Positions 1-62,213 are shown, counted from the first letter of the stretch. The stretch is DNA of 62,213 nucleotides from Gammaproteobacteria bacterium (GCA_041499655.1 JBGQKQ010000002.1:1-62213), one strand, 5' to 3'. Notes: a model not told the origin generated them from the sequence alone. Translations and numbers: made by a program.

Positions 1-956
1 CATTGTTCAAGCCCCTTGATGAATAGCTCCTGCGGCAGATTCTTTCCGATGAAAACCATCGTGCTGGAACGCTTCTCTCCCTTGCCCCAGGGACGGCCGA
101 GATCGCCGCCCATGAGCATGTGCACACCCTGAAACACGACGCGATGGGTGTTGCCCTTCATGTACAGCACTCCCTTGTAGCGCAACAGGTCCGGGCCGTA
201 GATCTGCACGACCCCGGACAGGAATTCCTCGAGTTTCGTGTTGTCGAACGGCTTGTCCGAGCGGAACACGAACGAGGCGACGTGCTCGTCGTGCTCGTGC
301 TCGGCGTCCTCCAGAAATTCCGGATCGAGCTCGAGGACCGCGTTGAGATTGAAGCCGCGGATGTCGAGGATCTCCGCGATCGGCGTGTTTCCAAAATGCA
401 CCTTCTTGATCGGCGCCCGCGGGTTCATCTTGACCAGGCGCTTCCTGAGCGTCTCCTGATCGTCCTCCGACACCAGGTCGGTCTTCGACATGAGGATGCG
501 GTCCGCAAAACCTATCTGTTCCTGCGCCTCGCGGAACTCGTCGAGTTGTTTCGACGCGTGCTTCGCGTCGACCATGGTGATCACGCTGTCCAATAGATAA
601 TAGTTGCCGATCTTCTCGTCGATGAAGAAGCTCTGCGCAACCGGTCCCGGATCGGCCATCCCCGTCGTCTCGATGATGACGCGCTCGAAGTCGAGCTTGC
701 CGGAGTCCCGCTGCTCCCTGAGCTCCCCGAGAATGCGGATCAGGTCGCCGCGCACCGTGCAGCAAACGCAACCATTGTTCATCTCGACGATCTGCTCGCC
801 GGTCTCGTTAAGGAGGATTTCGTTGTCCACGCCCGCCTCGCCGAACTCGTTCTCGATCACGGCGATGCGATGGCCGTGCTGTTCCTTGAGAATGCGGTTG
901 ACCAGCGTGGTCTTTCCGCTTCCCAGGAACCCGGTGAGTATGGTCACCGGAACCAT
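1..956 (-). CDS. CobW/G3E-family P-loop GTPase (COG0523 metallochaperone-like); the 3' end runs off the window
   Basis: Absent from the ORF track because there is no stop in the window. My minus-strand translation from ATG 956-954 gives MVPVTILTGFLGSGKTTLVNRILKEQHGHRIAVIENEFGE...MNNGCVCCTVRGDL, with a Walker A GxxGxGKT and the CxCC metal motif. The frame stays open to position 3. Confidence 0.85.
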   Translation of the reverse strand, partial: MVPVTILTGFLGSGKTTLVNRILKEQHGHRIAVIENEFGEAGVDNEILLNETGEQIVEMNNGCVCCTVRGDLIRILGELREQRDSGKLDFERVIIETTGMADPGPVAQSFFIDEKIGNYYLLDSVITMVDAKHASKQLDEFREAQEQIGFADRILMSKTDLVSEDDQETLRKRLVKMNPRAPIKKVHFGNTPIAEILDIRGFNLNAVLELDPEFLEDAEHEHDEHVASFVFRSDKPFDNTKLEEFLSGVVQIYGPDLLRYKGVLYMKGNTHRVVFQGVHMLMGGDLGRPWGKGEKRSSTMVFIGKNLPQELFIKGLEQ

Positions 957-1145
957 GTTTTCCTGTGCTGCCAATTCGATCTCCTGGCGCGTCCCGCGCC
1001 GAGCGAGCAAGGTTATTTGAGCGTGTCGCGCCGAAAAAGTTTGCGGCGGGGTGTCCCCCGCGAGGCGCGGGCCGCCCAAAAAAGGGCGCATTACAGCACG
1101 CTCCGGATTACAAAGCAACCGGGCGCCCGGTGTGGGTTTCAGGGT

Positions 1146-2342
1146 TCAGCTCTTCTCGAGCAACAGGCCCTTCAAGTACTCGCCTTCCGGGAACTCGACC
1201 CGTACCGGATGGTCGGGCGCGGAGCGGTATCGCTCCCGAAGCAACAGCGATGCCCCAGCGTCGGCGGCAGCGCCGGCGACGATCTTCTGGAACAAATCCA
1301 GCGACACGCCCCCGGAACAGGAAAAGGTCGCGAGCAACCCGCCCGGACGCAAGAGCTTGAGCGCGTTCAGATTGATGTCCTTGTATCCTCGCGCCGCACG
1401 CGCGGCGTCCTTGGACGTCGGCGCGAACTTCGGCGGATCGAGCACGACGAAGTCGAACTGTCGGCCTTCGCGCCGCAGCTCGCGCAGGGCCTGGAACGCG
1501 TCGGCTTCGAGCCACTCGGCGTGTCCGCCCGCAACCCGGTTCAGGGCGAGGTTGCGTTTCGCCTGGGCGAGCGCCGGCGCGGAGGCGTCGACCGAGAGGA
1601 CCGAACGCGCCCCGCCAACGAGGGCGGAGAGGGAGAAGCCGCCTGTGTAGCAAAAGCAATCGAGCACCTCCCGGCCACCAGCGAGATGCCTCACGCGCAG
1701 GCGGTTGTCACGCTGATCGAGGTAGAACCCGGTCTTCTGCCCTGACGCAAGATCGACGTCGTACTCGATGCCGTGCTCGAATATCCTGAGCGGTCCGTCA
1801 GCAGCCGCGCCGGAAATCCACCCGGACCTTGCGGCAAGGCCCTCGAGTTCGCGCGCATCCGTGTCGGAACGCTCGTAGACCCGGGCGCAGCCGCTTTGAG
1901 CGCGAAGAATTCCGAGGAGCGTGTCCCGCCAATGCTCGCAGCCCGCGGACAGCAGCTGCACGACCAGGGCATCGCCGTAGCGGTCGGCGATCAGCGCCGG
2001 AAGCCCGTCGGATTCGCCGTGCACGAGACGCACCGCGTTGGTCGTATCGGCGGCGATTTCAGCGCGTCTCCGCGCAAACGCGATCTCGATCCTCTTTTCG
2101 AAGAGCTCCGGACCCGGGACCTCAGCCTCGTCGAAACTCCACACGCGGGCCCGGATCTGGGACGCCGGGCTGTACGCCGCCCAGGCGAGAAACCCGCCGT
2201 CCGCGGCGCGCACCCGCACGGTGCCGCCGCTCGGCGGAGAGCCGGCGACCTCTTCGACCGCGCCCGAAAAAACCCAGGGATGGCGCCGGAGCAGCGAGCG
2301 CTCGCGGCCTGGCTTGAGCTTCAGCTGCGGCGCAGCGCCCAC
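1146..2342 (-). CDS. rlmI: 23S rRNA (cytosine1962-C5)-methyltransferase RlmI
   Basis: 398-aa ORF. The N-terminus has KPGRERSLLRRHPWVFSGAV (PUA-like). It also has DCFCYTGGFS, VLDPPKF and a SAM-methyltransferase core typical of RlmI. GTG start at 2342. Confidence 0.85.
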   Translation of the reverse strand: MGAAPQLKLKPGRERSLLRRHPWVFSGAVEEVAGSPPSGGTVRVRAADGGFLAWAAYSPASQIRARVWSFDEAEVPGPELFEKRIEIAFARRRAEIAADTTNAVRLVHGESDGLPALIADRYGDALVVQLLSAGCEHWRDTLLGILRAQSGCARVYERSDTDARELEGLAARSGWISGAAADGPLRIFEHGIEYDVDLASGQKTGFYLDQRDNRLRVRHLAGGREVLDCFCYTGGFSLSALVGGARSVLSVDASAPALAQAKRNLALNRVAGGHAEWLEADAFQALRELRREGRQFDFVVLDPPKFAPTSKDAARAARGYKDINLNALKLLRPGGLLATFSCSGGVSLDLFQKIVAGAAADAGASLLLRERYRSAPDHPVRVEFPEGEYLKGLLLEKS

Positions 2343-2352
2343 GAATTCCTTC

Positions 2353-2877
2353 TCACACCCAGCCCGTGAGACCGAGCAGCCCCCCGGCGGCGAGGAGCCA
2401 AAGGGGGTGGATTCTCGTGGACAGGACGATGGCCGCGGTCGCCGCGGTGATGACGAAAGCCAGCACCGAGTGGTCGGCCGCTAGGGTGATGAGATATCCG
2501 CCCGCGAGCATCAGGCCCACGGTCACGGGTACCAGGCCGTCCTCCACGACCTTGCGCCAGCGCGCGCCGCGAAAGCGCTGCCAGACCCGCGAGACCGCGT
2601 AGGTCAGAAGGCTCGAGGGCGCGCAAACCGCGCCGGTCGCCACCACGGCCCCGGCGAGACCCGCCACTTTCCAGCCGATCAGGCTGACGACGAGAATGTT
2701 CGGGCCCGGCGACGCCTGAGCGAGGGCGAACAGCTGCGCGAACTCCGCGCCGCTCATCCAGCCGTGGACCTCGACGACGTTGCGGTGCATTTCGGGGAGC
2801 ACGGTGATCACGCCGCCGAAGGCGAACAGCGACAGGAGCGAGAAATCGATCGCGAGCTGCGCCAGAGCCTCGCTCAT
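2353..2877 (-). CDS. chrA: Chromate transporter, short-chain CHR family (second half-size subunit)
   Basis: The track ORF 2353..3735 is over-extended. ATG 2877 (MSEALAQLAIDFSLLSLFAFGGVITVLPEM...ASPGPN) gives 174 aa, in frame. Its ATGA overlaps the stop of the upstream chrA half. Confidence 0.8.
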   Translation of the reverse strand: MSEALAQLAIDFSLLSLFAFGGVITVLPEMHRNVVEVHGWMSGAEFAQLFALAQASPGPNILVVSLIGWKVAGLAGAVVATGAVCAPSSLLTYAVSRVWQRFRGARWRKVVEDGLVPVTVGLMLAGGYLITLAADHSVLAFVITAATAAIVLSTRIHPLWLLAAGGLLGLTGWV

Positions 2878-3419
2878 CGCGCTCTCCACATCGCTGCAGC
2901 CACGCTCGCGGGCGCCGCGGCCAGCAAGAAGACGCCGAGCGGCAACCGTACCAGAGCGATACCCACGAACGCCGCGAGCGCGAACACCGCCATCGGCGAG
3001 CGCAGGCGCGGGCTCGCCGCCATCTTGAGCCCCATGGCCACGATCAGGCCCGCGGCGGCGGCGGAAATCCCGCGGAACGCCGCCGATATCGCCGGGAGCT
3101 CGCCGTACTGGGTGAACAACGCGCCCAGCGCGAGAATGATGGCGAAGGGCGCGCACAGCAGGCCCGAGAAGGCGGCTATCGCTCCACGGGCCCCGCGAAA
3201 GCGCGTCCCCACGCATACCGCCATGTTCACGATGTTCGGACCGGGGAGGACCTGGCACAGGCTCAGCGCCTCGCTGAATTCCTCGTCGCTCAGCCAGCGG
3301 CGCTCCTCGACGAGCATCCTGCGTGCCCAGGGCATCACGCCGCCGAAACCCGAAGCGCCGACCTGTGTGAAGCGCAGAAACAGCTCCGCCGCGCTCGGGG
3401 TGCCCGGCGCCTCGGTCAC
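2874..3419 (-). CDS. chrA: Chromate transporter, short-chain CHR family (first half-size subunit)
   Basis: CHR motif ELFLRFTQVGASGFGGVMPWARRMLVEERRWLSDEEF...LPGPN. The only in-frame start near the conserved N-terminus is GTG 3419, which overlaps the xerC stop as GTGA. Product is 181 aa. Confidence 0.75.
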   Translation of the reverse strand: MTEAPGTPSAAELFLRFTQVGASGFGGVMPWARRMLVEERRWLSDEEFSEALSLCQVLPGPNIVNMAVCVGTRFRGARGAIAAFSGLLCAPFAIILALGALFTQYGELPAISAAFRGISAAAAGLIVAMGLKMAASPRLRSPMAVFALAAFVGIALVRLPLGVFLLAAAPASVAAAMWRAR

Positions 3420-4339
3420 GGCTTCTTCTCCGTGACCGCCGCCTTCTTCTTCGCTCGCGGGTGAGCCGCGTCGTACGCCCTGGCGAGATGCTGAAAGTCC
3501 AGGTGCGTGTAGACCTGCGTCGTGGAAATGCTCGAGTGCCCGAGCATTTCCTGCACCGCGCGCAGGTCCCCGGAGGATTGCAGCACGTGTGTCGCGAAGG
3601 AATGCCGCAACATGTGCGGATGCACGTGCTGCGGGAGGCCCAGGCGCAGCGCCCATTGCGAGAGCGCGTAGCGTACCGAGCTCGCGCTGATGCGGCGGCC
3701 GCGCGCGCCCACGAAAAGAGCGGGTTCGCCGGCACCGGCGAGCGCAGCGCGCAACGCGAGCCAGGCTTCGACCGCCGCGCGCGCCTTGCTCCCGACCGGA
3801 ACGATGCGCGTCTTCGCCCCCTTGCCCGTGACGGTCACCTCGGCCTGGCGCAGGATGCCTTCGGCGTCCGCGACATCGAGACTGACGAGCTCGGCCAGCC
3901 GCAAACCCGACGAATAGAACACCTCGAGCATCGCCTTGTCGCGCGCTTCCGCGGGCGTGCGCGCCGGGCCCTCGAGAAGGCGGGCCATGAGGTCGGGCGA
4001 CAGCGCCTTGGGCAGGGCCTTCGGGCTCTTGGGCGCGCGCAAGCCGATGCAGGGATTACGCGAGAAGCCGCGGTGCTTGACGAGCCAGGCGAAGAAGCTG
4101 CGCCAGCCGGAGATCATGGTGGCGATGGTGCGTCCGGACATGCCGCGCGCATGCAGTTGCGACACGGTGCGCCGCAGGTGCTGGGCATCGAATTTGTCCA
4201 GGGCCAACCCGGGGTTGAGCGCGAAGAGCTCCTCGACGGCGCGCCGGTAGTTGCGCGCGGTTCCCGCGCTCAGCCGCCGCTGATGCGCGAGCTGGTCGAG
4301 AAACCCTTCGAGCAGACTCTGCCGGGCGTCGCGCGCCAT
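3416..4339 (-). CDS. xerC: Tyrosine recombinase XerC
   Basis: 307 aa. The catalytic region has HMLRHSFATHVL...GHSSISTTQVYTH. It sits in the classic dapF-DUF484-xerC arrangement. Confidence 0.9.
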   Translation of the reverse strand: MARDARQSLLEGFLDQLAHQRRLSAGTARNYRRAVEELFALNPGLALDKFDAQHLRRTVSQLHARGMSGRTIATMISGWRSFFAWLVKHRGFSRNPCIGLRAPKSPKALPKALSPDLMARLLEGPARTPAEARDKAMLEVFYSSGLRLAELVSLDVADAEGILRQAEVTVTGKGAKTRIVPVGSKARAAVEAWLALRAALAGAGEPALFVGARGRRISASSVRYALSQWALRLGLPQHVHPHMLRHSFATHVLQSSGDLRAVQEMLGHSSISTTQVYTHLDFQHLARAYDAAHPRAKKKAAVTEKKP

Positions 4340-4354
4340 TTCCGCCGGCTGCCG

Positions 4355-5014
4355 CTAGAGAAATCTCAGCAGTGCCGCGCTCGCGAGATCGCCCATGCGC
4401 TTCAGGTACAGCGTGCCCATCTCGGGGTAGAAGCGCAGCACGTCCTCGCTTCCCAGCGCGAGCATGCCGAAGCACTCTCTGTCGCGAAGCGCCATGTGCG
4501 CCACCGATCGCACATGCGATGCGCTCTCGCCGAACCAGGCCGCGGCCTCCGCGCTGCCGCTCGGACCGCAGAAGGGCTGCGACAGCGACGCGGCGTAGCG
4601 TTTCAGCTGATCGCCCACGCTGCGGAACTCCGGCGAATCGCCCGCTCCTTCCGGCGTACCGCGCGCCACGTCCCAGATCCGCAGCGCCGCATGGGGCACG
4701 GCGAAGTCCTCGCGCAAGTGCAGGTAGAGAACCGTCAGCAGGCTTTGCCAGTCGGGCGCAGCGAGGAGCGCGAGGGAAAGGCGATGCATCTTCTCGCCGA
4801 TCGCGTCGTTCTCCTCGCCGATCTGAAGGAGCTCCGAGAGGCGCGACTCGAGCGCCCTGCTCTTTTCCCGCAGCGTCAACAGCTGCCGGTCGGAAAGAGG
4901 GATCGCGCGGCCGCCGTGGGGATGGGGAATGCTGATCTCGGCGAGCATGTCGGCGTGGGTCTCGAAGAACGTCGGGTTCTCGCGCAGATAGCGCGCGACA
5001 TCGTCAGCTTTCAA
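4355..5014 (-). CDS. DUF484 family protein (YigA-like)
   Basis: 219 aa, [24 protein letters not shown]... Conserved position between dapF and xerC. The TTG start overlaps the dapF 3' end. Confidence 0.75.
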
Positions 5015-5873
5015 TCTCGATCTCCCCTTCGAATACGGTTACGGCGGGCCCCGTCATCCACACGGAGCGGCCGGGTTCATTGTCCCCGCCAGCCCAGCGT
5101 ATCGTCAATTGGCCGCCGCGGGTTGCAACGCGCACGGTGTGGTCGAGCAGCCCCTCCCTTATCCCCGTCACCACCGCCGCGCAGGCTCCCGTGCCGCAGG
5201 CGAGCGTCTCGCCGGCGCCGCGCTCCCACACGCGCAAGCGCACGCTCGAGCGATCCACGACCTGCATGTAGCCCGCGCTCGTCCGTTTCGGAAACCGGGG
5301 GTGCCACTCGATCAGCGGCCCTTCGGTCGTGACGGGCGCTGAATCCACGTCGGCAACGGTCTGCACCGCGTGCGGATTTCCCATGGAGAGCACCGCGACC
5401 GGCACCACGCGTCCGGCGACCTCGAGCGGCCAGCGCATTCCGGCCTGCACCGGCATGAGGCCGCTCGCGTCGAACGGCACGTGACGCGGGTCGAACCGCG
5501 GCGCGCCCATGTCGACGCTCACCAGGCCGTCGGCCTCGAGGCGCGGGGCGATCACCCCCGAGAGCGTCTCGACGCGGATCTCGGTCTTTTTCGTGAGCTC
5601 CTTGTCGTGCACGAACCGGACGAAGCAGCGTGCGCCGTTGCCGCACTGCTCGACCTCACCGCCGTCGGCGTTCCAGATGCGGTAGCGGAAATCCGCGTTC
5701 TTGCTCCGGGGTTTCTCAACCAGCAGCACCTGGTCGCAGCCGACACCGAAGTGGCGGTCGGCGATCTGCTTCGCGAACCGGGGCGACATTTCGATGGAAC
5801 GGCTCACCCCGTCCAGAACAACGAAGTCATTGCCCGCGCCCTGCATCTTGCTGAACTTCAGCTTCAATACCAC
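5004..5873 (-). CDS. dapF: Diaminopimelate epimerase
   Basis: [18 protein letters not shown]...CGNGARCF...ACGTGACA (both catalytic Cys motifs). The track ORF (to 6026) is over-extended. Plausible starts are GTG 5873 or TTG 5867 (the latter gives [10 protein letters not shown]); ATG 5846 is less likely. Confidence 0.9.
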
Positions 5874-6733
5874 TTGCCTTCCCCGGGAGGCCGCGTCTTG
5901 AAGCGCTTGTGCGTCCAGAAATACTGCTCGGGCATTTCGCGCACCCGCTCCTCGATGAATTCGTTCATGCGGCGCGCGTCCGCGGCGTCGTCGCCGCTCG
6001 GAAAATTCTCCCACGCGGGATAGCACTGCACTTCGTATCCCGCGCCACCCGGAAGCATGCGCGTGACGCAGGGTAGCACGCGCGCTCCAGTGAGCCTGGT
6101 CATGCGGGAGAGCCCGGTAATGGTCGCGGCCGGCACGCCGAAGAAGGGCACGAAGATGGTGTCGCGGGCTCCGTAGTCCTGATCAGGCAGGTAGTAGAAG
6201 GGGATGCCCTCCTTCACCGCGGCGATCGCCGGCCGCACGCCTTCCTGGCGCGGAATGGCGCGCTGATGCCCGAAGCGCGTGCGTCCGGACAGAAGCAGGG
6301 CATCGATGAGGGGATGCTTCTGCCTGGAGTAGATGCCCGCCATATCGATCTCGCAGGTCAGACGCGTGCATCCTGCGTCGAGCCCTACGAAGTGCGGCAC
6401 CAGCAGGATGAGCGGCTGCCCCCTGAGCGCGAGAATCCGCTCCAGGCCGACCACGCGCACCAGCCGCAGCAACTGCTCGCGCGGCGCCCACCAGAGAATC
6501 GAACGCTCGAGGACGGCGCGCCCGAAAGCGCGGAAGTGCGCCCTGGCGATGGCGATTCGCTCGCGTTTTGGCATCTGCGGAAAACAGCGCGCGAGATTGG
6601 TGAGGCAGACATTGCGGCGCTCGCGCGCGACGAAATAGAGGAGTCCCCCCAGCCCCGATCCGATCCTGGCGAAGATCGGCAGCGGAAGGAAATGCAGCAG
6701 CCAGACGATGCCGACGGCGAGGCGTGTCAGCAC
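5864..6733 (-). CDS. Lipid A biosynthesis (Kdo2-lipid IVA) late acyltransferase, LpxL/LpxM family
   Basis: 289 aa. N-terminal TM segment, HFVGLD-type acyltransferase region, and a C-terminal [15 protein letters not shown] signature. Confidence 0.8.
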
Positions 6734-7596
6734 GAAGGGTTTCTTGGGGTCTCGCTACCCGCCGGGGGCCGGACTCCGCCCGGAACCTTGTAGCGGTTGT
6801 AGCTCCACAGGTACTGCTCCGGGCAGCGAAGGATGAACTGCTCGAGGGAACGATTGAGCGTGCGCACCGGAGATTCCGGGGGGCGCGGCGCGAGCAGGGG
6901 CTCGATCTCGAAGCGGTATCCGCGGCCCCGCGCGAGACGCCTCGAGTAGCACAGCAGCACGGGGGCGCCCGTCTGCTCGGCGAAGCGCCCCACGAGCGTC
7001 ATGGTGTAGGCGGGCCGGCCGAAAAACTCCGCCCATTCCCCCTCGCCGACTCCGGGAACCTGGTCCGGAAGGATGCCGATCGCTTCACCGCGCCTGAGCG
7101 CCTTGAGCATCGCGCGTACCCCGCGCATGTCGGCCGGGACGCTGTTCATCGCGGTGCCGCGCTTGCGGCCCGCCTGCATCAGTGGCTCAAGCGACTTCAT
7201 GTTCGGCGGACTGTACATCACGGTGATCGGCATGCGGCTGCTGATGTACTGGCCCGACACCTCCCAGCATCCCAGATGCGGGGTCAGCAAGATGAGTCCC
7301 TTGCGCGCCTTTGCGGCCGCCTCGACGTGCTCCCACCCGTGCGCCTCGACTACCAGATCTGCCACGCCCTGGTGCGGTCGCATCCAGATCGCGGGGATCT
7401 CCAGCGCTCCCTTGCCCGTTTCGCAAACGACCGCCGCGCGCATGCGCGCCGTGCCGCGCCCCGCGGCCCGCAGATTGGCCCGGATCATTCTCCGGTATCG
7501 GGGAGAAAGCAGATAGACCGCCCAGCCGAGAACGGCGCCGATGAGGTGTAGCAGCGGCAGGGGAAGACGCGCCACCAGCCGCAGCAGGAATTGCAT
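6727..7596 (-). CDS. Lipid A biosynthesis late acyltransferase, LpxL/LpxM family (paralog)
   Basis: 289 aa. LLTPHLGCWE (HX4-type acyltransferase box) and C-terminal PEQYLWSYNRYK. Overlaps the downstream paralog by 7 nt. Divergent from metK. Confidence 0.8.
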   Translation of the reverse strand: MQFLLRLVARLPLPLLHLIGAVLGWAVYLLSPRYRRMIRANLRAAGRGTARMRAAVVCETGKGALEIPAIWMRPHQGVADLVVEAHGWEHVEAAAKARKGLILLTPHLGCWEVSGQYISSRMPITVMYSPPNMKSLEPLMQAGRKRGTAMNSVPADMRGVRAMLKALRRGEAIGILPDQVPGVGEGEWAEFFGRPAYTMTLVGRFAEQTGAPVLLCYSRRLARGRGYRFEIEPLLAPRPPESPVRTLNRSLEQFILRCPEQYLWSYNRYKVPGGVRPPAGSETPRNPSC

Positions 7597-7689
7597 GGTT
7601 GTGGGACGAAAGTGGGAGCGGCGTGGGTTGGGGGCGCGAAAGCGCTGTGCTAAACTGGCGGACCTTTTTTCGCAGGGAAAACCACCAGC

Positions 7690-8874
<1,185 letters not shown>

Positions 8875-8886
8875 GCAGGCCACACT

Positions 8887-8917
8887 AAAAAAAGCCGGCT
8901 TTGCGCCGGCTTTTTTT
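8887..8917. terminator. Bidirectional rho-independent terminator between metK and the MmeI-like gene
   Basis: AAAAAAA-GCCGGC-tttgc-GCCGGC-TTTTTTT: a GC stem flanked by an A7 tract and a T7 tract. It lies 13 nt after the metK stop and 17 nt after the stop of the convergent 8934..12410 gene. Confidence 0.8.
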
Positions 8918-8933
8918 GCTTCTTCGAGCACCC

Positions 8934-11900
8934 TCAATCCACTCCCAGCACGCCGCCTTTCACGCGGCGCGCACGACCAAGGGCCACCAAGGTTTCGATC
9001 AGCGGGGCGAGACCCTTCTTCCATGGCCCCTTGCCACTGAAGCGTTCAGCGATTTGCTCTTCCGATAGCGGCACATTCGCATCGGTAAGCACCTGCGCAA
9101 CGAGGCGGATGCGCTCGGGCAGCTCCTTCGGCCAAGGCAGGCGCGATACCGTGCCCGTCGCCGCCGACGTGTCCCCTCCCTCCACAACGTCGAGTGTTCC
9201 CTGAATCGATGCTGGACGGGTCGTCCCTTGGATCTGGAACTCCGGCCGCAACCAGCGCACTTGGCCTTTGGCTTCTTCGGCGGCGCGCTCGGCGTTGAGC
9301 GCCACGAGCCGCTCCAACAACGCGTCGTCCAGCACGCGCTTCGCCTCATCGCGCGACGCGGGCACTACCCCGCCTCCAGGCGCAATGCCGTTCACAGCGT
9401 TCATCAACGACGCAAGATCATTCCAGCCATAGGCATCGAGCACTGCGAGGTCCAGTTCATCGTGGTACTGCTTCAACACCGCCACCAAGCCCTGTTCGTG
9501 GATCACTTTGTCCTTGGCGTTCAAGGCTGCGCCGTCCTTGAGTTTCTCCAACACGTTGTACATGCCAGTCAGCGTGAGCGCCGGGTGCTGCGCCTGCTGG
9601 CGCTTGCGATGGGCATCGAGCTGTGCAGCAAGGTTACGGATGCGGGTTTGCTGCACTGCATTTGCGGGCGGGAATGGGAAAGTCTCAAAGCACCGGCCTT
9701 TGTTGTAAACAGGTCGATCTTCTAGGGTACCGCCAGCTGCAAGCGACCATTGCACGTGAACACAGCTTGATAACACGCCAAGACACCAAGCATCTTCAAA
9801 ACCAAATACAACCAATCTGTGCTCTGGGCGACTGCCGCCCTCAAGAAATGTGAATACACGATGTTTCGCTGTCTCTGCGGTGACCACGAATCTACTCAAC
9901 CCAGAAACAGACGCTCGCACCTGTTCATTACTACGGCGGAACAACCACCAGTTACTGCGAACTCGTGGATCTCGGTTCTCTTGCCTTTCTGGGTAAACTC
10001 GCTCATGAAGTTGTTGCCATAGCTCGGGCGCTTCACTTCTAAGTTGGCTTTCGCTTAATCCAAAAGCATCAATTACCCATACGTTCCGACACTGGTTCAG
10101 TATGTCCTCGCCATTGCGCAAAGGGAAAACTAGTTTCGCAGCAGTAGGGCTGCGCAACGAAAGCGATTTGACATCCTCGGCGCTTACCAAGAATCCACGT
10201 CCGCCAAGAATAAATCCGGTGTTCGCAATTCTCGAATTTGAATCAAGAATTGCTGCGCCGGCGACGTTGACGCCAACTGAGAGATCGGCGTGAATCTGCC
10301 CCACCTTGGTCGAGAAGGTCACAGACAGTGCGTCGTCCGTGGTCTCTTGTTCGTCTGCAACAGTGAGTAATTGACCCTCACCTTCGCCGGCCCTCCCTAC
10401 GCTCATGGCAATCCGCACCGCCGCGCCGTCGGTGCTGTCCACCCAGGGATGATCCGGAATGACGAACGCCAGCGACAGCGGCGACTTGGCAGCCATGTGC
10501 TTCTCGATCACGCGACGATTGAAAGTCTGGCGCAGACTGTTGGTAGTGATAAAGCCAAAGCGCCTCAACTTCGCCGTGCGCGCAAGTTCAGCTGCTTTGT
10601 TCCACCAATACATTACGAAATCCGCAGAATCCGGCACCTCTCGCCATGCTTCACGTAAAGCCTCGACATAGCCGTCGCCGAGCGAATCTCGGATTTTCCC
10701 CTTGCCCAAGAACGGTGGGTTGCCCACCACATAATCCGCCTCCGGCCACTTAGCATTGCGCGGATTGACATAGCGCTCCAGCGCGACACGTGCCGATTCG
10801 TCCGGCACGTCTTCACCGGTGGCCGGATGCTTTTTCATGGTCTTGCCGTCCCAGCGCGTCACCGGCCGGCCGTCGTCACCAAGTACGTACTCCACGCGGT
10901 CGTAGGCCAAGACCGCGTCGCGATGCTCGATGTTTCCGAAATCGCGCAGGATCGGTGGCGGCGGCGGCACTTTACCGCGGGTGCGAAAATGCCATTGCAG
11001 ATAGCCGATCCACAACACCAGTTCCGCGATAGCGGCGGCGCGCGGATTGATCTCGATGCCAAGCAGTTGATGCGGATCGACAGTGACGCCCGCGGTTTCG
11101 AGGCGCGCCTGGGGTTCGCCGAGAACTTCGAGCTGATTCAGCACTTCGCCTTCGAGGCGTTTCAGGTGTTCCAGCGTAACGTATAGAAAGTTGCCTGAGC
11201 CGCAGGCCGGGTCGAGGACACGCACGGCGCAAAGTTTGTGATGGAATGCGTGCACGGCTTTGCGTGCATCGTCGAGTTTGCCTTCACCGGCAAGGAGTAG
11301 CGCCGCGCCCTGTGCGTTCTTCCAATCCTCGCGCAAGGGCTCGATCACTGTCGGCAACACCAGCCGTTCCACGTAGGCGCGTGGTGTGTAATGCGCGCCG
11401 AGTGCGTGGCGCTCCTCGGGCATCAGCGCACGTTCGAGCAGCGTACCGAAAATCGCCGGCTCCACTTCGCGCCAATTGAACTTCGCCGCTTCCAGCAGTA
11501 GAGCGATCTGGTCCCGGTCGAGCGGCAGCACCTGCGGGTCCTTGAACAACTTGCCGTTGAACCGCAGCAAGTCCGCGCGTACCGAGACCGAAAAGCTTCC
11601 GATGTCCATCGCGCGCCATAGTTCGCCCACCAAAGGAACGAACTGGGCCGGATTGCCCTTGAGGCTTTCGAGCAGATCGACAAAGGCGCGCTTGGGCAGC
11701 AGGCCCACGTCCTCGGCGAACATGGAGAACAGGCCGCGTGTCAAAAAACCGGCAACCAGCTCGGGCGCGTGGCCCGCACCCTCTAGCGTCTGGGCGATCT
11801 TTGCGAGCTGCACGGCGATCTCGCGCGTTACCTTGGCCGAGCGGCGTGAGGGATCGAGCGATACCGGGTCGGTCCACACCGCGCGCAGCGTGTTGCGCAC

Positions 11901-12410
11901 GCCCTCGTCGCGAAGGTCGGTCATCCGAATGCGATGCGAGCGCGGATCGGGGAAAGGCGTGTAGGTGGCCCCCGAGCGCGAGAATTCTGCGTAGAGCTCG
12001 ATCACCTGCCCTACATCTACCACCACCACGAACGGCGGGCGGCTTTCGCCGGCGGGCAGTGCACGGGCGTACTGCTCGGCCTGGCCACGAGCGCGCAACA
12101 GCGCGTCATCGAAGCCCTGACCCAGGCTCTTTTTGATCTTCTTTGCTTCGAGCACGAAGGCACCGCGGCGATAGAGGTCGATGAAACCGGGTGACTCAGT
12201 ACCGTCACCGTGGCGAAAGGTAATGCGCCGCTCGAACACGTAGGCATTGTCGCGCGTGTCTTCGCGAGCGGGATCTGGCTGAGGCAATTCGAGCAGCGCG
12301 CACAGCTCGGTAAGAAAAAGCTGGTAGTTGGCCCGCTCCGAGCCGCTGGCTTCTTCCCAGCGGGTAATAAAGGCGTCGATGGGCGATTCAGCCGGTTTAG
12401 CCTTGGGCAT
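8934..12410 (-). CDS. MmeI-like type IIL/IIG restriction-modification enzyme (fused PD-(D/E)xK nuclease + N6-adenine DNA methyltransferase + TRD)
   Basis: 1158 aa. N-terminal FIDLYRRGAFVLEAKK (D-x9-E-x-K, the same spacing as the MmeI nuclease motif). SAM motif I VLDPACGSGNFL. Catalytic motif IV GNPPFLG. These are followed by a low-GC variable segment and a helical C-terminal tail. Confidence 0.8.
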   Translation of the reverse strand: MPKAKPAESPIDAFITRWEEASGSERANYQLFLTELCALLELPQPDPAREDTRDNAYVFERRITFRHGDGTESPGFIDLYRRGAFVLEAKKIKKSLGQGFDDALLRARGQAEQYARALPAGESRPPFVVVVDVGQVIELYAEFSRSGATYTPFPDPRSHRIRMTDLRDEGVRNTLRAVWTDPVSLDPSRRSAKVTREIAVQLAKIAQTLEGAGHAPELVAGFLTRGLFSMFAEDVGLLPKRAFVDLLESLKGNPAQFVPLVGELWRAMDIGSFSVSVRADLLRFNGKLFKDPQVLPLDRDQIALLLEAAKFNWREVEPAIFGTLLERALMPEERHALGAHYTPRAYVERLVLPTVIEPLREDWKNAQGAALLLAGEGKLDDARKAVHAFHHKLCAVRVLDPACGSGNFLYVTLEHLKRLEGEVLNQLEVLGEPQARLETAGVTVDPHQLLGIEINPRAAAIAELVLWIGYLQWHFRTRGKVPPPPPILRDFGNIEHRDAVLAYDRVEYVLGDDGRPVTRWDGKTMKKHPATGEDVPDESARVALERYVNPRNAKWPEADYVVGNPPFLGKGKIRDSLGDGYVEALREAWREVPDSADFVMYWWNKAAELARTAKLRRFGFITTNSLRQTFNRRVIEKHMAAKSPLSLAFVIPDHPWVDSTDGAAVRIAMSVGRAGEGEGQLLTVADEQETTDDALSVTFSTKVGQIHADLSVGVNVAGAAILDSNSRIANTGFILGGRGFLVSAEDVKSLSLRSPTAAKLVFPLRNGEDILNQCRNVWVIDAFGLSESQLRSEAPELWQQLHERVYPERQENRDPRVRSNWWLFRRSNEQVRASVSGLSRFVVTAETAKHRVFTFLEGGSRPEHRLVVFGFEDAWCLGVLSSCVHVQWSLAAGGTLEDRPVYNKGRCFETFPFPPANAVQQTRIRNLAAQLDAHRKRQQAQHPALTLTGMYNVLEKLKDGAALNAKDKVIHEQGLVAVLKQYHDELDLAVLDAYGWNDLASLMNAVNGIAPGGGVVPASRDEAKRVLDDALLERLVALNAERAAEEAKGQVRWLRPEFQIQGTTRPASIQGTLDVVEGGDTSAATGTVSRLPWPKELPERIRLVAQVLTDANVPLSEEQIAERFSGKGPWKKGLAPLIETLVALGRARRVKGGVLGVD

Positions 12411-12486
12411 GTGGCAACCTTAGCCGAGGGCTCGCGTTGGTGCAAATCACCCGGAAGCGATGACTGGCGCGGGTGTCCAGCCTATT

Positions 12487-13023
12487 TCATGCCGTGAACA
12501 GCTTGCCCAAAAGCTCGGCCGCACGAGCGAGAGCAGAATGAGCGTATGGAGGTGTGAGGATCGTCTGCGCTTCAGGATGTGAGGCCCAGTTGCGCAAGTC
12601 CTTGGCGATATCCCATAGGGCCTTGTCATCGTCCCTAATCAGGCCGCGCTCGGTCAGCGTCTGCATCAGCCGACCGAAGGAGACAGGGCGACCGGTGCCG
12701 TCCTTTTGCGCCACGACAACCGGGATACCCAGTTGTGCGCAGCGGGCGCGAATGCCGGCTTCCATGACCCGGTAGCACTGTTCCGCACCCAGCGTCATCA
12801 GCGGATAGAAAAACCAGCCGTAGATCATCGCCCCGCGCGCCACCTCGAATAGCGCGGCGATTTCCTGCGGTACGCGGGCGTCGAGTTGCACGCGTGAGAA
12901 GCCTCCTACCCAAGCCTCCGGCGTGCCACGCCCAAAGGCACGCGAAATATCGGACTGTTGCAAATTGGCAGCGTTAATACGTTTAAAGCCGTGATGTAAG
13001 TCCGCGTTGTCTTCGTCGGTCAT
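12487..13023 (-). CDS. Hypothetical 178-aa helical protein, possibly DUF4145-like (RM/abortive-infection associated)
   Basis: ATG 13023 is preceded by GGAGAA; the track's longer start at 13113 has no RBS. The C-terminal pattern LWDIAKDLRNWASHPE...ARAAELLGKLF resembles the DUF4145 LR..GN.aaH signature. I could not verify this. Confidence 0.5.
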   Translation of the reverse strand: MTDEDNADLHHGFKRINAANLQQSDISRAFGRGTPEAWVGGFSRVQLDARVPQEIAALFEVARGAMIYGWFFYPLMTLGAEQCYRVMEAGIRARCAQLGIPVVVAQKDGTGRPVSFGRLMQTLTERGLIRDDDKALWDIAKDLRNWASHPEAQTILTPPYAHSALARAAELLGKLFTA

Positions 13024-13226
13024 ACTAAGATTTCTCCGCGAAAAGCATGATCTAGGATGGCTTAGACCAGGGGCATCAAGGTCCGCACTGATTTCGACCT
13101 TTAGACGCTTCAATGCGTTTATCCGTAGCTAGCGATGTGCGCGAGGCGCAGCAGCCTCATTGACTCATTTCACGCCAAATCCCTTTAACGTCTTAGCGCA
13201 CCGCACAGTAGACAGAGAGGGCAAAC

Positions 13227-16200
13227 CTACACCAGCGAACGTCGGCTGATCGCAAATCGTGCATCCGTAATGATTGCCTCAGCCTTGTCGATCGGCTCAA
13301 TACCGCCAACGTGAAGAATATCGAGGTCACAGCGTCTGCCGGCGTGCACGATGGCGGCGGCGGCGAGCTCAAGTGCAGCTATTGTCCGGTGCTCACGCAG
13401 CCACGAGCCAAACAACTGGAAAATCCGTCCAACTTGCCCGCCCTGATTGAAGTAACGGTCGATCCAATGACCAATCCAGTAAATATCGTCCTTGGTGAGC
13501 AACGTATCCCAGTGCGAAACGATTCCGGAATCGTCGAGATATTCGACTTCGCGCCACTGCCCTGTCAGGCGCCCATCAAGATGAGTCTGACGGAATTCAA
13601 GCCAGCCTCGATCATTGCAGAGTTCCCAGAAGGCGTGGATTGCTGAATCGTCAAGGTAGTCGAGGTAAGGCACAAGTGCCTCGACCTGTTCAATACGGCT
13701 AACCCCTGGATGGCCGGACATCTTTATCCCAAAGTGCATATCGCAGTATTTCAACATTTCCTTCGCGTCGGGGCATTTCGACATAGCCTCTTGAGCTAAG
13801 GCACACGAAATCGGCGTGGCAAGATAAAGAGCAGCTTGAACAAAATATGACGAATATCGGAGGTGCTGCCAATGCTTTACTAACAACTTTTCACCGGTCG
13901 CAGGTTTTAGGCGCATTACGAATTCGGATGTAGACGGGTCGGTTTCGTATTGAATCCCCCATGCAGTATCCACTTTGGTACTTCTACGTTGAAATGCCTC
14001 ATCGAGTGCATTGGTCAGATCATCGGACCAGATGTATCGACCAAGTTGCCACCAGAAACCACGCTTATCAGTTTTGAGTTTTTCGAGCATTGCTGGAATT
14101 GCTGCCCTATCGCCACGTTTCAGTCTTGCAAACAGAATGTCATCCGCGAGAGATGCCGGAACCTCTACAGTACGCAAGAGCGAAATATCGTCTGGCGCTG
14201 ACGTAGTCGCCCAGAGAAGGAAGGCCTGTCGGCGAAGATATTTGTCATGATCAATATCTTCCCAGAGTTCCTTTAACCGCCGCCGTGAATCCAACGACAT
14301 TCGTGCACCTTCTTCACGCTGCCGGCGTTCCCAATCGCTTCTCACGCTAATCGGAAAAAACCAGTAATCCTCTTTCCCTTCAAATTCTCGGCTGCGGGCC
14401 GCGAATTCGCGCGCGATGAACTCGACTGCATCTGGATGATCGATGCCTCGAAGCATGCAAGTGATCGGCCAATGTAACTCCTTTTGTTTTGCACGCTCAA
14501 TAAAATAATGCAGAGATGATTCGGGTAATGATTTCTTAAACGCCCAGGAAATATGATCGGCCGCAAGTGCGTTTCGAGGGGAGGACGAGCCCTCTTTGAC
14601 ACCCTTGTCAGGTAATGCCGCCCAGGCATCGCAGACCGGTCCGAGCAGCCGGTCCGATTTGTTGCCACAGCACTCCGCGGCAGCCCACAGATAGCCAGCA
14701 AGACGTTCCGTTCTATCTGGATCGGACGCCCAACACGCAGCAATGGCATCTGCGAGAGAAGGCTCGGCGAAATGACCGGCCAAGCGGAGCGCTCCGGTTC
14801 GCGCGCGACCCGATAAATCAGATTGATTCAGCAGATCGTCGAGCATGCGTATGAGTGTCTTTCCGAAACGAACCTTCGCATGTGCGATTTGATGATCGTG
14901 CCAAGGTGCGGTGACACCGGGTTCAAGTCGAGAACACAGTCGAATACCGGCTTTCAAATCACCATTTCGAAAGCGAGCTTGCAGGGTGGCCCATGTCTCG
15001 TCGCTAAATCGATCTGTTATGGCAAGAACGTGCGACGACTCTGTCTCAGACAATGCATGAAGGGCGGCCCACCTCAGCGCGCGGTTCGCACGATCATGCG
15101 TACCCGCGGTGTCAAGCCAAGTCTCAATAGCACGTAACACTGCGTGATGGATGTCTGCGCTAGGCTCACGAAATGCCTTAAGGGCATGGAAAAGTGCGAG
15201 GGGATTGGATTCCATCACCCGCTTGGCCATGTCTGCCGAAATGTCGGGGGCAGCTAGAGCGGCACCGATCACATCGGCAAAGAAAGGCTCCGTTAGGATG
15301 ACATCTTCAAGCTCACCAGATTGCATCGAAGCGGCAAGTACGTCAGACAAAAGCCACGCACGGACACGGTCGTGACGAAACGCGAGTCGCTCCACGTTAC
15401 CTGTTTCTATGAGACGCACCACTTCGCCACGTTTAACAATCTGGCGCAATGCTGCGAGACGATCAGGCTGATTGCTAAACCATCCTCGGATTTCCACCCA
15501 ATTTGGATCGACTCGACGATAAGTCAGAATTCCTCTGGCAAGCGCCTTTAGCGTAGTTCGATATTCAGTCAACGTGAAATCGCTCGCACTACTTGCGAGG
15601 CTGCGGAGCCTGGCGTTAATGAAATTGCCAATGACCTGCGGTGGTTCCGGCTTCTTAACGAAATCGTATAACGCTACGAGGAGCGGATCGTTCCCCAACG
15701 CTTCTGCCAGATTGTCAGCCTCAAGTGAGGACACGGGAACATTGACGAGCGCGGCATTGCACTCGATCGCCGTGCGGGCCTCATTAGCCGTGAATGGCGC
15801 CGCTGATATAGAGAGGGATTCAATGCGTTTCCTCGCCTCATCCGAGATTGTCACAAGAGTTTTAGGCCAAACGGGACAAAACAATCCCCAGTTCAAACGT
15901 TCTGTAGAGACACTTTCTGGCCGTACTCCAGCCCATCCAACTAAACGTTCAAGCAAGAGTGCGGGGTTTTCAGACCAGTTCACATCCTCGACAACAACAA
16001 GAAAAGGGTCTTCGGGTGAGCAAATTGCACGTACCCTTGCACCAGCGTCCGCTTCTAGCTTTGGATGAATCTTTCTGAGTTCAGCATCAACGGCTTGGTC
16101 AAAAGTCCTGTGCGCGGCCAGGGTTTCGTTCATTAGAACGAGACCGCATCCACCCGCATCAATGTGGGCTTTTAAATGCTTATAACAAGCGATGGTTTTT

Positions 16201-16922
16201 CCAGAACCAGATTCCCCAACGAGAAACGCGACGGGACGTGGTGATCGTTCCGCCACTACACGATCAAGCTCTCGGCTGACTAAGCTTTCTAATTGTGCCG
16301 CTGGACGATTGGCTTCGATGCTTGAACGAGAAAGATCACGCAGCAATTGCTTAGACAAACGCTGCTGAACGAGTCCAAGAAAATTATTTCTGAGCCACTC
16401 TCCGTCCGGGTCATTGTCGAGAAAATCAGCAATGCGTGAGCATGACCAGATGTCGATGCTGACTCCATAGCCCTTCGCTGCTGCCTCGATATCTCGCGTC
16501 AGTTCTTCTGGGGGCTCTCTGTTGGTGGTTAAGGCCAATGTCACGAGAAGCCCTGGAGTGCGTTTTCGCTCCTCTTCGACTATACCCATTGTTTTGAGTA
16601 CATCGCCGGGCGGGGCAGTGGGTTTTCGCCCTTTCGAAGGCCTGACTGTCGACGGGTCGTGCAACCATTTCTTTCTTAAATCATCGCTAGCGCCACTGGC
16701 ATGATGAGCAATGACCATATGAGGCGGAACCGCTCGCGCCACGAATGCAATCCCGTCGACGGGTGATTTGACGGTCTTGCCGTCAGCGTTCATGCCGGGA
16801 TGAGTAAGATTGCTGTAAAGCGCAGGGGCACCTGTACGTAAAACCGCCGTCGCTAGCCTCTCGAACAAGCCGGCATCAGTAATTTTCGAGAGCGCACGGA
16901 TTGTTTCACCGTGATCTGTCAT
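13227..16922 (-). CDS. Large tripartite P-loop NTPase (STAND-like): unknown N-terminal domain + NTPase + HEAT-like repeat C-terminus; candidate defence protein
   Basis: 1231-aa ORF in ~47% GC DNA. Walker A FLVGESGSGKT (aa ~233-243, nt ~16194-16217). Walker B FLVVVEDVN (aa ~307-315). Winged-helix-like LAFRHDRVRAWLLSDVL (aa ~513-529). About 700 aa of helical repeats follow, including RGDRAAIPAMLEKLKTD. ATG 16922 is preceded by AAGGTGG. Confidence 0.75.
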   Translation of the reverse strand: MTDHGETIRALSKITDAGLFERLATAVLRTGAPALYSNLTHPGMNADGKTVKSPVDGIAFVARAVPPHMVIAHHASGASDDLRKKWLHDPSTVRPSKGRKPTAPPGDVLKTMGIVEEERKRTPGLLVTLALTTNREPPEELTRDIEAAAKGYGVSIDIWSCSRIADFLDNDPDGEWLRNNFLGLVQQRLSKQLLRDLSRSSIEANRPAAQLESLVSRELDRVVAERSPRPVAFLVGESGSGKTIACYKHLKAHIDAGGCGLVLMNETLAAHRTFDQAVDAELRKIHPKLEADAGARVRAICSPEDPFLVVVEDVNWSENPALLLERLVGWAGVRPESVSTERLNWGLFCPVWPKTLVTISDEARKRIESLSISAAPFTANEARTAIECNAALVNVPVSSLEADNLAEALGNDPLLVALYDFVKKPEPPQVIGNFINARLRSLASSASDFTLTEYRTTLKALARGILTYRRVDPNWVEIRGWFSNQPDRLAALRQIVKRGEVVRLIETGNVERLAFRHDRVRAWLLSDVLAASMQSGELEDVILTEPFFADVIGAALAAPDISADMAKRVMESNPLALFHALKAFREPSADIHHAVLRAIETWLDTAGTHDRANRALRWAALHALSETESSHVLAITDRFSDETWATLQARFRNGDLKAGIRLCSRLEPGVTAPWHDHQIAHAKVRFGKTLIRMLDDLLNQSDLSGRARTGALRLAGHFAEPSLADAIAACWASDPDRTERLAGYLWAAAECCGNKSDRLLGPVCDAWAALPDKGVKEGSSSPRNALAADHISWAFKKSLPESSLHYFIERAKQKELHWPITCMLRGIDHPDAVEFIAREFAARSREFEGKEDYWFFPISVRSDWERRQREEGARMSLDSRRRLKELWEDIDHDKYLRRQAFLLWATTSAPDDISLLRTVEVPASLADDILFARLKRGDRAAIPAMLEKLKTDKRGFWWQLGRYIWSDDLTNALDEAFQRRSTKVDTAWGIQYETDPSTSEFVMRLKPATGEKLLVKHWQHLRYSSYFVQAALYLATPISCALAQEAMSKCPDAKEMLKYCDMHFGIKMSGHPGVSRIEQVEALVPYLDYLDDSAIHAFWELCNDRGWLEFRQTHLDGRLTGQWREVEYLDDSGIVSHWDTLLTKDDIYWIGHWIDRYFNQGGQVGRIFQLFGSWLREHRTIAALELAAAAIVHAGRRCDLDILHVGGIEPIDKAEAIITDARFAISRRSLV

Positions 16923-16961
16923 GCCGCCACCTTAGCGGATGCAGTTTCAGGGTGCAATTGG

Positions 16962-16998
16962 CCGGAACGGCAAGCTGGACGTAGCGTTCCGGTTTTTT
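16962..16998 (+). terminator. Orphan rho-independent terminator-like hairpin at the ahcY-proximal edge of the insertion
   Basis: CCGGAACG-(15 nt)-CGTTCCGG followed by TTTTTT on the + strand. No + strand gene lies upstream of it. Confidence 0.5.
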
Positions 16999-17057
16999 CC
17001 TTTCACAAACCGGCCCTGCGAATGGCATCGAGCTCTGCGTCTGAGGTATAATTCGCC

Positions 17058-17138
17058 CTCCTCGAGGAGCGTTGCAACGGGCAGCCGGTTCCGGCACCCG
17101 CCAGGCTCGGGGGATACACCAGTGCAACCGCGCTCGCA
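17058..17138 (+). promoter_or_regulatory. SAH (S-adenosylhomocysteine) riboswitch in the ahcY leader
   Basis: Contains the conserved SAH-element blocks GAGGAGCGUUGCAAC ... CCAGGCUCGGGGG ... GCAACCGCGCUCGC, immediately upstream of ahcY. A TATAAT at 17047-17052 sits just 5' of it. The AGGAGG SD is at 17156-17161. Confidence 0.8.
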
Positions 17139-17168
17139 AACTTTTTTCGAAAGAAAGGAGGGCGCGAG

Positions 17169-18599
<1,431 letters not shown>

Positions 18600-18682
18600 C
18601 CGGATCGCGATTCCCAGTGGCGTTCGCCGCGCCGACCGCGTTATCCTAATGTCGTCTCGGCCATGAGCACGATTTTGGGAGC

Positions 18683-19396
18683 GTGGCGACTATGAACTCG
18701 ATCTGGCACGACAACTACGCCGCAATCGCGCTGCACTTGGTGATCGCCCTCGCCGCGGGGGCGATCATCGGTCTGGAGCGCAGCTATCACGGCCGCCCTG
18801 CCGGCTTTCGCACCCATGCCCTCGTGTGTTTGTCTTCCTGCATGCTGATGGTGATGACCGTGTACCAGGACACCTGGTTCGAAGCTTTCTCCCTGGAGCG
18901 GGCCAACATCGACCCCACCCGCATGGCGCAAGGGATCATGACCGGCATCGGTTTCCTCGGGGCAGGGGTGATCATGCGGGACGGCCTGACCGTCCGCGGC
19001 CTGACCACTGCCGCGTCGATCTGGATCACGGCCGGCATCGGCGTGATGATCGGCGTGGGATTCTATTTTCCGGCGGGAATAGCGACGGCGATGACTCTTA
19101 TCGTCCTCTCCGTCTTTCGCTGGATTGAGCGCAGGATGCCGATCGAGTTCTACGCGAATCTCACGGTGGCTTTCACGCGCGGCGCCACCTTGCCCGAAGC
19201 GGACTTGCGCTCGATCGTAGAACGGCAGGGGTTCGTCGTCGCCAACATGAACTACAGTGTCACGGGAGAGGGACAGATCTTCGAGTACCAGATGGTGATC
19301 CACTCGCCCGAGCGGGAAAAGACCCGCGAGCTTGCCGCGGCCCTCAACGCTCTTTCCACGGTCACAGGCTTCCGCATATCACCGACCGGCGACTAG
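18683..19396 (+). CDS. MgtC/SapB family membrane protein
   Basis: GLERSYHGRPAGFRTHALVCL...RGLTTAASIWITAGIGVMIG, plus a C-terminal ACT-like domain. The start is GTG 18683 or, more likely, ATG 18692 with GGGAG 11 nt upstream. Confidence 0.8.
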   Translation: MATMNSIWHDNYAAIALHLVIALAAGAIIGLERSYHGRPAGFRTHALVCLSSCMLMVMTVYQDTWFEAFSLERANIDPTRMAQGIMTGIGFLGAGVIMRDGLTVRGLTTAASIWITAGIGVMIGVGFYFPAGIATAMTLIVLSVFRWIERRMPIEFYANLTVAFTRGATLPEADLRSIVERQGFVVANMNYSVTGEGQIFEYQMVIHSPEREKTRELAAALNALSTVTGFRISPTGD

Positions 19397-20334
19397 AGCT
19401 CGTACGCCTCCGCCTTGCCTGCGAGCGCGGTCTCGATGAGAGTTCGGGTCAGGCGCGGCGAGAACAGCTCGATGAACGTGTAGGCGAACCCGCGCAAGGC
19501 GGCGCCGCGCCGCACTGCGACGCGCGTCGTCATGGTACCGAACAGGTGCCCGGCCTCGAGCGAGCGCAGGGTACGGTCACGCTTTTCGTCGAAGGCCATC
19601 GCCGCGATGATGCCGATGCCCAGGCCCAGTTCGACGTAGGTCTTGATCACGTCGGAGTCAACCGCCGAGAGCACGATGTCCGGCGCAAGCCCCTGCGCCC
19701 GGAACGCCTCGTCAATGTGGCTCCTCCCGGCGAACGCGGGGTCGTAGGTGATGATCGGCTGGCGCGCGAGCTCGTCGAGTGCCAGCCGATCACGCTTCGC
19801 GAGCGGATGTTTCGCCGGCACGACGACGCAATGGCTCCATTCGTAGCCGGGCAGCGCCAGCAACTTCGGATAGCTGTCCAGCGCCTCGGTAGCGATCGCG
19901 ATATCGGCCTCGCGCGCGATCACCATCTCGGCGAGCTGCGGCGGACTGCCCTGCTTGATCGTGAGGTGTACCTTGGGATAGCGCCGTTTGAACGCGCCCA
20001 CCACTTTGGGCAATGAGTAGCGCGCCTGGGTATGCGTGGCGGCAATCGTCAGAGTGCCCGAGGCCTGGTCCTTGAACTCACGGCCGACCTGCCTCAGGTT
20101 TTCCGCCTCCTGCAGCAGGTGATCGATGACCTCGACCACGGCCTTGCCGGGCTCGGTGACGGCGACGATGCGCTTGCCGTGCCGCACGAAGATCTCCACG
20201 CCGAGCTCGGTTTCGAGCTCGCGGATCTGCTTCGATACCCCGGGCTGGGACGTGTGCAGTGTTCTCGCCGCCTCCGTGAGATTCAGTCCCTGCCTGACTG
20301 TCTCCCTGACGTAACGTAATTGCTGGAAATTCAT
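19393..20334 (-). CDS. cysB: LysR-family transcriptional regulator, CysB-like
   Basis: 313 aa. MNFQQLRYVRETVRQGLNLTEAARTLHTSQPGVSKQIRELE matches the CysB/Cbl N-terminal HTH. It is divergent from the sulfate-assimilation cluster. Confidence 0.8.
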   Translation of the reverse strand: MNFQQLRYVRETVRQGLNLTEAARTLHTSQPGVSKQIRELETELGVEIFVRHGKRIVAVTEPGKAVVEVIDHLLQEAENLRQVGREFKDQASGTLTIAATHTQARYSLPKVVGAFKRRYPKVHLTIKQGSPPQLAEMVIAREADIAIATEALDSYPKLLALPGYEWSHCVVVPAKHPLAKRDRLALDELARQPIITYDPAFAGRSHIDEAFRAQGLAPDIVLSAVDSDVIKTYVELGLGIGIIAAMAFDEKRDRTLRSLEAGHLFGTMTTRVAVRRGAALRGFAYTFIELFSPRLTRTLIETALAGKAEAYEL

Positions 20335-20356
20335 AGACTTAGTATATATGTTCGAT

Positions 20357-20374
20357 TGTTATTAAATTCTAACA
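20357..20374. promoter_or_regulatory. LTTR-box-like dyad in the AT-rich cysB/tauE divergent promoter region
   Basis: TGTTA-N8-TAACA inverted repeat inside the only strongly AT-rich intergenic tract here (20335-20435). Confidence 0.35.
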
Positions 20375-20435
20375 TGAAAGTCTTTTGAGGTATAAGCGCA
20401 GAAAGCTAGGATGCGTTTCCCCTGTGAAAGTTTCA

Positions 20436-21209
20436 ATGGACTGGCTCACCACATTGTCAGGATTCTGCGTCGGCTTGATCGTCGGCATCACCGGCGTGGG
20501 CGGCGGCTCACTGATGACACCGCTACTCGTACTGGTGTTTGGCGTCGCCCCGGTCACGGCGGTCGGCACGGACCTGGTGTTTGCATCGCTGACCAAGGCG
20601 GGCGGCGCGTGGGCCCACGCACGGCGCGGTAACGTCGACTGGAACGTCGTCGGTTGGCTCGCAGCGGGAAGCGTCCCGGCCTCGGCCATTACGCTGATGG
20701 CACTGCACCTGTTCGTTCCCCACCCCGACGAGCTCTCGGCGCTCGTGAGCGTTGCGCTCGGCATTGCGCTGATCCTTACCGCCGGCGCCCTCGTCTTCAG
20801 GGAAAGGCTCCATGCATGGGCGGCGCGGCGCGTTCCGGCGAGGGTCGATCGACGCCTCACTTCGCGGCGCACCTTGATCGTTGGTGCGATCCTCGGTGTG
20901 CTGGTCACCCTGTCCTCGGTCGGAGCGGGAGCACTCGGCGTGACGGCGCTCTTCTTCCTCTATCCGGGGCTCGCTGTCGCGCGCATCGTCGGCACCGACA
21001 TCGCGCACGCGGTGCCGCTCACGCTGGTTGCAGGCCTCGGCCACGCTGTCGCGGGAGCCGTCGACTGGAAGCTGCTCGTTGCGCTCCTCATCGGGTCGCT
21101 ACCCGGCATCTGGCTCGGCAGCTCGCTCGGCCAGAAAATCCCCGAACGCGTGCTGCGCACTGCTCTCGCCGTGATGCTCGCGCTGATCGGCGGCAAGCTC
21201 GCCCTGTAG
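20436..21209 (+). CDS. TauE/SafE family sulfite/anion exporter (DUF81)
   Basis: MDWLTTLSGFCVGLIVGITGVGGGSLMTPLL... Polytopic, with an internally repeated GxGGG motif. ATG 20436 chosen; in-frame GTG 20424 and the track start 20385 are alternatives. Confidence 0.75.
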   Translation: MDWLTTLSGFCVGLIVGITGVGGGSLMTPLLVLVFGVAPVTAVGTDLVFASLTKAGGAWAHARRGNVDWNVVGWLAAGSVPASAITLMALHLFVPHPDELSALVSVALGIALILTAGALVFRERLHAWAARRVPARVDRRLTSRRTLIVGAILGVLVTLSSVGAGALGVTALFFLYPGLAVARIVGTDIAHAVPLTLVAGLGHAVAGAVDWKLLVALLIGSLPGIWLGSSLGQKIPERVLRTALAVMLALIGGKLAL

Positions 21210-21218
21210 AAGACGACC

Positions 21219-22934
21219 ATGTATATCTACGACGAAATCGACCAGAAGCTCGTTGACGAGCGCGTCTCGCAGTTCCGGGATCAGACGCGGCGCTATCTCG
21301 CCGGGAAGCTGTCGGAAGACGAGTTCCGCGCCCTGCGCCTGCGCAACGGGCTCTATGTGCAGCGCTACGCGCCCATGCTCCGCATTGCGATCCCGTACGG
21401 GTTGCTGTCGACGCGGCAGCTGAGAAAGCTCGCCCACATCGCCCGCAGGTACGACCGCGGTTACGGCCATTTCAGCACGCGCCAGAATCTCCAGCTCAAT
21501 TGGCCCAAGCTGCCGCAGGTGCCCGACATCCTCGCGGAGCTTGCCACCGTGGAGATGCACGCGATCCAGACTTCGGGCAATTCCTTCCGCAATATCACCA
21601 CCGACCATTTCGCGGGCGTCGCGCGGGACGAGATCGTCGACTCTTTCGTGTGGTGCGAAATCATCCGTCAATGGTCGACGTTCCATCCCGAGTTCTCCTA
21701 CCTGCCGCGCAAGTTCAAGTTTGCGGTGAACGGCGCCAAATCGGACCGCGCCGCGGTCGCGGTGCACGACATCGGGCTTCACGCCGTGCTCAACGCCGGG
21801 GGCGAGGTCGGTTTCAAGGTGCTGGTCGGCGGAGGCCTCGGCCGCACCCCGGTGATCGGCTTCGTCATCCGCGAGTTCCTGCCCTGGCAGCACCTGCTCA
21901 GCTATTGCGAAGCGATACTCCGGGTGTACAACCGCTACGGGCGTCGCGACAATATCCACAAGGCGCGTATCAAGATCCTGGTCAAGGAGCGCGGCCCCGA
22001 CCGATTCCGCGAGGAAGTCGAGGCCGAATGGGCGTATCTCAAGGACGGCCCTTCGACTCTGATCCCCGAAGAAGTCGCGCGTATCGAGGCCCGGTTTACG
22101 CGGCCGGACTATCTGCCCCTGCCCGCCACGGACGCGAGGCTCGACGCCGTGCTCGCGTCCGACAAGGCGTTTGCCAACTGGCACAGGAGGAACGTCCACC
22201 CGCACAAGCGGCCCGGCTATGCCGCCGTCACGCTCTCGCTCAAGGAGACCGGCGTGCCTCCGGGAGACGTCACCGCGGAGCAGATGGAGAAAATTGCCGA
22301 TCTCGCCGATCGCTACTCGTTCGGCGAGCTGCGCGTCTCGCACGAGCAGAACCTGATCTTCGCGGACGTGCAGGTCGCGGATCTTTACGGGCTGTGGAAG
22401 GAAGTCCGGGCCCTTGGATTCGCCACCCCCAATGTCGGATTGCTCACCAACATCATCTGCTGCCCGGGCGGCGACTTCTGCTCGCTCGCGAACGCCAAGT
22501 CGATCCCGGTGGCGGAGGCCATCCAGCAGCGCTTCGACGATCTCGACTACCTGCACGACATCGGCGAGATCGACGTCAACATTTCCGGTTGCATGAACGC
22601 CTGCGGCCATCACCACGTCGGGCACATCGGCATTCTCGGCGTCGACAAGAACGGCGAGGAGTGGTACCAGATCGAAGTCGGCGGCAACCAGGGCGAAATC
22701 CGGCCCGGTGTCGGCGCTTCGCTCGGCAAGGTTATCGGCCCGTCGTTCGCGCGCGCCGAGATCCCCGACGTCATCGAGAAGCTCATCGAGTGCTATCTCT
22801 CGCGCCGCGACAGCGATGCGGAGCGCTTCATCGACGTGGTGCGCCGCGTCGGAGTCGAACCCTTCAAGGAATCCGTCTATGGCAACGCTGATCAAAGAGC
22901 AGCGCATCGTCGCGGACAGCTGGCGCCTGCTTAG
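21219..22934 (+). CDS. cysI: Sulfite reductase hemoprotein (nitrite/sulfite reductase 4Fe-4S/siroheme family)
   Basis: 571 aa. HFSTRQNLQLNW, NITTD, the CPGGDFCSLANA...CMNACGHHHVGHIGI cluster-binding cysteines, and the cys operon context. Confidence 0.85.
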   Translation: MYIYDEIDQKLVDERVSQFRDQTRRYLAGKLSEDEFRALRLRNGLYVQRYAPMLRIAIPYGLLSTRQLRKLAHIARRYDRGYGHFSTRQNLQLNWPKLPQVPDILAELATVEMHAIQTSGNSFRNITTDHFAGVARDEIVDSFVWCEIIRQWSTFHPEFSYLPRKFKFAVNGAKSDRAAVAVHDIGLHAVLNAGGEVGFKVLVGGGLGRTPVIGFVIREFLPWQHLLSYCEAILRVYNRYGRRDNIHKARIKILVKERGPDRFREEVEAEWAYLKDGPSTLIPEEVARIEARFTRPDYLPLPATDARLDAVLASDKAFANWHRRNVHPHKRPGYAAVTLSLKETGVPPGDVTAEQMEKIADLADRYSFGELRVSHEQNLIFADVQVADLYGLWKEVRALGFATPNVGLLTNIICCPGGDFCSLANAKSIPVAEAIQQRFDDLDYLHDIGEIDVNISGCMNACGHHHVGHIGILGVDKNGEEWYQIEVGGNQGEIRPGVGASLGKVIGPSFARAEIPDVIEKLIECYLSRRDSDAERFIDVVRRVGVEPFKESVYGNADQRAAHRRGQLAPA

Positions 22935-23397
22935 CCGCGGGCCCTCAGGCGAGACGCCCGAGGTGCCGGCCCAGGGCGACGTCATCGTCCCGCTCCCGCT
23001 TTGGCTGGCGCACCGCGAGGCGTTTCTGGCCTATCCCGGCAAGCTCGGCGTGTGGCTCGATGCGAACGAGGGGCCCGACGCGATCGCGGGGGACCTGCAG
23101 CGCTTTGCCCTTATCGCGGTGAACTTTCCCAAGTTCGGCGACGGCCGCGGTTATTCGATCGCGCGGCTCCTGCGTGAACGCTATGGCTACAAGGGCGAAC
23201 TGCGCGCGATCGGCGACGTGCTGCACGACCATCTGCACTTCATGAAGCAGTGCGGATTCGATGCATTCGTTCTGCGTGAAGACCAGGACGCGCGGGAAGC
23301 CCTTTCGGCGCTCGACACCTTCAGCGAGGGATACCAGACCTCGGTGCTCCGGCCGGTCCCTCTGTTCAGGCGCCGCCTCGCCACGGGAAAACCATGA
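22879..23397 (+). CDS. DUF934 family protein (sulfite-reduction associated)
   Basis: MATLIKEQRIV...FPKFGDGRGYSIARLLRERYGYKGELRAIGDVL. ATG 22879 is in frame with track ORF 22708..23397. It overlaps the cysI 3' end, as is typical for this pair. Confidence 0.8.
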   Translation: MATLIKEQRIVADSWRLLSRGPSGETPEVPAQGDVIVPLPLWLAHREAFLAYPGKLGVWLDANEGPDAIAGDLQRFALIAVNFPKFGDGRGYSIARLLRERYGYKGELRAIGDVLHDHLHFMKQCGFDAFVLREDQDAREALSALDTFSEGYQTSVLRPVPLFRRRLATGKP

Positions 23398-24113
23398 ACG
23401 GATCGCTGGCAAAGAAGACCGCCGACCTCGAACGGCTGCTGCGGCGGGTTGCGCTCGAGCACGCGCCGGTGGCGCTCGCCTCGAGCCTGTCAGCGGAAGA
23501 CATGGTGATTACCGACGCGATATTGCGGCACAGGCTCGACATCGGGATCTTCACGCTGGACACGGGGAGGCTGCACGCGGACACGCTCAACGTGATCGCC
23601 GCGATCCGTGAACGTTACGGCTGCGAAGTGCAGGTCTTCCAGCCCGACCCTGCTTCGGTTGCGGAGTATGTCGCGAGTTTCGGGCGCGACGCATTCTATG
23701 AGAGCGTCGATTTGCGCAAGCGCTGCTGCCACATCCGCAAGGTCGAGCCCCTGGAGCGCGCGCTCGCGGGGAAGGCAGCCTGGATCACGGGTCAGCGCCG
23801 CGACCAGGCCGCGACGCGAGCCGAAATGAAAATACAGGAACATGACGCTGCCCGCGGCATCGTGAAGTTCAATCCGCTCGCCGACTGGAGCGAGAACGAC
23901 GTCTGGGAATCCATCCGCGATCGGAACATCCCCTACAACACGCTTCACGACCAGGGTTACCGCTCCATCGGCTGTGCGCCCTGCACGCGCCCGACGGTCG
24001 CCGGCGAGGACGTGCGCGCCGGGCGCTGGTGGTGGGAGCTGAACGAGGTCCGCGAATGCGGGCTGCACCTGACGCCGGACGGGCGCCTGGCGCGTGCCAA
24101 GGAACCCGCATGA
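23394..24113 (+). CDS. cysH: Adenylyl-sulfate (APS)/PAPS reductase, thioredoxin-dependent, Fe-S type
   Basis: 239 aa. Carries the CC...CxxC cluster ligands (LRKRCCHIRK ... GCAPCTRP) and a C-terminal ECGLH. ATGA overlap with the DUF934 stop. Confidence 0.9.
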   Translation: MNGSLAKKTADLERLLRRVALEHAPVALASSLSAEDMVITDAILRHRLDIGIFTLDTGRLHADTLNVIAAIRERYGCEVQVFQPDPASVAEYVASFGRDAFYESVDLRKRCCHIRKVEPLERALAGKAAWITGQRRDQAATRAEMKIQEHDAARGIVKFNPLADWSENDVWESIRDRNIPYNTLHDQGYRSIGCAPCTRPTVAGEDVRAGRWWWELNEVRECGLHLTPDGRLARAKEPA

Positions 24114-25051
24114 GCGCCGTGCTCGAAAAGACCGGTTCGGAGGCGATCGGCCAGTCCTCCCGCCGTCACCTGGACTGGCTCGAGTCGGAGGCGATCTTCA
24201 TCCTGCGCGAGGTCGCGGGCGAGTGCGCCAACCCCGTGCTGTTTTTCTCGGGCGGCAAGGACTCGGTCGTGCTGCTCCGTCTCGCGGAGAAAGCCTTCCG
24301 CCCGGCGCGGTTCCCGTTTCCCCTGCTCCACATCGACACCGGCCACAATTTCTCCGAGGTGATTGCCTTCCGCGATGCGCGCGCTGCGGAACTGGGAGAG
24401 CGTCTTCTCGTGCGCTCGGTCGAAGACTCGATGCACCGCGGCACGGTCAAGCTGCGCCGGCCCGAGGACAGCCGCAATGCCGCGCAGTCGGTGACCCTGC
24501 TCGAGGCGCTCGCCGAGTTCTCGTTCGACGCCGCCATTGGAGGGGCACGGCGCGACGAGGAAAAGGCTCGCGCGAAAGAGCGCGTGTTTTCGTTTCGCGA
24601 CGAGTTCGGCCAGTGGGATCCGAAGAACCAGCGCCCCGAGCTGTGGAGCCTCTACAACACCCGCGTGGCGAAAGGTGAGCACATGCGCGTGTTTCCCATC
24701 AGCAACTGGACCGAGCTCGACGTCTGGCAGTACATCGAGCGGGAGCGGCTCGCGGTGCCCTCGATCTACTACGCACACCGCAGGAGCGTGGTGCGCCGGA
24801 ACGGGCTGCTCGTACCGGTGACCGAGATCACGCCGCCGCGCGAAGGGGAGATGGCAGAGGAGCTTTCGGTGCGTTTCCGTACGGTAGGCGACATCAGCTG
24901 CACCTGCCCGGTCGAATCGCTGGCCCGCACGCCGGCCGAAATCGTCTCCGAGACCGCGATGACCACGGTCACCGAGCGCGGCGCGACGCGCATGGACGAC
25001 CAGACCTCCGAGGCCTCGATGGAACGGCGCAAGAAGGAAGGATATTTCTGA
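24110..25051 (+). CDS. cysD: Sulfate adenylyltransferase subunit 2
   Basis: LDWLESEAIFILREVA...FFSGGKDSVVLL...WNLY-type motifs. ATG 24110 forms ATGA with the cysH stop. The track start at 24029 is over-extended. Confidence 0.93.
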   Translation: MSAVLEKTGSEAIGQSSRRHLDWLESEAIFILREVAGECANPVLFFSGGKDSVVLLRLAEKAFRPARFPFPLLHIDTGHNFSEVIAFRDARAAELGERLLVRSVEDSMHRGTVKLRRPEDSRNAAQSVTLLEALAEFSFDAAIGGARRDEEKARAKERVFSFRDEFGQWDPKNQRPELWSLYNTRVAKGEHMRVFPISNWTELDVWQYIERERLAVPSIYYAHRRSVVRRNGLLVPVTEITPPREGEMAEELSVRFRTVGDISCTCPVESLARTPAEIVSETAMTTVTERGATRMDDQTSEASMERRKKEGYF

Positions 25052-25052
25052 A

Positions 25053-26348
25053 GTGACCCTCGCCGACGAAGTCGAGGTTACGGCGCAAGCCGCGGAGGAT
25101 CGGGGCGTGCTGCGGTTCATCACCGCCGGCAGCGTCGACGACGGCAAGAGCACGCTGATCGGGCGGCTCCTGCACGACACGCGCGCCGTCTTCGAGGACC
25201 AGCTTGCCGCGCTGACGCGCGCTTCGCAAAAACGCGGCCAGGACGACCTCGATCTGTCGCTCCTCACCGACGGACTGGAAGCCGAGCGCGAGCAGGGCAT
25301 CACCATCGACGTCGCCTACCGCTACTTCGCCACGCCCCGGCGCAAGTTCATCATCGCCGACACCCCGGGCCACGAGCAATACACACGCAACATGGTCACG
25401 GCCGCCTCCACCGCCGCCGCGGCGGTGATCCTGATCGACGCCCGCAAGGGGGTACTCCCGCAGACGCGCCGCCACACCTATATCGCCCACCTGCTGGGCG
25501 TACGCCACATCATCGTGGCAGTGAACAAGATGGACCTCGTCGGGTTCGAAGAGGCGGTCTTCGAGCAAATCCGGAACGACTACCTCGCGTTCGTCTCGGC
25601 GCTCGAGATCGCCGACCTGTGCTTCATACCGATTTCGGCGCTGCGCGGGGATCTCGTCGTCGAGCGCGGCCCCAACATGAAATGGTATCGGGGGCCCGAG
25701 CTGCTGTCGGCGCTCGAAGAGATCGACGCCGTGGACGAGGCCGGTGCGCTGCCCTTGCGTTTTCCGGTGCAGCTTGTCGTGCGCCCCGGCGCGGGATCGG
25801 ACTTCCGGGGTTATGCCGGCCGGGTCGAGTCGGGAGTCCTCTTCCGCGGGGCGGAGGTGCTGGCGATGCCTTCGGGGCGCCGCACCGCCATAAAGAACAT
25901 CGTCTCCCTCGGCAGATCGCTGCCCGTCGCGGTCGCGGGTGCCTCGGTCAGCGTGGTCCTCGCCGACGACATCGACATCTCCCGCGGGGACATGCTCGCC
26001 GACCCGGACCTTGCGCCGCGAGGGGCGAAGGCGATCGAGGCGCGCATCTGCTGGCTCTCCTCCCAGCCGCTTGACGCGCGCGCGCTCCCCGCCGCGCGAT
26101 TCGTGCTCAAGCACACCACCCGCAGCGTGCCGGCAAGACTCATTTCCCTCAACTCGCGTGTCGATATCAATACGCTCGAGGAACGTGCCGTGCCCGCGGG
26201 CCTCGTGATGAACGATATCGCTCACGTGGCCCTCGCGCTCGCCCAGCCGATCTTCGTCGACTCATACCGGAGCAATCGCGTGACCGGCTCCTTTATACTT
26301 GTCGACGAGGTCAGCAACCAGACTCTGGCGGCGGGAATGATCGAATGA
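25053..26348 (+). CDS. cysN: Sulfate adenylyltransferase subunit 1 (GTPase), no fused APS-kinase domain
   Basis: 431 aa. LRFITAGSVDDGKSTLIGRLL, DTPGHEQYTRNM, NKMDLV. GTG 25053 lies 1 nt after the cysD stop. The length leaves no room for a CysC domain. Confidence 0.93.
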   Translation: MTLADEVEVTAQAAEDRGVLRFITAGSVDDGKSTLIGRLLHDTRAVFEDQLAALTRASQKRGQDDLDLSLLTDGLEAEREQGITIDVAYRYFATPRRKFIIADTPGHEQYTRNMVTAASTAAAAVILIDARKGVLPQTRRHTYIAHLLGVRHIIVAVNKMDLVGFEEAVFEQIRNDYLAFVSALEIADLCFIPISALRGDLVVERGPNMKWYRGPELLSALEEIDAVDEAGALPLRFPVQLVVRPGAGSDFRGYAGRVESGVLFRGAEVLAMPSGRRTAIKNIVSLGRSLPVAVAGASVSVVLADDIDISRGDMLADPDLAPRGAKAIEARICWLSSQPLDARALPAARFVLKHTTRSVPARLISLNSRVDINTLEERAVPAGLVMNDIAHVALALAQPIFVDSYRSNRVTGSFILVDEVSNQTLAAGMIE

Positions 26349-27106
26349 CGGGACGCGTTTATCTGATCGGAGCCGGTCCTGGCGCTCCGGATCTTCTGAC
26401 GCTGCGCGCCGCGGACATCCTGCGGCGCGCAGACGTCGTCTTCCATGACTCGCTCGTCCATCCCGAAACGCTCGCCTTGGCCGTCCGCGCGGAGAAGACT
26501 GCGGTCGGCAAGCGCTCGGGCCGGCGGTCGACCGCGCAGCAGTTCATCAACAAGCGCCTGGTCGACGCGGCGCGCAGGCACGCGGTGGTGGTGCGCCTCA
26601 AGGGCGGCGATCCCATGCTTTTCGGCCGCGCTCAGGAAGAGATCCACGCCCTGCGACGCGCCGGCGTCGAATTCGAGATCGTCCCCGGCGTGACCGCGGC
26701 GACTGCCGCGGCCGCCGAGCTCGGTGTCTCGCTCACGCGGAGGGGCGTGAGCCGTCACGTCGTCTTCGTCACGCCCCGGGCCGCGGAAGGCGAGCGCGAA
26801 AACGACTGGGCGGCAAGCGTTCTTGCCGCCGACACCGCCGCGATCTACATGGGCGCGGGGCTCGCCGAGGAGATCAGCGCGACATTGGTCAGGCGTGGCA
26901 AGCCGCGAACCACGCCGATCGCGCTGGTGGAAAGCGCCACCCTTCCCACGCGGCGCGTGTTCCACGGAACCCTGGCGGAATTGGCGGAGCTTGCGCGAAA
27001 AGCCGGCGACGGACCTGCGGTGGTACTTCTCGGAGAAGTGCTGAGGGCGGCGCTTGCCGAGCCGGTCCTCACCGAAAAGATCGAAGCGATCCTCAAGCGC
27101 GCTTGA
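26345..27106 (+). CDS. cobA: Uroporphyrinogen-III C-methyltransferase (siroheme branch)
   Basis: 253 aa. VYLIGAGPGAPDLLTLRAADILRRADVVFHD...RLKGGDPMLFGR. ATGA overlap with the cysN stop. Confidence 0.88.
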   Translation: MTGRVYLIGAGPGAPDLLTLRAADILRRADVVFHDSLVHPETLALAVRAEKTAVGKRSGRRSTAQQFINKRLVDAARRHAVVVRLKGGDPMLFGRAQEEIHALRRAGVEFEIVPGVTAATAAAAELGVSLTRRGVSRHVVFVTPRAAEGERENDWAASVLAADTAAIYMGAGLAEEISATLVRRGKPRTTPIALVESATLPTRRVFHGTLAELAELARKAGDGPAVVLLGEVLRAALAEPVLTEKIEAILKRA

Positions 27107-27159
27107 ATAAGATCGGCCTCATCGGGAACCCGTCAACACTTGGCGAGTCAGACCGGTTC

Positions 27160-27390
27160 ATGAACCGACGACCCATCCCCGACACCGTATGGCGCTCGCC
27201 CTCCGGCGAAGTCGTGGCCTGCGTAGAAAAATTGAAGGTGCTGAAGGAAAATCTCGAAGAGATCCAGCAGCTCTGCCAGGACGCGCTCGAGGATGCGGTG
27301 CTGATGGAATGCGATGAGCGCCAGTTCAAGCAGGTGCTCGTGAATCTGGTGCAGCAGCTGGAACACCCCTACGGCGACAAGGCCCGCTGA
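27160..27390 (+). CDS. Hypothetical small protein (76 aa from ATG 27160; 95 aa if TTG 27103 is used)
   Basis: High GC3 codon pattern, acidic helical sequence KENLEEIQQLCQDALEDAVLMECDERQF. No family recognised. Confidence 0.45.
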   Translation: MNRRPIPDTVWRSPSGEVVACVEKLKVLKENLEEIQQLCQDALEDAVLMECDERQFKQVLVNLVQQLEHPYGDKAR

Positions 27391-27888
27391 TCAGTCGCGC
27401 AGCGCGAGAAAGATGCCCCATACCGCGAACGCGAGGAACGCCGCGAGCGTCCATTCCGGGATGCTGAAGGAGAGCAGCGTCCAGTCGACCTTGCCGCACT
27501 CTCCCGATCCGCGCAGGATGCGCCCGAGCGACTTGACCGGCCCGAACGTCGACAGCATGAAATCGAGACTCGGCCCGCAGGCCGGCCGCTGATCCTCGGG
27601 AAGATGCTGGATCCAGGTGTGCCGCGCCGAGATGGCGGCGCCCGTTACGGCGCACAGCGCAATCGCGCCCGCGTAGATCCCGGCCCCCGCACCGCGAGCT
27701 GGGTGATGGACGGCGGCAAGAAGAAAGGCGATGCCAGTGGCAAGGAGCATGATGCGCTGGAGGATGCACAGCGGGCAGGGCTCGAGACCGACGGCGAACT
27801 GAAGGTAGTAGCCGAACGCGAGCATCCCCGCGCAGGCGAAAAACCCGGCGAGGTTGCCTGTCCTTCTTGAGTAGAGTGGCTTGAGCAT
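27391..27888 (-). CDS. dsbB: Disulfide bond formation protein B
   Basis: 165 aa, four TM segments. First-loop CPLC and a second Cys pair (PACGPS...SGECGK). Confidence 0.85.
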   Translation of the reverse strand: MLKPLYSRRTGNLAGFFACAGMLAFGYYLQFAVGLEPCPLCILQRIMLLATGIAFLLAAVHHPARGAGAGIYAGAIALCAVTGAAISARHTWIQHLPEDQRPACGPSLDFMLSTFGPVKSLGRILRGSGECGKVDWTLLSFSIPEWTLAAFLAFAVWGIFLALRD

Positions 27889-27973
27889 TGGGCGAGAGCC
27901 TGGGGAGCTATCTTAGACCGGAGCGCCTTCGTGAGGTTCGGCCGGTCCCAAGCCCGCCTTCCCTCCCATTAGA

Positions 27974-28642
27974 ATGGTTCAGGAGGACGTGAGTGTGAGA
28001 CCACGCTTTGCCCGCCGCGAGGATTTGGGACTCAGCAAGGCCGAGTTTGCCGTGCTGGAGCGCCTCAACACGCCCCCAAAAATCCAGGATTTTCTGGACC
28101 GGATACCCGCCAATTTCGAGGTCGATGGCCAGACCTGCCTCTCGGTGCGCGAGGTACTGCAACAGCGTCGCGCGCATTGCATCGAAGGCGCGATGCTCGC
28201 TGCCTGCGCCCTGTGGGTTCACGGCGAGCCGCCGCTGCTACTCGACCTCCGCGCCGAGCGCGACTACGACCATGTCGTCGCGCTGTTCCGCCGCGGCCGC
28301 TGCTGGGGCGCCATTTCGAAAACCAACCCGGCGCTCTTGCGCTGGCGCGACCCCGTGTACCGCAGCCTGCGCGAGCTTGCGATGTCCTATTTGCACGAGT
28401 ACGCGAACAAGCGCAACCAGAAGACCCTGCGGAGCTACGCCGGCCCGTTCGATCTGCGGCGTTTCGACCCCGCGCTCTGGGTCACCAGCGAGAAGAACTG
28501 CTGGGAGATCGGAGCGACGCTCGATGACATGCGGCACCGTCCGCTTCTCACCAGGAGGCAGGCGCGCGGCCTGCGCCTGCGCGACGCCGTGGAGCGCAAG
28601 GCCGGGGCCCTGATCGAGCACCGCCCGCCGCGCAGGAGATAG
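27974..28642 (+). CDS. Conserved hypothetical protein with a papain-like Cys/His arrangement
   Basis: 222 aa. RRAHCIEGAMLAACAL ... DYDHVVALF. An alternative GTG 27995 lies 8 nt after AGGAGG (27981-27986). Confidence 0.6.
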   Translation: MVQEDVSVRPRFARREDLGLSKAEFAVLERLNTPPKIQDFLDRIPANFEVDGQTCLSVREVLQQRRAHCIEGAMLAACALWVHGEPPLLLDLRAERDYDHVVALFRRGRCWGAISKTNPALLRWRDPVYRSLRELAMSYLHEYANKRNQKTLRSYAGPFDLRRFDPALWVTSEKNCWEIGATLDDMRHRPLLTRRQARGLRLRDAVERKAGALIEHRPPRRR

Positions 28643-28644
28643 CC

Positions 28645-29847
28645 TCAGGCGATGTTCCCGGCCTTCCGAGCGCTCTCCATGAGCGAGGTGCGCATGAGGA
28701 ACTGCTTGTGGAGCTGCGGATCCGCGGCGGCGCGCCGCAGCTCGTCGAAATTCGCCTTTCTCACCTTCGGGTCGCGTTCCTCCAGCCGCTTCTTGTTCGC
28801 GACCGTCTGCTGTTGCACGTACTCGATATTGAGCGGACGCCGGCGGCGCTCGTAGCGGTCGAGCAGTTCCGCGCCCGACCGGCCGCTCACGACACGGTGC
28901 AGGGTGTCCGCGAGCTCCACCGCGTCGTGGATGCCGCAGTTAAGGCCCAGCCCCCCCACGGGATTGTTGACATGCGCGGCGTCGCCGGCGAGGAACACCC
29001 GGCCTCTGCGGAACGCCTTTGCCACGCGCTGGTGCACCCGATAGATGTTGCGGTGTACGAGCATGTCCATCGGATGATCTTTGCACAGCTTGTGCATCCT
29101 CCGCCGCACCACGGTCTCGGAGAAAGCTTCCTCATCGGTTTCGCTCTCCTTCGCGGGGAATACGGCGCGCCACCTCCCCTTCAGATCGTCGCCCATGACC
29201 TTGAACAGATTGGTCCACTCCTCCGGGTCTGAAATATAACTGCGCTCGCGGCATCCCAATGCCGACTGGAAATCGAACAAACTCGTGAGCACCAGGAAAC
29301 GCTCCGGCCAGGTATAGCCTTCAAATTCGACGTCGAGGCATTTGCGCACGCTGCTGCGTCCGCCGTCGCAACCGACGACGTAGTCGAATGTGTGGAGTTC
29401 CCCACCGCCCGGCGTCGCCGCCGTCACGCGGACTTGGTCTGTGTCTTGCACCACGTCGATGACGTTTGCTCCGAGCTGGACCTCCACGTTCGACATGGCA
29501 GAGAGCCGACGCAGACCGATCTCGGAGAGCTTGTGCTGCTCGGTCTGCACCACGTAGGGGTACGGTGTCTCGTCGCGCAACGTCGCGTGGTCGAATTCGG
29601 CGACGAGAGTCTTGCCGTCCCAGAATTGAAAATAGCGGGCGACCAGGCCCACCGATTCGAACTCCTCGAGGAGCCCGAGCCCGGCAAGCATCTCGAGCGT
29701 AGAGGGATGGGTGGTCGCCGCCCTGGGACTGTGGTCGATTTCGCGCCCGGCCTCGAAGAGCACAACCCGCATGCCCCGCCTCGCGCAGGCGAGCGCCGCG
29801 ACGACCCCTACCGGACCCGCGCCGACGATGCCGACCCGCGCCTCCAC
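28645..29847 (-). CDS. FAD-dependent monooxygenase (UbiH/PHBH-like class A flavoprotein)
   Basis: 400 aa. VGIVGAGPVGVVAALACARRGMRVVLFE (GxGxxG) and FLAGDAAHVNNPVGGLGLNCGIHD. Confidence 0.8.
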   Translation of the reverse strand: MEARVGIVGAGPVGVVAALACARRGMRVVLFEAGREIDHSPRAATTHPSTLEMLAGLGLLEEFESVGLVARYFQFWDGKTLVAEFDHATLRDETPYPYVVQTEQHKLSEIGLRRLSAMSNVEVQLGANVIDVVQDTDQVRVTAATPGGGELHTFDYVVGCDGGRSSVRKCLDVEFEGYTWPERFLVLTSLFDFQSALGCRERSYISDPEEWTNLFKVMGDDLKGRWRAVFPAKESETDEEAFSETVVRRRMHKLCKDHPMDMLVHRNIYRVHQRVAKAFRRGRVFLAGDAAHVNNPVGGLGLNCGIHDAVELADTLHRVVSGRSGAELLDRYERRRRPLNIEYVQQQTVANKKRLEERDPKVRKANFDELRRAAADPQLHKQFLMRTSLMESARKAGNIA

Positions 29848-29862
29848 CGGAGCGCGGAAAGG

Positions 29863-32800
29863 CTAGTGCAGCTGGCCCGCAGGGCCGCCCGACGCGGGCA
29901 GCGCCTCGGACGTTGATCGTTTCGAGTGATCCGCGGCGAGGAGCAGGTACATTGCGGGAACGACGAAGAGCGTAAACAGCGTCCCGATGGCGACCCCGGT
30001 GGCGATCACCAGTCCCATGTTGAAGCGGCTTACCGCGCCCGCGCCGCTCGCGATGAGAAGCGGAACGACCCCGAGCACCATCGCCCCGGTGGTCATCAGG
30101 ATCGGGCGGAGCCGGATGCCGGCCGCCTTTTCGACCGCCTCGCGCTTGGACAGACCCTGCTTCTGCAGGTTGTTGGCGAACTCGACGATCAGGATCCCGT
30201 GCTTGCTGATGAGTCCGATGAGCGTCACCAGTCCCACCTTGGTGTAGATATTGAGGCTCACCGCGCCGATCCCGAGCGTGCTGAAGAGGTTCACGAAGAT
30301 GAGCGCCCCGCAGATCGACATCGGCACCGAGATGAGGATGATGACCGGGTCGCGGAAGCTTTCGAACTGCGCCGCAAGCGCGAGGAATATGACGACCAGG
30401 GCGAACGCGAATGTGATCAACAGGGCGCTCGATTCCTGGATGTACTGCCGCGACGGCCCGGCGTAGTCGACCGAGTAGCCCTGCGGCAGCGTGCGCGCCG
30501 CGAGGTTCTGCATGTACGCGATGGCATCACCCTGGGTCACGCCGATGAAGGGCACGCCCGAGATCGTGGCCGCGTTCTGCTGCTGGAAGCGGTTGAGCGA
30601 TTGCGGGATCGTCTTCGTCGTGATGTGTACCACGGTCGAAAGGGGGATCGCCTCGCCGCTCGGGGTACGGATATAGGTGCTGTTCAGCTGGTCGGCATTG
30701 AGCCGGTCCGTCTGCTGGATCTGCGGGATCACCTTGTAGGCCCGGTCGAAGAAACTGAAGTAGTTGACGTAGCCGCCACCCAGGAGCGAGGACAGCGCCC
30801 CGCCCACATCCTTCATCGTGAGACCCAGCTGCGCGCTCAGCTCCCGGTCGATCACCACGGTCGACTGTGGAAGGTCGTAGCGAAGATCGTTGTCGATGAA
30901 GAAGAACATGCCGCTTTTTTGCGCTTCCTGCGCAAACGCGGAGGCGATGCCGTTCAGCTTCTCGAAGGGCTCGGTGGTCTGGATGACGAACTGCACCGGC
31001 AGGCCGAAGGCGCCTGGAAGCGGCGGCGGCTGGAACACGGCCGCGCGCAAGCCCGCGATCTGTCCCAGCTCCTGCGTGACACCGGGCTGGAGCTGCGCGG
31101 CGGTCGCCTTGCGCTCGTTCCAGGGCTTGAGCACCATCCCGGCGAGCGTCTGTCCCGGGATGTCGAGCTGGAACACGTGATCGGTTTCCGGGTGCCTGGC
31201 GAAGGTTTGGTAGACCTCGCGCGTGTAGAGCTGGCGCTGCTGCAGCGTCGAATTCGGGGCGGCCTGAGCGGACATGATGAGAACGCCCTGGTCTTCCGGG
31301 GGAGCGAGCTCATCCTTCGAGGTGATCCACAGAAAGTAGATGCTGCCCAGGACGATGACCGAGAACACCGCTGTCACCGCCACCCAGTTGAGTGTGCCGT
31401 GCAGCAGGTTCTCGTAGCGCCGGTGCAGCGCGTCGAAGCTGCGGTCGAGCAGCACCACGAGCTTGGCGTCCCAGCCGCCCGCGCCGGGATCGTGCGGCTT
31501 CAGAAGCTTGGCGCACATCATGGGCGACAGGGTCAGCGCGACCACCGCCGACACGGTGACCGCTCCCACCAGGGTGACGGCGAATTCGGTGAAAAGGGCT
31601 CCGGTGAGCCCGGTCAGGAAGATGATCGGAAGGTACACGGCGACCAGCACGATGGTCATCGCGATGATGGGATTGGCGAGTTCGCGCGCCGCGAGGGTCG
31701 CCGCCTGCGCGGGCTTCATGCCCTCTTCCAGATGGCGGTTGACGTTCTCGACGACGATGATGGCGTCGTCGACCACCAGGCCGATCGCGAGGACCAGGGC
31801 GAGCAGCGTCAGCAGGTTGATCGAGTAGCCGAGCGCAAACATGACCGTGAAGGTGCCGACGAGCGAAAGCGGTATCGCCACCGTGGGAATCAGCACCGAG
31901 CGCACCGAGCCGAGAAAGGCGAAGACCACGAGCGTGACGATGATGAGCGCCTCGGCGAGCGTCCAGATAACCTCCTCGATCGCGCTGTTCACGAACTTGG
32001 TCGAGTCGTAGACGATCTCGCCCTGCAGCCCCTGGGGCAGCTGTGAGTGGATGTCGGGCCACACCTTGCGCACGCCCGCGATGACGTCGAGCAGGTTCGC
32101 CGCGGGCGCGACGTTGATGCCGATGTAGACCGCCTTCTTGCCGTCGAAACCGACTTCGGAATCGTAGTCCTCGGCGCCGAGCGTCACGTTGGCCACGTCG
32201 CTCAACCGGATGACTGCGCCCCCCTGCTGCTTGATGACGAGGTTCTTGAATTGCTCGACCGTGCGGACGTCGGTCGATGCGGTGAGGTTAACCTGGACCA
32301 TCTGGCCCTTGGTCGCCCCCACCGCCGACAGGAAGTTGTTGGCGGCGAGGGCCGCGCTGACGTCGGACGCGGTGAGATTGTAGGCCGCAAGCTTGTCCGG
32401 ATCGAGCCAGGCGCGCAGCGCGAAAAGCTTGCCGCCCAGGATTTCGGCGGTCTGCACGCCTTCGACCGCCTGCAGCTTCGGCTGGACCACCCGGATCAGG
32501 TAGTCGGTGATCTTATTGGGCGTGAGCACATCGCTCGCGAAGCCGATGTACATGGCAGCGAATGTCTGGCCGACCTTCACCGTGAGCACCGGCTGCTGCG
32601 AGCCCGGCGGGAGCTGGTTCAGAACGGCGTTGACCTTGGTGCTGATCTCGGTGAGCGCCTTGTCGACGTCGTAGTTGAGGCGCAAAGCGGCGGTGATCGT
32701 GCTTACGCTCTGGCGGCTCGCCGAGCTCATGAAGTCGATGCCGTTCGCCTGGGCGATGGAGTTTTCGAGCGGTGTGGTGATGAATCCGGCGACCAGCGAC

Positions 32801-32970
32801 GGGTCGGCCCCGAAATAGGTCGTGGTCACGGTGACGACCGCGTTCTGCGTGCGCGGATACTGCAGCACCGGCAGGAGCCCTATCGAGCGCAATCCGAGCA
32901 CCAGCAGCGTCAGGCTCACGACCGTCGCGAGAACCGGCCGCTCGATGAAAATGTCCGTGAATTTCCTCAT
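29863..32970 (-). CDS. RND efflux transporter, inner-membrane permease subunit (HAE1 family)
   Basis: 1035 aa. MRKFTDIFIERPVLATVVSL..., 12-TM AcrB-like organisation, LVVDDAIIVVENV motif. Confidence 0.92.
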   Translation of the reverse strand: MRKFTDIFIERPVLATVVSLTLLVLGLRSIGLLPVLQYPRTQNAVVTVTTTYFGADPSLVAGFITTPLENSIAQANGIDFMSSASRQSVSTITAALRLNYDVDKALTEISTKVNAVLNQLPPGSQQPVLTVKVGQTFAAMYIGFASDVLTPNKITDYLIRVVQPKLQAVEGVQTAEILGGKLFALRAWLDPDKLAAYNLTASDVSAALAANNFLSAVGATKGQMVQVNLTASTDVRTVEQFKNLVIKQQGGAVIRLSDVANVTLGAEDYDSEVGFDGKKAVYIGINVAPAANLLDVIAGVRKVWPDIHSQLPQGLQGEIVYDSTKFVNSAIEEVIWTLAEALIIVTLVVFAFLGSVRSVLIPTVAIPLSLVGTFTVMFALGYSINLLTLLALVLAIGLVVDDAIIVVENVNRHLEEGMKPAQAATLAARELANPIIAMTIVLVAVYLPIIFLTGLTGALFTEFAVTLVGAVTVSAVVALTLSPMMCAKLLKPHDPGAGGWDAKLVVLLDRSFDALHRRYENLLHGTLNWVAVTAVFSVIVLGSIYFLWITSKDELAPPEDQGVLIMSAQAAPNSTLQQRQLYTREVYQTFARHPETDHVFQLDIPGQTLAGMVLKPWNERKATAAQLQPGVTQELGQIAGLRAAVFQPPPLPGAFGLPVQFVIQTTEPFEKLNGIASAFAQEAQKSGMFFFIDNDLRYDLPQSTVVIDRELSAQLGLTMKDVGGALSSLLGGGYVNYFSFFDRAYKVIPQIQQTDRLNADQLNSTYIRTPSGEAIPLSTVVHITTKTIPQSLNRFQQQNAATISGVPFIGVTQGDAIAYMQNLAARTLPQGYSVDYAGPSRQYIQESSALLITFAFALVVIFLALAAQFESFRDPVIILISVPMSICGALIFVNLFSTLGIGAVSLNIYTKVGLVTLIGLISKHGILIVEFANNLQKQGLSKREAVEKAAGIRLRPILMTTGAMVLGVVPLLIASGAGAVSRFNMGLVIATGVAIGTLFTLFVVPAMYLLLAADHSKRSTSEALPASGGPAGQLH

Positions 32971-32979
32971 CGGCCCCCC

Positions 32980-34107
32980 TTATTGGTCCTTGGGTTTAGG
33001 CGCAGGTTCGTTCGTCGGCTGGATGGAGTTGTTGACGACCACCGGAATCCCCGAGCGAAGCTTGATCTGCCCGGCGGTGACCACCGTGTCCCCTTCCTTG
33101 ATGCCCGAGAGGATCGCGATCTGGTCGCCGCGCGCCTCGCCGGTCGTCACGAATTTCTGCTGGGCGACGAGCGCGACCTTGTCGTCCTTGCTCTTGCTCT
33201 CTTCCACGACGAACACGGTGTCACCGAAGGGGTTGTAGGAGACCGCGGTCTGCGGCAGCGTGAGGAAACGCTGCGGTCCGCCCGAGGCGAGCACCACGGT
33301 GGCGAACATTCCGGGAAGGAGGCTGCGCTTCGGATTGCGCACGGTGGCGCGCACCTGCACGTTGCGCGTCGCGGGGTCCACCTTGGGGTCGATCGAGCTG
33401 ACGTCCCCGGGAAACTGCTGGCCCTGGAATGCGTCGGTTTTCAGCACGATTTTCTGCCCAAGCGCGATCCTGCCGAGTGATTTTTGCGGCGCGTAGAAAT
33501 CCACGTACACGGGGTCGAGCGCCTGGAGCGTCACCAGCTTCGTCCCTGCGTTGACGTACTGTCCGACGTCCACTGCGCGGATTCCCAGCCGCCCGGCGAA
33601 GGGCGCGCGCACCAGTTTCTTGGCGACGAGCGCCCGCTGCTCGGCTACCTGCGCTTTCGCGCTTTTCAGGGTAGCGGCGTCGGCGTCGACCACCGCCTGG
33701 CTCACTGCCTGGATCGCCAGCTGCTTCTGGTCGCGGTCGTAGTTCGCTTCGGCGAGCTCAACAGCCGCCATGAGCGACTGCAGCCTCGCCACGTCCGATT
33801 CATTGTTCAGCTGAACCAGCGGCGCGCCTTCCGCGACCTCCTGGCCCGACTGAAAGTGGATTGCGGTAATGAGCCCCGAGACTTCGGACGCCATATCGGC
33901 GCCGCGCACCGCGCGCAGCGTACCGACCGCCTGGAACTCGCCCTGCCATTCCGTGAACTGCGCCTTGGCCGTCGAGACGGTCTGAGGTGGAATGCCCTGT
34001 GCAGCGATGCTCTTGCGTATCGCGCCCCCCAGGAAGGCCTTGAAACCGAACAGCCCGCCGAAGAGAACTCCGACGATTGCCAGCATGATGATCATGCGTT
34101 TGGTCAT
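32980..34107 (-). CDS. RND efflux periplasmic adaptor (membrane fusion protein)
   Basis: 375 aa. N-terminal TM anchor, coiled-coil hairpin, and barrel-sandwich motifs (APFAGRLGIRAVDVGQYV). Confidence 0.88.
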   Translation of the reverse strand: MTKRMIIMLAIVGVLFGGLFGFKAFLGGAIRKSIAAQGIPPQTVSTAKAQFTEWQGEFQAVGTLRAVRGADMASEVSGLITAIHFQSGQEVAEGAPLVQLNNESDVARLQSLMAAVELAEANYDRDQKQLAIQAVSQAVVDADAATLKSAKAQVAEQRALVAKKLVRAPFAGRLGIRAVDVGQYVNAGTKLVTLQALDPVYVDFYAPQKSLGRIALGQKIVLKTDAFQGQQFPGDVSSIDPKVDPATRNVQVRATVRNPKRSLLPGMFATVVLASGGPQRFLTLPQTAVSYNPFGDTVFVVEESKSKDDKVALVAQQKFVTTGEARGDQIAILSGIKEGDTVVTAGQIKLRSGIPVVVNNSIQPTNEPAPKPKDQ

Positions 34108-34135
34108 GAATGTGACTCCTTGAATGCTTCCCGGC

Positions 34136-35626
34136 TCAGTCGGTGCGCTTCCCCGAGGTTGCGCTTGCCGACTCGACGCGATTCCACCAACCGCCGCCGA
34201 GCGCCTGAAACAGCGCCGCCGTGTCCGCGTAGCGCGCGGCCTGCGCCTGCACCAATGCGGCTTTCGCCAGCGAGTACTGGCGCTGGGCGTTGAACAGCGC
34301 GAGGTAGCTCGCCGCCCCGAACTTGAGTTGCTGCTGCGTCACCTCGAGGCTTTCGCGCGAGGCGGCTTCGGCCTCGGCCTGGGCTTTGAGCGTCCTGGCG
34401 TCGTACTCGAGAGCCAGCAGGACGTCGGCGACATCCTGGAATGCCGTGAGAAGCGCTAGCTGATACTGCGCGAAAGCCTGGTCGTAGGCCGCTTCTGCTC
34501 CCCGCTTCTGCGCGGCGAGCTGCCCTGCGTGGAAGATCGGCTGCAGCAGGCCCGCGCCGATGTTCCAGAGCTGGGTGCCCGGATTGAAGAGATTCCCGCT
34601 GCTCAGCGCGGCGGTCCCGTAGCTTCCCGTCAAAGTCACTTGAGGGAACATAAGGGCCTCGGCGACCCCGATTCGGGCGTTCGTCTGTCGCAGGATTGCT
34701 TCGGCCTGGCGCACGTCAGGCCGCTGCCGCAGCAGGTCGGAGGGAACGCTGAGCGGCAGGTTCTGAGGCAGATGGAAACTGCCGAAGTCGAGTTCGGGCA
34801 GCTTTGCGTCGGCGGGAACCTTGCCCAGCAGGACTGCGAGTTGGTTGCGGGTCTGGCCGAGCGCCTTTTCGAGAGGAGGCAGGATCGCCCGCGTCTGCGC
34901 CGCCTGGGCACGCTGGCCGAGCAGGTCGGACCCGGAAATTGCACCGAGCTTGAATTGCTTCTCCGCGAGCTCAAGCTGGCTGTCCTGCGCCTGTGAGATT
35001 TCGCGCGTCGCACGGATCTGCTCGCGCAGCGAGGCCTCGCGAAACGCCGTGGTCGCGACGTTCGCGGTGAGCGACAGGTAGGCCGCTTCAACCTGAAAGC
35101 GCTGGAAATCGACTCCCGCCCTCAGGGCCTCGAGCTCGCGGCGCGCTCCGCCTGCGACGTCGATGGCGTACGTCACGTTCACGGAAGCGTTATAGAGGTT
35201 GAACGTGGTGGCGGGGCTCGACGGGTTCCCGAAAGTCGCGCCGGAGATGCGCTGGCGCCTTGCCGAGAGGCTCCCGTCGACGCTGGGATAGAGCACCGCG
35301 TACTGCGCGTTCACATTTTCTTCGGCCTGGCGCAGGGCAGCCTTCGCGGCCGCCAGGGTCGGCTGGCCGGCGAGCGCCGTCCGAATGAGCACGTCGAGAT
35401 CCGGCGAACCGAAAACCGTCCACCAGTCGGCGGCAATTTTCGCGCCCAGTTCCAGGCGCTGGGCATCTCCGCCCTGCACCGGGGCGGACTCGGTTTGCGC
35501 GGGCTGGGGTATTTCTGTATAGGTGCCGACAACCGGCGCTTCGGGCGCACGATAGTCGGGCCCGACTGCGCAGGCGGCGAGTACCGCCGCAACCGCGATG
35601 ACCGCCGCGCCGTTCAGCCGGATCAT
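34136..35626 (-). CDS. Efflux outer-membrane factor lipoprotein (NodT family)
   Basis: The track ORF (739 aa) is over-extended across tetR. ATG 35626 gives MIRLNGAAVIAVAAVLAACAVGPDYRAP (lipobox LAAC), 496 aa, with ATGA overlap to the tetR stop. Confidence 0.88.
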   Translation of the reverse strand: MIRLNGAAVIAVAAVLAACAVGPDYRAPEAPVVGTYTEIPQPAQTESAPVQGGDAQRLELGAKIAADWWTVFGSPDLDVLIRTALAGQPTLAAAKAALRQAEENVNAQYAVLYPSVDGSLSARRQRISGATFGNPSSPATTFNLYNASVNVTYAIDVAGGARRELEALRAGVDFQRFQVEAAYLSLTANVATTAFREASLREQIRATREISQAQDSQLELAEKQFKLGAISGSDLLGQRAQAAQTRAILPPLEKALGQTRNQLAVLLGKVPADAKLPELDFGSFHLPQNLPLSVPSDLLRQRPDVRQAEAILRQTNARIGVAEALMFPQVTLTGSYGTAALSSGNLFNPGTQLWNIGAGLLQPIFHAGQLAAQKRGAEAAYDQAFAQYQLALLTAFQDVADVLLALEYDARTLKAQAEAEAASRESLEVTQQQLKFGAASYLALFNAQRQYSLAKAALVQAQAARYADTAALFQALGGGWWNRVESASATSGKRTD

Positions 35627-36303
35627 TTCTTCGCCCCTTTCGCGATGGCCCGCTCTTCTCCGTTCGCGGGCTGGAGTCCGGTCATCAGCGCGCCAACCGC
35701 TTCGCGCAGCCGCTGGCGCGGCTTGCCTTTTGCGTCCGAACTGCCGCAGAAGAATTGGTCGCACAAAGCCGTGTTGACGCTCACCGCCATCATCAGCTCG
35801 GCAATGGTCTCTGGAACGGCGGAAGCTGCCACGCGACCGAGCTGCTGTTCGGCGCGCAAGTAGGCCGCGATCGCAAAGGCCCCCCGCCCCGGTCCCATCG
35901 AACGCTCGTTCATCATGCCGCGCACCTTGACGAGAAGCGCCTGGTCGGCGAAAAGCGAGCACATCAGCGGAGTGATCCGGTAGTGAAACGCAAATGCGCT
36001 CTCGAGCACGTGCTCGAGGTTCTTCTGCACTGTGCCCTGCCCCACCTGAAGGGGGAGGCTCTGCAGCACCTCGGGAAAATCGCCGAGCTGGTGCAGCACC
36101 ACCGACAGGATCAACTCGGCCTTGTCGCCGAAGTGGTGGTAGAGCGCGCCTTCGGCCACGTTCGCCGCGCGGGCAATGTCGCGCGTGCTGACGCAGCCCA
36201 GGCCGTGCGAGTTCAGCAGCCGTTCGGTCGCGGCGAGGAGCCGCTCCTTCTGGTCGGGCGAAGGGGAGCGGGAAGCGGAACGGGGAGCGACGGACTTGGC
36301 CAC
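35623..36303 (-). CDS. TetR/AcrR family transcriptional repressor of the efflux operon
   Basis: 226 aa. HTH LGCVSTRDIARAANVAEGALYHHFGDK. First gene of the tetR-OMF-MFP-RND operon. GTG start at 36303. Confidence 0.85.
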   Translation of the reverse strand: MAKSVAPRSASRSPSPDQKERLLAATERLLNSHGLGCVSTRDIARAANVAEGALYHHFGDKAELILSVVLHQLGDFPEVLQSLPLQVGQGTVQKNLEHVLESAFAFHYRITPLMCSLFADQALLVKVRGMMNERSMGPGRGAFAIAAYLRAEQQLGRVAASAVPETIAELMMAVSVNTALCDQFFCGSSDAKGKPRQRLREAVGALMTGLQPANGEERAIAKGAKK

Positions 36304-36327
36304 GCGGTATTAGAAAACGGACGGGAT

Positions 36328-36371
36328 TGAGCGATCGCTCAGATATTATGAGCAATCGCTCAAAAAATCAA
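36328..36371 (-). promoter_or_regulatory. Sigma70-type promoter with two 14-bp palindromic TetR-type operators
   Basis: Minus strand reads TTGATT (36371-36366), a 17-nt spacer, then TAATAT (36348-36343). The perfect palindrome TGAGCGATCGCTCA (36328-36341) sits just downstream of the -10. The near-identical TGAGCAATCGCTCA (36349-36362) fills the spacer. Centres are 21 bp apart. Confidence 0.7.
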
Positions 36372-36393
36372 GCCCCCTCCCGAACGGGGTCGA
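36363..36393 (-). terminator. Possible rho-independent terminator after the aminotransferase gene
   Basis: Minus strand reads GACCCCGTTCGGGAGGGGGC followed by TTGATTTTTT. The stem is short and the T-run overlaps the tetR -35. Confidence 0.4.
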
Positions 36394-37905
36394 TCAGGCC
36401 GCGGCGCAGCTTTTTTGCTTTTGCTGCGCGGCCTTGGCGTGCATCGAGGCGTAGGCTCCGTGGGCCGCGGCCTCGGCGTCGCCGACGTGGACGTTCATCC
36501 CCATGTCGGAGAGCACCGACCCGAGGGCCGAGAGGCACAGCATCACGTTGTCCGGGCGGCAGGAGTAGCCCATGATGCCGATGCGCCAGATCTTGCCGGC
36601 GAGCGGCCCGAGTCCTGCGCCGATCTCGATGCTGAATTCGTTGAGCAGGGTCTTCCTCACCTCGGCCTCGTTCACGCCCTCGGGACAGCGGACCGCGTTC
36701 ATCTGCGGAAGCTGATACTTCTCGCTCACCAGGAACCGGAGACCCATCGCCTCGAGCCCGGCCTTGAGCGCGTTATGGTGGCGCTGGTGGCGCGCCCAAG
36801 CGTTCTCCATGCCTTCCTCGCGCAACAGCAGGAGCGCTTCGTGCAGGCCGAACAGCGAGTTGGTCGGCGCGGTGTGGTGATAGGTGCGGTTCGTCGCGCC
36901 CCAGTAGCCGAGCAGCAGGTTCATATCCATGAACCAGGAGTGGATCTTGTCCTTGCGCGCCTTGACGTACTCGACCACGCGTTCGGAGAAGGAAACCGGC
37001 GACAGACCCGGCGTGCACGACAGGCACTTCTGGCTCGCCGAATAGATCGCGTCGATTTTCCATTCGTCCACCCGCACCGGCGACCCGCCGAGCGTGGTGA
37101 CCGCGTCGACGATGGCGAGCGCGTCGTGCTGGTGCGCGACCTGCACCAGCGTCTTCGCGTCCGATTGCACGCCGGTCGAAGTTTCGCCGTGGACGAACGC
37201 GATCACGCGCACGCCGCGGTTCTTCTTGAGCGCGTCTTCGAGCTTCTGCGGGTCGACGGGCGAGCCCCACTCGTCCTCGACGACGATCGCCTTGCCGCCC
37301 GCGCGCTCGACGTTCTCGATCATGCGGCCGCCGAAAACACCGTTACGGCACACGATCACCTTGTCGCCCGGCGCGACGAGGTTCACGAAGCAATACTCCA
37401 TGCCGACCGAGCCCGGGCCCGAGATCGGGAAGGTCAGCGGGTGCTTCGTCTGATAGACGTAGCGCAGCAGCCCCTTCAGCTCCTCCATCATCTCGACGAA
37501 GACCGGATCGAGATAGCCGATCGCCGGCTGGCTCATGGTGGTGAGCACGCGCGGATGGATCTCGGTCGGCCCCGGGCCCATGAGCGTGCGTTGTGGCGGA
37601 TGGAACGAACTGATGCGTTTGGCGGGTGCGAAATCGTTCATGGCTTCCTTTCCCGAGAGAGGCGACCCGAACAGATGACCGTCGGGACGCGATTTGACCT
37701 TCACCGGCTTCTTGGCGTGAGCTTCGTTGAGCACTTCGACTGCGGCGACCTTGCCGTCGGTGATGTGCTCGACTTCCATCGCCCAGCGCGCCGGCACGTA
37801 ACCGGACTTGACCCAGTTGTTTACCACCGCGCGGTCCAGGCGAAAGGCGCGGGCGACTTCTGCCTGGGTGCCGAAAATCTCGACGAGACGGGCGGCGCAG
37901 TTCAT
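36394..37905 (-). CDS. Class-V (AGXT/serine-glyoxylate type) aminotransferase with an in-frame N-terminal Cro/YdaS-like HTH extension
   Basis: 503-aa ORF. Residues 1-60 read FGTQAEVARAFRLDRAVVNNWVKSGYVPARWAMEVEHITDGKV (YdaS/Cro pattern). From M89 (ATG 37641, preceded by GGAAAGGAAG) it is a typical PLP aminotransferase: LMGPGPTE...SASQKCLS (the PLP lysine). Confidence 0.8.
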   Translation of the reverse strand: MNCAARLVEIFGTQAEVARAFRLDRAVVNNWVKSGYVPARWAMEVEHITDGKVAAVEVLNEAHAKKPVKVKSRPDGHLFGSPLSGKEAMNDFAPAKRISSFHPPQRTLMGPGPTEIHPRVLTTMSQPAIGYLDPVFVEMMEELKGLLRYVYQTKHPLTFPISGPGSVGMEYCFVNLVAPGDKVIVCRNGVFGGRMIENVERAGGKAIVVEDEWGSPVDPQKLEDALKKNRGVRVIAFVHGETSTGVQSDAKTLVQVAHQHDALAIVDAVTTLGGSPVRVDEWKIDAIYSASQKCLSCTPGLSPVSFSERVVEYVKARKDKIHSWFMDMNLLLGYWGATNRTYHHTAPTNSLFGLHEALLLLREEGMENAWARHQRHHNALKAGLEAMGLRFLVSEKYQLPQMNAVRCPEGVNEAEVRKTLLNEFSIEIGAGLGPLAGKIWRIGIMGYSCRPDNVMLCLSALGSVLSDMGMNVHVGDAEAAAHGAYASMHAKAAQQKQKSCAAA

Positions 37906-37923
37906 TGCCGCCGAAGACTAGCA

Positions 37924-37942
37924 TGTCAAATTTACATTGACA
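37924..37942. promoter_or_regulatory. Operator-like inverted repeat TGTCAA-N7-TTGACA embedded in the promoter of the HTH-aminotransferase gene
   Basis: Minus strand reads TTGTCA, a 17-nt spacer, TAGTCT, then 9 nt to ATG 37905. The two IR arms coincide with the -35 hexamer and the spacer. No SD lies between the -10 and the ATG. Confidence 0.45.
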
Positions 37943-37971
37943 AGGGACTTTGTACCCAGGAAAAGGTGGCT

Positions 37972-38943
37972 CTATTCCACCTGCAGGCCGATCCGCTTGA
38001 TGAGCGCACCGAACCGCGCGTATTCCTCGCGCAGGACTTTCTCGTACTCCTCGGGCGTCGATCCGGCCGGCTCCATGCCGATAGCTCCCATTCGCTCGAT
38101 CACGTCGGGCGCCTTCACCGCGTCGATCACGGCCCGGTTGAGCCGCGCCACGGTGTCGCGCGGAGTGCGCGCGGCCAGGAACACGCCCAGCGGCGCCGCC
38201 ATGTCGAACCCGGGATCCACCGTCTCGGCGACCGTCGGCACTTCGGGCGTAAGGCTCGAGCGCCTCGACATGCTGAAGGCGAGCACGCGCAGCTTGCCCG
38301 TCTTCATGGCGCTCGCCGCAGCGGGATAGCCGACGAAGCCGAGCAGCACGTCGCCCGCCATCATCGCCGGGACCGACTGGCCTGCGCCCTTGAAGGGCAC
38401 GTGGGTGAAATCGACTCGCAGGTCCGCCTTGAACCGCTCCATCGTGATCTGGTGGATCGAGCCGTTGCCCGACGACGCGTAGGGCATCGGCTGCTTCTGC
38501 GACCTGGCGAGCGTGATCAGCTCCTGGATCGAGTTGGCTTGCACCGACGGATGCACCACCAGCCACATCGGCACGACCACGGCGAGCGACACCGGCTGAA
38601 GATCTCTGAACGGATCGTAGGGGAGCGACCTGAACAGGTGCGGCGCCGTGGTGATCACGCTGCTGTCGCTGATGAGAACGGTGGTCCCGTCGGGCGGCGA
38701 CTTGGCGGCGAGATCGGCGGCCACCGTGCTGCCCGCTCCGGGGCGATTCTCGACGACGAATTGCTGGCCCAGGGCGGCGCTCCACTTCGCAGCGAGTATT
38801 CGGGCAAGCGTGTCAGGATTGCCGCCGGGCGCGAGTCCCACGAGGACGCGAACCGGCTTCTGCGGCCATCCCTGAGGCTGCGGACTTGCGACTCCGGACC
38901 AAGCCACGGCTGCAAAACCGAAGAAGAGAGCGACGCGGTTCAT
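37972..38943 (-). CDS. Bug-family (TctC-like) tripartite tricarboxylate transporter substrate-binding protein
   Basis: 323 aa. Signal peptide, then WPQKPVRVLVGLAPGGNPDTLARILA...FVVENRPGAGSTV, the Bug family signature. Confidence 0.85.
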   Translation of the reverse strand: MNRVALFFGFAAVAWSGVASPQPQGWPQKPVRVLVGLAPGGNPDTLARILAAKWSAALGQQFVVENRPGAGSTVAADLAAKSPPDGTTVLISDSSVITTAPHLFRSLPYDPFRDLQPVSLAVVVPMWLVVHPSVQANSIQELITLARSQKQPMPYASSGNGSIHQITMERFKADLRVDFTHVPFKGAGQSVPAMMAGDVLLGFVGYPAAASAMKTGKLRVLAFSMSRRSSLTPEVPTVAETVDPGFDMAAPLGVFLAARTPRDTVARLNRAVIDAVKAPDVIERMGAIGMEPAGSTPEEYEKVLREEYARFGALIKRIGLQVE

Positions 38944-38956
38944 CCTTCCTCCCTGG

Positions 38957-40045
38957 TCAAAGCTCGGCGTGAACGCGCAGCAGGTTCGGAATCGTCTCCG
39001 GCGGCCGCCGCCCGAAGCCGCACTCGGTGGCGATGCCGAAGTCGCCCGCGTATCTTGCGGCGGCGTCGATGCGCCTTCTCGTCCCCTCGACGCCGTCGGA
39101 GTCGTGCACCAGTCCGAGGAAGAGCTTCGACTTCGGATCGAGCTTCAACCCGGCGAGCGGCCTGAAGTAGGCGTCGTCGTCGCGATCCGCGGGCACCGGC
39201 ACGTGCAGGTAGTCGATCGGGCGCTCGAGCTTCGCGGCGAGCCGGTTGTGGACCTCGACCATGTTGGCGGTGCTCTCGGGCTCCTTCCAGTGCCGTCCGC
39301 CGTAGCTGCCGTAGCACAGGTGGACCCCGAGTTCCGCGTCGCGCGGCACGCGCTGGCAATGAAGGGCGAGACGCTCGATCACGCCCGCCTGCACGTCAGG
39401 AAAGTGCGCATGGCGCACGCCCTCCCACTGTCCCATCTCGGTCGAGACGTCCCACTGGATCGCGAGATCGCGGTGGGGGATCGCCGAGAGGATTTCGTTC
39501 ACCTCGGAAAAAAGCCGCTCGCGGTAGATCGGCTCCACGACCGCGTGGTGCTCGTAGACGAGGTGCGCGTTCAGGAACGCTGCGGTGGTCGGCAGCGCGA
39601 CCTGCAGGCGGAGGTGGCTTAGGACGATGCCTTCCATGCGCAGCCGGCAAAATATCTGATAAGAGTCGATCGCCGCCTCGGGGTAGCCGAGGCGCCCGAT
39701 GCGGATGTCCTGCGGCCTCACCCCGGCGCGAAGCCGCAGGCGCGGAGGCGGCGGCGCACCGCGGGGAACGATCGCGCTCCCCTTCCAGGTCCGGGTGCCT
39801 TCGGTCGGGTGGGTGATGCGCCCTCCCGCGGCGACTTCCCGCGGGTCGTCCTCGAAAGCGGGGTTGTTCTCCAGCACGAAACGCAGGCGAGCGACCCATG
39901 AGGTGCGCGGCCCGGTCTCGCCGTCCGGCATGCGCCGCATGCGCGATCCGAGCAAGGGTCCGACCGCGCGGAAGACTTCCTCGCTGTTCTTCAAGCCCAC
40001 GCTGCCGACGAGCAGCACTTCACGGGAGCGGCTATCGGGCTTCAC
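38957..40045 (-). CDS. Hypothetical protein with MetE-like (cobalamin-independent methionine synthase C-terminal/UROD-fold) Zn-ligand pattern
   Basis: 362 aa. GVHLCYGSYGG (His-x-Cys) and IATECGFGRR (Cys) resemble the MetE zinc ligands. No closer family recognised. Confidence 0.5.
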   Translation of the reverse strand: MKPDSRSREVLLVGSVGLKNSEEVFRAVGPLLGSRMRRMPDGETGPRTSWVARLRFVLENNPAFEDDPREVAAGGRITHPTEGTRTWKGSAIVPRGAPPPPRLRLRAGVRPQDIRIGRLGYPEAAIDSYQIFCRLRMEGIVLSHLRLQVALPTTAAFLNAHLVYEHHAVVEPIYRERLFSEVNEILSAIPHRDLAIQWDVSTEMGQWEGVRHAHFPDVQAGVIERLALHCQRVPRDAELGVHLCYGSYGGRHWKEPESTANMVEVHNRLAAKLERPIDYLHVPVPADRDDDAYFRPLAGLKLDPKSKLFLGLVHDSDGVEGTRRRIDAAARYAGDFGIATECGFGRRPPETIPNLLRVHAEL

Positions 40046-40082
40046 GCCCGCATTGTAGATGCAGCGCGGACTTGAAGAGGGG

Positions 40083-40868
40083 TCAGCTCGAGTGCTGGCC
40101 GGCCGTCTCTTCGGAACCGACTACCGGCGTGCGCGACGGGCCGACGCGTCCGACGAGCGGGAGCTTCAGCGCGGGATCGAAAGGATTGATCCCGAACGTG
40201 AGGCCGAGCAGATTCACCTCGAGCCCCTCGACGCCGCTGACCGTGATCCCGGCCAGGCCGAAGAGCGAGAGCTGAAAGCCCTTGCCGCTCGGGGCCGAGC
40301 CGAGGAGCTTCGCCCCGGAGTAGTCCTTGCCGATCGCAGTCGGCGGCAGGTCGGCCTCGAGCTCGGGCACGGCGCGCAGCACCCACGCGGTGAAGGTGTT
40401 GGAATTCGGGCCGGGCCACATGGTGTACTCGCCTGCCCAGGGATACGCGCGCGCGGCCTCGTCGATACGCGGGACCAGCGCCGCCGCGCCGGGCCCCCGC
40501 TTCTCGGCGATCAGCTCGGGCACACTCCCGAACCAGCGGGCGTCGGGCGCGCGGTGCCTGACCGCGAGCGCCGAGTCCTGCCAGCGCAGCCGCCAGCCGA
40601 TGATCTCGTAGACGGTGTACTCGCCTGCGGCAGCGGGCTTCACCGCAATCCAGGTGTGCACCCCGAAGACGCCGCGCCAGCCGATGACGCGGGCCGCGTA
40701 GACCTGGACGACCGCTTCAGCGTGAGCGGAGGGATCGGGGGCGAGCCCGACCGGCTCCTGGCTTGCGGTACGCCAATCCTGCGCGGTGACCCGCCCCACC
40801 ATCGCGCCGCCGAGAGCAAGCGAGCCTGCGACAACGAGATAACTGACGATGCCCACGCGACGCCTCAT
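40083..40868 (-). CDS. DUF3750-like membrane-anchored protein
   Basis: ATG 40868 (MRRRVGIVSYLVVAGSLALGG...). HTWIAVKP...YTVYEIIGW...WPGPNSNTFTAWVLRAVPEL...LPPTAIGKDY matches my recollection of DUF3750. Confidence 0.6.
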   Translation of the reverse strand: MRRRVGIVSYLVVAGSLALGGAMVGRVTAQDWRTASQEPVGLAPDPSAHAEAVVQVYAARVIGWRGVFGVHTWIAVKPAAAGEYTVYEIIGWRLRWQDSALAVRHRAPDARWFGSVPELIAEKRGPGAAALVPRIDEAARAYPWAGEYTMWPGPNSNTFTAWVLRAVPELEADLPPTAIGKDYSGAKLLGSAPSGKGFQLSLFGLAGITVSGVEGLEVNLLGLTFGINPFDPALKLPLVGRVGPSRTPVVGSEETAGQHSS

Positions 40869-40956
40869 TGATCTTTCGTTGTTCGTTCTACCCCTGGAAC
40901 GTGACAGCTTCATTTTGTTCAACGGGACCGAAGAGCGCGGGTTGACACGCGCGCCC

Positions 40957-41805
40957 TTAGTCGAACGCCTTGTCGCCTTCGCCCGACAGCCGGCCTGTCG
41001 TACTCACGGCGGCGAAATCGAACACCTTGCGGTCCATCAGGTGCGAAGGCACGAGGTTGGAGAGCGCGCGGAACATCGAGTCCACGCGCCCCGGGTGGCG
41101 CTTTTCCCATTCGCGCAGCATCTGCTTGACCTGCTTCCGCTGCAGCGTCGGCTGCGAGCCGCACAGGTCGCAGGGGATGATCGGGAACTGCTTCACTTCG
41201 GCATAGGCTTCCAGGTCGGACTCGGCCACGTAGGCGAGCGGACGGATCACGACATGCTGCCCGTCGTCCGACTGGAGCTTGGGCGACATCGCCTTCATCT
41301 TGCCGCCGAAGAAAAGGTTGAGGAAGAAAGTTTCGAGGATGTCATCGCGGTGATGGCCCAGCGCGATCTTGGTCGCGCCCAGCTCGCGCGCCACGCGGTA
41401 GAGCACGCCGCGACGGAGCCGCGAGCACAGGCTGCACATCGTTTCGCCTTCGGGGACGAGGCGCTTCACGACCGAATACGTATCCTGCACCTCGATCCGG
41501 AAGGGAATCCCGAGCGAGGTGAGGTAGTCCGGAAGAACCTGCTCGGGATAGCCCGGGTGGCGCTGATCGAGGTTCACGGCGATGAGCTCGAAGCAGAGCG
41601 GCGCGCGTGCTCGAAGCTTCATCAGCACGTCGAGCAATCCGTAGCTGTCCTTGCCTCCCGAGAGGCACACCATGACGCGATCGCCTGCCGCGATCATGCC
41701 GTAGTCGCCGATCGCCTCGCCGACCTGGCGGCACAGCCGCTTCTCGAGCTTGCCCGCCTCGAATCGCTCTTTGCGGGTGAAATGGATTTTTTCCGGTGCG
41801 TTCAT
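40957..41805 (-). CDS. ttcA: tRNA 2-thiocytidine(32) synthetase TtcA
   Basis: [50 protein letters not shown] (PP-loop), plus the [10 protein letters not shown] and CDLCGSQ cysteine pairs. ATG 41805. Confidence 0.9.
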
Positions 41806-41816
41806 TGACGTATACG

Positions 41817-41840
41817 AACAAGGGGGCACACCCCCTTGTT
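41817..41840. other. Perfect 10-bp GC-rich stem-loop between the pteridine reductase gene and ttcA
   Basis: AACAAGGGGG-caca-CCCCCTTGTT. It lies 11 nt upstream of the ttcA ATG and has no U-tract on either strand. Confidence 0.6.
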
Positions 41841-41878
41841 GATCCCCCAGTTTAGAGAAGTACTCAATAGGGACATAC

Positions 41879-42628
41879 TCATATGTTGATGCTTCTTCCG
41901 CCGTCCACCGAAATGATCTGCCCGGTCACGTACGGCGCCTCGGCGATGAGATAGTAAACGGCTCGGGCGATGTCGTCGGGCTCGCCGGTGCGCCGCAGCA
42001 GCGTGTGCGACACGATGCGCTGGCGCGTAAGATCGTCCCACGAGCCGTCCTCGGGCCAGACGATGGCGCCGGGCGCGACGCCGTTCACGCGCACCTCGGG
42101 CGCAAGCTCGCGTGCGAGCGAGCGCGTCAACCCGGCGAGCCCCGTCTTGGCGACCGAATAGATCACGTAGCTCTTGAGCGGGCGCTCGGCGTGGATGTCG
42201 GTGATGTTCACGATCGCCCCGCCGGTCTTCTTGAGGTGGGGCGCCGCTGCCTGCGAGAGGAAAAGCGGCGCCCTCAGATTCGCGCCGATCAGGCTTTCCC
42301 AGTTGGCAGGCGTCATCTCGCCGACGGGCGTGGGAAAGAAGGCCGAAGCGTTGTTGACCAGCGCGTCGAGCCGATCGAAGCGGTTGACGGTGTTCCTCAC
42401 GATCTCGGGCAGGCCCGGCACATCGAGCAGATCCGCCTGCACCAGTGCCACGGAATTGCCGCGCGCCGCGTTCAATTCCTCGCGCAGCGCCTTCGCCTCG
42501 CGCTCCGATCCGCGGTAATGCAGCATCAGGTTCGCGCCTCCGCGATGCAGGCGGCGCGCGATCGCCGCGCCGACGCGCTTCGCGCCCCCGGTGACGAGCA
42601 CAACTTTCCCTGAAAGCGATTCGCTCAT
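41879..42628 (-). CDS. Short-chain dehydrogenase, pteridine reductase-like (FolM/PTR1 type)
   Basis: 249 aa. [45 protein letters not shown] (YxxxK). Confidence 0.75.
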
Positions 42629-42667
42629 GGCCTAGAATGATACCGGAATAGTCTTTCCATTCCCGAC

Positions 42668-43813
42668 ATGGCACTTCCCGAACCTACGCCCGACGCGCGC
42701 GCGCACAGCGATCGCGTCGCAGCGCATGTTCGCGGCGAAATCGCCGCGAGCGGCGGCTGGATCAGCTTCGCGCGCTACATGGAGCTCGCACTCTACGCGC
42801 CGGGCCTGGGCTACTACAGCGCCGGGGCGAGAAAGCTCGGCAAGGCGGGGGATTTCGTGACCGCGCCCGAGATCTCGCCGCTGTACGGGCAGACGCTCGC
42901 GCGGCAGGTGCATCAGATCATGCAGGCGGGATTCGACGAGGTGCTCGAAGTGGGCGCGGGAAGCGGAGCGCTCGCGGCCACGCTGCTCGAAGAGCTCGAG
43001 CGCTCGGGAAAAATCCCACGCAACTATCTCATCCTCGAGCTCTCCGCCGATCTGCGCGAGCGCAGCCGCGACACGCTCGCCGCGCGGGTACCGCACCTGC
43101 TCGAGCGCGTGGCCTGGCTGAACCGCCTGCCTCCCGCGTTCTCCGGCGTCGTGCTCGGCAACGAGGTCCTCGATGCCATGCCGGTTCACGTCGTCCGCGT
43201 CCATGGCGGGAAAATCGAGGAAGGCGGAGTCGGCGCGCGTAACGAGCGCCTCGACTGGTCCTGGCGGCTGGCCTCGGGCGAGTTGCTCGACGCCGCGCGC
43301 GCGCTCGAGCTTCCCGAGGGCTTCCGCACCGAGATCCCCCTCGTCGTTCGCGGCTTCCTGCGCTCGCTCGCCGGCGTGCTGGAGAAAGGCGTGGCCCTGT
43401 TTATCGACTACGGTTTTCCTCAGAGGGAGTACTACCATCCGCAGCGCAAAGAGGGCACGCTCATGTGCCACTATCGCCACCATGCTCACGCCGATCCCTT
43501 CTTTCTTCCGGGACTGCAGGACATCACCAGCCACGTCGATTTCAGTGCGGTTGCAGCAGCCGCTCGAGCGAGCGGGCTCGAGCTCGCCGGCTATACGAGC
43601 CAGGCGCAGTTCCTGGTCAACTGCGGCATCACCGAGGTGATGTCGCGCACGCCGGCCGAGGATGGCGCGGCCTTCCTGCCCCTCGCCAGCCAGGCAAACC
43701 GCCTGATGAGCCCAGCGGAAATGGGCGAGCTGTTCAAGGCGATCGCGTTCAGCCGGGGATTCCCGGCCCCGCTTCTGGGCTTTCACGAGGGGGACCGGCG
43801 GCAGGCTCTGTAA
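42668..43813 (+). CDS. Class I SAM-dependent methyltransferase, MidA/NDUFAF7 family (DUF185)
   Basis: 381 aa. YYSAGARKLGKAGDFVTAPEISPLYG...EVGAGSGALA...NEVLDAMPVH. Confidence 0.8.
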   Translation: MALPEPTPDARAHSDRVAAHVRGEIAASGGWISFARYMELALYAPGLGYYSAGARKLGKAGDFVTAPEISPLYGQTLARQVHQIMQAGFDEVLEVGAGSGALAATLLEELERSGKIPRNYLILELSADLRERSRDTLAARVPHLLERVAWLNRLPPAFSGVVLGNEVLDAMPVHVVRVHGGKIEEGGVGARNERLDWSWRLASGELLDAARALELPEGFRTEIPLVVRGFLRSLAGVLEKGVALFIDYGFPQREYYHPQRKEGTLMCHYRHHAHADPFFLPGLQDITSHVDFSAVAAAARASGLELAGYTSQAQFLVNCGITEVMSRTPAEDGAAFLPLASQANRLMSPAEMGELFKAIAFSRGFPAPLLGFHEGDRRQAL

Positions 43814-43823
43814 GGTGTAGGCT

Positions 43824-44486
43824 ATGACCCGCGACCAAGGCGGAACGGAAGCAAGAGGACCTTCGATGGAACCGTCGCAGACACCATGGATCAGCATCCA
43901 CCCGCTGGTCGTGCGCATCACGCACTGGGTCAACGCGCTCGCCATCCTCATCATGGTGACGAGCGGCTGGCGCATCTACAACGCCTCTCCCCTCTTCCCT
44001 TTCAGGATCCCGAACGAGCTCACACTGGGGGGTTGGCTCGCGGGCGCGCTGCAATGGCACTTCGCCGCGATGTGGCTGCTCGTCCTGAACGGCATCGTCT
44101 ACGTGACCTACGGGATCGTGTCCGGACACTTCCGCAGGAAGCTCTTTCCGATCACCCCGCGCGCCGTGCTGCGCGACGTGCGGGAGGCCTTCCGCGGCAA
44201 GCTCGCCCACGAGGACCTGTCGATGTACAACGCGGCGCAGCGCGCCGCCTACCTCGCGATCATCTTCTGTCTCGTCGTCCTCGTCTTCACGGGACTCGTC
44301 ATCTGGAAGCCGGTGCAGTTCCACGAGATCGGCCGGTTCATGGGCGACTACGAAGGTGCGCGCTTCCTGCACTTCGGCGCCATGGCGCTGATGGTGTTCA
44401 TCGTGCTCGTACACATCGCCATGGTGATCCTCGTGCCGCGCACTTTCCCGACGATGATCACCGGCCGCGCAAGGAGGGCCTCATGA
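43824..44486 (+). CDS. Cytochrome b561/Ni-hydrogenase-type b cytochrome membrane subunit
   Basis: 220 aa. RITHWVNALAILIMVTSGW...HFAAMW...HIAMV (heme-ligand histidines), four TM segments. ATG 43866 is an alternative start. Confidence 0.75.
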   Translation: MTRDQGGTEARGPSMEPSQTPWISIHPLVVRITHWVNALAILIMVTSGWRIYNASPLFPFRIPNELTLGGWLAGALQWHFAAMWLLVLNGIVYVTYGIVSGHFRRKLFPITPRAVLRDVREAFRGKLAHEDLSMYNAAQRAAYLAIIFCLVVLVFTGLVIWKPVQFHEIGRFMGDYEGARFLHFGAMALMVFIVLVHIAMVILVPRTFPTMITGRARRAS

Positions 44487-45241
44487 AGAAACGCACCATG
44501 GAGACGAGCCTCGCGGCGCAGCCGCCCCGGCTCATCCGCTCGGTCGAGCGGCGCCTCTTCCTCAGGCAGGGACTGTCGCTCGGCGCCCTGGCCATGCTCT
44601 CGGGCTGCAACCTGACCGACGACGAAAGCGTGCAGCGGGTGCTCGAGGGCATGTCGCGCTGGAACGACCGCGCCCAGGGCTGGATCTTCAGCCCGACCAA
44701 GCTCGCTCCGGAATTCCCGGAGAGCGCGATCACCAAGCCCTTCCCCTTCAACGCGTTCTACACCGAGGACGAGATCACCGCCGTCGACGGCAAGAGCTAC
44801 CAGCTCGAACTCGCCGGCATGATCCGCGACAAGAAACCCTGGACCCTGCCCGAGCTCTACGCGCTGCCGCAGACTTCGCAAATCACCCGCCACATCTGCA
44901 TCGAGGGCTGGAGCGCGATCGGCAAGTGGAGCGGCGTACGCTTCTCGGATTTCCTCTCGCGCATCGGCGCCGACACCACCGCGAAATACATCGCCTTCGA
45001 CTGCGCCGACGACTACTCGACCAGCATCGACATGGCTACGGCGCTGCACCCGCAGACGCTGCTTACCTTCCGCTTCGCCGACGAGATCCTGCCGCCGAAG
45101 TACGGCTTCCCCATGAAGCTGCGCATCCCCACCAAGCTCGGCTTCAAGAACCCCAAGCACATCGTGGCCATGGAGGTCACGAACGATTATCCGGGCGGCT
45201 ACTGGGAAGACCAGGGCTACAACTGGTTCAGCGGGTCCTGA
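44483..45241 (+). CDS. Molybdopterin-dependent oxidoreductase (sulfite-oxidase fold, YedY/MsrP-like catalytic subunit)
   Basis: ATG 44483 is preceded by AAGGAGGG and forms ATGA with the cytochrome b stop. RRLFLRQGLSLGALAML is a Tat-like signal. ITRHICIEGWSAIGKWSGVRF is the Mo-cofactor cysteine region. The track start 43886 is over-extended. Confidence 0.8.
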   Translation: MKKRTMETSLAAQPPRLIRSVERRLFLRQGLSLGALAMLSGCNLTDDESVQRVLEGMSRWNDRAQGWIFSPTKLAPEFPESAITKPFPFNAFYTEDEITAVDGKSYQLELAGMIRDKKPWTLPELYALPQTSQITRHICIEGWSAIGKWSGVRFSDFLSRIGADTTAKYIAFDCADDYSTSIDMATALHPQTLLTFRFADEILPPKYGFPMKLRIPTKLGFKNPKHIVAMEVTNDYPGGYWEDQGYNWFSGS

Positions 45242-45268
45242 GGTCGCGGCGTCACATTTGAGGTGGCA

Positions 45269-45541
45269 CTAACGGTTGCCCGCGCGCGCCGCTTTTGCGC
45301 GCGTCCGCGTAGCCCGCTTTGTCAGACCGCGGCGCGTCCCTTCTGCGCGCATGAGCGAACGAAGCGCCTTGTTCACCGCGCTCGAATTCCTGAACCGTCT
45401 GTGCACATCCGGTTCGAGCACAACGACGTTGCTGCTTTCCATGTAGCGTTGGTAGTTCTTTCCGCGTACACCGCCCGAGAAATCGTACTCCGGGCGCATT
45501 TCTGGTTCCTTGGCCTTAAGTTTCATAGTCTTTTCGTTCAT
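45269..45541 (-). CDS. brnA: BrnA-type antitoxin
   Basis: 90 aa. MRPEYDFSGGVRGKNY motif. Overlaps the brnT 3' end by 26 nt. Confidence 0.75.
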   Translation of the reverse strand: MNEKTMKLKAKEPEMRPEYDFSGGVRGKNYQRYMESSNVVVLEPDVHRRFRNSSAVNKALRSLMRAEGTRRGLTKRATRTRAKAARAGNR

Positions 45542-45785
45542 TAGCTGTGGCTCTACGAGCCGAAATAATGCGAATGGTATCCCCTTGTTCGGTATGGCAC
45601 ACGACCAGAAGAGTTCCCGAGCTGGAGTGCCCTATGGTAACGAACCGCTCCTGGCCAACTGAGTGATCTGGGTCGCACACCGTGACGGCCAGCGAATCTC
45701 CAAATACGGTTGTGCCCTCTTGAAATGCAATTCCGTGGACTCGCTTGTTACGGCGTTCCTTGTTCGGATCCCAAGTGAAACGCAT
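45516..45785 (-). CDS. brnT: BrnT-family (DUF497) ribonuclease toxin
   Basis: 89 aa. MRFTWDPNKERRNKRVHGIAFQEGTTVF...IRIISARRATANERKDY. Confidence 0.85.
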   Translation of the reverse strand: MRFTWDPNKERRNKRVHGIAFQEGTTVFGDSLAVTVCDPDHSVGQERFVTIGHSSSGTLLVVCHTEQGDTIRIISARRATANERKDYET

Positions 45786-45876
45786 CTACGTCTGAGTGAA
45801 GAGCCTTGCGCGGTCTAACGTCCCGGTTCGGGTGCGCCGGCAGGCGTCGCCCGCAACCGGCGATTAGCACCCAGTT

Positions 45877-46530
45877 TCATTCGGCTACCTCGATGACCTG
45901 CCCATTGGCGTTGACAAAGAGTGCCGTAATCTGAGTGCGTTGCTTAGCTAGGCGTGGCAAGCGGTCCCAGAGCCTGCGAAATTGCTGAACGTCCGGCAGA
46001 GCAATCGAATATTTTGACGCCGGATCATTCATTCTTTGAAGGGTCTCGCCCAGAATGCCAATGAAGTAGTTCACTCGCATCTCCGGCCGAGAGCCGATGC
46101 CTTTCACCTCGACGACCCATCTTTTCTCGTCGCGCACAGCTTTAATGTCGATGCCGCGTTCGTGGCCCCAAGCAACTTCAGCTTCCCAACCGGTTGAACG
46201 AAACCACTCGCGAAGATGGTGCTTCAACCTGTCCTCAGACAGATCTTCGCCTGATGCGCTGGCGGAGATCTTCGGCCCTTCCTGCATTGGCGCCTCCGCC
46301 GCGCCGCTCAAGTAGTTGCCTATCAAACCGTCGTCACGCCGCCGACGAATAAGGCGTCTCTTTTTCGCAAGTCCGCGCGCGGCAATATTCACCGATTGCT
46401 GCGGCGCTGAAGCACCCTGCAAATGATTCGCTATCTGACGGTCGCTTAGGCCAGGGGTTTTGCTGACCAGCAAGAGGACGCGCTGAGGCAGAGATGCCAT
46501 AAGATTTCGAATGCTGATTTTTGTCAGCAC
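45877..46530 (-). CDS. Hypothetical winged-helix + PD-(D/E)xK-like nuclease-fold protein
   Basis: 217 aa (207 aa from ATG 46500). N-terminal wHTH-like LLVSKTPGLSDRQIANHL. C-terminal ERGIDIKAVRDEKRWVVEVKG (D...E-V-K). ~54% GC. Confidence 0.6.
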   Translation of the reverse strand: MLTKISIRNLMASLPQRVLLLVSKTPGLSDRQIANHLQGASAPQQSVNIAARGLAKKRRLIRRRRDDGLIGNYLSGAAEAPMQEGPKISASASGEDLSEDRLKHHLREWFRSTGWEAEVAWGHERGIDIKAVRDEKRWVVEVKGIGSRPEMRVNYFIGILGETLQRMNDPASKYSIALPDVQQFRRLWDRLPRLAKQRTQITALFVNANGQVIEVAE

Positions 46531-46534
46531 TCAG

Positions 46535-46612
46535 TCACAATCGACGTGCTACGTAAATCAAGATGGCGACCAAGATCAATCCCGTCAAAGCACCATACGC
46601 CAAGTACCGCAT
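46535..46612 (-). CDS. Unannotated 25-aa hydrophobic small ORF (MRYLAYGALTGLILVAILIYVARRL)
   Basis: Not in the ORF track (too short). ATG 46612 is preceded by AGGAGGAG with a 5-nt gap. One TM-length hydrophobic stretch ends in RR. Its stop lies 4 nt upstream of GTG 46530, the start of the next gene. Confidence 0.5.
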   Translation of the reverse strand: MRYLAYGALTGLILVAILIYVARRL

Positions 46613-46762
46613 CTGCTCCTCCTACTGCGTGCTAACTAGCAATGAACGTCACTCATCCCATCGTAAAACCATGTATCAGTATATGCAAACATCTACCGGT
46701 ACATAGCACCCTATGCCGCTATATATCGGTGTCCGACGGATTCCAGCCGGTATAATTTTCTG

Positions 46763-47419
46763 ATGCGTCTCATCTCAGTCGCTGCTCTGCTTTTCGCGAC
46801 AGCCGCTTCCGCCCAGGATCCGGCGTTGCTGGTCGCCGAAGCGAAGAAGCGCTGGGCCGAAAGCCCTCACGGCCCGATGCTCGAGCGGATTCTTCCGCCC
46901 ACTTTCGAGCCGCGACAGCTTCCCGCGCCGAAGTCGCGCGGCGCGCGCCTTGTCGTCCAGTACTGCATGCAGTGCCACAACCTGCCCAACCCGGCGATGC
47001 ATCACGCGGCAAAGTGGCCGACGATTCTCGAGCGCATGGTTTTGCGCATGCGGGGCAAGGGGAACATGGGCGAGCTGATGCACGAGATGATGGCGGGGGT
47101 GCAGGCGCCCACCGACGAGGAGGCGGGTGTTCTTCTCGCGTATCTGCGAAGGAATGCTCAGAAGCCGATCGACCCGAAGAAGTACCCGGAAATTTTCAGC
47201 GCCGAGGGCCGCTCGTTCAAGCTCGCGTGCGAGCAGTGCCACGTGCTTCCCGACCCGATGCGCCACACCGCCGCCGAGTGGCCGGCGGTGGTCGCGCGCA
47301 TGGAAAAAAATATGGAGTGGATGAACCGCGTCGTCGGCAACCAGCATCCTCCCGACGAACCGCAGCTCAGGATCGACGAGATCAACGCCTTCCTGGTCAG
47401 GCACGCCCGGAAGGGCTAG
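46763..47419 (+). CDS. Periplasmic diheme c-type cytochrome
   Basis: 218 aa. Signal peptide MRLISVAALLFATAASA. Two CxxCH sites (CMQCH, CEQCH) in two similar repeats. Confidence 0.8.
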   Translation: MRLISVAALLFATAASAQDPALLVAEAKKRWAESPHGPMLERILPPTFEPRQLPAPKSRGARLVVQYCMQCHNLPNPAMHHAAKWPTILERMVLRMRGKGNMGELMHEMMAGVQAPTDEEAGVLLAYLRRNAQKPIDPKKYPEIFSAEGRSFKLACEQCHVLPDPMRHTAAEWPAVVARMEKNMEWMNRVVGNQHPPDEPQLRIDEINAFLVRHARKG

Positions 47420-48056
47420 GCGCCGACGGAGCGGGCTGGGACGGCACCGCCATGCCGCGTTTCACCGCGGACCTCGCGCCGATCGTGTCGAACCAGCGCT
47501 TCACCTCGGGAAAGATGTTCAAGTCGGTCTTGTGCCACTCGTGGCGCGCCACCCAGGGATAGGTCGCGATGTCGGCGATCGAGTACTCGCCAGCGAGGTA
47601 CTCGGCCTCGCGCAGGCGCTTGTCGAGCACACCGTAGAGCCGGTCTTTCTCCTTGGTGTAGCGCTCGATCGCATACGGCACCGGCTCCTTGGCGTAGCGC
47701 ACGAAGTGGTGAACCTGGCCGAAGATCGGGCCGACGTGGCCCATCTGGAACATCAGCCATTGCAGCGCGAGGTACTTGCCACGATCGTCCTTGGGCAGGA
47801 ATTTTCCGGTCTTCGCCGAAAGGTAGACGAGGATCGCGCCCGATTCCATCATCCGGATGGGCTTGCCCCCGGGACCGTCGGGATCGACGATCGATGGGAT
47901 CTTGGCGTTGGGATTGATCGCCACGTAGTCAGGAGCGAACTGCTCCCGCGCGCCGATGTTGATCTTATGAACGTTGTAGGCGAGGCCGCATTCCTCGAGC
48001 ATCACGGAGACCTTGCGGCCGTTGGGCGTGCCCCAAGTGTACAACTCGATCATCAT
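47397..48056 (-). CDS. yfcG: Nu-class glutathione S-transferase (YfcG-like disulfide reductase)
   Basis: Near-collinear similarity to E. coli YfcG as I recall it: IELYTWGTPNGRKVSVMLEE...ESGAILVYL...LQWLMFQMGHVGPIFGQVHHF...PYAIERY...SIADIATYPW. Confidence 0.8.
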   Translation of the reverse strand: MMIELYTWGTPNGRKVSVMLEECGLAYNVHKINIGAREQFAPDYVAINPNAKIPSIVDPDGPGGKPIRMMESGAILVYLSAKTGKFLPKDDRGKYLALQWLMFQMGHVGPIFGQVHHFVRYAKEPVPYAIERYTKEKDRLYGVLDKRLREAEYLAGEYSIADIATYPWVARHEWHKTDLNIFPEVKRWFDTIGARSAVKRGMAVPSQPAPSAPSPSGRA

Positions 48057-48078
48057 TCTCTCCTGTTAAAGTAACCGC

Positions 48079-48273
48079 ATGCTGAAGTGGGTTCTCGTGC
48101 TCGTGATCGCGCTCATCGTCCTCACTGCGCTCGCGCCGTGGCTGTCGCGGTTCGGGCTGGGCCGACTGCCCGGAGATCTCACGGTGCGCTACAAAGGGCG
48201 GCTCTATTACCTGCCCCTCACCAGCACCATACTGCTGTCGCTCGCCCTCACCCTGATCACGCGCATCCTCTGA
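48079..48273 (+). CDS. DUF2905 family small membrane protein
   Basis: 64 aa. LGRLPGDLTVRYKGRLYYLPLTSTILLSLALTL. Confidence 0.7.
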   Translation: MLKWVLVLVIALIVLTALAPWLSRFGLGRLPGDLTVRYKGRLYYLPLTSTILLSLALTLITRIL

Positions 48274-49655
48274 GGATCCGGCGCGTATCCGGCTTCCAGG
48301 CGCTTTTCGAGCGCGGCGAGCTTCTTTCGCATCGCGCTCCCCATCGCGATCTGCGGATTGGACGGCGGATACCCTTCGGCGCGCTCGCGTTCGCTCACCG
48401 TTTTCTTCGCCGCGTCGAACGCCTCGGCGAACGAGAAGGTCTCGCGCAGCGCCTCGTCGTAGAGCGCCTCGCTGAACCAGGTGTAATCGCTGTCGTAGTT
48501 GCAGCCGAAGGAAGAATGGAGCGCGTCGGCGGCGGTGATGACTAGAGTGTTGTCGTCCCTGAGGGGCTCGACGAAGCCGCCGGAGAAGCACGCCGAAATG
48601 ACGATCACCTTCCATTTGATGCCGCTGTCGGCGAGCATGCGGGCAAGCGAGCTCGGGGTGAGCTGGTCGAGCTCGAGCGGCGGGAGGTCGAACGCCAGCC
48701 GGTAGTCGCTGCTGCCGTGTGTCGCGATGTGAAGGAAAACGATGTCTTCCTCGGTATCGATGGTGTTGCCGAGGTAGGCGAGCGTGGCTCTCAGGTTGCT
48801 CACCGTGGCGATGGGTTGCTCCGTCAGCGATGCGGGGTTGTTGATCAGCACGACCGACCTTCCGGCGGTGTCGAAGCGCTCGTCGAGCAGCTCCTTGATC
48901 GAGGCGATTTCCGAGTAGAAGGTATCCTGGCCGCTGTCCGCCGCGACCCCGACGAAATACAGATCCTCGACACCCCGGCGCTCGGGCTCGAGAGCCGCGA
49001 GCCGCTCATCGAGCAGTCTCCCCTGCAGATGGAATACCTCCTCCTGGGTCAGGCGCGGCTCGCCTTCGTCGGCTTCGCCCTCTCCCGTGGCGACCCAGAG
49101 GTCCCCGCCGGGCGCCCGTTCCATGAGCCCCGCGAAAAGTGCGGCGAACAGGGCCAGCGCAAGCGCCGAGCGGCCTCCTCTCCATCCGGTGAGAACGATC
49201 TGGCCGCGCACGACGGCGGCGAAGGCCCAGGCGACGAACACCCAGTCCGCGGCCCTCGCGTAGGACGCGAACGCATCGAGATCGGAGAGGAAATCGAGCA
49301 CGGTCCCCGCGCTCAGGAAGGTCGGGACGCCGGCGACGAAGACCAGGGCGAACGCGGTGGCGAGCCGGGCTTCGCGGAACACCAGCGCGCCCGCAATGCA
49401 CGCGCAGAGCAGGAGCGGAATCGCGGCAAGCGCCCCGGTGAGCGCACGCATGTCGATGGTCCCGGGGAAACCCTGGCGCACGACGCCCAGCACGAGCCAC
49501 AGCGCAAGGCATGTGGCCCCCAGCCCAACCAGCTGTCCGATGGAAACGCGGAAGTCGAGCGCGCGCACCGGAAGGAACAGCGCGAGCCGCAAACCGGCCA
49601 GAAGATTCTTCGCCAGCCCGCGCCCGAGCAGGGCCGCGTCGGACTTGGGCTTCAT
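48207..49655 (-). CDS. Peptidase C13 (legumain-like, clan CD) domain protein with a polytopic N-terminal membrane domain
   Basis: ATG 49655 forms ATGA with the cca stop. Product is 482 aa. The catalytic dyad context is FLHIATHGS and VIVISACFSGGF. The track start 49847 is over-extended. Confidence 0.75.
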   Translation of the reverse strand: MKPKSDAALLGRGLAKNLLAGLRLALFLPVRALDFRVSIGQLVGLGATCLALWLVLGVVRQGFPGTIDMRALTGALAAIPLLLCACIAGALVFREARLATAFALVFVAGVPTFLSAGTVLDFLSDLDAFASYARAADWVFVAWAFAAVVRGQIVLTGWRGGRSALALALFAALFAGLMERAPGGDLWVATGEGEADEGEPRLTQEEVFHLQGRLLDERLAALEPERRGVEDLYFVGVAADSGQDTFYSEIASIKELLDERFDTAGRSVVLINNPASLTEQPIATVSNLRATLAYLGNTIDTEEDIVFLHIATHGSSDYRLAFDLPPLELDQLTPSSLARMLADSGIKWKVIVISACFSGGFVEPLRDDNTLVITAADALHSSFGCNYDSDYTWFSEALYDEALRETFSFAEAFDAAKKTVSERERAEGYPPSNPQIAMGSAMRKKLAALEKRLEAGYAPDPQRMRVIRVRASDSSMVLVRGR

Positions 49656-50791
49656 CGCCGGCCGCTTGTCTCGATTGCCGCGATTCGCGCACCGCGGATT
49701 TCCGCTGCGACCGCCGCCTTTTCGCTCCGCGAGGCGATCGCCCCGGCATCCACGCCCGCGGCCGCGGCGAGCGAGCGTCGCAGCATCGCGGCCGGTGGAT
49801 ACGGTATGGGCACCCAGCCGCGCCGACCGCGCTCGGCGCAGGCGCACAGGGCAAGCAGCTCCTCGAAGCGCCCGGGGCGGCGGAATGCGTCGCAGCGCTC
49901 GAGCAGTCCGAGGAGATCAGGCGCGTGGAGCGAGGGCGCACGCCTCAGGACGTCGGCGTGCCGATGCGCGAGCAGCCCGAGATCGCGGCAGTCGCCCGGC
50001 GCCTTGAAACGCTCGCACAACGCGCTCGCGGCATCCGAGGAAGGCGCGCAGAGCACAAGCAGCGCGAAGCGTGGAGCGAGGGCAAGGCGCTCTCCCGCGG
50101 CGCATTGGAGCGAGCGCACGAGCACGCGCGAGGCGTCGTTCGCCGGCCTTCCGTCCTCGAACACGAGCCCCAGCTCGGGCAGGAGCTTTCCGAGCAGGCC
50201 CGCCTGCGCGAGCACGGCGAACATGAGTGCGGGGTCGCCTTCCATCAGGCCGCGGGAGAATTCCTGCCACACGCGCTCGGGCACCAGCGCCTCGGCTTCG
50301 CCGTTGGCCACCATCGAGCGCATCAGCGCCATGGTCTCGGGCGCGACCAAAAAGCCGAAGCGCGCCGCGAAACGCGCAACGCGCAGGATCCGGACCGGGT
50401 CTTCGACGAACGCGGGACTCACGTGCCGCAACAGCCCGCGCTCCAGGTCGGCCGCTCCCCCGAAGGGGTCGACCAGCCGCCCGCCTTCGTCGCGCGCCAT
50501 GGCGTTGATGGTCAGATCGCGCCGCTCGAGGTCCTGCTCGAGGGTCACGTCGGGCGCTGCGTGGATCTGGAATCCCTTGTAGCCGCGCGCGACCTTGCGT
50601 TCGGTGCGCGCGAGGGCGTACTCCTCATGGGTTTTCGGATGCAGGAAGACGGGAAAGTCCTTGCCTACGGGTTTGTATCCCAGGCGCTCCATCTCCTCGG
50701 GAGTGCCTCCGACCACCACGTAGTCGCGATCGGATACCCGAAGTCCGAGGAGCTCGTCGCGCACCGCGCCGCCGACAGCGTAGATCTTCAC
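49652..50791 (-). CDS. cca: CCA-adding tRNA nucleotidyltransferase
   Basis: 379 aa. MKIYAVGGAVRDELLGLRVSDRDYVVVG...DLERRDLTINAMA. Confidence 0.9.
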   Translation of the reverse strand: MKIYAVGGAVRDELLGLRVSDRDYVVVGGTPEEMERLGYKPVGKDFPVFLHPKTHEEYALARTERKVARGYKGFQIHAAPDVTLEQDLERRDLTINAMARDEGGRLVDPFGGAADLERGLLRHVSPAFVEDPVRILRVARFAARFGFLVAPETMALMRSMVANGEAEALVPERVWQEFSRGLMEGDPALMFAVLAQAGLLGKLLPELGLVFEDGRPANDASRVLVRSLQCAAGERLALAPRFALLVLCAPSSDAASALCERFKAPGDCRDLGLLAHRHADVLRRAPSLHAPDLLGLLERCDAFRRPGRFEELLALCACAERGRRGWVPIPYPPAAMLRRSLAAAAGVDAGAIASRSEKAAVAAEIRGARIAAIETSGRR

Positions 50792-50803
50792 GCTGCCCAG
50801 GTC

Positions 50804-51754
50804 CTAGCGGCCGGCCCTGTAGCGGAACCAGCTGTAGCGCGAGCGCGGGAAGGCCCCGCGAAGGTAGACGGGCGCCACCGTCTCGAGGGGCGTGGGCCGG
50901 ATGGAGAACGGAAAAGGACTGTCGCAGACGCTGTCGACCTTCATCGAATTGAAGTTGTCGCGCGACATGAGCTTCGCCCCGGGCTTGTACTCCATCGCCC
51001 AGGCCTGAAGGAAGGACAGACGGTCCGACAGGCCGATCACGGGCCGCGGGTGGCCGCTCGCGCTTCCGGCATAGGCGGCGAGCTCGCGCAGCGTGTAGAC
51101 GTGCGGCCCGCCCAGGTCATAGCGTTTGCCTATGCTGTCCCGGTCGGCGAGGCTGGCAGCGAAGCAGCGCGCCACGTCCTCCACGTACACCGGCTGGAAT
51201 CGCGCCCGGGGACTGGGGAGCAGGAGCAGCGGCAGCCAGCGCTGCAGCCGGGCGAAGGTGTTCAGGAACCGGTCCTCGGGCCCGAAGATCACCGAAGGCC
51301 GGAATGCCGTCACCGCGAGCTCGTTCTGCGCCGAGAACACCCAGGTCTCGCCGTCTCCCTTGGAGCGCAGGTACTGGCTGGGACCCTCGGGATGGGCGTG
51401 CAGGGCGCTCATGTGCAGCAGGCGCGGAACCCGTTTCTTCCTGCACGCCTCGACGACCTTCTTCGGCAATTCGACGTGGACGTGCGCGAATTCCGGGCCG
51501 TAGGGATCGCCGCGACGGCCGTGGAGAATGCCGACCAGATTCACCACCGCGTCGCAGCCGGACGCGAGCTTCACCAGCGTTTCCAGGTCGTGCACGTCGG
51601 CCTGGACCACGTCCACGGTCGGCAGAAGGATCAGGTGCTTCGCGCGCTCGCGCTGGCGCGTGGGCACCACGACGAAATGCCCGGCGTCGACGAGATGGCG
51701 CACGAGATGCCGGCCGACGAAGCCGCTGCCGCCGATGACCAGAATCCGGCTCAT
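50804..51754 (-). CDS. NAD(P)-binding atypical SDR, NDUFA9-like family
   Basis: 316 aa. [23 protein letters not shown] Rossmann motif. Confidence 0.75.
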
Positions 51755-51827
51755 GAATGCCGCAAGGAACGTACTTGGCGAAAGTGCCTAGTTTAACCGC
51801 GAAGGCGCTCCCAAGCCGAGCGGCAAA

Positions 51828-53789
51828 CTACTGGACGACGGGCTCGCTCCGGATGGCGGCAACGCCTTCGGGGGTCCGGCGCGGAGATACCACGCCCAGG
51901 CGCGTCTTCAGCGGGGTCGGCTCGGTTCCGAGGACCGCGGCGTAGTAGACCGTGTTCGCCATGACCTTCTTGACGTAGTCGCGCGTCTCGACGAACGGGA
52001 TGGTCTCGGCGAAGATCGCGCCCTCCACCGGCGCGGTCCCGCGCCACAGCTTGGCCCGCGAGGGCCCGGCATTGTAGGCAGCCGCCGCGAGCACCGGGCT
52101 CCCGTCGAACTGATCGAGCACGTGGCGCAGGTAGTAAGTGCCCAGGGAGGCGTTGATTTCCGGCTCACGCAGTCGCGACCACGAGAAGTTCTTCAGGCGC
52201 ATCCTCTGCGCCGCCCACCTCGCCGTCGGGCGCATCACCTGCATCAGGCCGCTCGCCCCGGCCGAGGACTTCGCGCCGCTGATGAAGCGGCTTTCCTGGC
52301 GAATCACGCCCAGCACCCAGGACTCCTCCAGGTCGCGCGAGCGTGCCTTCTCTGCGAGCACCTCGCGGTACGGCGCGAGGTACCGCACCGAGAAATTGTG
52401 GGCGATGAGGGTCCGGTCGGCCGTGCTGATCGCCCGGTCCCAGGCCTCGTTGCGGCGCGCGAGCTCCGCGGCGGCGAGCAGCTTCCTGTCGTCCATGCCG
52501 CGTATGGTCCACAGCCACTCGCGCGTCGCTTCGGTACGCATATCGATGCGATAGAGCGCGAGCGCCCGAGCGAGACCCGGGATGGCTGCGACCTCGGCGA
52601 TCTCGGCCTCGGTAGGTAGCGGCGCCCGCGGCGGGATACGCAGGCTTACCCCCAGTTCGTCGGAGGCGAGCCGGCCGTAGAAGCTGTGCTCCGCGGCGAT
52701 GCGCTCGAAGTAGCCTTCGGCCTCGATGGGACTGCCGAGCTCGCGCTCAGCCCGCCCGTACCAGTAGGTCCATATCGCGTCGTTCCTGGCAACCGGAGAC
52801 ATGCGGTCGATGGAATTTCTGACCTCGGCCCAGTTCTCCGTCCGCAGCGCGATCCGCGCGCGCCAGGCGAGTTGCTCCTCGTTCAGGTTTCCGGCTTTGC
52901 CGAACCAGCCGAGCGCGTCGGGCACGTGGCGCTGCGCGCCGTTCATGGCGAGCATCAGCCACACGTATTTCGCGTCCTCCGCGGAGAATTTGTCGCTGAG
53001 GCCGCCGCTCCACAGCTTCGCCACCGCGAGCGGATCCGAGTCGGAAGCCAGCGTCACTGCGGCAATGACCAGCTCACGGTCGGCAACCTTGGTGAAATCT
53101 GCCTGCGTATTTTTCAGGAACCGGGCGGGCGCGCGAATGACCCCGCCGAGCCGCCGCGGGTCGATCGCCTCCCCGCGCGGCACGAACTCCAGGGAGCGCT
53201 TCGCCGCGCCGAGGAGGCCGGCGTCGACGAGCATGCGAAACCGCGCCCAGGCTTCGCCCGAGCCGATCTGGCCGGACTTGGCGAGCGCGCGCGCGAGCTG
53301 CAGGCAGCCGTCGGGAAGATCCCGCGGCGCGTTCCAGAACGACTTGAATTGATCGAGCGCAGGCGCGTCGTCGCGTTTCCAGCGCGAGAGCAGCGCGTAG
53401 CAGGTCACGTCCGGATCGTCGGCGGACAGCGCCGGATACTCTTCCTGGAAAAGCTCCCAGCGGCCGCTCTTTCCGAGCACCTTGAGCCAGTCGGTGCGCA
53501 ATTGCTCGGCGAGCGCGCTGCCGGGATATCGGGAGAAGAATTCGCGAACGTCTTCGGCCCGGGCGGCAGGCAGCCTCAGGAAAAGCTGCCAGTACTCGAC
53601 ATAGGGGGCGAGCACGTGACCCTCGATCTGCGGTGCCACTTGGGCGAGCCGGGCGCGATTGACCGCCTCGAACGCGTCGCGCGCGGCGAGCAAAGCGGCG
53701 TCCTGCGAATCGAGCTTCGCCGCATGAGCGAGTCCGGCCGCGGCCAGCAATACCGCCACCGCCGCGACCCGTGGCAATGCTGATTTCAA
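51828..53789 (-). CDS. slt: Soluble lytic murein transglycosylase (Slt70 family)
   Basis: Catalytic ESRFISGAKSSAGASGLMQVM and AAYNAGPSR. TTG 53789 is preceded by GGGAGGAAG and gives MKSALPRVAAVAVLLAAAGLAHA, a signal peptide. The track start 53855 would run to within 3 nt of the divergent MTHFS start at 53859, leaving no room for a promoter. Confidence 0.88.
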   Translation of the reverse strand: MKSALPRVAAVAVLLAAAGLAHAAKLDSQDAALLAARDAFEAVNRARLAQVAPQIEGHVLAPYVEYWQLFLRLPAARAEDVREFFSRYPGSALAEQLRTDWLKVLGKSGRWELFQEEYPALSADDPDVTCYALLSRWKRDDAPALDQFKSFWNAPRDLPDGCLQLARALAKSGQIGSGEAWARFRMLVDAGLLGAAKRSLEFVPRGEAIDPRRLGGVIRAPARFLKNTQADFTKVADRELVIAAVTLASDSDPLAVAKLWSGGLSDKFSAEDAKYVWLMLAMNGAQRHVPDALGWFGKAGNLNEEQLAWRARIALRTENWAEVRNSIDRMSPVARNDAIWTYWYGRAERELGSPIEAEGYFERIAAEHSFYGRLASDELGVSLRIPPRAPLPTEAEIAEVAAIPGLARALALYRIDMRTEATREWLWTIRGMDDRKLLAAAELARRNEAWDRAISTADRTLIAHNFSVRYLAPYREVLAEKARSRDLEESWVLGVIRQESRFISGAKSSAGASGLMQVMRPTARWAAQRMRLKNFSWSRLREPEINASLGTYYLRHVLDQFDGSPVLAAAAYNAGPSRAKLWRGTAPVEGAIFAETIPFVETRDYVKKVMANTVYYAAVLGTEPTPLKTRLGVVSPRRTPEGVAAIRSEPVVQ

Positions 53790-53858
53790 ATCACTTCCTC
53801 CCGCTCTAGAATACCATAGGGGGTTGCGGCTCCCGAGTGACGAAATACCGGACAATTC

Positions 53859-54548
53859 ATGAGGTTTTCCGAAATATCCCCGGAACTCTCAGCCTGGCGC
53901 AAGAGCGAGCGCGCCAGGCTGCTGCGCGAACGCAGCGGTCTCGCCGAGGATGTGCTCGCCGATTGGCGCTCGCGGATCGACATTCACATTGAACGCGCGT
54001 TCCCGGATCTGGTGCACGGAGTCCTCGCGTTCTGCTGGCCCTACAAGAACGAGTACGACGTGCGCCACCTCGCCGCCGCCCTGCGGCGCAGAGGAGCGAC
54101 GACCGCGATGCCGGTCGTCATGGCGCCGAAAACGCCGCTGATCTTTCGGGAATGGCATCCCGGCGTGAAACTCGCCGACGGGCCACTTGGAATTCCTTAC
54201 CCGGTCGACTCGCGCGAAGTACAGCCCGACCACGTGCTTCTTCCGATGCTCGGGTGGGATGCGGACGGATACCGACTCGGTTACGGCGGCGGGTTCTTCG
54301 ATCGCACCCTGGCGGCGCTCGCCAAGCGGCCGCGCGTGATCGGGGTCGCGTACGAGCGGGCGTACCTGAAGACCATCCGGCCGCAGCCGCACGACATTCC
54401 CGTCGATTTTGTCGTCACCGAGCGGGGCGTGTACCGCCGAGAGCCGGAAGGCCTCAAATTTCTCGACAACCCGCAGGGCTTCTCATCCCCGCCGTGCTAC
54501 GCCGGCGAGATGGCGCCGGGATATTTCGGCGAAGATCCGAAGCCCTAG
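53859..54548 (+). CDS. 5-formyltetrahydrofolate cyclo-ligase
   Basis: 229 aa. LLPMLGWDADGYRLGYGGGFFDRTLA motif. Confidence 0.82.
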   Translation: MRFSEISPELSAWRKSERARLLRERSGLAEDVLADWRSRIDIHIERAFPDLVHGVLAFCWPYKNEYDVRHLAAALRRRGATTAMPVVMAPKTPLIFREWHPGVKLADGPLGIPYPVDSREVQPDHVLLPMLGWDADGYRLGYGGGFFDRTLAALAKRPRVIGVAYERAYLKTIRPQPHDIPVDFVVTERGVYRREPEGLKFLDNPQGFSSPPCYAGEMAPGYFGEDPKP

Positions 54549-56080
54549 CCGAGAAACAATCGGTACGCAGGATTTCGGCTCTCATCGACGCAGGGGTAAC
54601 CCAGGGTCGTGAGAAATTGCCGGAATTCGCGCATCTCGTGGCGCGGCACCTGCATGCCGACCAGCACCCGGCCGTAGTCGCTGCCCTGGTTGCGGTAGTG
54701 GAACAGGCTGATGTTCCAGTCGGTGCGCATGTTCGAAAGAAATTTCATCAGCGCCCCGGGACGTTCGGGAAACTCGAACCGATACAGCAACTCGTCGGGC
54801 GCGCCGCGCGCGCCCTTCCTGATTTCTGCCGGGGCATGCCCTCCGACCAGGTGGCGCACGTGCAGCTTGGCCATTTCGTCGTCCGAAAGATCGAGCGTCT
54901 TGAGATCCTCGCGCTGGAGCGTCTTGACGATCCTCGCGGTCTCGTCGCGGTTGTGCACCTCGACGCCGACGAACACGTGCGCCTGCCTGGGATCGGCGAT
55001 GCGGTAGTTGAACTCGGTGATGTTGCGCGAGCCCAGCGTGGCGCAGAACTTCTTGAAGCTGCCGGGGCGCTCCGGGATCGTGACCGCGAGAATCGCCTCG
55101 CGATGCTCGCCGACCTCGGCGCGCTCCGCGACGAAGCGCAACCGGTCGAAATTGGTGTTCGCGCCCGAGGCGATGGCGACGAGCTTCTTGCCGCGCACGC
55201 CGGTGCGCTCGACGTAGGACTTCGCCCCGGCGATCGCGAGCGCCCCGGCAGGCTCGAGTATCGTGCGCGTGTCTTCGAACACATCCTTGATCGCGGCGCA
55301 GATCTGGTCGGTATTCACGAGGATCATTCCGTCGAGCAGCTCGCTGCATATCCGGAACGTCTCTTTGCCCACGTGCTTCACCGCGACGCCGTCGGCGAAC
55401 AGTCCTACGTGATCGAGTGCGACGCGCCGTCCGGCCTTCAATGATCGCGCCATGGCGTCGGCGTCGACCGGCTCGACCCCGATCACCTTGACCGAAGGAC
55501 GCAGGCGTTTGACGTAGCAAGCGATTCCCGAGATCAGGCCGCCGCCTCCGACCGGCACGAACACCGCGTGCGGCGGCTGTGACGATTGCCTCACGATCTC
55601 CATGCCTATCGTTCCCTGGCCGGCGATGACGTCCGGGTCGTCGTAGGGGTGCACGAAAGAGAGTCTGCGCGAGCGCCGGAGGCGCGACGCCTCTGTGTAG
55701 GCTTCGTCATAGGTATCGCCATGCAGGATCACCTCCGCCCCGCGCGCCTTGACCGCATCGATCTTGATCTTGGGGGTGGTGGAGGGCATCACGATCGTCG
55801 CGGCGCAGCTGAGCTTCTGCGCGGCGAGCGCCACGCCCTGGGCGTGGTTACCAGCCGACGAGGCGATCACGCCGCGTGCGAGCGCGGTGGCAGGGAGATT
55901 GACCATCTTGTTGTAGGCGCCGCGGCACTTGAAGGAGAACACCGGCTGCATGTCCTCGCGTTTCAGGAGCACCCGGTTGCCCAGCCGCGCAGAGAGATTG
56001 GGCGCGACTTCGAGAGGCGTCTCGTGCGCCACGTCGTAGACGCGCGCCCTCAGGATCCGCTCGAGATAGTCGTTTTTCAT
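54545..56080 (-). CDS. ilvA: Threonine ammonia-lyase, biosynthetic
   Basis: ATG 56080 (MKNDYLERILRARVYDVAHETPLE). FSFKCRGAYNKM (PLP lysine). Two C-terminal ACT-like regulatory repeats. 511 aa. Confidence 0.93.
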   Translation of the reverse strand: MKNDYLERILRARVYDVAHETPLEVAPNLSARLGNRVLLKREDMQPVFSFKCRGAYNKMVNLPATALARGVIASSAGNHAQGVALAAQKLSCAATIVMPSTTPKIKIDAVKARGAEVILHGDTYDEAYTEASRLRRSRRLSFVHPYDDPDVIAGQGTIGMEIVRQSSQPPHAVFVPVGGGGLISGIACYVKRLRPSVKVIGVEPVDADAMARSLKAGRRVALDHVGLFADGVAVKHVGKETFRICSELLDGMILVNTDQICAAIKDVFEDTRTILEPAGALAIAGAKSYVERTGVRGKKLVAIASGANTNFDRLRFVAERAEVGEHREAILAVTIPERPGSFKKFCATLGSRNITEFNYRIADPRQAHVFVGVEVHNRDETARIVKTLQREDLKTLDLSDDEMAKLHVRHLVGGHAPAEIRKGARGAPDELLYRFEFPERPGALMKFLSNMRTDWNISLFHYRNQGSDYGRVLVGMQVPRHEMREFRQFLTTLGYPCVDESRNPAYRLFLG

Positions 56081-56206
56081 GCGTTTCCCCTGACCCCCCA
56101 AAGGGGGTCCCTCGAATACCCCCTTTTGGGGGAGGCGCTACTCTACACGAGGCGGGGATTCTCTCCAACCGGGCGCGCGGGTAGAATGCGCGCGAGGGGG
56201 TGGCGC

Positions 56207-56458
56207 ATGCCGAAGCGCTCCACAAGGAAGGCGAAGCAGGCGTTCTGGGAACGCGGCTATCTGTCCCACGGCTATTGGCTGGGCAAGGAGCGTCTGGGCC
56301 TGGTTCAGCTCGGACCGAAGAAGGAATGGGACGGGGTGTACCGCTGGCAGGCTGGCAACCATTCCGGCGAAACGGCGACGCTGGAGGAGGCGAAGCGCGC
56401 GGTGGAGCAAGCGACCCTGATCGGAGCGAGTCAGCTCCGCTTGTTCGACAAGAACTAG
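56207..56458 (+). CDS. Hypothetical 83-aa protein
   Basis: ATG 56207 follows GAGGGGG and a TAGAAT box (56182-56187). High GC3 coding pattern. No family recognised. Confidence 0.5.
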   Translation: MPKRSTRKAKQAFWERGYLSHGYWLGKERLGLVQLGPKKEWDGVYRWQAGNHSGETATLEEAKRAVEQATLIGASQLRLFDKN

Positions 56459-58602
56459 GCTGCGGTGATCTTGGCGTACTCCAACGCCAACCACTTCATG
56501 CCTTGTTTCCCAAAGTTGATCTGCAATCTGGCGTCGTTCCCCGAGCCCTCCGCATTGACGATCACGCCCTGGCCGAACTTGGGGTGCTGCACCGCCTGGC
56601 CGATGCGGAATCCATGGCCGGCTGACTTCGCTTTGAAGACCTTTTCGGGAGCCGGCTCCCATGCCTTGTCGTCGAAACGCCCGCGGCCTACAGCGGGCCT
56701 CATGACCGGACTGAGTCGCTTCACCACTTCCTGGGGAATCTCGTCGAGAAAGCGCGAGGCGACGTTGTAGCGCGTCTGCCCGTGGAGCATGCGTGTCTGC
56801 GCATAGCATAGGTAGAGACGCGTCCGCGCACGCGTGATCGCCACGTACATGAGACGGCGCTCCTCCTCCAGGCCGTCGTCCTCGAGCGCGCTCTGCTCGT
56901 GCGGGAAAAGGCCCTCTTCCAGACCGGTGACGAACACCGCAGCGAACTCCAGACCCTTCGCCGAGTGCACCGTCATCAGTTGCAGCGCGTCCGTCCCTTC
57001 GGCCGCCTGATTCTCGCCCGACTCGAGCGAGGCGTGCGCGAGGAACGCCGGGAGATCGTGCTCCTCGGCCTCGCTGACGAACGCGGCGGCCGCGTTCACC
57101 AGCTCGTTCAGGTTCTCGACGCGGTCGGCGCCGTCTCTTTCGGCTTTGTAATGCGCGACGAGGCCGCTCTTTTCCAGCATGACCTCGACCGTCTCAGGCA
57201 GCGGCAGTTCCTGCGTTTCGGCCTTGAGCGAGTCGGCGATGCGCACGAAGGATGCGATCGCCGCCCCGGCCTTGCCGGAGAGCGCGGCGGCAGCCTTGTA
57301 GAGACTGACCCCGCCCGCCTTCGCCGCATCCTGCAGCTGCTCCAGGGTCCGCGCTCCGACGCCGCGCGCGGGGAAATTCGCCACGCGCAGAAACGCCCCG
57401 TCGTCGTCGGGATTGGCGGCGAGGCGCAGATAGGCCAGCGCGTGCTTGATCTCCATGCGCTCGAAAAAGCGCAGGCCACCGTAGACCCGATAGGGCATGC
57501 CCGCCGAGAAAAGCGCATGCTCGATGATCCGCGATTGCGCGTTCGAGCGATACAGCACCCCGATGTCTGCGAGGCGCAGGCCGCCGCGCTTGAGCGACTG
57601 GACCTCTTCGGTGAGCCAGCTCGCCTCGTAGACGTCCGATTGCGCCTCGTAGATCCGCAACGGCTCGCCGTGGCCGGCGGAAGTCCACAGGTTCTTGCCG
57701 AGGCGCTTCTTGTTGTGCGCGATGAGCGCATTCGCGGCAGAGAGGATATTTCCCTGCGAGCGGTAGTTCTGCTCCAGCCGGATGACGTTCTCGACGCGGA
57801 AATCGCGCTCGAACTCGGCCATGTTGCCCACGTTCGCGCCGCGAAACCGGTAGATGCTCTGGTCGTCGTCGCCGACCGCGAACATGACGTTCTTGGGGCC
57901 CGCGAGCAGCTTCAGCCAGCGGTACTGCAGCCGGTTGGTGTCCTGGAACTCGTCGACCAGGATGTGCCGGAAGCGGCTGCGGTAGTGCTCGCGCAAGACC
58001 TCGTTCCTGGACAGGACCTCGTAGGTGCGCAGCAGCAGCTCCGCGAAATCGACCGCGCCTTCGCGCTGGCACTGCTCATCGTACGCCGCGTAGATCTCCG
58101 CGTAACGCCGCATGATCTCGTCGCCGATCTCGAGGTCCCGCGCTCGCTTGCCCTCTTCTTTCGCCGCGCTGATGAAATACTGCGCCTCGCGCGCCGGAAA
58201 CCGTTCTTCGTCGGCGTTCATGGCCTTGAGCACGCGCTTGATCGCGGCCTGCTGGTCCTGCGAATCGAGGATCTGGAATTGCTGCGGCAGGCCTGCGTCC
58301 CGGTGATGGGCGCGCAGGAAGCGGTTGCACAGCCCGTGAAAGGTGCCGACCCACATGCCGCGCGTGCTGATCGGGAGCATCGCGGAGATGCGCGTGAGCA
58401 TCTCCTTCGCCGCTTTGTTGGTGAAGGTCACGGCGAGAACGCCGCCGGGGCTCACGTTGCCCGTCTGGATCAGCCACGCGATTCGGGTGGTCAGTACGCG
58501 GGTTTTCCCGGAACCGGCTCCGGCAAGGATCAGCGCAGACTGATCCGGAAGGGTAACCGCGGCGAGCTGCTCGGGATTGAGATTCTCGAGAAGATTGTGC
58601 AT
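56455..58602 (-). CDS. uvrD: DNA helicase II
   Basis: 715 aa. LILAGAGSGKTRVLTTRIAWL, VDEFQDTN, LEQNYRS, TVHSAKGLEF, and the C-terminal KFGQGVIVNAEGSG...INFGKQGMKWL as in E. coli UvrD. Confidence 0.95.
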   Translation of the reverse strand: MHNLLENLNPEQLAAVTLPDQSALILAGAGSGKTRVLTTRIAWLIQTGNVSPGGVLAVTFTNKAAKEMLTRISAMLPISTRGMWVGTFHGLCNRFLRAHHRDAGLPQQFQILDSQDQQAAIKRVLKAMNADEERFPAREAQYFISAAKEEGKRARDLEIGDEIMRRYAEIYAAYDEQCQREGAVDFAELLLRTYEVLSRNEVLREHYRSRFRHILVDEFQDTNRLQYRWLKLLAGPKNVMFAVGDDDQSIYRFRGANVGNMAEFERDFRVENVIRLEQNYRSQGNILSAANALIAHNKKRLGKNLWTSAGHGEPLRIYEAQSDVYEASWLTEEVQSLKRGGLRLADIGVLYRSNAQSRIIEHALFSAGMPYRVYGGLRFFERMEIKHALAYLRLAANPDDDGAFLRVANFPARGVGARTLEQLQDAAKAGGVSLYKAAAALSGKAGAAIASFVRIADSLKAETQELPLPETVEVMLEKSGLVAHYKAERDGADRVENLNELVNAAAAFVSEAEEHDLPAFLAHASLESGENQAAEGTDALQLMTVHSAKGLEFAAVFVTGLEEGLFPHEQSALEDDGLEEERRLMYVAITRARTRLYLCYAQTRMLHGQTRYNVASRFLDEIPQEVVKRLSPVMRPAVGRGRFDDKAWEPAPEKVFKAKSAGHGFRIGQAVQHPKFGQGVIVNAEGSGNDARLQINFGKQGMKWLALEYAKITAA

Positions 58603-58665
58603 TCGGGCATTCGCGAATGCCCGATTTTACCGCAGGCGCCGCGCGGCGCAGTGCTTCGTGCCGCT

Positions 58666-62213
<3,548 letters not shown>

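Follow-up and report, generated by a model that had tools for sequence, protein, structure and literature searches.

The closest described counterpart of the large protein considered here is EcAvs4, an antiviral STAND protein of type 4 (PDB 8DGF, bound to a phage portal), which carries an N-terminal effector of restriction endonuclease (REase) fold, a STAND NTPase and a helical C-terminal sensor on a single chain. Proteins of this kind have been catalogued as prokaryotic defence STANDs (Avs7-21; 589 clades, 198 of them defence-associated; Nature 2026, PMC13581612). For the two smaller proteins of the locus the nearest described relatives are MmeI, a restriction-modification (RM) enzyme, and the DUF4145 branch of HEPN RNases, which includes RAZR/PD-T7-4 (PMC13017515; Anantharaman et al. 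2013, PMC3710099) and whose genes have a known link with RM operons (PMC3710099, PMC13017515). The anticodon nucleases PrrC and RloC are found inside type I RM loci, and it is a general pattern that defence genes lie inside or next to RM systems (bioRxiv 10.1101/2024.01.29.577857).

Here we examined a window of 62,213 nucleotides in which three minus-strand genes lie between metK and ahcY (Table 1). Because these genes travel separately in other genomes, we regard the intervening DNA as probably an ordinary small mosaic defence islet, acquired horizontally and composed of three self-sufficient immune modules rather than one dedicated system. Of its contents, an unannotated NLR-like (Avs4-like) protein is of greatest interest.

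The insert between metK and ahcY

Metabolic genes on both sides of the islet have a direct neighbour relationship elsewhere: metK is followed immediately by ahcY in the related Burkholderiales contigs L148-L150. The preliminary description had suggested comparing this interval in related genomes, and these three contigs provide the empty site. In BLASTN comparisons with them homology ends after 8857-8875 and resumes at 17037-17046, and it is because this empty site exists in relatives that the insert can be bounded at 8876 and approximately 17036. The sequence between is an insertion of foreign DNA, as had been proposed, and its low GC content agrees with this (0.565, compared with 0.653 in the remainder of the window), the islet being the lowest-GC stretch of 8.2 kb in the window. 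The flanking metK shows 86-90% nucleotide identity to relatives. Earlier hand counts of GC were reproduced exactly (0.692 at 17281-17400, 0.467 at 14401-14520 and 0.483 at 9781-9900). We likewise found no integrase or transposase ORF within the islet, no direct or inverted repeats flanking it and no tRNA in the window, as previously noted.

Table 1. Features of the islet and its host flanks, in window coordinates.
Feature	Coordinates	Strand	Basis
metK, left host flank	7690..8874	+	Three S-AdoMet synthetase Pfam domains
Inserted, predicted defence islet, 8,161 bp	8876..17036 (right edge approximate)	n/a	BLASTN empty-site comparison and composition
Bidirectional intrinsic terminator, inside insert	8887..8917	both	Fold, A7/T7 flank
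MmeI-family type IIG/IIL RM enzyme, 1158 aa	8934..12410	-	Pfam, PADLOC, motifs
Gap between HEPN and RM genes, 76 nt	12411..12486	-	Terminator scan; fold z 0.0
Stand-alone DUF4145-family HEPN protein, predicted RNase, 178 aa	12487..13023	-	Family Pfam matches, Rx4H motif
Gap between NTPase and HEPN genes, 203 nt	13024..13226	-	Terminator and promoter scan; fold z ~0
Predicted STAND/NLR-like (Avs4-like) NTPase, unannotated family, 1231 aa	13227..16922	-	AF2 model, Foldseek
C-terminal all-alpha solenoid, presumed sensor, aa ~541-1231	13230..15302	-	DSSP on model, Foldseek
P-loop NTPase, helical and winged-helix module, aa ~200-540	15303..16325	-	Motifs
N-terminal putative effector domain, aa 1-190, PD-(D/E)xK-like fold	16353..16922	-	Domain model, Foldseek
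Hairpin and T6, right end of insert, upstream of ahcY promoter	16962..16998	+	Terminator scan
SAH riboswitch, right host flank	17058..17142	+	Rfam RF01057, 58.2 bits
ahcY, right host flank	17169..18599	+	Pfam AdoHcyase, E 3e-145

ORF calls showed that the islet consists of only these three genes, with the lengths and gaps already reported for them. Neither gap contains a terminator-like site, which upholds the earlier reading: the longer one also lacks promoter-like sites and folds no better than shuffled controls, and the fold of the shorter one equals that of its shuffles. The three genes may therefore be co-transcribed in this islet. The block had also been described as bracketed by terminators, and this held firmly for the left side, where the hairpin folds at -20.2 and -20.7 kcal/mol on the two strands (z -5.7 and -4.4) and now serves the ends of both metK and the RM gene. 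The right-hand hairpin is weaker (-15.5 kcal/mol, z only -1.2), though it is followed by T6. BLASTN detected neither sequence in the empty sites of relatives.

A shared strand, short gaps without terminators, bracketing terminators and joint insertion at a site that is empty in relatives are what would be expected if the RM enzyme, an adaptor and a giant NTPase formed a single dedicated three-component defence system, and the first and second of these features count against self-sufficient modules. However, codon composition divides the block sharply, since the RM and HEPN genes both have a GC3 of 0.68, whereas that of the NTPase gene is 0.50 (0.81-0.92 for host genes), a split that points to a mosaic origin of the islet.

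The three encoded proteins

As judged from its sequence, the RM gene encodes an intact MmeI-family type IIG/IIL enzyme, the identity first proposed for it. MmeI_N, MmeI_hel, MmeI_Mtase and MmeI_TRD all score above their Pfam gathering cut-offs on one chain, and the PADLOC model REase_MTase_IIG PDLC03627 matches over the full length with 1486 bits. With MmeI it shares these four domains, an intact nuclease motif (D78-x9-E88-x-K90), the SAM-binding motif (VLDPACGSGNFL at 398-409) and NPPF (564-567), but it is ∼240 amino acids longer at the C-terminus, an extension common to the PDLC03627 subfamily. Lower GC3 in the TRD/C-terminal part of the gene (0.61 versus 0.73) suggests domain exchange. Assignment as a BREX or DISARM methylase was rejected: matches to PglX and DrmMI were limited to shared MTase and C-terminal regions with scores far below that of the IIG model, and PglZ, BrxC, BrxL and DrmA/B/C partners were not found in the three-gene islet.

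The small protein had been called adaptor-like; we instead assign it to the DUF4145 branch of HEPN proteins as a predicted RNase. The N-termini of 38 homologues place its start at ATG 13023, upstream of which the mechanical ORF extends to TTG 13113. In the homologue alignment R144 is invariant and H149 nearly so (R144-x4-H149), as are N145 and S148, giving RNxxSH, and the family profile aligns with the HEPN protein HI0074 at the Rx4H motif. PF13643 is matched by 23 of these 38 homologues, which are 35-53% identical to the window protein (best E 3.4e-7), and a HepT-like model by four. The window protein itself has no Pfam match at E ≤ 0.01, PF13643 included. It thus resembles the described DUF4145 HEPN RNases in having Rx4H at the expected place, but has diverged below PF13643 detection at that threshold and carries no fused REase or helicase; unlike RAZR/PD-T7-4, it has no zinc-finger domain and no match to the PADLOC PD-T7-4 model.

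The large protein is a member of a family that comprises ∼800 clusters at 50% identity and for which Pfam, NCBIfam and PADLOC contain no model. A weak match to Pfam AAA_16 was the only family match, the NCBIfam match was at chance level, no PADLOC family (AVAST models included) was hit at E ≤ 0.01, and a PDB sequence search with the family profile returned nothing. Its full-length fold was taken from a homologue of 64% identity, as modelled by AF2 (pLDDT 87.7). Foldseek placed EcAvs4 (8dgf) at the top with this model (E 1.3e-8), followed by NLRP9, NLRC4, NLRP3 and Cdc6/Orc1, and gave a probability of 1.00 for Avs4, paby2304, NLRP9, NLRC4, NLRP3, NLRP14 and Cdc6/Orc1. The predicted fold is thus STAND/NLR-like, with an REase-fold N-terminus, a P-loop NTPase and an alpha-solenoid, consistent with the preliminary description of a STAND-like NTPase, and the protein falls outside the named systems.

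The N-terminal domain was modelled with a pLDDT of 87.5, and its order of secondary structure elements fits the alpha-beta-beta-beta-alpha-beta core. EcAvs4 was again the first Foldseek match, followed by BstEII, MspJI, EcoT38I, Avs3, Can2 and Card1, with weak E values of 1.7e-3 to 0.4. Conserved residues are E21 (in helix 1), D56 (in P54-x-D56, which starts strand 2), the nearly invariant H73 and its neighbour H74, invariant K85 (in the helix after strand 3), D107, K110, T132, N134 and E136. Strand 3 has H73-H74 in place of the canonical (D/E)xK, and the modelled domain may accordingly possess a variant active site of uncertain nuclease chemistry. In the central module, S238, G239, G241 and K242 of the Walker A motif (GESGSGKT, 236-243) are invariant in 25 homologues; invariance extends to E312 and D313 of Walker B (LVVVEDVN, 308-315), to D412, P413 and L414 of a GxP-like motif (LGNDPLL, 409-415) and to an MHD-like FRHDR (515-519) in a beta-hairpin predicted to follow the helical domain. 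Over the whole family the four motifs vary little or not at all. DSSP assigned helices only to the C-terminal region of the model, and its Foldseek matches were the HEAT solenoids of CAND1, karyopherins and importins.

On this model the protein shares with EcAvs4 the single-chain arrangement of effector, NTPase and helical sensor, as well as a defence-island context. It differs in having no sequence-level similarity (by the PDB family-profile search and the PADLOC AVAST models), in being ∼300 amino acids shorter with a HEAT/ARM-like C-terminus, in its H73-H74 rather than a canonical (D/E/Q)xK, and in belonging to a family whose architecture is invariant over the ∼800 clusters. The catalogued defence STANDs (PMC13581612) are the same kind of protein and were recognised by the same route of inference, namely STAND, effector and defence neighbourhood, but ours is none of the named families recognised by PADLOC v2.

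Neighbourhoods of the three families in other genomes

We compared 68 loci containing relatives of the NTPase, 80 containing relatives of the small protein and four plasmid loci containing relatives of the RM enzyme. No MmeI-like gene was present in the 68 NTPase loci, where a DUF4145-like neighbour was seen only once, as a weak match (L004); both the NTPase and the RM gene were missing from all 80 small-protein loci; and the closest plasmid-borne RM homologues were solitary. Across 56 genome and seven metagenome loci the NTPase had no conserved neighbour. The trio recurred only in L147, a contig encoding 100%-identical proteins, and each family otherwise occurs alone or with unrelated partners. 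The preliminary description had proposed one undescribed three-gene system and had named co-occurrence elsewhere as a check; with the trio not co-localised in any unrelated genome among these loci, that proposal is largely refuted, and we now consider it very unlikely.

The earlier view that all three genes are of defence type was upheld, their anti-phage role being a prediction. For the NTPase, this is supported by its defence-gene neighbourhoods and patchy spread. A methylase-based defence system lies no more than 5 kb away in 18 of the 68 loci (published background rate 0.0153; PMC13581612), and in about one quarter such systems, of type I, type IIG/ISP or Hma, lie around or beside the NTPase gene. 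Bacterial NACHT, Gabija-like, AbiE, Shedu, Lit, Septu-like or HEC-01 genes are nearby in other loci. The family is sporadic over more than ten phyla and archaeal plasmids, and includes decayed copies. It has to be considered that many STAND clades are not involved in defence (PMC13581612), and the large NTPase might be a regulatory or housekeeping STAND of the MalT/AfsR type that lies by chance in variable DNA. We think this highly improbable, given the strong enrichment of known defence genes near the NTPase, the patchy distribution with plasmids and pseudogenised copies, the predicted REase fold with its invariant polar constellation at the N-terminus, and the lack of a regulator-type DNA-binding or output domain.

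Independent modules or coupling to restriction

Some NTPase loci are closely associated with methylase genes. A clade of eight occupies one fixed position in Hma systems, between hmaA and hmaB and just before or near the methylase gene, and in at least five loci (L057, L063, L064, L006 and L163) the NTPase gene lies within a type I RM locus or immediately after its genes, an arrangement that neither the window nor the majority of the family shares. In the clade of the window protein, RM methylase genes directly flank the NTPase gene on the same strand in six of seven contexts, a closer association than loose co-location in an island. These N6-MTase genes are of three classes, type I (L057, L063, L064, L163), ISP-like IIG (L058) and MmeI-like (the window), and in L063, L064 and L163 the neighbouring genes overlap or almost abut. 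Genes of the HEPN family directly follow hsdS in several of their own loci, and the RM-operon link described for DUF4145 genes is present here too. The Hma and type I loci of the NTPase and the hsdS-linked HEPN genes thus conform to the embedded-defence pattern, but neither protein has a match among the HEC and PDC models of PADLOC-DB 2.0.0; in the window the genes are adjacent rather than embedded because the RM enzyme is a single chain.

Direct RM flanking of this kind could reflect functional coupling. In such a model the STAND protein, perhaps with the HEPN protein, would guard whichever methyltransferase-based restriction system lies beside it. Transcribed together with RM or Hma methylase genes, it would be held silent by the restriction machinery while this is intact, or by the normal working of that machinery, and would fire once phage anti-restriction factors disable the complex, which is the logic of PrrC with EcoprrI. 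The same-strand RM flanking in the clade of the window protein, the overlapping or tiny gaps there, the fixed position in Hma and the HEPN-family genes after hsdS favour it, as does the gene order of L057, hsdM-hsdS-x-NTPase...hsdR, which resembles the prr locus. The NTPase of L057 thereby shares the genomic niche of PrrC and RloC, together with the combination of a P-loop NTPase and a nuclease (here predicted) and the notion that restriction has a suicidal back-up. However, the NTPase is unrelated to theirs in fold and size, and whereas PrrC is almost exclusively RM-embedded, ∼70% of the NTPase loci lack any methylase system up to 10 kb away. The partner RM classes have no common subunit to guard, and L163 has kept its NTPase intact where the adjacent hsdM is truncated and hsdS is missing. 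Independent Septu and HECs are also embedded, yet work alone (bioRxiv 10.1101/2024.01.29.577857). The gene order of the window also departs from that of its relatives, in that the NTPase gene lies upstream rather than downstream of the RM gene, with the HEPN gene between. Since the closest NTPase relatives are almost always RM-flanked, we allow RM-coupled function a small chance; if true, the logic of a PrrC-type guard would apply to a bacterial NLR-like receptor as well.

For the preferred reading of a defence islet with independent modules, we envisage layered immunity of the kind in which defence genes sit within or alongside RM systems. By analogy with MmeI, the RM enzyme would methylate its own asymmetric site and cut unmodified incoming DNA at a fixed distance. 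The solo DUF4145-type HEPN protein, as a predicted RNase, would shut down translation in infected cells, its trigger and substrate both being presumed. The analogy with EcAvs4 suggests that the C-terminal alpha-solenoid of the large protein would bind a conserved phage protein, that the NTPase module would then drive oligomerisation, and that the REase-fold domain would destroy nucleic acid, aborting the infection. The islet appears to lie at a spot where insertions recur, directly behind the stop codon of metK in an uncultured Burkholderiales bacterium, and in another relative a different insert of ∼1 kb occupies the same spot.

Insertion between metK and ahcY

Three intact minus-strand genes lie between metK and the SAH-riboswitch/ahcY unit, an arrangement that ORF, Pfam and Rfam analyses confirmed. 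For the small gene, a mechanical ORF call runs out to a TTG at 13113; we took the ATG at 13023 as its start because the aligned N-termini of 38 homologues support it.

Features of the island and of its flanks in the window
Feature	Position	Strand	Product or evidence
metK	7690-8874		Pfam
Hairpin, bidirectional terminator	8887-8917	both	about -20 kcal/mol; z -5.7 and -4.4
RM gene	8934-12410	minus	1158 aa, ORF
Small (HEPN) gene	12487-13023	minus	178 aa, ORF
NTPase gene	13227-16922	minus	1231 aa, ORF
Hairpin, then T6	16962-16998		weaker fold; z -1.2
SAH riboswitch	17058-17142		Rfam, 58 bits
ahcY	17169-18599		Pfam

Comparison of the metK-ahcY interval among relatives, which the preliminary description had proposed as a check, revealed an empty site. 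The nearest MetK sequences (91-95% identity) belong to uncultured Burkholderiales and Betaproteobacteria, and on contigs L149 and L150-L153 ahcY begins 120-145 nt after metK, and the surrounding genes match those of the window (upstream, two for lipid-A acyltransferases; downstream, MgtC, LysR, TauE and sulfite reductase). Alignable nucleotide sequence breaks off at window position 8857-8875 and picks up again at 17037-17046, where the GGTATAAT box precedes the SAH riboswitch; the insert therefore extends from 8876 to about 17036 (8,161 bp) and includes both bracketing hairpins. No record matched the AhcY protein in an exact look-up. On contig L148, from a closer relative (MetK 95% identical), the same spacer is occupied by another insert of about 1 kb (5603-6619), whose 171-aa ORF (5663-6178) is without a Pfam match. 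The empty-site comparison is clean and, with a different insert at the same spot, points to a hotspot of recurrent insertion in the metK-ahcY spacer of this Burkholderiales lineage.

The GC content of the island is 0.565 compared with 0.653 in the remaining window, the lowest of all 8.2-kb stretches in the window, and recomputation of three earlier hand counts of GC agreed with them to the third decimal. The two hairpins reported to bracket the island differ in quality: the metK-side structure is strong and bidirectional, and that on the ahcY side is weaker yet has a T6 run. A tRNA was absent from the whole window, as were direct or inverted repeats from the island flanks, and our search for a mobilisation signature (integrase, transposase) of the island found none. 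Neither the 203-nt nor the 76-nt gap between the island genes contained a terminator-like site or structure in excess of shuffled controls, upholding the earlier reading of these gaps, and a promoter scan was uninformative (1 site versus 3.5 expected by chance). The three genes may well be co-transcribed, but stacked defence genes often have that appearance. Elsewhere in the window, a second GC dip at 45000-47000 (0.56-0.59 in 1-kb bins) may represent further foreign DNA; ORF 45877-46530 (minus) has no Pfam match there and 46763-47419 (plus) has only weak cytochrome-c-type matches. A brief dip at 20000-20600 (0.545-0.57) comes right after a LysR-type gene (19393-20334).

The restriction enzyme and the small protein

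By its sequence the RM enzyme can be assigned to a known family, the MmeI-like type IIG enzymes. All four MmeI Pfam domains (4/4) score above their cut-offs, the match to the PADLOC type IIG model PDLC03627 is end-to-end (1486 bits), and the enzyme has intact copies of the nuclease motif D78-x9-E88-x-K90, the SAM motif and NPPF. Identification as BREX PglX or DISARM DrmMI was considered and rejected, as these gave partial, far weaker matches and the other BREX/DISARM components are absent. Its homologues at 52-58% identity are solitary plasmid genes among unrelated neighbours. Within the gene, GC/GC3 is 0.57/0.61 in the TRD/C-terminal part (8934-10400) versus 0.62/0.73 in the nuclease-methylase part (10401-12410), which would fit a swapped specificity domain.

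The small protein had no match when searched directly against Pfam, PADLOC, NCBIfam, PHROG and PDB. We nevertheless identified 83 homologues (best 53% identity), and alignment of 38 revealed an RNxxSH (Rx4H) motif in which R144 never varies and N145, S148 and H149 are close to invariant. DUF4145 is matched by 23 of these 38 members and a HepT-like domain by 4/38, and the family profile aligns with the HEPN protein HI0074 exactly at the Rx4H motif. DUF4145 has been placed in the HEPN superfamily and recorded as 'in operon with R-M' (PMC3710099), and in RAZR/PD-T7-4 a DUF4145 domain was shown by experiment to be a phage-triggered RNase (PMC13017515). The small protein is accordingly better described as a predicted HEPN RNase, a putative diverged member of DUF4145, and hence not as the adaptor-like protein first suggested. 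Its relatives directly follow type I hsdS at several metagenome loci (L069, L072, L091, also L071, L073, L100 and L067); others adjoin integrases, metallo-beta-lactamase-fold genes or ABC-type ATPases. BLASTP found no similarity between the RM enzyme of the window and the 1048-aa protein encoded beside the HEPN gene at L137, which had been suspected to be a IIG enzyme.

The large NTPase and its family

Against Pfam, NCBIfam, PHROGs, PADLOC and PDB sequences the NTPase gave a sub-threshold AAA_16 match only, and its family is not detected by Pfam, NCBIfam or PADLOC v2 despite its Avs4-type look. The family is nevertheless well delimited, comprising 791 clusters at 50% identity (E <= 1e-3), whose proteins of about 1230 aa share one fixed architecture in bacteria and on haloarchaeal plasmids; at 90% identity there are at least 306 clusters, every one annotated 'hypothetical'. 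Among the best 150 of the 791 clusters most proteins are about 1200-1250 aa, the others being shorter fragments, and nearly all align over a span that starts close to residue 5 and ends at about 620.

For fold prediction we used the 1200-aa homologue P0016 (64% identical) for the full length, and the window protein itself for the N-terminal 200 residues. The AlphaFold2 model of P0016, a confident one (pLDDT 87.7, pTM 0.70), has as its top Foldseek match in PDB, over the whole length, EcAvs4 with bound phage portal (8DGF; E 1.3e-8), with further matches to the archaeal ATPase paby2304, NLRP9, NLRC4, NLRP3, NLRP14 and Cdc6/Orc1; the C-terminal half matches HEAT solenoids (CAND1, karyopherins). 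Since the family profile finds no match among PDB sequences, the likeness to Avs4 is purely structural. The N-terminal model, likewise confident (pLDDT 87.5), retrieves EcAvs4 chains at the top, then BstEII, MspJI, EcoT38I, Avs3, Can2 and Card1, and the domain is modelled as a restriction-endonuclease fold, though with weak E-values. Its conserved polar residues (E21, P54-x-D56, H73-H74, K85, D107, K110, T132, N134 and E136) are invariant except for H73, which is nearly so, and depart from the textbook (D/E)xK, so that the chemistry of the domain is uncertain. Other family-invariant motifs, namely Walker A GESGSGKT (236-243), Walker B VVVEDVN, a GxP-like LGNDPLL and an MHD-like FRHDR, fit a predicted STAND protein. 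Judged by these models the NTPase is a putative new, unannotated bacterial NLR-like/Avs receptor of a known kind, and members of its family look like Avs4-type pattern-recognition receptors. A 2026 catalogue distinguishes 589 STAND clades, 198 of them defence-associated (PMC13581612), and may already include this family; a literature search by family accessions found no paper.

Scanning one genome per species, we located 56 NTPase loci in Acidobacteriota, Pseudomonadota, Myxococcota, Bacteroidota, Cyanobacteria, Latescibacterota, Gemmatimonadota and further phyla. Relatives also occur on 8 plasmids, 2 of them haloarchaeal, and the family therefore crosses the bacteria-archaea boundary. The haloarchaeal proteins, from Haloquadratum walsbyi C23 plasmid PL100 (L160, 12571-16245) and Halalkalicoccus (NZ_CP144464.1), are full-length relatives at 25-26% identity annotated just 'ATP-binding protein'. 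In scans of viral contigs the NTPase and the HEPN protein had a single relative apiece, which gives no indication of a phage origin. Copies at L049 and L051-L056 are truncated or broken into 2-4 ORFs and are probably pseudogenes.

Clustering of same-strand neighbours for a shared small partner gene found none, nor any universal partner. Defence genes are the neighbours that recur, and NTPases of the family turn up within four kinds of methylase-based defence loci. One clade, of eight loci, is embedded in Hma systems at a fixed position between hmaA and hmaB, in the order hmaA, a 123-aa ORF (clustered in 3 loci), NTPase, often HEC-01 (an ATPase/DUF4276 pair), hmaB and hmaC, the NTPase stop in some cases overlapping the hmaB start. 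Latescibacterota, Vicinamibacteria and Rhodothermaceae are the sources of these loci, namely L014, L019, L021, L023, L028, L029, L030 and L033 (about 5-22 kb in each). Type I RM genes accompany the NTPase at L057 (hsdM-hsdS-115aa-NTPase...hsdR), L063, L064, L006 and L163, and a single-chain ISP-like IIG enzyme plus AbiE at L058. Bacterial NACHT proteins (L004, L005, L043, L061) and Gabija-like genes (L066) were found nearby, and Shedu, Lit and AbiEii at plasmid loci. Methylase-based systems alone, Hma loci included, lie within 5 kb at 18/68 loci and within 10 kb at about 21/68; by the published estimate, a defence gene of any type would fall within 5 kb by chance at a level of 0.0153 (PMC13581612). 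On L004 the NACHT and NTPase genes flank a 250-aa ORF (9219-9971) that is weakly related to the window HEPN protein (phmmer E 1.6e-6) and ends up 21 nt upstream of the NTPase gene. Apart from the window itself, this is the one DUF4145-like neighbour of the NTPase that was found, and the ORF is absent from the sister locus L005.

One system or three modules

The preliminary description regarded the trio as one undescribed defence system, and this was not borne out. A check of other genomes showed that the trio recurs only on metagenome contig L147, where all three proteins (3/3) are 100% identical to those of the window, indicating the same population and hence no independent evidence; no co-localisation was seen in any independent context examined. 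Among 80 metagenome loci with relatives of the small protein, none (0/80) had an NTPase or MmeI-like gene nearby, and TBLASTN beside the plasmid RM homologues revealed no relative of the NTPase or the small protein. GC3 is 0.50 in the NTPase gene and 0.68 in both the RM and HEPN genes (host genes 0.81-0.92), a split that indicates a mosaic from different sources. The three genes are not one system, and therefore no new defence class is implied.

The analysis establishes the insertion, the integrity of the genes, their motifs, folds, family sizes and neighbourhoods, whereas all activities, the trigger, oligomerisation and the target nucleic acid are inferred. We consider layered immunity by three autonomous modules likely. 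The MmeI-like enzyme would restrict unmodified DNA and the HEPN protein would serve as an RNase-type abortive effector. The STAND protein would act in an Avs4-like manner, its solenoid binding a conserved phage protein, whereupon the NTPase module would drive oligomerisation and the N-terminal REase-fold domain would become activated. The family of this protein lends itself readily to screens for phage-protein triggers.

An alternative that we consider unlikely is that the NTPase is a PrrC-like guard of restriction. A neighbour-joining tree built from 51 full-length proteins places the window NTPase in a clade with L057, L058, L061, L063 and L064, and L163 (63% identical) was added to this clade by identity only. 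In 6/7 independent contexts of the clade the direct flanks are same-strand N6-adenine methylase RM genes, of three classes and often with tiny or overlapping gaps; this linkage, like that of the Hma-embedded NTPases (a single clade in one fixed position), is tighter than generic island co-location and would fit a guard. However, in about 70% of the family no methylase system occurs within 10 kb of the NTPase, and the RM classes beside the NTPase have no common subunit. L163 also favours autonomy: here a type I RM locus has decayed and the NTPase has been kept. An hsdM remnant (1144-2055; HsdM_N plus the first 66/311 positions of N6_Mtase), with no hsdS after it, overlaps the beginning of the intact gene for the NTPase (2039-5743), so the NTPase persists without a working RM system. 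Alongside our preferred reading of autonomous modules, the family offers a test case for whether RM embedding is merely co-mobilisation or functional coupling. Close relatives of the window NTPase also have companion ORFs without Pfam matches, namely a 115-aa ORF before the NTPase (L057:9601-9948), a 316-aa ORF, or 311 aa in another call, after it (L064:5494-6444) and a 480-aa ORF before the NACHT gene (L061:612-2054), which are mutually unrelated.

Follow-up and report, generated by a model that had tools for sequence, protein, structure and literature searches.

Prokaryotic STAND families associated with defence have been surveyed by Lee et al. (2026, PMC13581612), whose account covers Avs1-24 and bNACHT, with 589 clades and 684 sensor clusters. 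Within this group, Avs4 (EcAvs4, 8DGF) senses the phage portal protein and carries its nuclease-fold effector, STAND NTPase and helical-repeat sensor on a single polypeptide. The archaeal Walker-type ATPases PABY2304 (2QEN) and SSO1545 (2FNA), together with Cdc6/Orc1, are proteins of about 350 aa without a nuclease head, a solenoid tail or a defence context, while Mrr and PD-(D/E)xK nuclease domains are found in MspJI, EcoT38I, BstEII and Card1. A further point of comparison is provided by the Hma-embedded genes HEC-01 to HEC-09 of Payne et al. (2024, 10.1101/2024.01.29.577857), none of which encodes a STAND protein; in that study, embedding in Hma predicted a defence function in seven of the nine cases tested.

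Here we describe a 1231-aa protein encoded in a 62,213-nucleotide stretch of gammaproteobacterial DNA (the window), which is probably a single-protein, mobile sensor directed against phages (or other MGEs), of the antiviral-STAND or bacterial NLR-like type. It has the three-domain anatomy of Avs4, resembles Avs4, STAND and NLR proteins at the level of the fold, and has kept both its NTPase residues and its putative catalytic residues. A preliminary description had proposed an effector-NTPase-repeat-sensor layout, and AF2 models and Foldseek searches uphold all three parts, in a genomic context rich in defence genes. Any suggestion that the architecture is unusual found no support. The nuclease head, STAND switch and helical sensor make up a known design; this is an uncharacterised protein of a known kind, and the type of system it represents is not new.

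When the model of the N-terminal domain was searched against the PDB with Foldseek, the best match was Avs4 (E 5.4e-4 and prob 1.0 to chain 8dgf_A, the aligned part of that chain being unspecified). Avs4 is also a significant match for residues 196-1231 (E 1.5e-4), and both proteins are encoded by defence-island genes. In contrast, no sequence similarity to Avs4 is detectable (PADLOC 0/38 members, PDB profile searches empty), Avs4 is longer than our protein by about 300 aa, the sensor of our protein resembles HEAT solenoids (CAND1, importins), and its N-terminal domain lacks the canonical (D/E/Q)xK. In the spirit of the two defence criteria applied by Lee et al. (PMC13581612), it combines a predicted N-terminal effector fold of immune type with an enrichment of defence genes within 5 kb; its sensor likewise exceeds 400 aa and consists of alpha-helical repeats, whereas its effector is invisible to CDD/Pfam profiles.

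The gene and its family

The gene is complete, begins with ATG and is directly preceded by a Shine-Dalgarno-like AAGGTGG. Full-length homologues with 43-68% identity align with the protein from residue 1 to its end at 100% coverage, so that both the start codon and the integrity of the gene are sound. The reading frame and motif positions given in the preliminary description were confirmed when the exact coordinates were translated (Table 1), with FRHDR lying within LAFRHDRVRAWLLSDVL. Its statement on base composition was right in that the gene has the lowest GC content of the window, which averages 64.2%, but the value itself is 52.7% rather than about 47%. The GC content of the surrounding insertion is 52.7-60%, and the gap between metK and ahcY measures only 63-366 bp in 26 of 41 related genomes.

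Table 1. Features of the locus, numbered from the first nucleotide of the window; residue numbers refer to the 1231-aa protein.
Feature	Position	Strand	Evidence
Low-GC insertion of ~8.2 kb between metK and the SAH riboswitch/ahcY, holding the STAND-like gene, ORF208 and the Type IIG RM gene	8875..17057	.	GC, gap comparison
MmeI-like Type IIG restriction-modification enzyme, 1158 aa	8934..12410	-	PADLOC REase_MTase_IIG, 1486 bits; Pfam MmeI_N, MmeI_hel, MmeI_Mtase, MmeI_TRD
ORF208, 208 aa, between the Type IIG RM and STAND-like genes	12487..13113	-	
Tripartite STAND-like NTPase gene, complete, 1231 aa	13227..16922	-	ORF list and translation; stop codon 13227-13229
All-alpha HEAT-like solenoid, aa 536-1231, putative sensor	13230..15317	-	AF2 and Foldseek
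Helical domain and winged-helix domain, aa 401-535	15318..15722	-	AF2 helices and wing; Foldseek STAND/Cdc6 lid-WH modules
FRHDR, aa 515-519, winged-helix histidine motif	15366..15380	-	R516/H517/D518/R519 >=97% kept
GxP-like LGNDPLLVAL, aa 409-418	15669..15698	-	G410, D412, P413, L414, L415 >=97% kept
Linker and P-loop nucleotide-binding domain, aa 206-400	15723..16307	-	AF2 beta-alpha-beta core, Foldseek, AAA_16 sub-threshold
Walker B FLVVVED, aa 307-313	15984..16004	-	E312/D313/N315 >=97% kept (57 members)
Walker A GESGSGKT, aa 236-243	16194..16217	-	G239/G241/K242 >=97% kept (57 members)
N-terminal domain, aa 1-205, PD-(D/E)xK/Mrr-like restriction-endonuclease fold, putative nuclease effector	16308..16922	-	AF2 and Foldseek
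K85, helix after beta3, candidate relocated catalytic lysine	16668..16670	-	Kept 57/57
H73-H74, strand beta3, site of canonical (D/E/Q)xK	16701..16706	-	Strand E68-75 in model
P54-V-D56, 'PD'-like, start of strand beta2	16755..16763	-	P 56/57, D 57/57; strand E57-60
E21, helix alpha1 (FE motif), candidate metal ligand	16860..16862	-	Kept 57/57
SAH riboswitch	17058-17142		

The protein belongs to a family of length-conserved proteins that fall into at least 577 clusters when grouped at 50% identity. The family is patchily spread over more than 10 bacterial phyla and the archaea and includes homologues on eight plasmids, with none found in the phage database. The deviating GC content (52.7% against 64.2%), the insertion, the patchy spread and the plasmid-borne homologues show that the gene was acquired horizontally. 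We found no neighbour that accompanies the gene throughout the family or in its main part, which fits a single-gene system. In a divergent Rhodobacteraceae subfamily, a partner of 865 aa always lies directly downstream.

No model in Pfam, NCBIfam or PADLOC reached its threshold for the 1231-aa protein. With the PADLOC v2.0.0 family HMMs, which include Avs1-Avs5 (AVAST types I-V), no family matched at E<=0.01 for the window protein and 38 aligned homologues, and membership of Avs1-5, which we considered, is unsupported (0/38 members). The Pfam model AAA_16 gave 19.5 bits on the window protein against a cut-off of 32.6 and reached E<=0.01 in 16 of the 38 members (best 2.9e-6), again below threshold; NB-ARC matched one of the 38 (E 0.0049). 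PDB sequence and profile searches were empty, and hhalign against neighbouring NACHT proteins gave E 0.067 at a probability of 0.83%, so that these searches and PADLOC yielded no sequence-profile link to characterised STAND or Avs families. We found no named Avs family that matches the protein, nor any mention of the family accessions in the full texts searched. The family is widespread and named by no database that we searched, although its design is already well known.

The NTPase module and the solenoid

The AF2 model of residues 196-1231 (pLDDT 88.5, pTM 0.78) predicts a tripartite NBD-HD-WHD module of STAND type, in which residues 307-320 of the model (aa 502-515) form the beta-hairpin wing of the winged helix. 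Foldseek matched this central module to 2qen, 2fna, Cdc6/Orc1, NLRP14, NLRC4, Avs4 and Apaf-1 (prob 1.0). PABY2304, SSO1545 and Cdc6/Orc1 gave the best global NBD-lid-WH matches (target-normalised TM 0.53, 0.51), and since the TM-scores are modest and these best matches are not classical STAND defence proteins, the comparison leaves some doubt as to whether the module belongs to STAND or to an adjacent AAA+ clade. Two hallmarks of STAND proteins are present. One is LGNDPLL, which, given its position in the model, we take to be the GxP motif (GLPLA in NB-ARC). The other is H517 of FRHDR, presumably the conserved winged-helix (MHD-type) histidine, as its position in the model also suggests; hhalign placed it on the histidine of LQHQLIQEWF in the neighbouring NACHT proteins, in a collinear alignment that is not significant. 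The earlier reading of the middle segment as an NTPase with a winged helix is thus borne out by the matches to STAND/Cdc6 modules, the GxP-like motif and the histidine. A lack of conservation of the Walker motifs among homologues had been named as grounds for overturning that reading, but both are at least 97% conserved in our set of 57 family members, which reaches down to 26% identity.

The remaining residues, about 696 in number, form an all-helical solenoid in the model, with a pLDDT mostly above 85. Its Foldseek matches include CAND1, RanBP5 and importin-beta (prob 1.0) as well as transportin, in agreement with the HEAT-like repeats of about 700 aa that had been proposed. In Pfam, HEAT_2 was found in only one of the 38 members. 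The sensor region is conserved to the same degree as the NTPase (0.48-0.52 among the 57 members), and the predicted solenoid is well above the 400 aa expected of a repeat sensor of the Avs functional class.

The N-terminal domain

The preliminary description had left the N-terminal block unassigned, noting a loose resemblance to Mrr and the lack of a clear (E/Q)xK. These observations agree with our results: even at E<=10, Pfam gave no match of any kind to residues 1-205 and no nuclease family, including Mrr_cat, in 31 N-terminal domains, and the resemblance to Mrr holds at the level of the fold. AF2 models residues 1-205 as an alpha/beta domain (pLDDT 89.3, pTM 0.82) with helices at 17-31 and 79-87 and strands at 57-60, 68-75 and 126-133. 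After Avs4, its next PDB matches in Foldseek are the PD-(D/E)xK enzymes MspJI, EcoT38I, BstEII and Card1, and in the viral library BFVD it matches Mrr-like, T7-endonuclease-I-like and PD-(D/E)XK proteins. It has in common with these enzymes the alpha-beta-beta-beta-alpha-beta core, the acidic residue of helix 1 (a glutamate) and the (P)D at the start of beta2 that are expected of a PD-(D/E)xK/Mrr-like nuclease. We therefore predict that it is an effector of immune type with a restriction-endonuclease (PD-(D/E)xK) fold and putative nuclease activity.

The domain differs from these nucleases in beta3, where the 57 members carry (H/E)-H-T at positions 73-75, without a lysine, in place of (D/E/Q)xK. 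Position 73 is H in 46 members, E in seven and A in four; position 74 is H in 56 and Q in one; and 52 of the 57 have T at position 75. The residues kept down to 26% identity are E21, P54, D56, H74, K85, D107, K110, D169 and R178. Among them, K85 and K110 are the sole invariant lysines and both lie in helices; K85, in the helix that follows beta3, is a candidate for a relocated catalytic lysine. Given the missing canonical motif, catalysis by this domain is not assured. The altered beta3 and the lack of Pfam nuclease matches could also mean that the STAND switch is kept while the N-terminal domain is no DNase at all, being instead a degenerate fold that binds DNA or a ligand or mediates oligomerisation, or an enzyme for another substrate such as RNA, with the protective or lethal activity supplied in trans, for example by the adjacent RM enzyme or another partner; the constant downstream partner of the Rhodobacteraceae subfamily and the repeated embedding of the gene in RM/Hma operons would fit such an arrangement. 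We consider this unlikely, because E21, P54-x-D56, H74 and K85 are near-invariant, the seven divergent members with E at position 73 restore the acidic residue of the motif, and a constant partner is missing from the main family. Moreover, conservation within the protein is highest in this domain (mean 0.61 against about 0.50 for the rest), as expected for an enzyme.

Proposed mechanism

The trigger, oligomerisation, nuclease activity and abortive outcome may be pictured by analogy with Avs3, Avs4 and Avs7. At rest, the protein would be an ADP-bound, autoinhibited monomer in which His517 of the winged helix touches the nucleotide. A conserved protein of the invader could then dock on the HEAT-like solenoid, opening the NBD-HD-WHD module and allowing ATP to be bound through K242 of Walker A and E312/D313 of Walker B. 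The ATP-bound protein might subsequently oligomerise, gathering the N-terminal restriction-endonuclease-fold domains into an active nuclease that would degrade DNA and abort the infection.

Genomic context

The homologues are found in a defence-rich, island-like setting. One (locus L081) lies within a Type I RM operon, between hsdS and hsdR, where PrrC-type genes are also located; another adjoins a Type ISP RM gene and AbiE; and further loci combine Kiwa with AbiE and HsdM, AbiE with Wadjet and SIR2, or Shedu with Lit, while other neighbours include toxin-antitoxin modules and integrases. In eight loci it lies inside an Hma system, between HmaA and HmaB/HmaC, beside a HEC-01A-like ATPase. Among 65 species-level loci, a defence gene was found no further than 5 kb away in at least 11 (binomial P 4.5e-9; the null of 0.0153 derives from DefenseFinder statistics (PMC13581612), whereas our detection used PADLOC and Pfam). 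The eight Hma loci share the 'guilt-by-embedding' setting of the HECs (10.1101/2024.01.29.577857), although the neighbour in the window is a Type IIG RM gene and not Hma, and the family has no PADLOC v2.0.0 model.

Such proximity to restriction genes, namely the position between hsdS and hsdR, the adjoining Type IIG and Type ISP genes and the Hma loci, raises the question of whether the solenoid might guard restriction, sensing anti-restriction factors or the loss of the neighbouring RM/Hma system by a PrrC/PARIS-like logic instead of a structural or replicative phage protein. This appears decidedly unlikely, as RM genes are absent from the neighbourhood of most loci, the surroundings vary widely, and embedding is a general trait of defence genes that does not in itself imply functional coupling (10.1101/2024.01.29.577857). 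It is very unlikely that the protein works as a Type IV-like, NTP-dependent restriction enzyme, in which the N-terminal nuclease itself would cleave DNA that is foreign or modified, the NTPase would serve as motor or regulator, and no protein would be sensed. The association with RM loci and the matches of the N-terminal domain to restriction enzymes, including the modification-dependent MspJI, are compatible with it, but the NTPase resembles switch-type STAND/Cdc6 proteins and not translocases (McrB, SF2 helicases), a HEAT solenoid of 700 aa is typical of protein-binding sensors, and Pfam detected no DNA-recognition domain in the window protein and 38 members. A non-defence STAND/AAA+ protein, such as a signalling or regulatory scaffold sitting by chance in mobile DNA, is highly improbable: STAND clades do swap defence and non-defence roles (PMC13581612) and the nearest NTPase structures (2qen, 2fna, Cdc6/Orc1) are not immune proteins, yet Pfam found no HTH or other regulator output domain in the window protein and 38 members, the N-terminus has a nuclease fold, and the distribution is sporadic, including plasmids, with strong enrichment in defence contexts.

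The third gene of the insertion, ORF208, has no match in Pfam, PADLOC or NCBIfam; tblastn revealed weak similarity to ORFs near the homologues in two loci (L008 and L080).

The STAND gene and the block that carries it

The STAND gene is an uninterrupted ORF with an ATG start and a Shine-Dalgarno-like AAGGTGG just 5′ of it, and it probably encodes a single-gene antiviral STAND (Avs) system. Translation of the exact coordinates bore out the ORF and every motif position quoted in the preliminary description, with GESGSGKT at residues 236-243, FLVVVED at 307-313, and FRHDR at 515-519 inside LAFRHDRVRAWLLSDVL. Promoter and terminator scans around the gene gave counts no higher than the shuffle expectation.

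The gene forms a minus-strand block with ORF208, a 208-aa ORF, and the gene for an MmeI-like Type IIG restriction-modification (RM) enzyme containing the Pfam domains MmeI_N, MmeI_hel, MmeI_Mtase and MmeI_TRD. The block lies between metK and an ahcY gene preceded by an SAH riboswitch, the position of which defines the right border of the insertion. The STAND gene has the lowest GC of the whole window, as had been described, but the figure of about 47% was wrong; we measured 52.7%, compared with 60.1% for the Type IIG gene, which shares the low-GC insertion and strand, 58.5% for ORF208, and 64.2% for the window. In 41 of 80 related genomes, most of them betaproteobacterial, metK is found upstream of ahcY at a distance of no more than 10 kb; in 26 of these 41 only 63-366 bp separate the two genes, while in the window the gap is 8294 bp. 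The drop in GC and the enlarged gap thus mark the block as a horizontally acquired insertion of about 8.2 kb. No tRNA or integrase that could serve as an integration marker was found in the window or flanking the insertion. Larger metK-ahcY gaps in other genomes (1-6.5 kb) were considered as islands and dropped, as their GC is native.

Coordinates of features in the window and of genes adjoining homologues at loci of other genomes (L handles)
Feature	Sequence	Coordinates	Strand	Remarks
metK	window	7690-8874		Left flank of inserted block
218-aa ORF	window	8368-9024	-	Antisense over metK 3′ end; no family match
MmeI-like Type IIG RM enzyme	window	8934-12410	-	Complete, 1158 aa; PADLOC REase_MTase_IIG, 1486 bits
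ORF208	window	12487-13113	-	No family match
STAND gene	window	13227-16922	-	1231-aa ORF
SAH riboswitch RF01057	window	17058-17142	+	58.2 bits, E 3.8e-8; immediately 5′ of ahcY
ahcY	window	17169-18599		Follows SAH riboswitch
Second low-GC patch	window	45000-47000		GC 0.56-0.59
90-aa ORF	window	45269-45541	-	Overlaps BrnT gene
BrnT-family RNase toxin gene	window	45516-45785	-	Pfam E 2.6e-26
217-aa ORF	window	45877-46530		No assignment
~865-aa partner gene	L058	13670-16267
~865-aa partner gene	L059	4008-6605
~865-aa partner gene	L068	3346-5946
~865-aa partner gene	L069	4159-6756
NACHT + HEAT + NCAB2 gene	L041	5131-9984
NACHT + HEAT + NCAB2 gene	L054	13730-18277
NACHT + HEAT + NCAB2 gene	L065	5374-9984
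NACHT + HEAT + NCAB2 gene	L073	1683-6221

ORF208 is a putative gene and may be a third defence component. In its C-terminus, the sequence LRNWASH forms an R-x4-H pattern that resembles HEPN motifs, and tblastn detected weak similarity, at E 2e-8 and 6e-7, to ORFs in locus L080 and directly upstream of the homologue in locus L008.

Predicted structure of the STAND protein

The only Pfam match of the STAND protein is to AAA_16, at 19.5 bits and thus below the 32.6-bit cut-off, and it had no match in NCBIfam, PADLOC or a phmmer search of PDB sequences. Profile searches of the PDB with the N-terminal domain and with residues 196-1231 likewise found nothing. Across 38 family members, Pfam detected AAA_16 in 16, AAA_22 in 5, and HEAT_2 and NB-ARC in one each. 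Given that no curated sequence model recognises the protein, AF2 was run with family alignments on two separate pieces, residues 1-205 and 196-1231.

In the model of residues 196-1231 (pLDDT 88.5, pTM 0.78), a P-loop NBD is followed by a helical domain and a winged helix, with FRHDR directly after the wing. The helical domain contains an invariant LGNDPLL, which we take to be GxP-like from its likeness to GLPLA of NB-ARC. Foldseek matched this module to two archaeal Walker ATPases, 2QEN (TM to target 0.53) and 2FNA (0.51), and also to Cdc6/Orc1, NLRP14, NLRC4, Avs4 (E 1.5e-4) and Apaf-1. The C-terminus, described earlier as helical and HEAT-like, is indeed predicted to be an all-alpha solenoid (residues ~536-1231), with matches to CAND1, RanBP5 and importin-beta. 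By its modelled structure and motifs, the protein is a STAND-type switch and would belong in the STAND superfamily; in curated models its AAA_16 score stays below threshold, and no sequence link of the family to a characterised STAND clade was detected with Pfam, NCBIfam, PADLOC, the PDB or hhalign. The proposal that it combines effector, NTPase and repeat sensor in an Avs/NLR-like layout is therefore supported by AF2 and Foldseek for all three parts, by the motifs, and by the defence context of the family.

The N-terminal domain

Residues 1-205 were modelled as an alpha/beta domain (pLDDT 89.3, pTM 0.82). Its top Foldseek match in the PDB is the Avs4 chain of 8DGF (E 5.4e-4, prob 1.0), followed by MspJI, EcoT38I, BstEII and the nuclease domain of Card1, and in a viral library it matched T7-endonuclease-I-like, Mrr-like, PD-(D/E)XK and Rpb5-N-domain proteins. 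All of these share the restriction-endonuclease fold, to which the domain can be firmly assigned; a specific affinity to Avs4 is a softer proposal, with TM-scores for the matches being modest (0.3-0.45) and the aligned part of the Avs4 chain not given by the output. The earlier, loose comparison with an Mrr-type core thus holds at the level of the fold, through the Mrr-like and restriction-enzyme matches.

In the predicted secondary structure, the conserved E21 falls in helix 1, and P54-x-D56 stands where beta2 begins. At the place in beta3 where (D/E/Q)xK would be expected, the family instead has (H/E)73-H74-T75: position 73 is His in 46 sequences, Glu in 7 and Ala in 4, position 74 is His in 56 of 57, and position 75 is Thr in 52 of 57; an invariant K85 occupies the helix predicted after beta3. 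Thus, the domain has the fold of the PD-(D/E)xK superfamily but not its beta3 motif, in agreement with the preliminary description, which had seen no clear (E/Q)xK. We think that this is probably a drifted, yet functional PD-(D/E)xK site, because its residues are invariant down to 26% identity, because divergent members regain a glutamate at position 73, and because conservation along the protein is highest in this domain (mean 0.61, and ~0.50 for the remainder, in the 57-sequence alignment). A beta3 strand of this kind might also be found in a head that is not catalytic, or not a DNase, and works with a partner in trans; this is unlikely, and clustering of about 1300 flanking ORFs from 80 loci yielded no family-wide partner gene.

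Distribution and conservation of the family

The STAND protein had 306 matches in a search of about 5.8 billion proteins. Nearly all of the best 120 are 1216-1247 aa long, with 99-100% query coverage and 43-68% identity, and they are nameless or "hypothetical protein" save for two source names that are clearly spurious. When the N-terminal 205 residues were used in an exhaustive HMM search, the matches comprised representatives of 671 clusters at 50% identity, 577 of which scored E<=1e-10. The 150 matches listed all have the same architecture or are fragments of it, and none of them places the domain in another context or carries the canonical motif. A scan of one genome per species found 76 loci in Alpha-, Beta- and Gammaproteobacteria, Acidobacteriota, Myxococcota, Bacteroidota, Cyanobacteria, Latescibacterota, Verrucomicrobiota, Planctomycetota, Actinomycetes, Leptospirales and one Methanosarcinales archaeon. 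Homologues also occur on eight plasmids, among them plasmids of Haloquadratum walsbyi and Halalkalicoccus, and none was found in the phage records searched.

Conservation was assessed in a 57-sequence alignment reaching down to 26% identity. At least 97% conservation was found in the N-terminal domain for F20, E21, P54, D56, H74, K85, W86, D107, K110, D169 and R178, and in the NTPase module for G239, G241 and K242 of Walker A and E312 and D313 of Walker B as well as N315, C349, P350, P353, G410, D412, P413, L414, L415, R516, H517, D518 and R519; in the C-terminal half it is seen for scattered Trp and Gly. An Avs-like reading would have been in difficulty if the Walker motifs had turned out not to be conserved among homologues, an objection that fails because G239, G241, K242, E312 and D313 are kept at this level.

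Genomic neighbourhood of the homologues

Homologues lie in similar surroundings. For example, in locus L081 (67% identity) the gene lies between hsdM-hsdS and hsdR of a Type I system, with RloB and an AAA_21 ATPase beside it, and in locus L082 it adjoins a Type ISP enzyme and AbiEi/AbiEii. The Gilvimarinus homologue directly follows KwaA/KwaB, with AbiE and HsdM downstream; that of Bradyrhizobium elkanii lies between AbiE and JetABCD, close to a SIR2 protein; that of Methylobacter, between TacA-GNAT and ParDE toxin-antitoxin modules; and those on Aliarcobacter and Haloquadratum plasmids, near Shedu and Lit genes and next to an integrase, respectively. In eight loci (L017, L023, L025, L028, L033, L034, L035 and L039), from Latescibacterota, Vicinamibacterales, Rhodothermaceae and others, it lies within an Hma defence system of HmaA helicase, HmaB DUF1156 methylase and HmaC DUF499 ATPase. 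Nested there too are AAA_21 or HEC-01A-like ATPases, an unassigned protein of ~190 aa and a small ORF resembling aspartyl proteases. Payne et al. (10.1101/2024.01.29.577857) found Hma-embedded genes to be defensive in 7 of 9 tests.

Counting only verified neighbours, a defence gene lies no more than 5 kb away in at least 11 of the 65 species-level loci, an excess with binomial P 4.5e-9 against the null of 0.0153 of Lee et al. 2026 (PMC13581612); this null derives from DefenseFinder, while our detection used PADLOC and Pfam. The presence of homologues in RM operons could suggest a guard of RM systems that senses anti-restriction factors, but with Kwa, Jet and toxin-antitoxin genes also among the neighbours, we find this quite unlikely.

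Two groups of homologues have neighbours of their own. In a subfamily of divergent Rhodobacteraceae homologues, which share 26-28% identity with the window protein, a ~865-aa gene always follows 10-655 bp downstream on the same strand (Table; also in L060 and L061). Its product has no Pfam or PADLOC match and contains a Cys-rich zinc-ribbon-like stretch, and this subfamily may be a two-gene system. Sphingomonad and other alphaproteobacterial homologues lie directly beside a 1500-1600-aa NACHT + HEAT + NCAB2 protein, which places two different STAND-type proteins next to each other. An hhalign comparison of the family with four NACHT proteins encoded beside sphingomonad homologues was non-significant (E 0.067), yet collinear, aligning Walker A with Walker A and FRHDRVRAWL with LQHQLIQEWF.

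Proposed mechanism

The analysis itself covers how the protein is built and conserved, what its folds resemble, and the mobility and context of its gene; from Avs3, Avs4 and Avs7 we infer, by analogy, the trigger, the oligomerisation, the nuclease activity and the outcome. At rest, the protein would be closed and hold ADP, with His517 in contact with the nucleotide. Binding of an invader protein to the solenoid would then lead to nucleotide exchange and ATP-dependent oligomerisation via the NBDs, so that the N-terminal nuclease-fold domains would be gathered and activated, DNA degraded, and the infection aborted. A restriction-endonuclease fold joined to an NTPase could also be that of a Type IV-like NTP-dependent restriction enzyme, which is very unlikely for a protein whose module has a helical domain, a winged helix and matches to Avs4 and Apaf-1. 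That the protein is a non-defence STAND scaffold is highly improbable beside the defence neighbours of its homologues.

A more detailed proposal, to which as a whole we would give only a small chance, is that this is a bacterial and archaeal STAND family absent from defence catalogues because profiles recognise neither its NTPase nor its effector. Its restriction-endonuclease-fold effector, with an E...PxD...(H/E)H...K signature, would be specific to the family and cut nucleic acid with a non-canonical active site, and its unusually well-conserved HEAT solenoid would respond to a ligand outside the phage structural proteins known to trigger Avs1-21. An anti-restriction factor would be a candidate ligand and, if true, would explain the recurrence inside RM and Hma operons.

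Relation to known systems

In its working logic of effector head, NTPase switch and sensor, the STAND protein may be likened to Avs, although PADLOC, which matched 0 of the 38 members, does not place the family within Avs1-5. The architecture is textbook Avs/NLR-like and represents no new mechanism class; the family itself is broad and unannotated, with a non-canonical effector site. Lee et al. 2026 described 589 STAND clades and 684 sensor clusters, with at least 90 structurally distinct defence STAND families whose sensors are mostly alpha-helical repeats. One more family with a nuclease-fold head is thus expected rather than surprising.

The family is invisible to the searched copies of Pfam, NCBIfam and PADLOC v2.0.0, and its accessions are not mentioned in the searchable full-text literature; its alignment could seed an HMM for defence-annotation tools. 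If our prediction of a single-gene antiviral STAND is correct, the prokaryotic NLR-like repertoire would gain another single-gene pattern-recognition receptor, ranging over many bacterial phyla, haloarchaea and Methanosarcinales. The N-terminal domain would be a test case for whether a PD-(D/E)xK site can drift to His-His and a relocated Lys and still serve as an immune effector, and the trigger of the HEAT-type sensor could lengthen the list of phage proteins sensed by bacteria.

Other features of the window

The 218-aa ORF overlapping metK is most likely a spurious high-GC antisense ORF, as it lacks a family match and its translation is Arg/Ala-rich and of low complexity. The second low-GC patch of the window contains a BrnT-family RNase toxin gene, near which lies the 217-aa ORF; the 90-aa ORF overlapping the toxin gene is probably the BrnA antitoxin.
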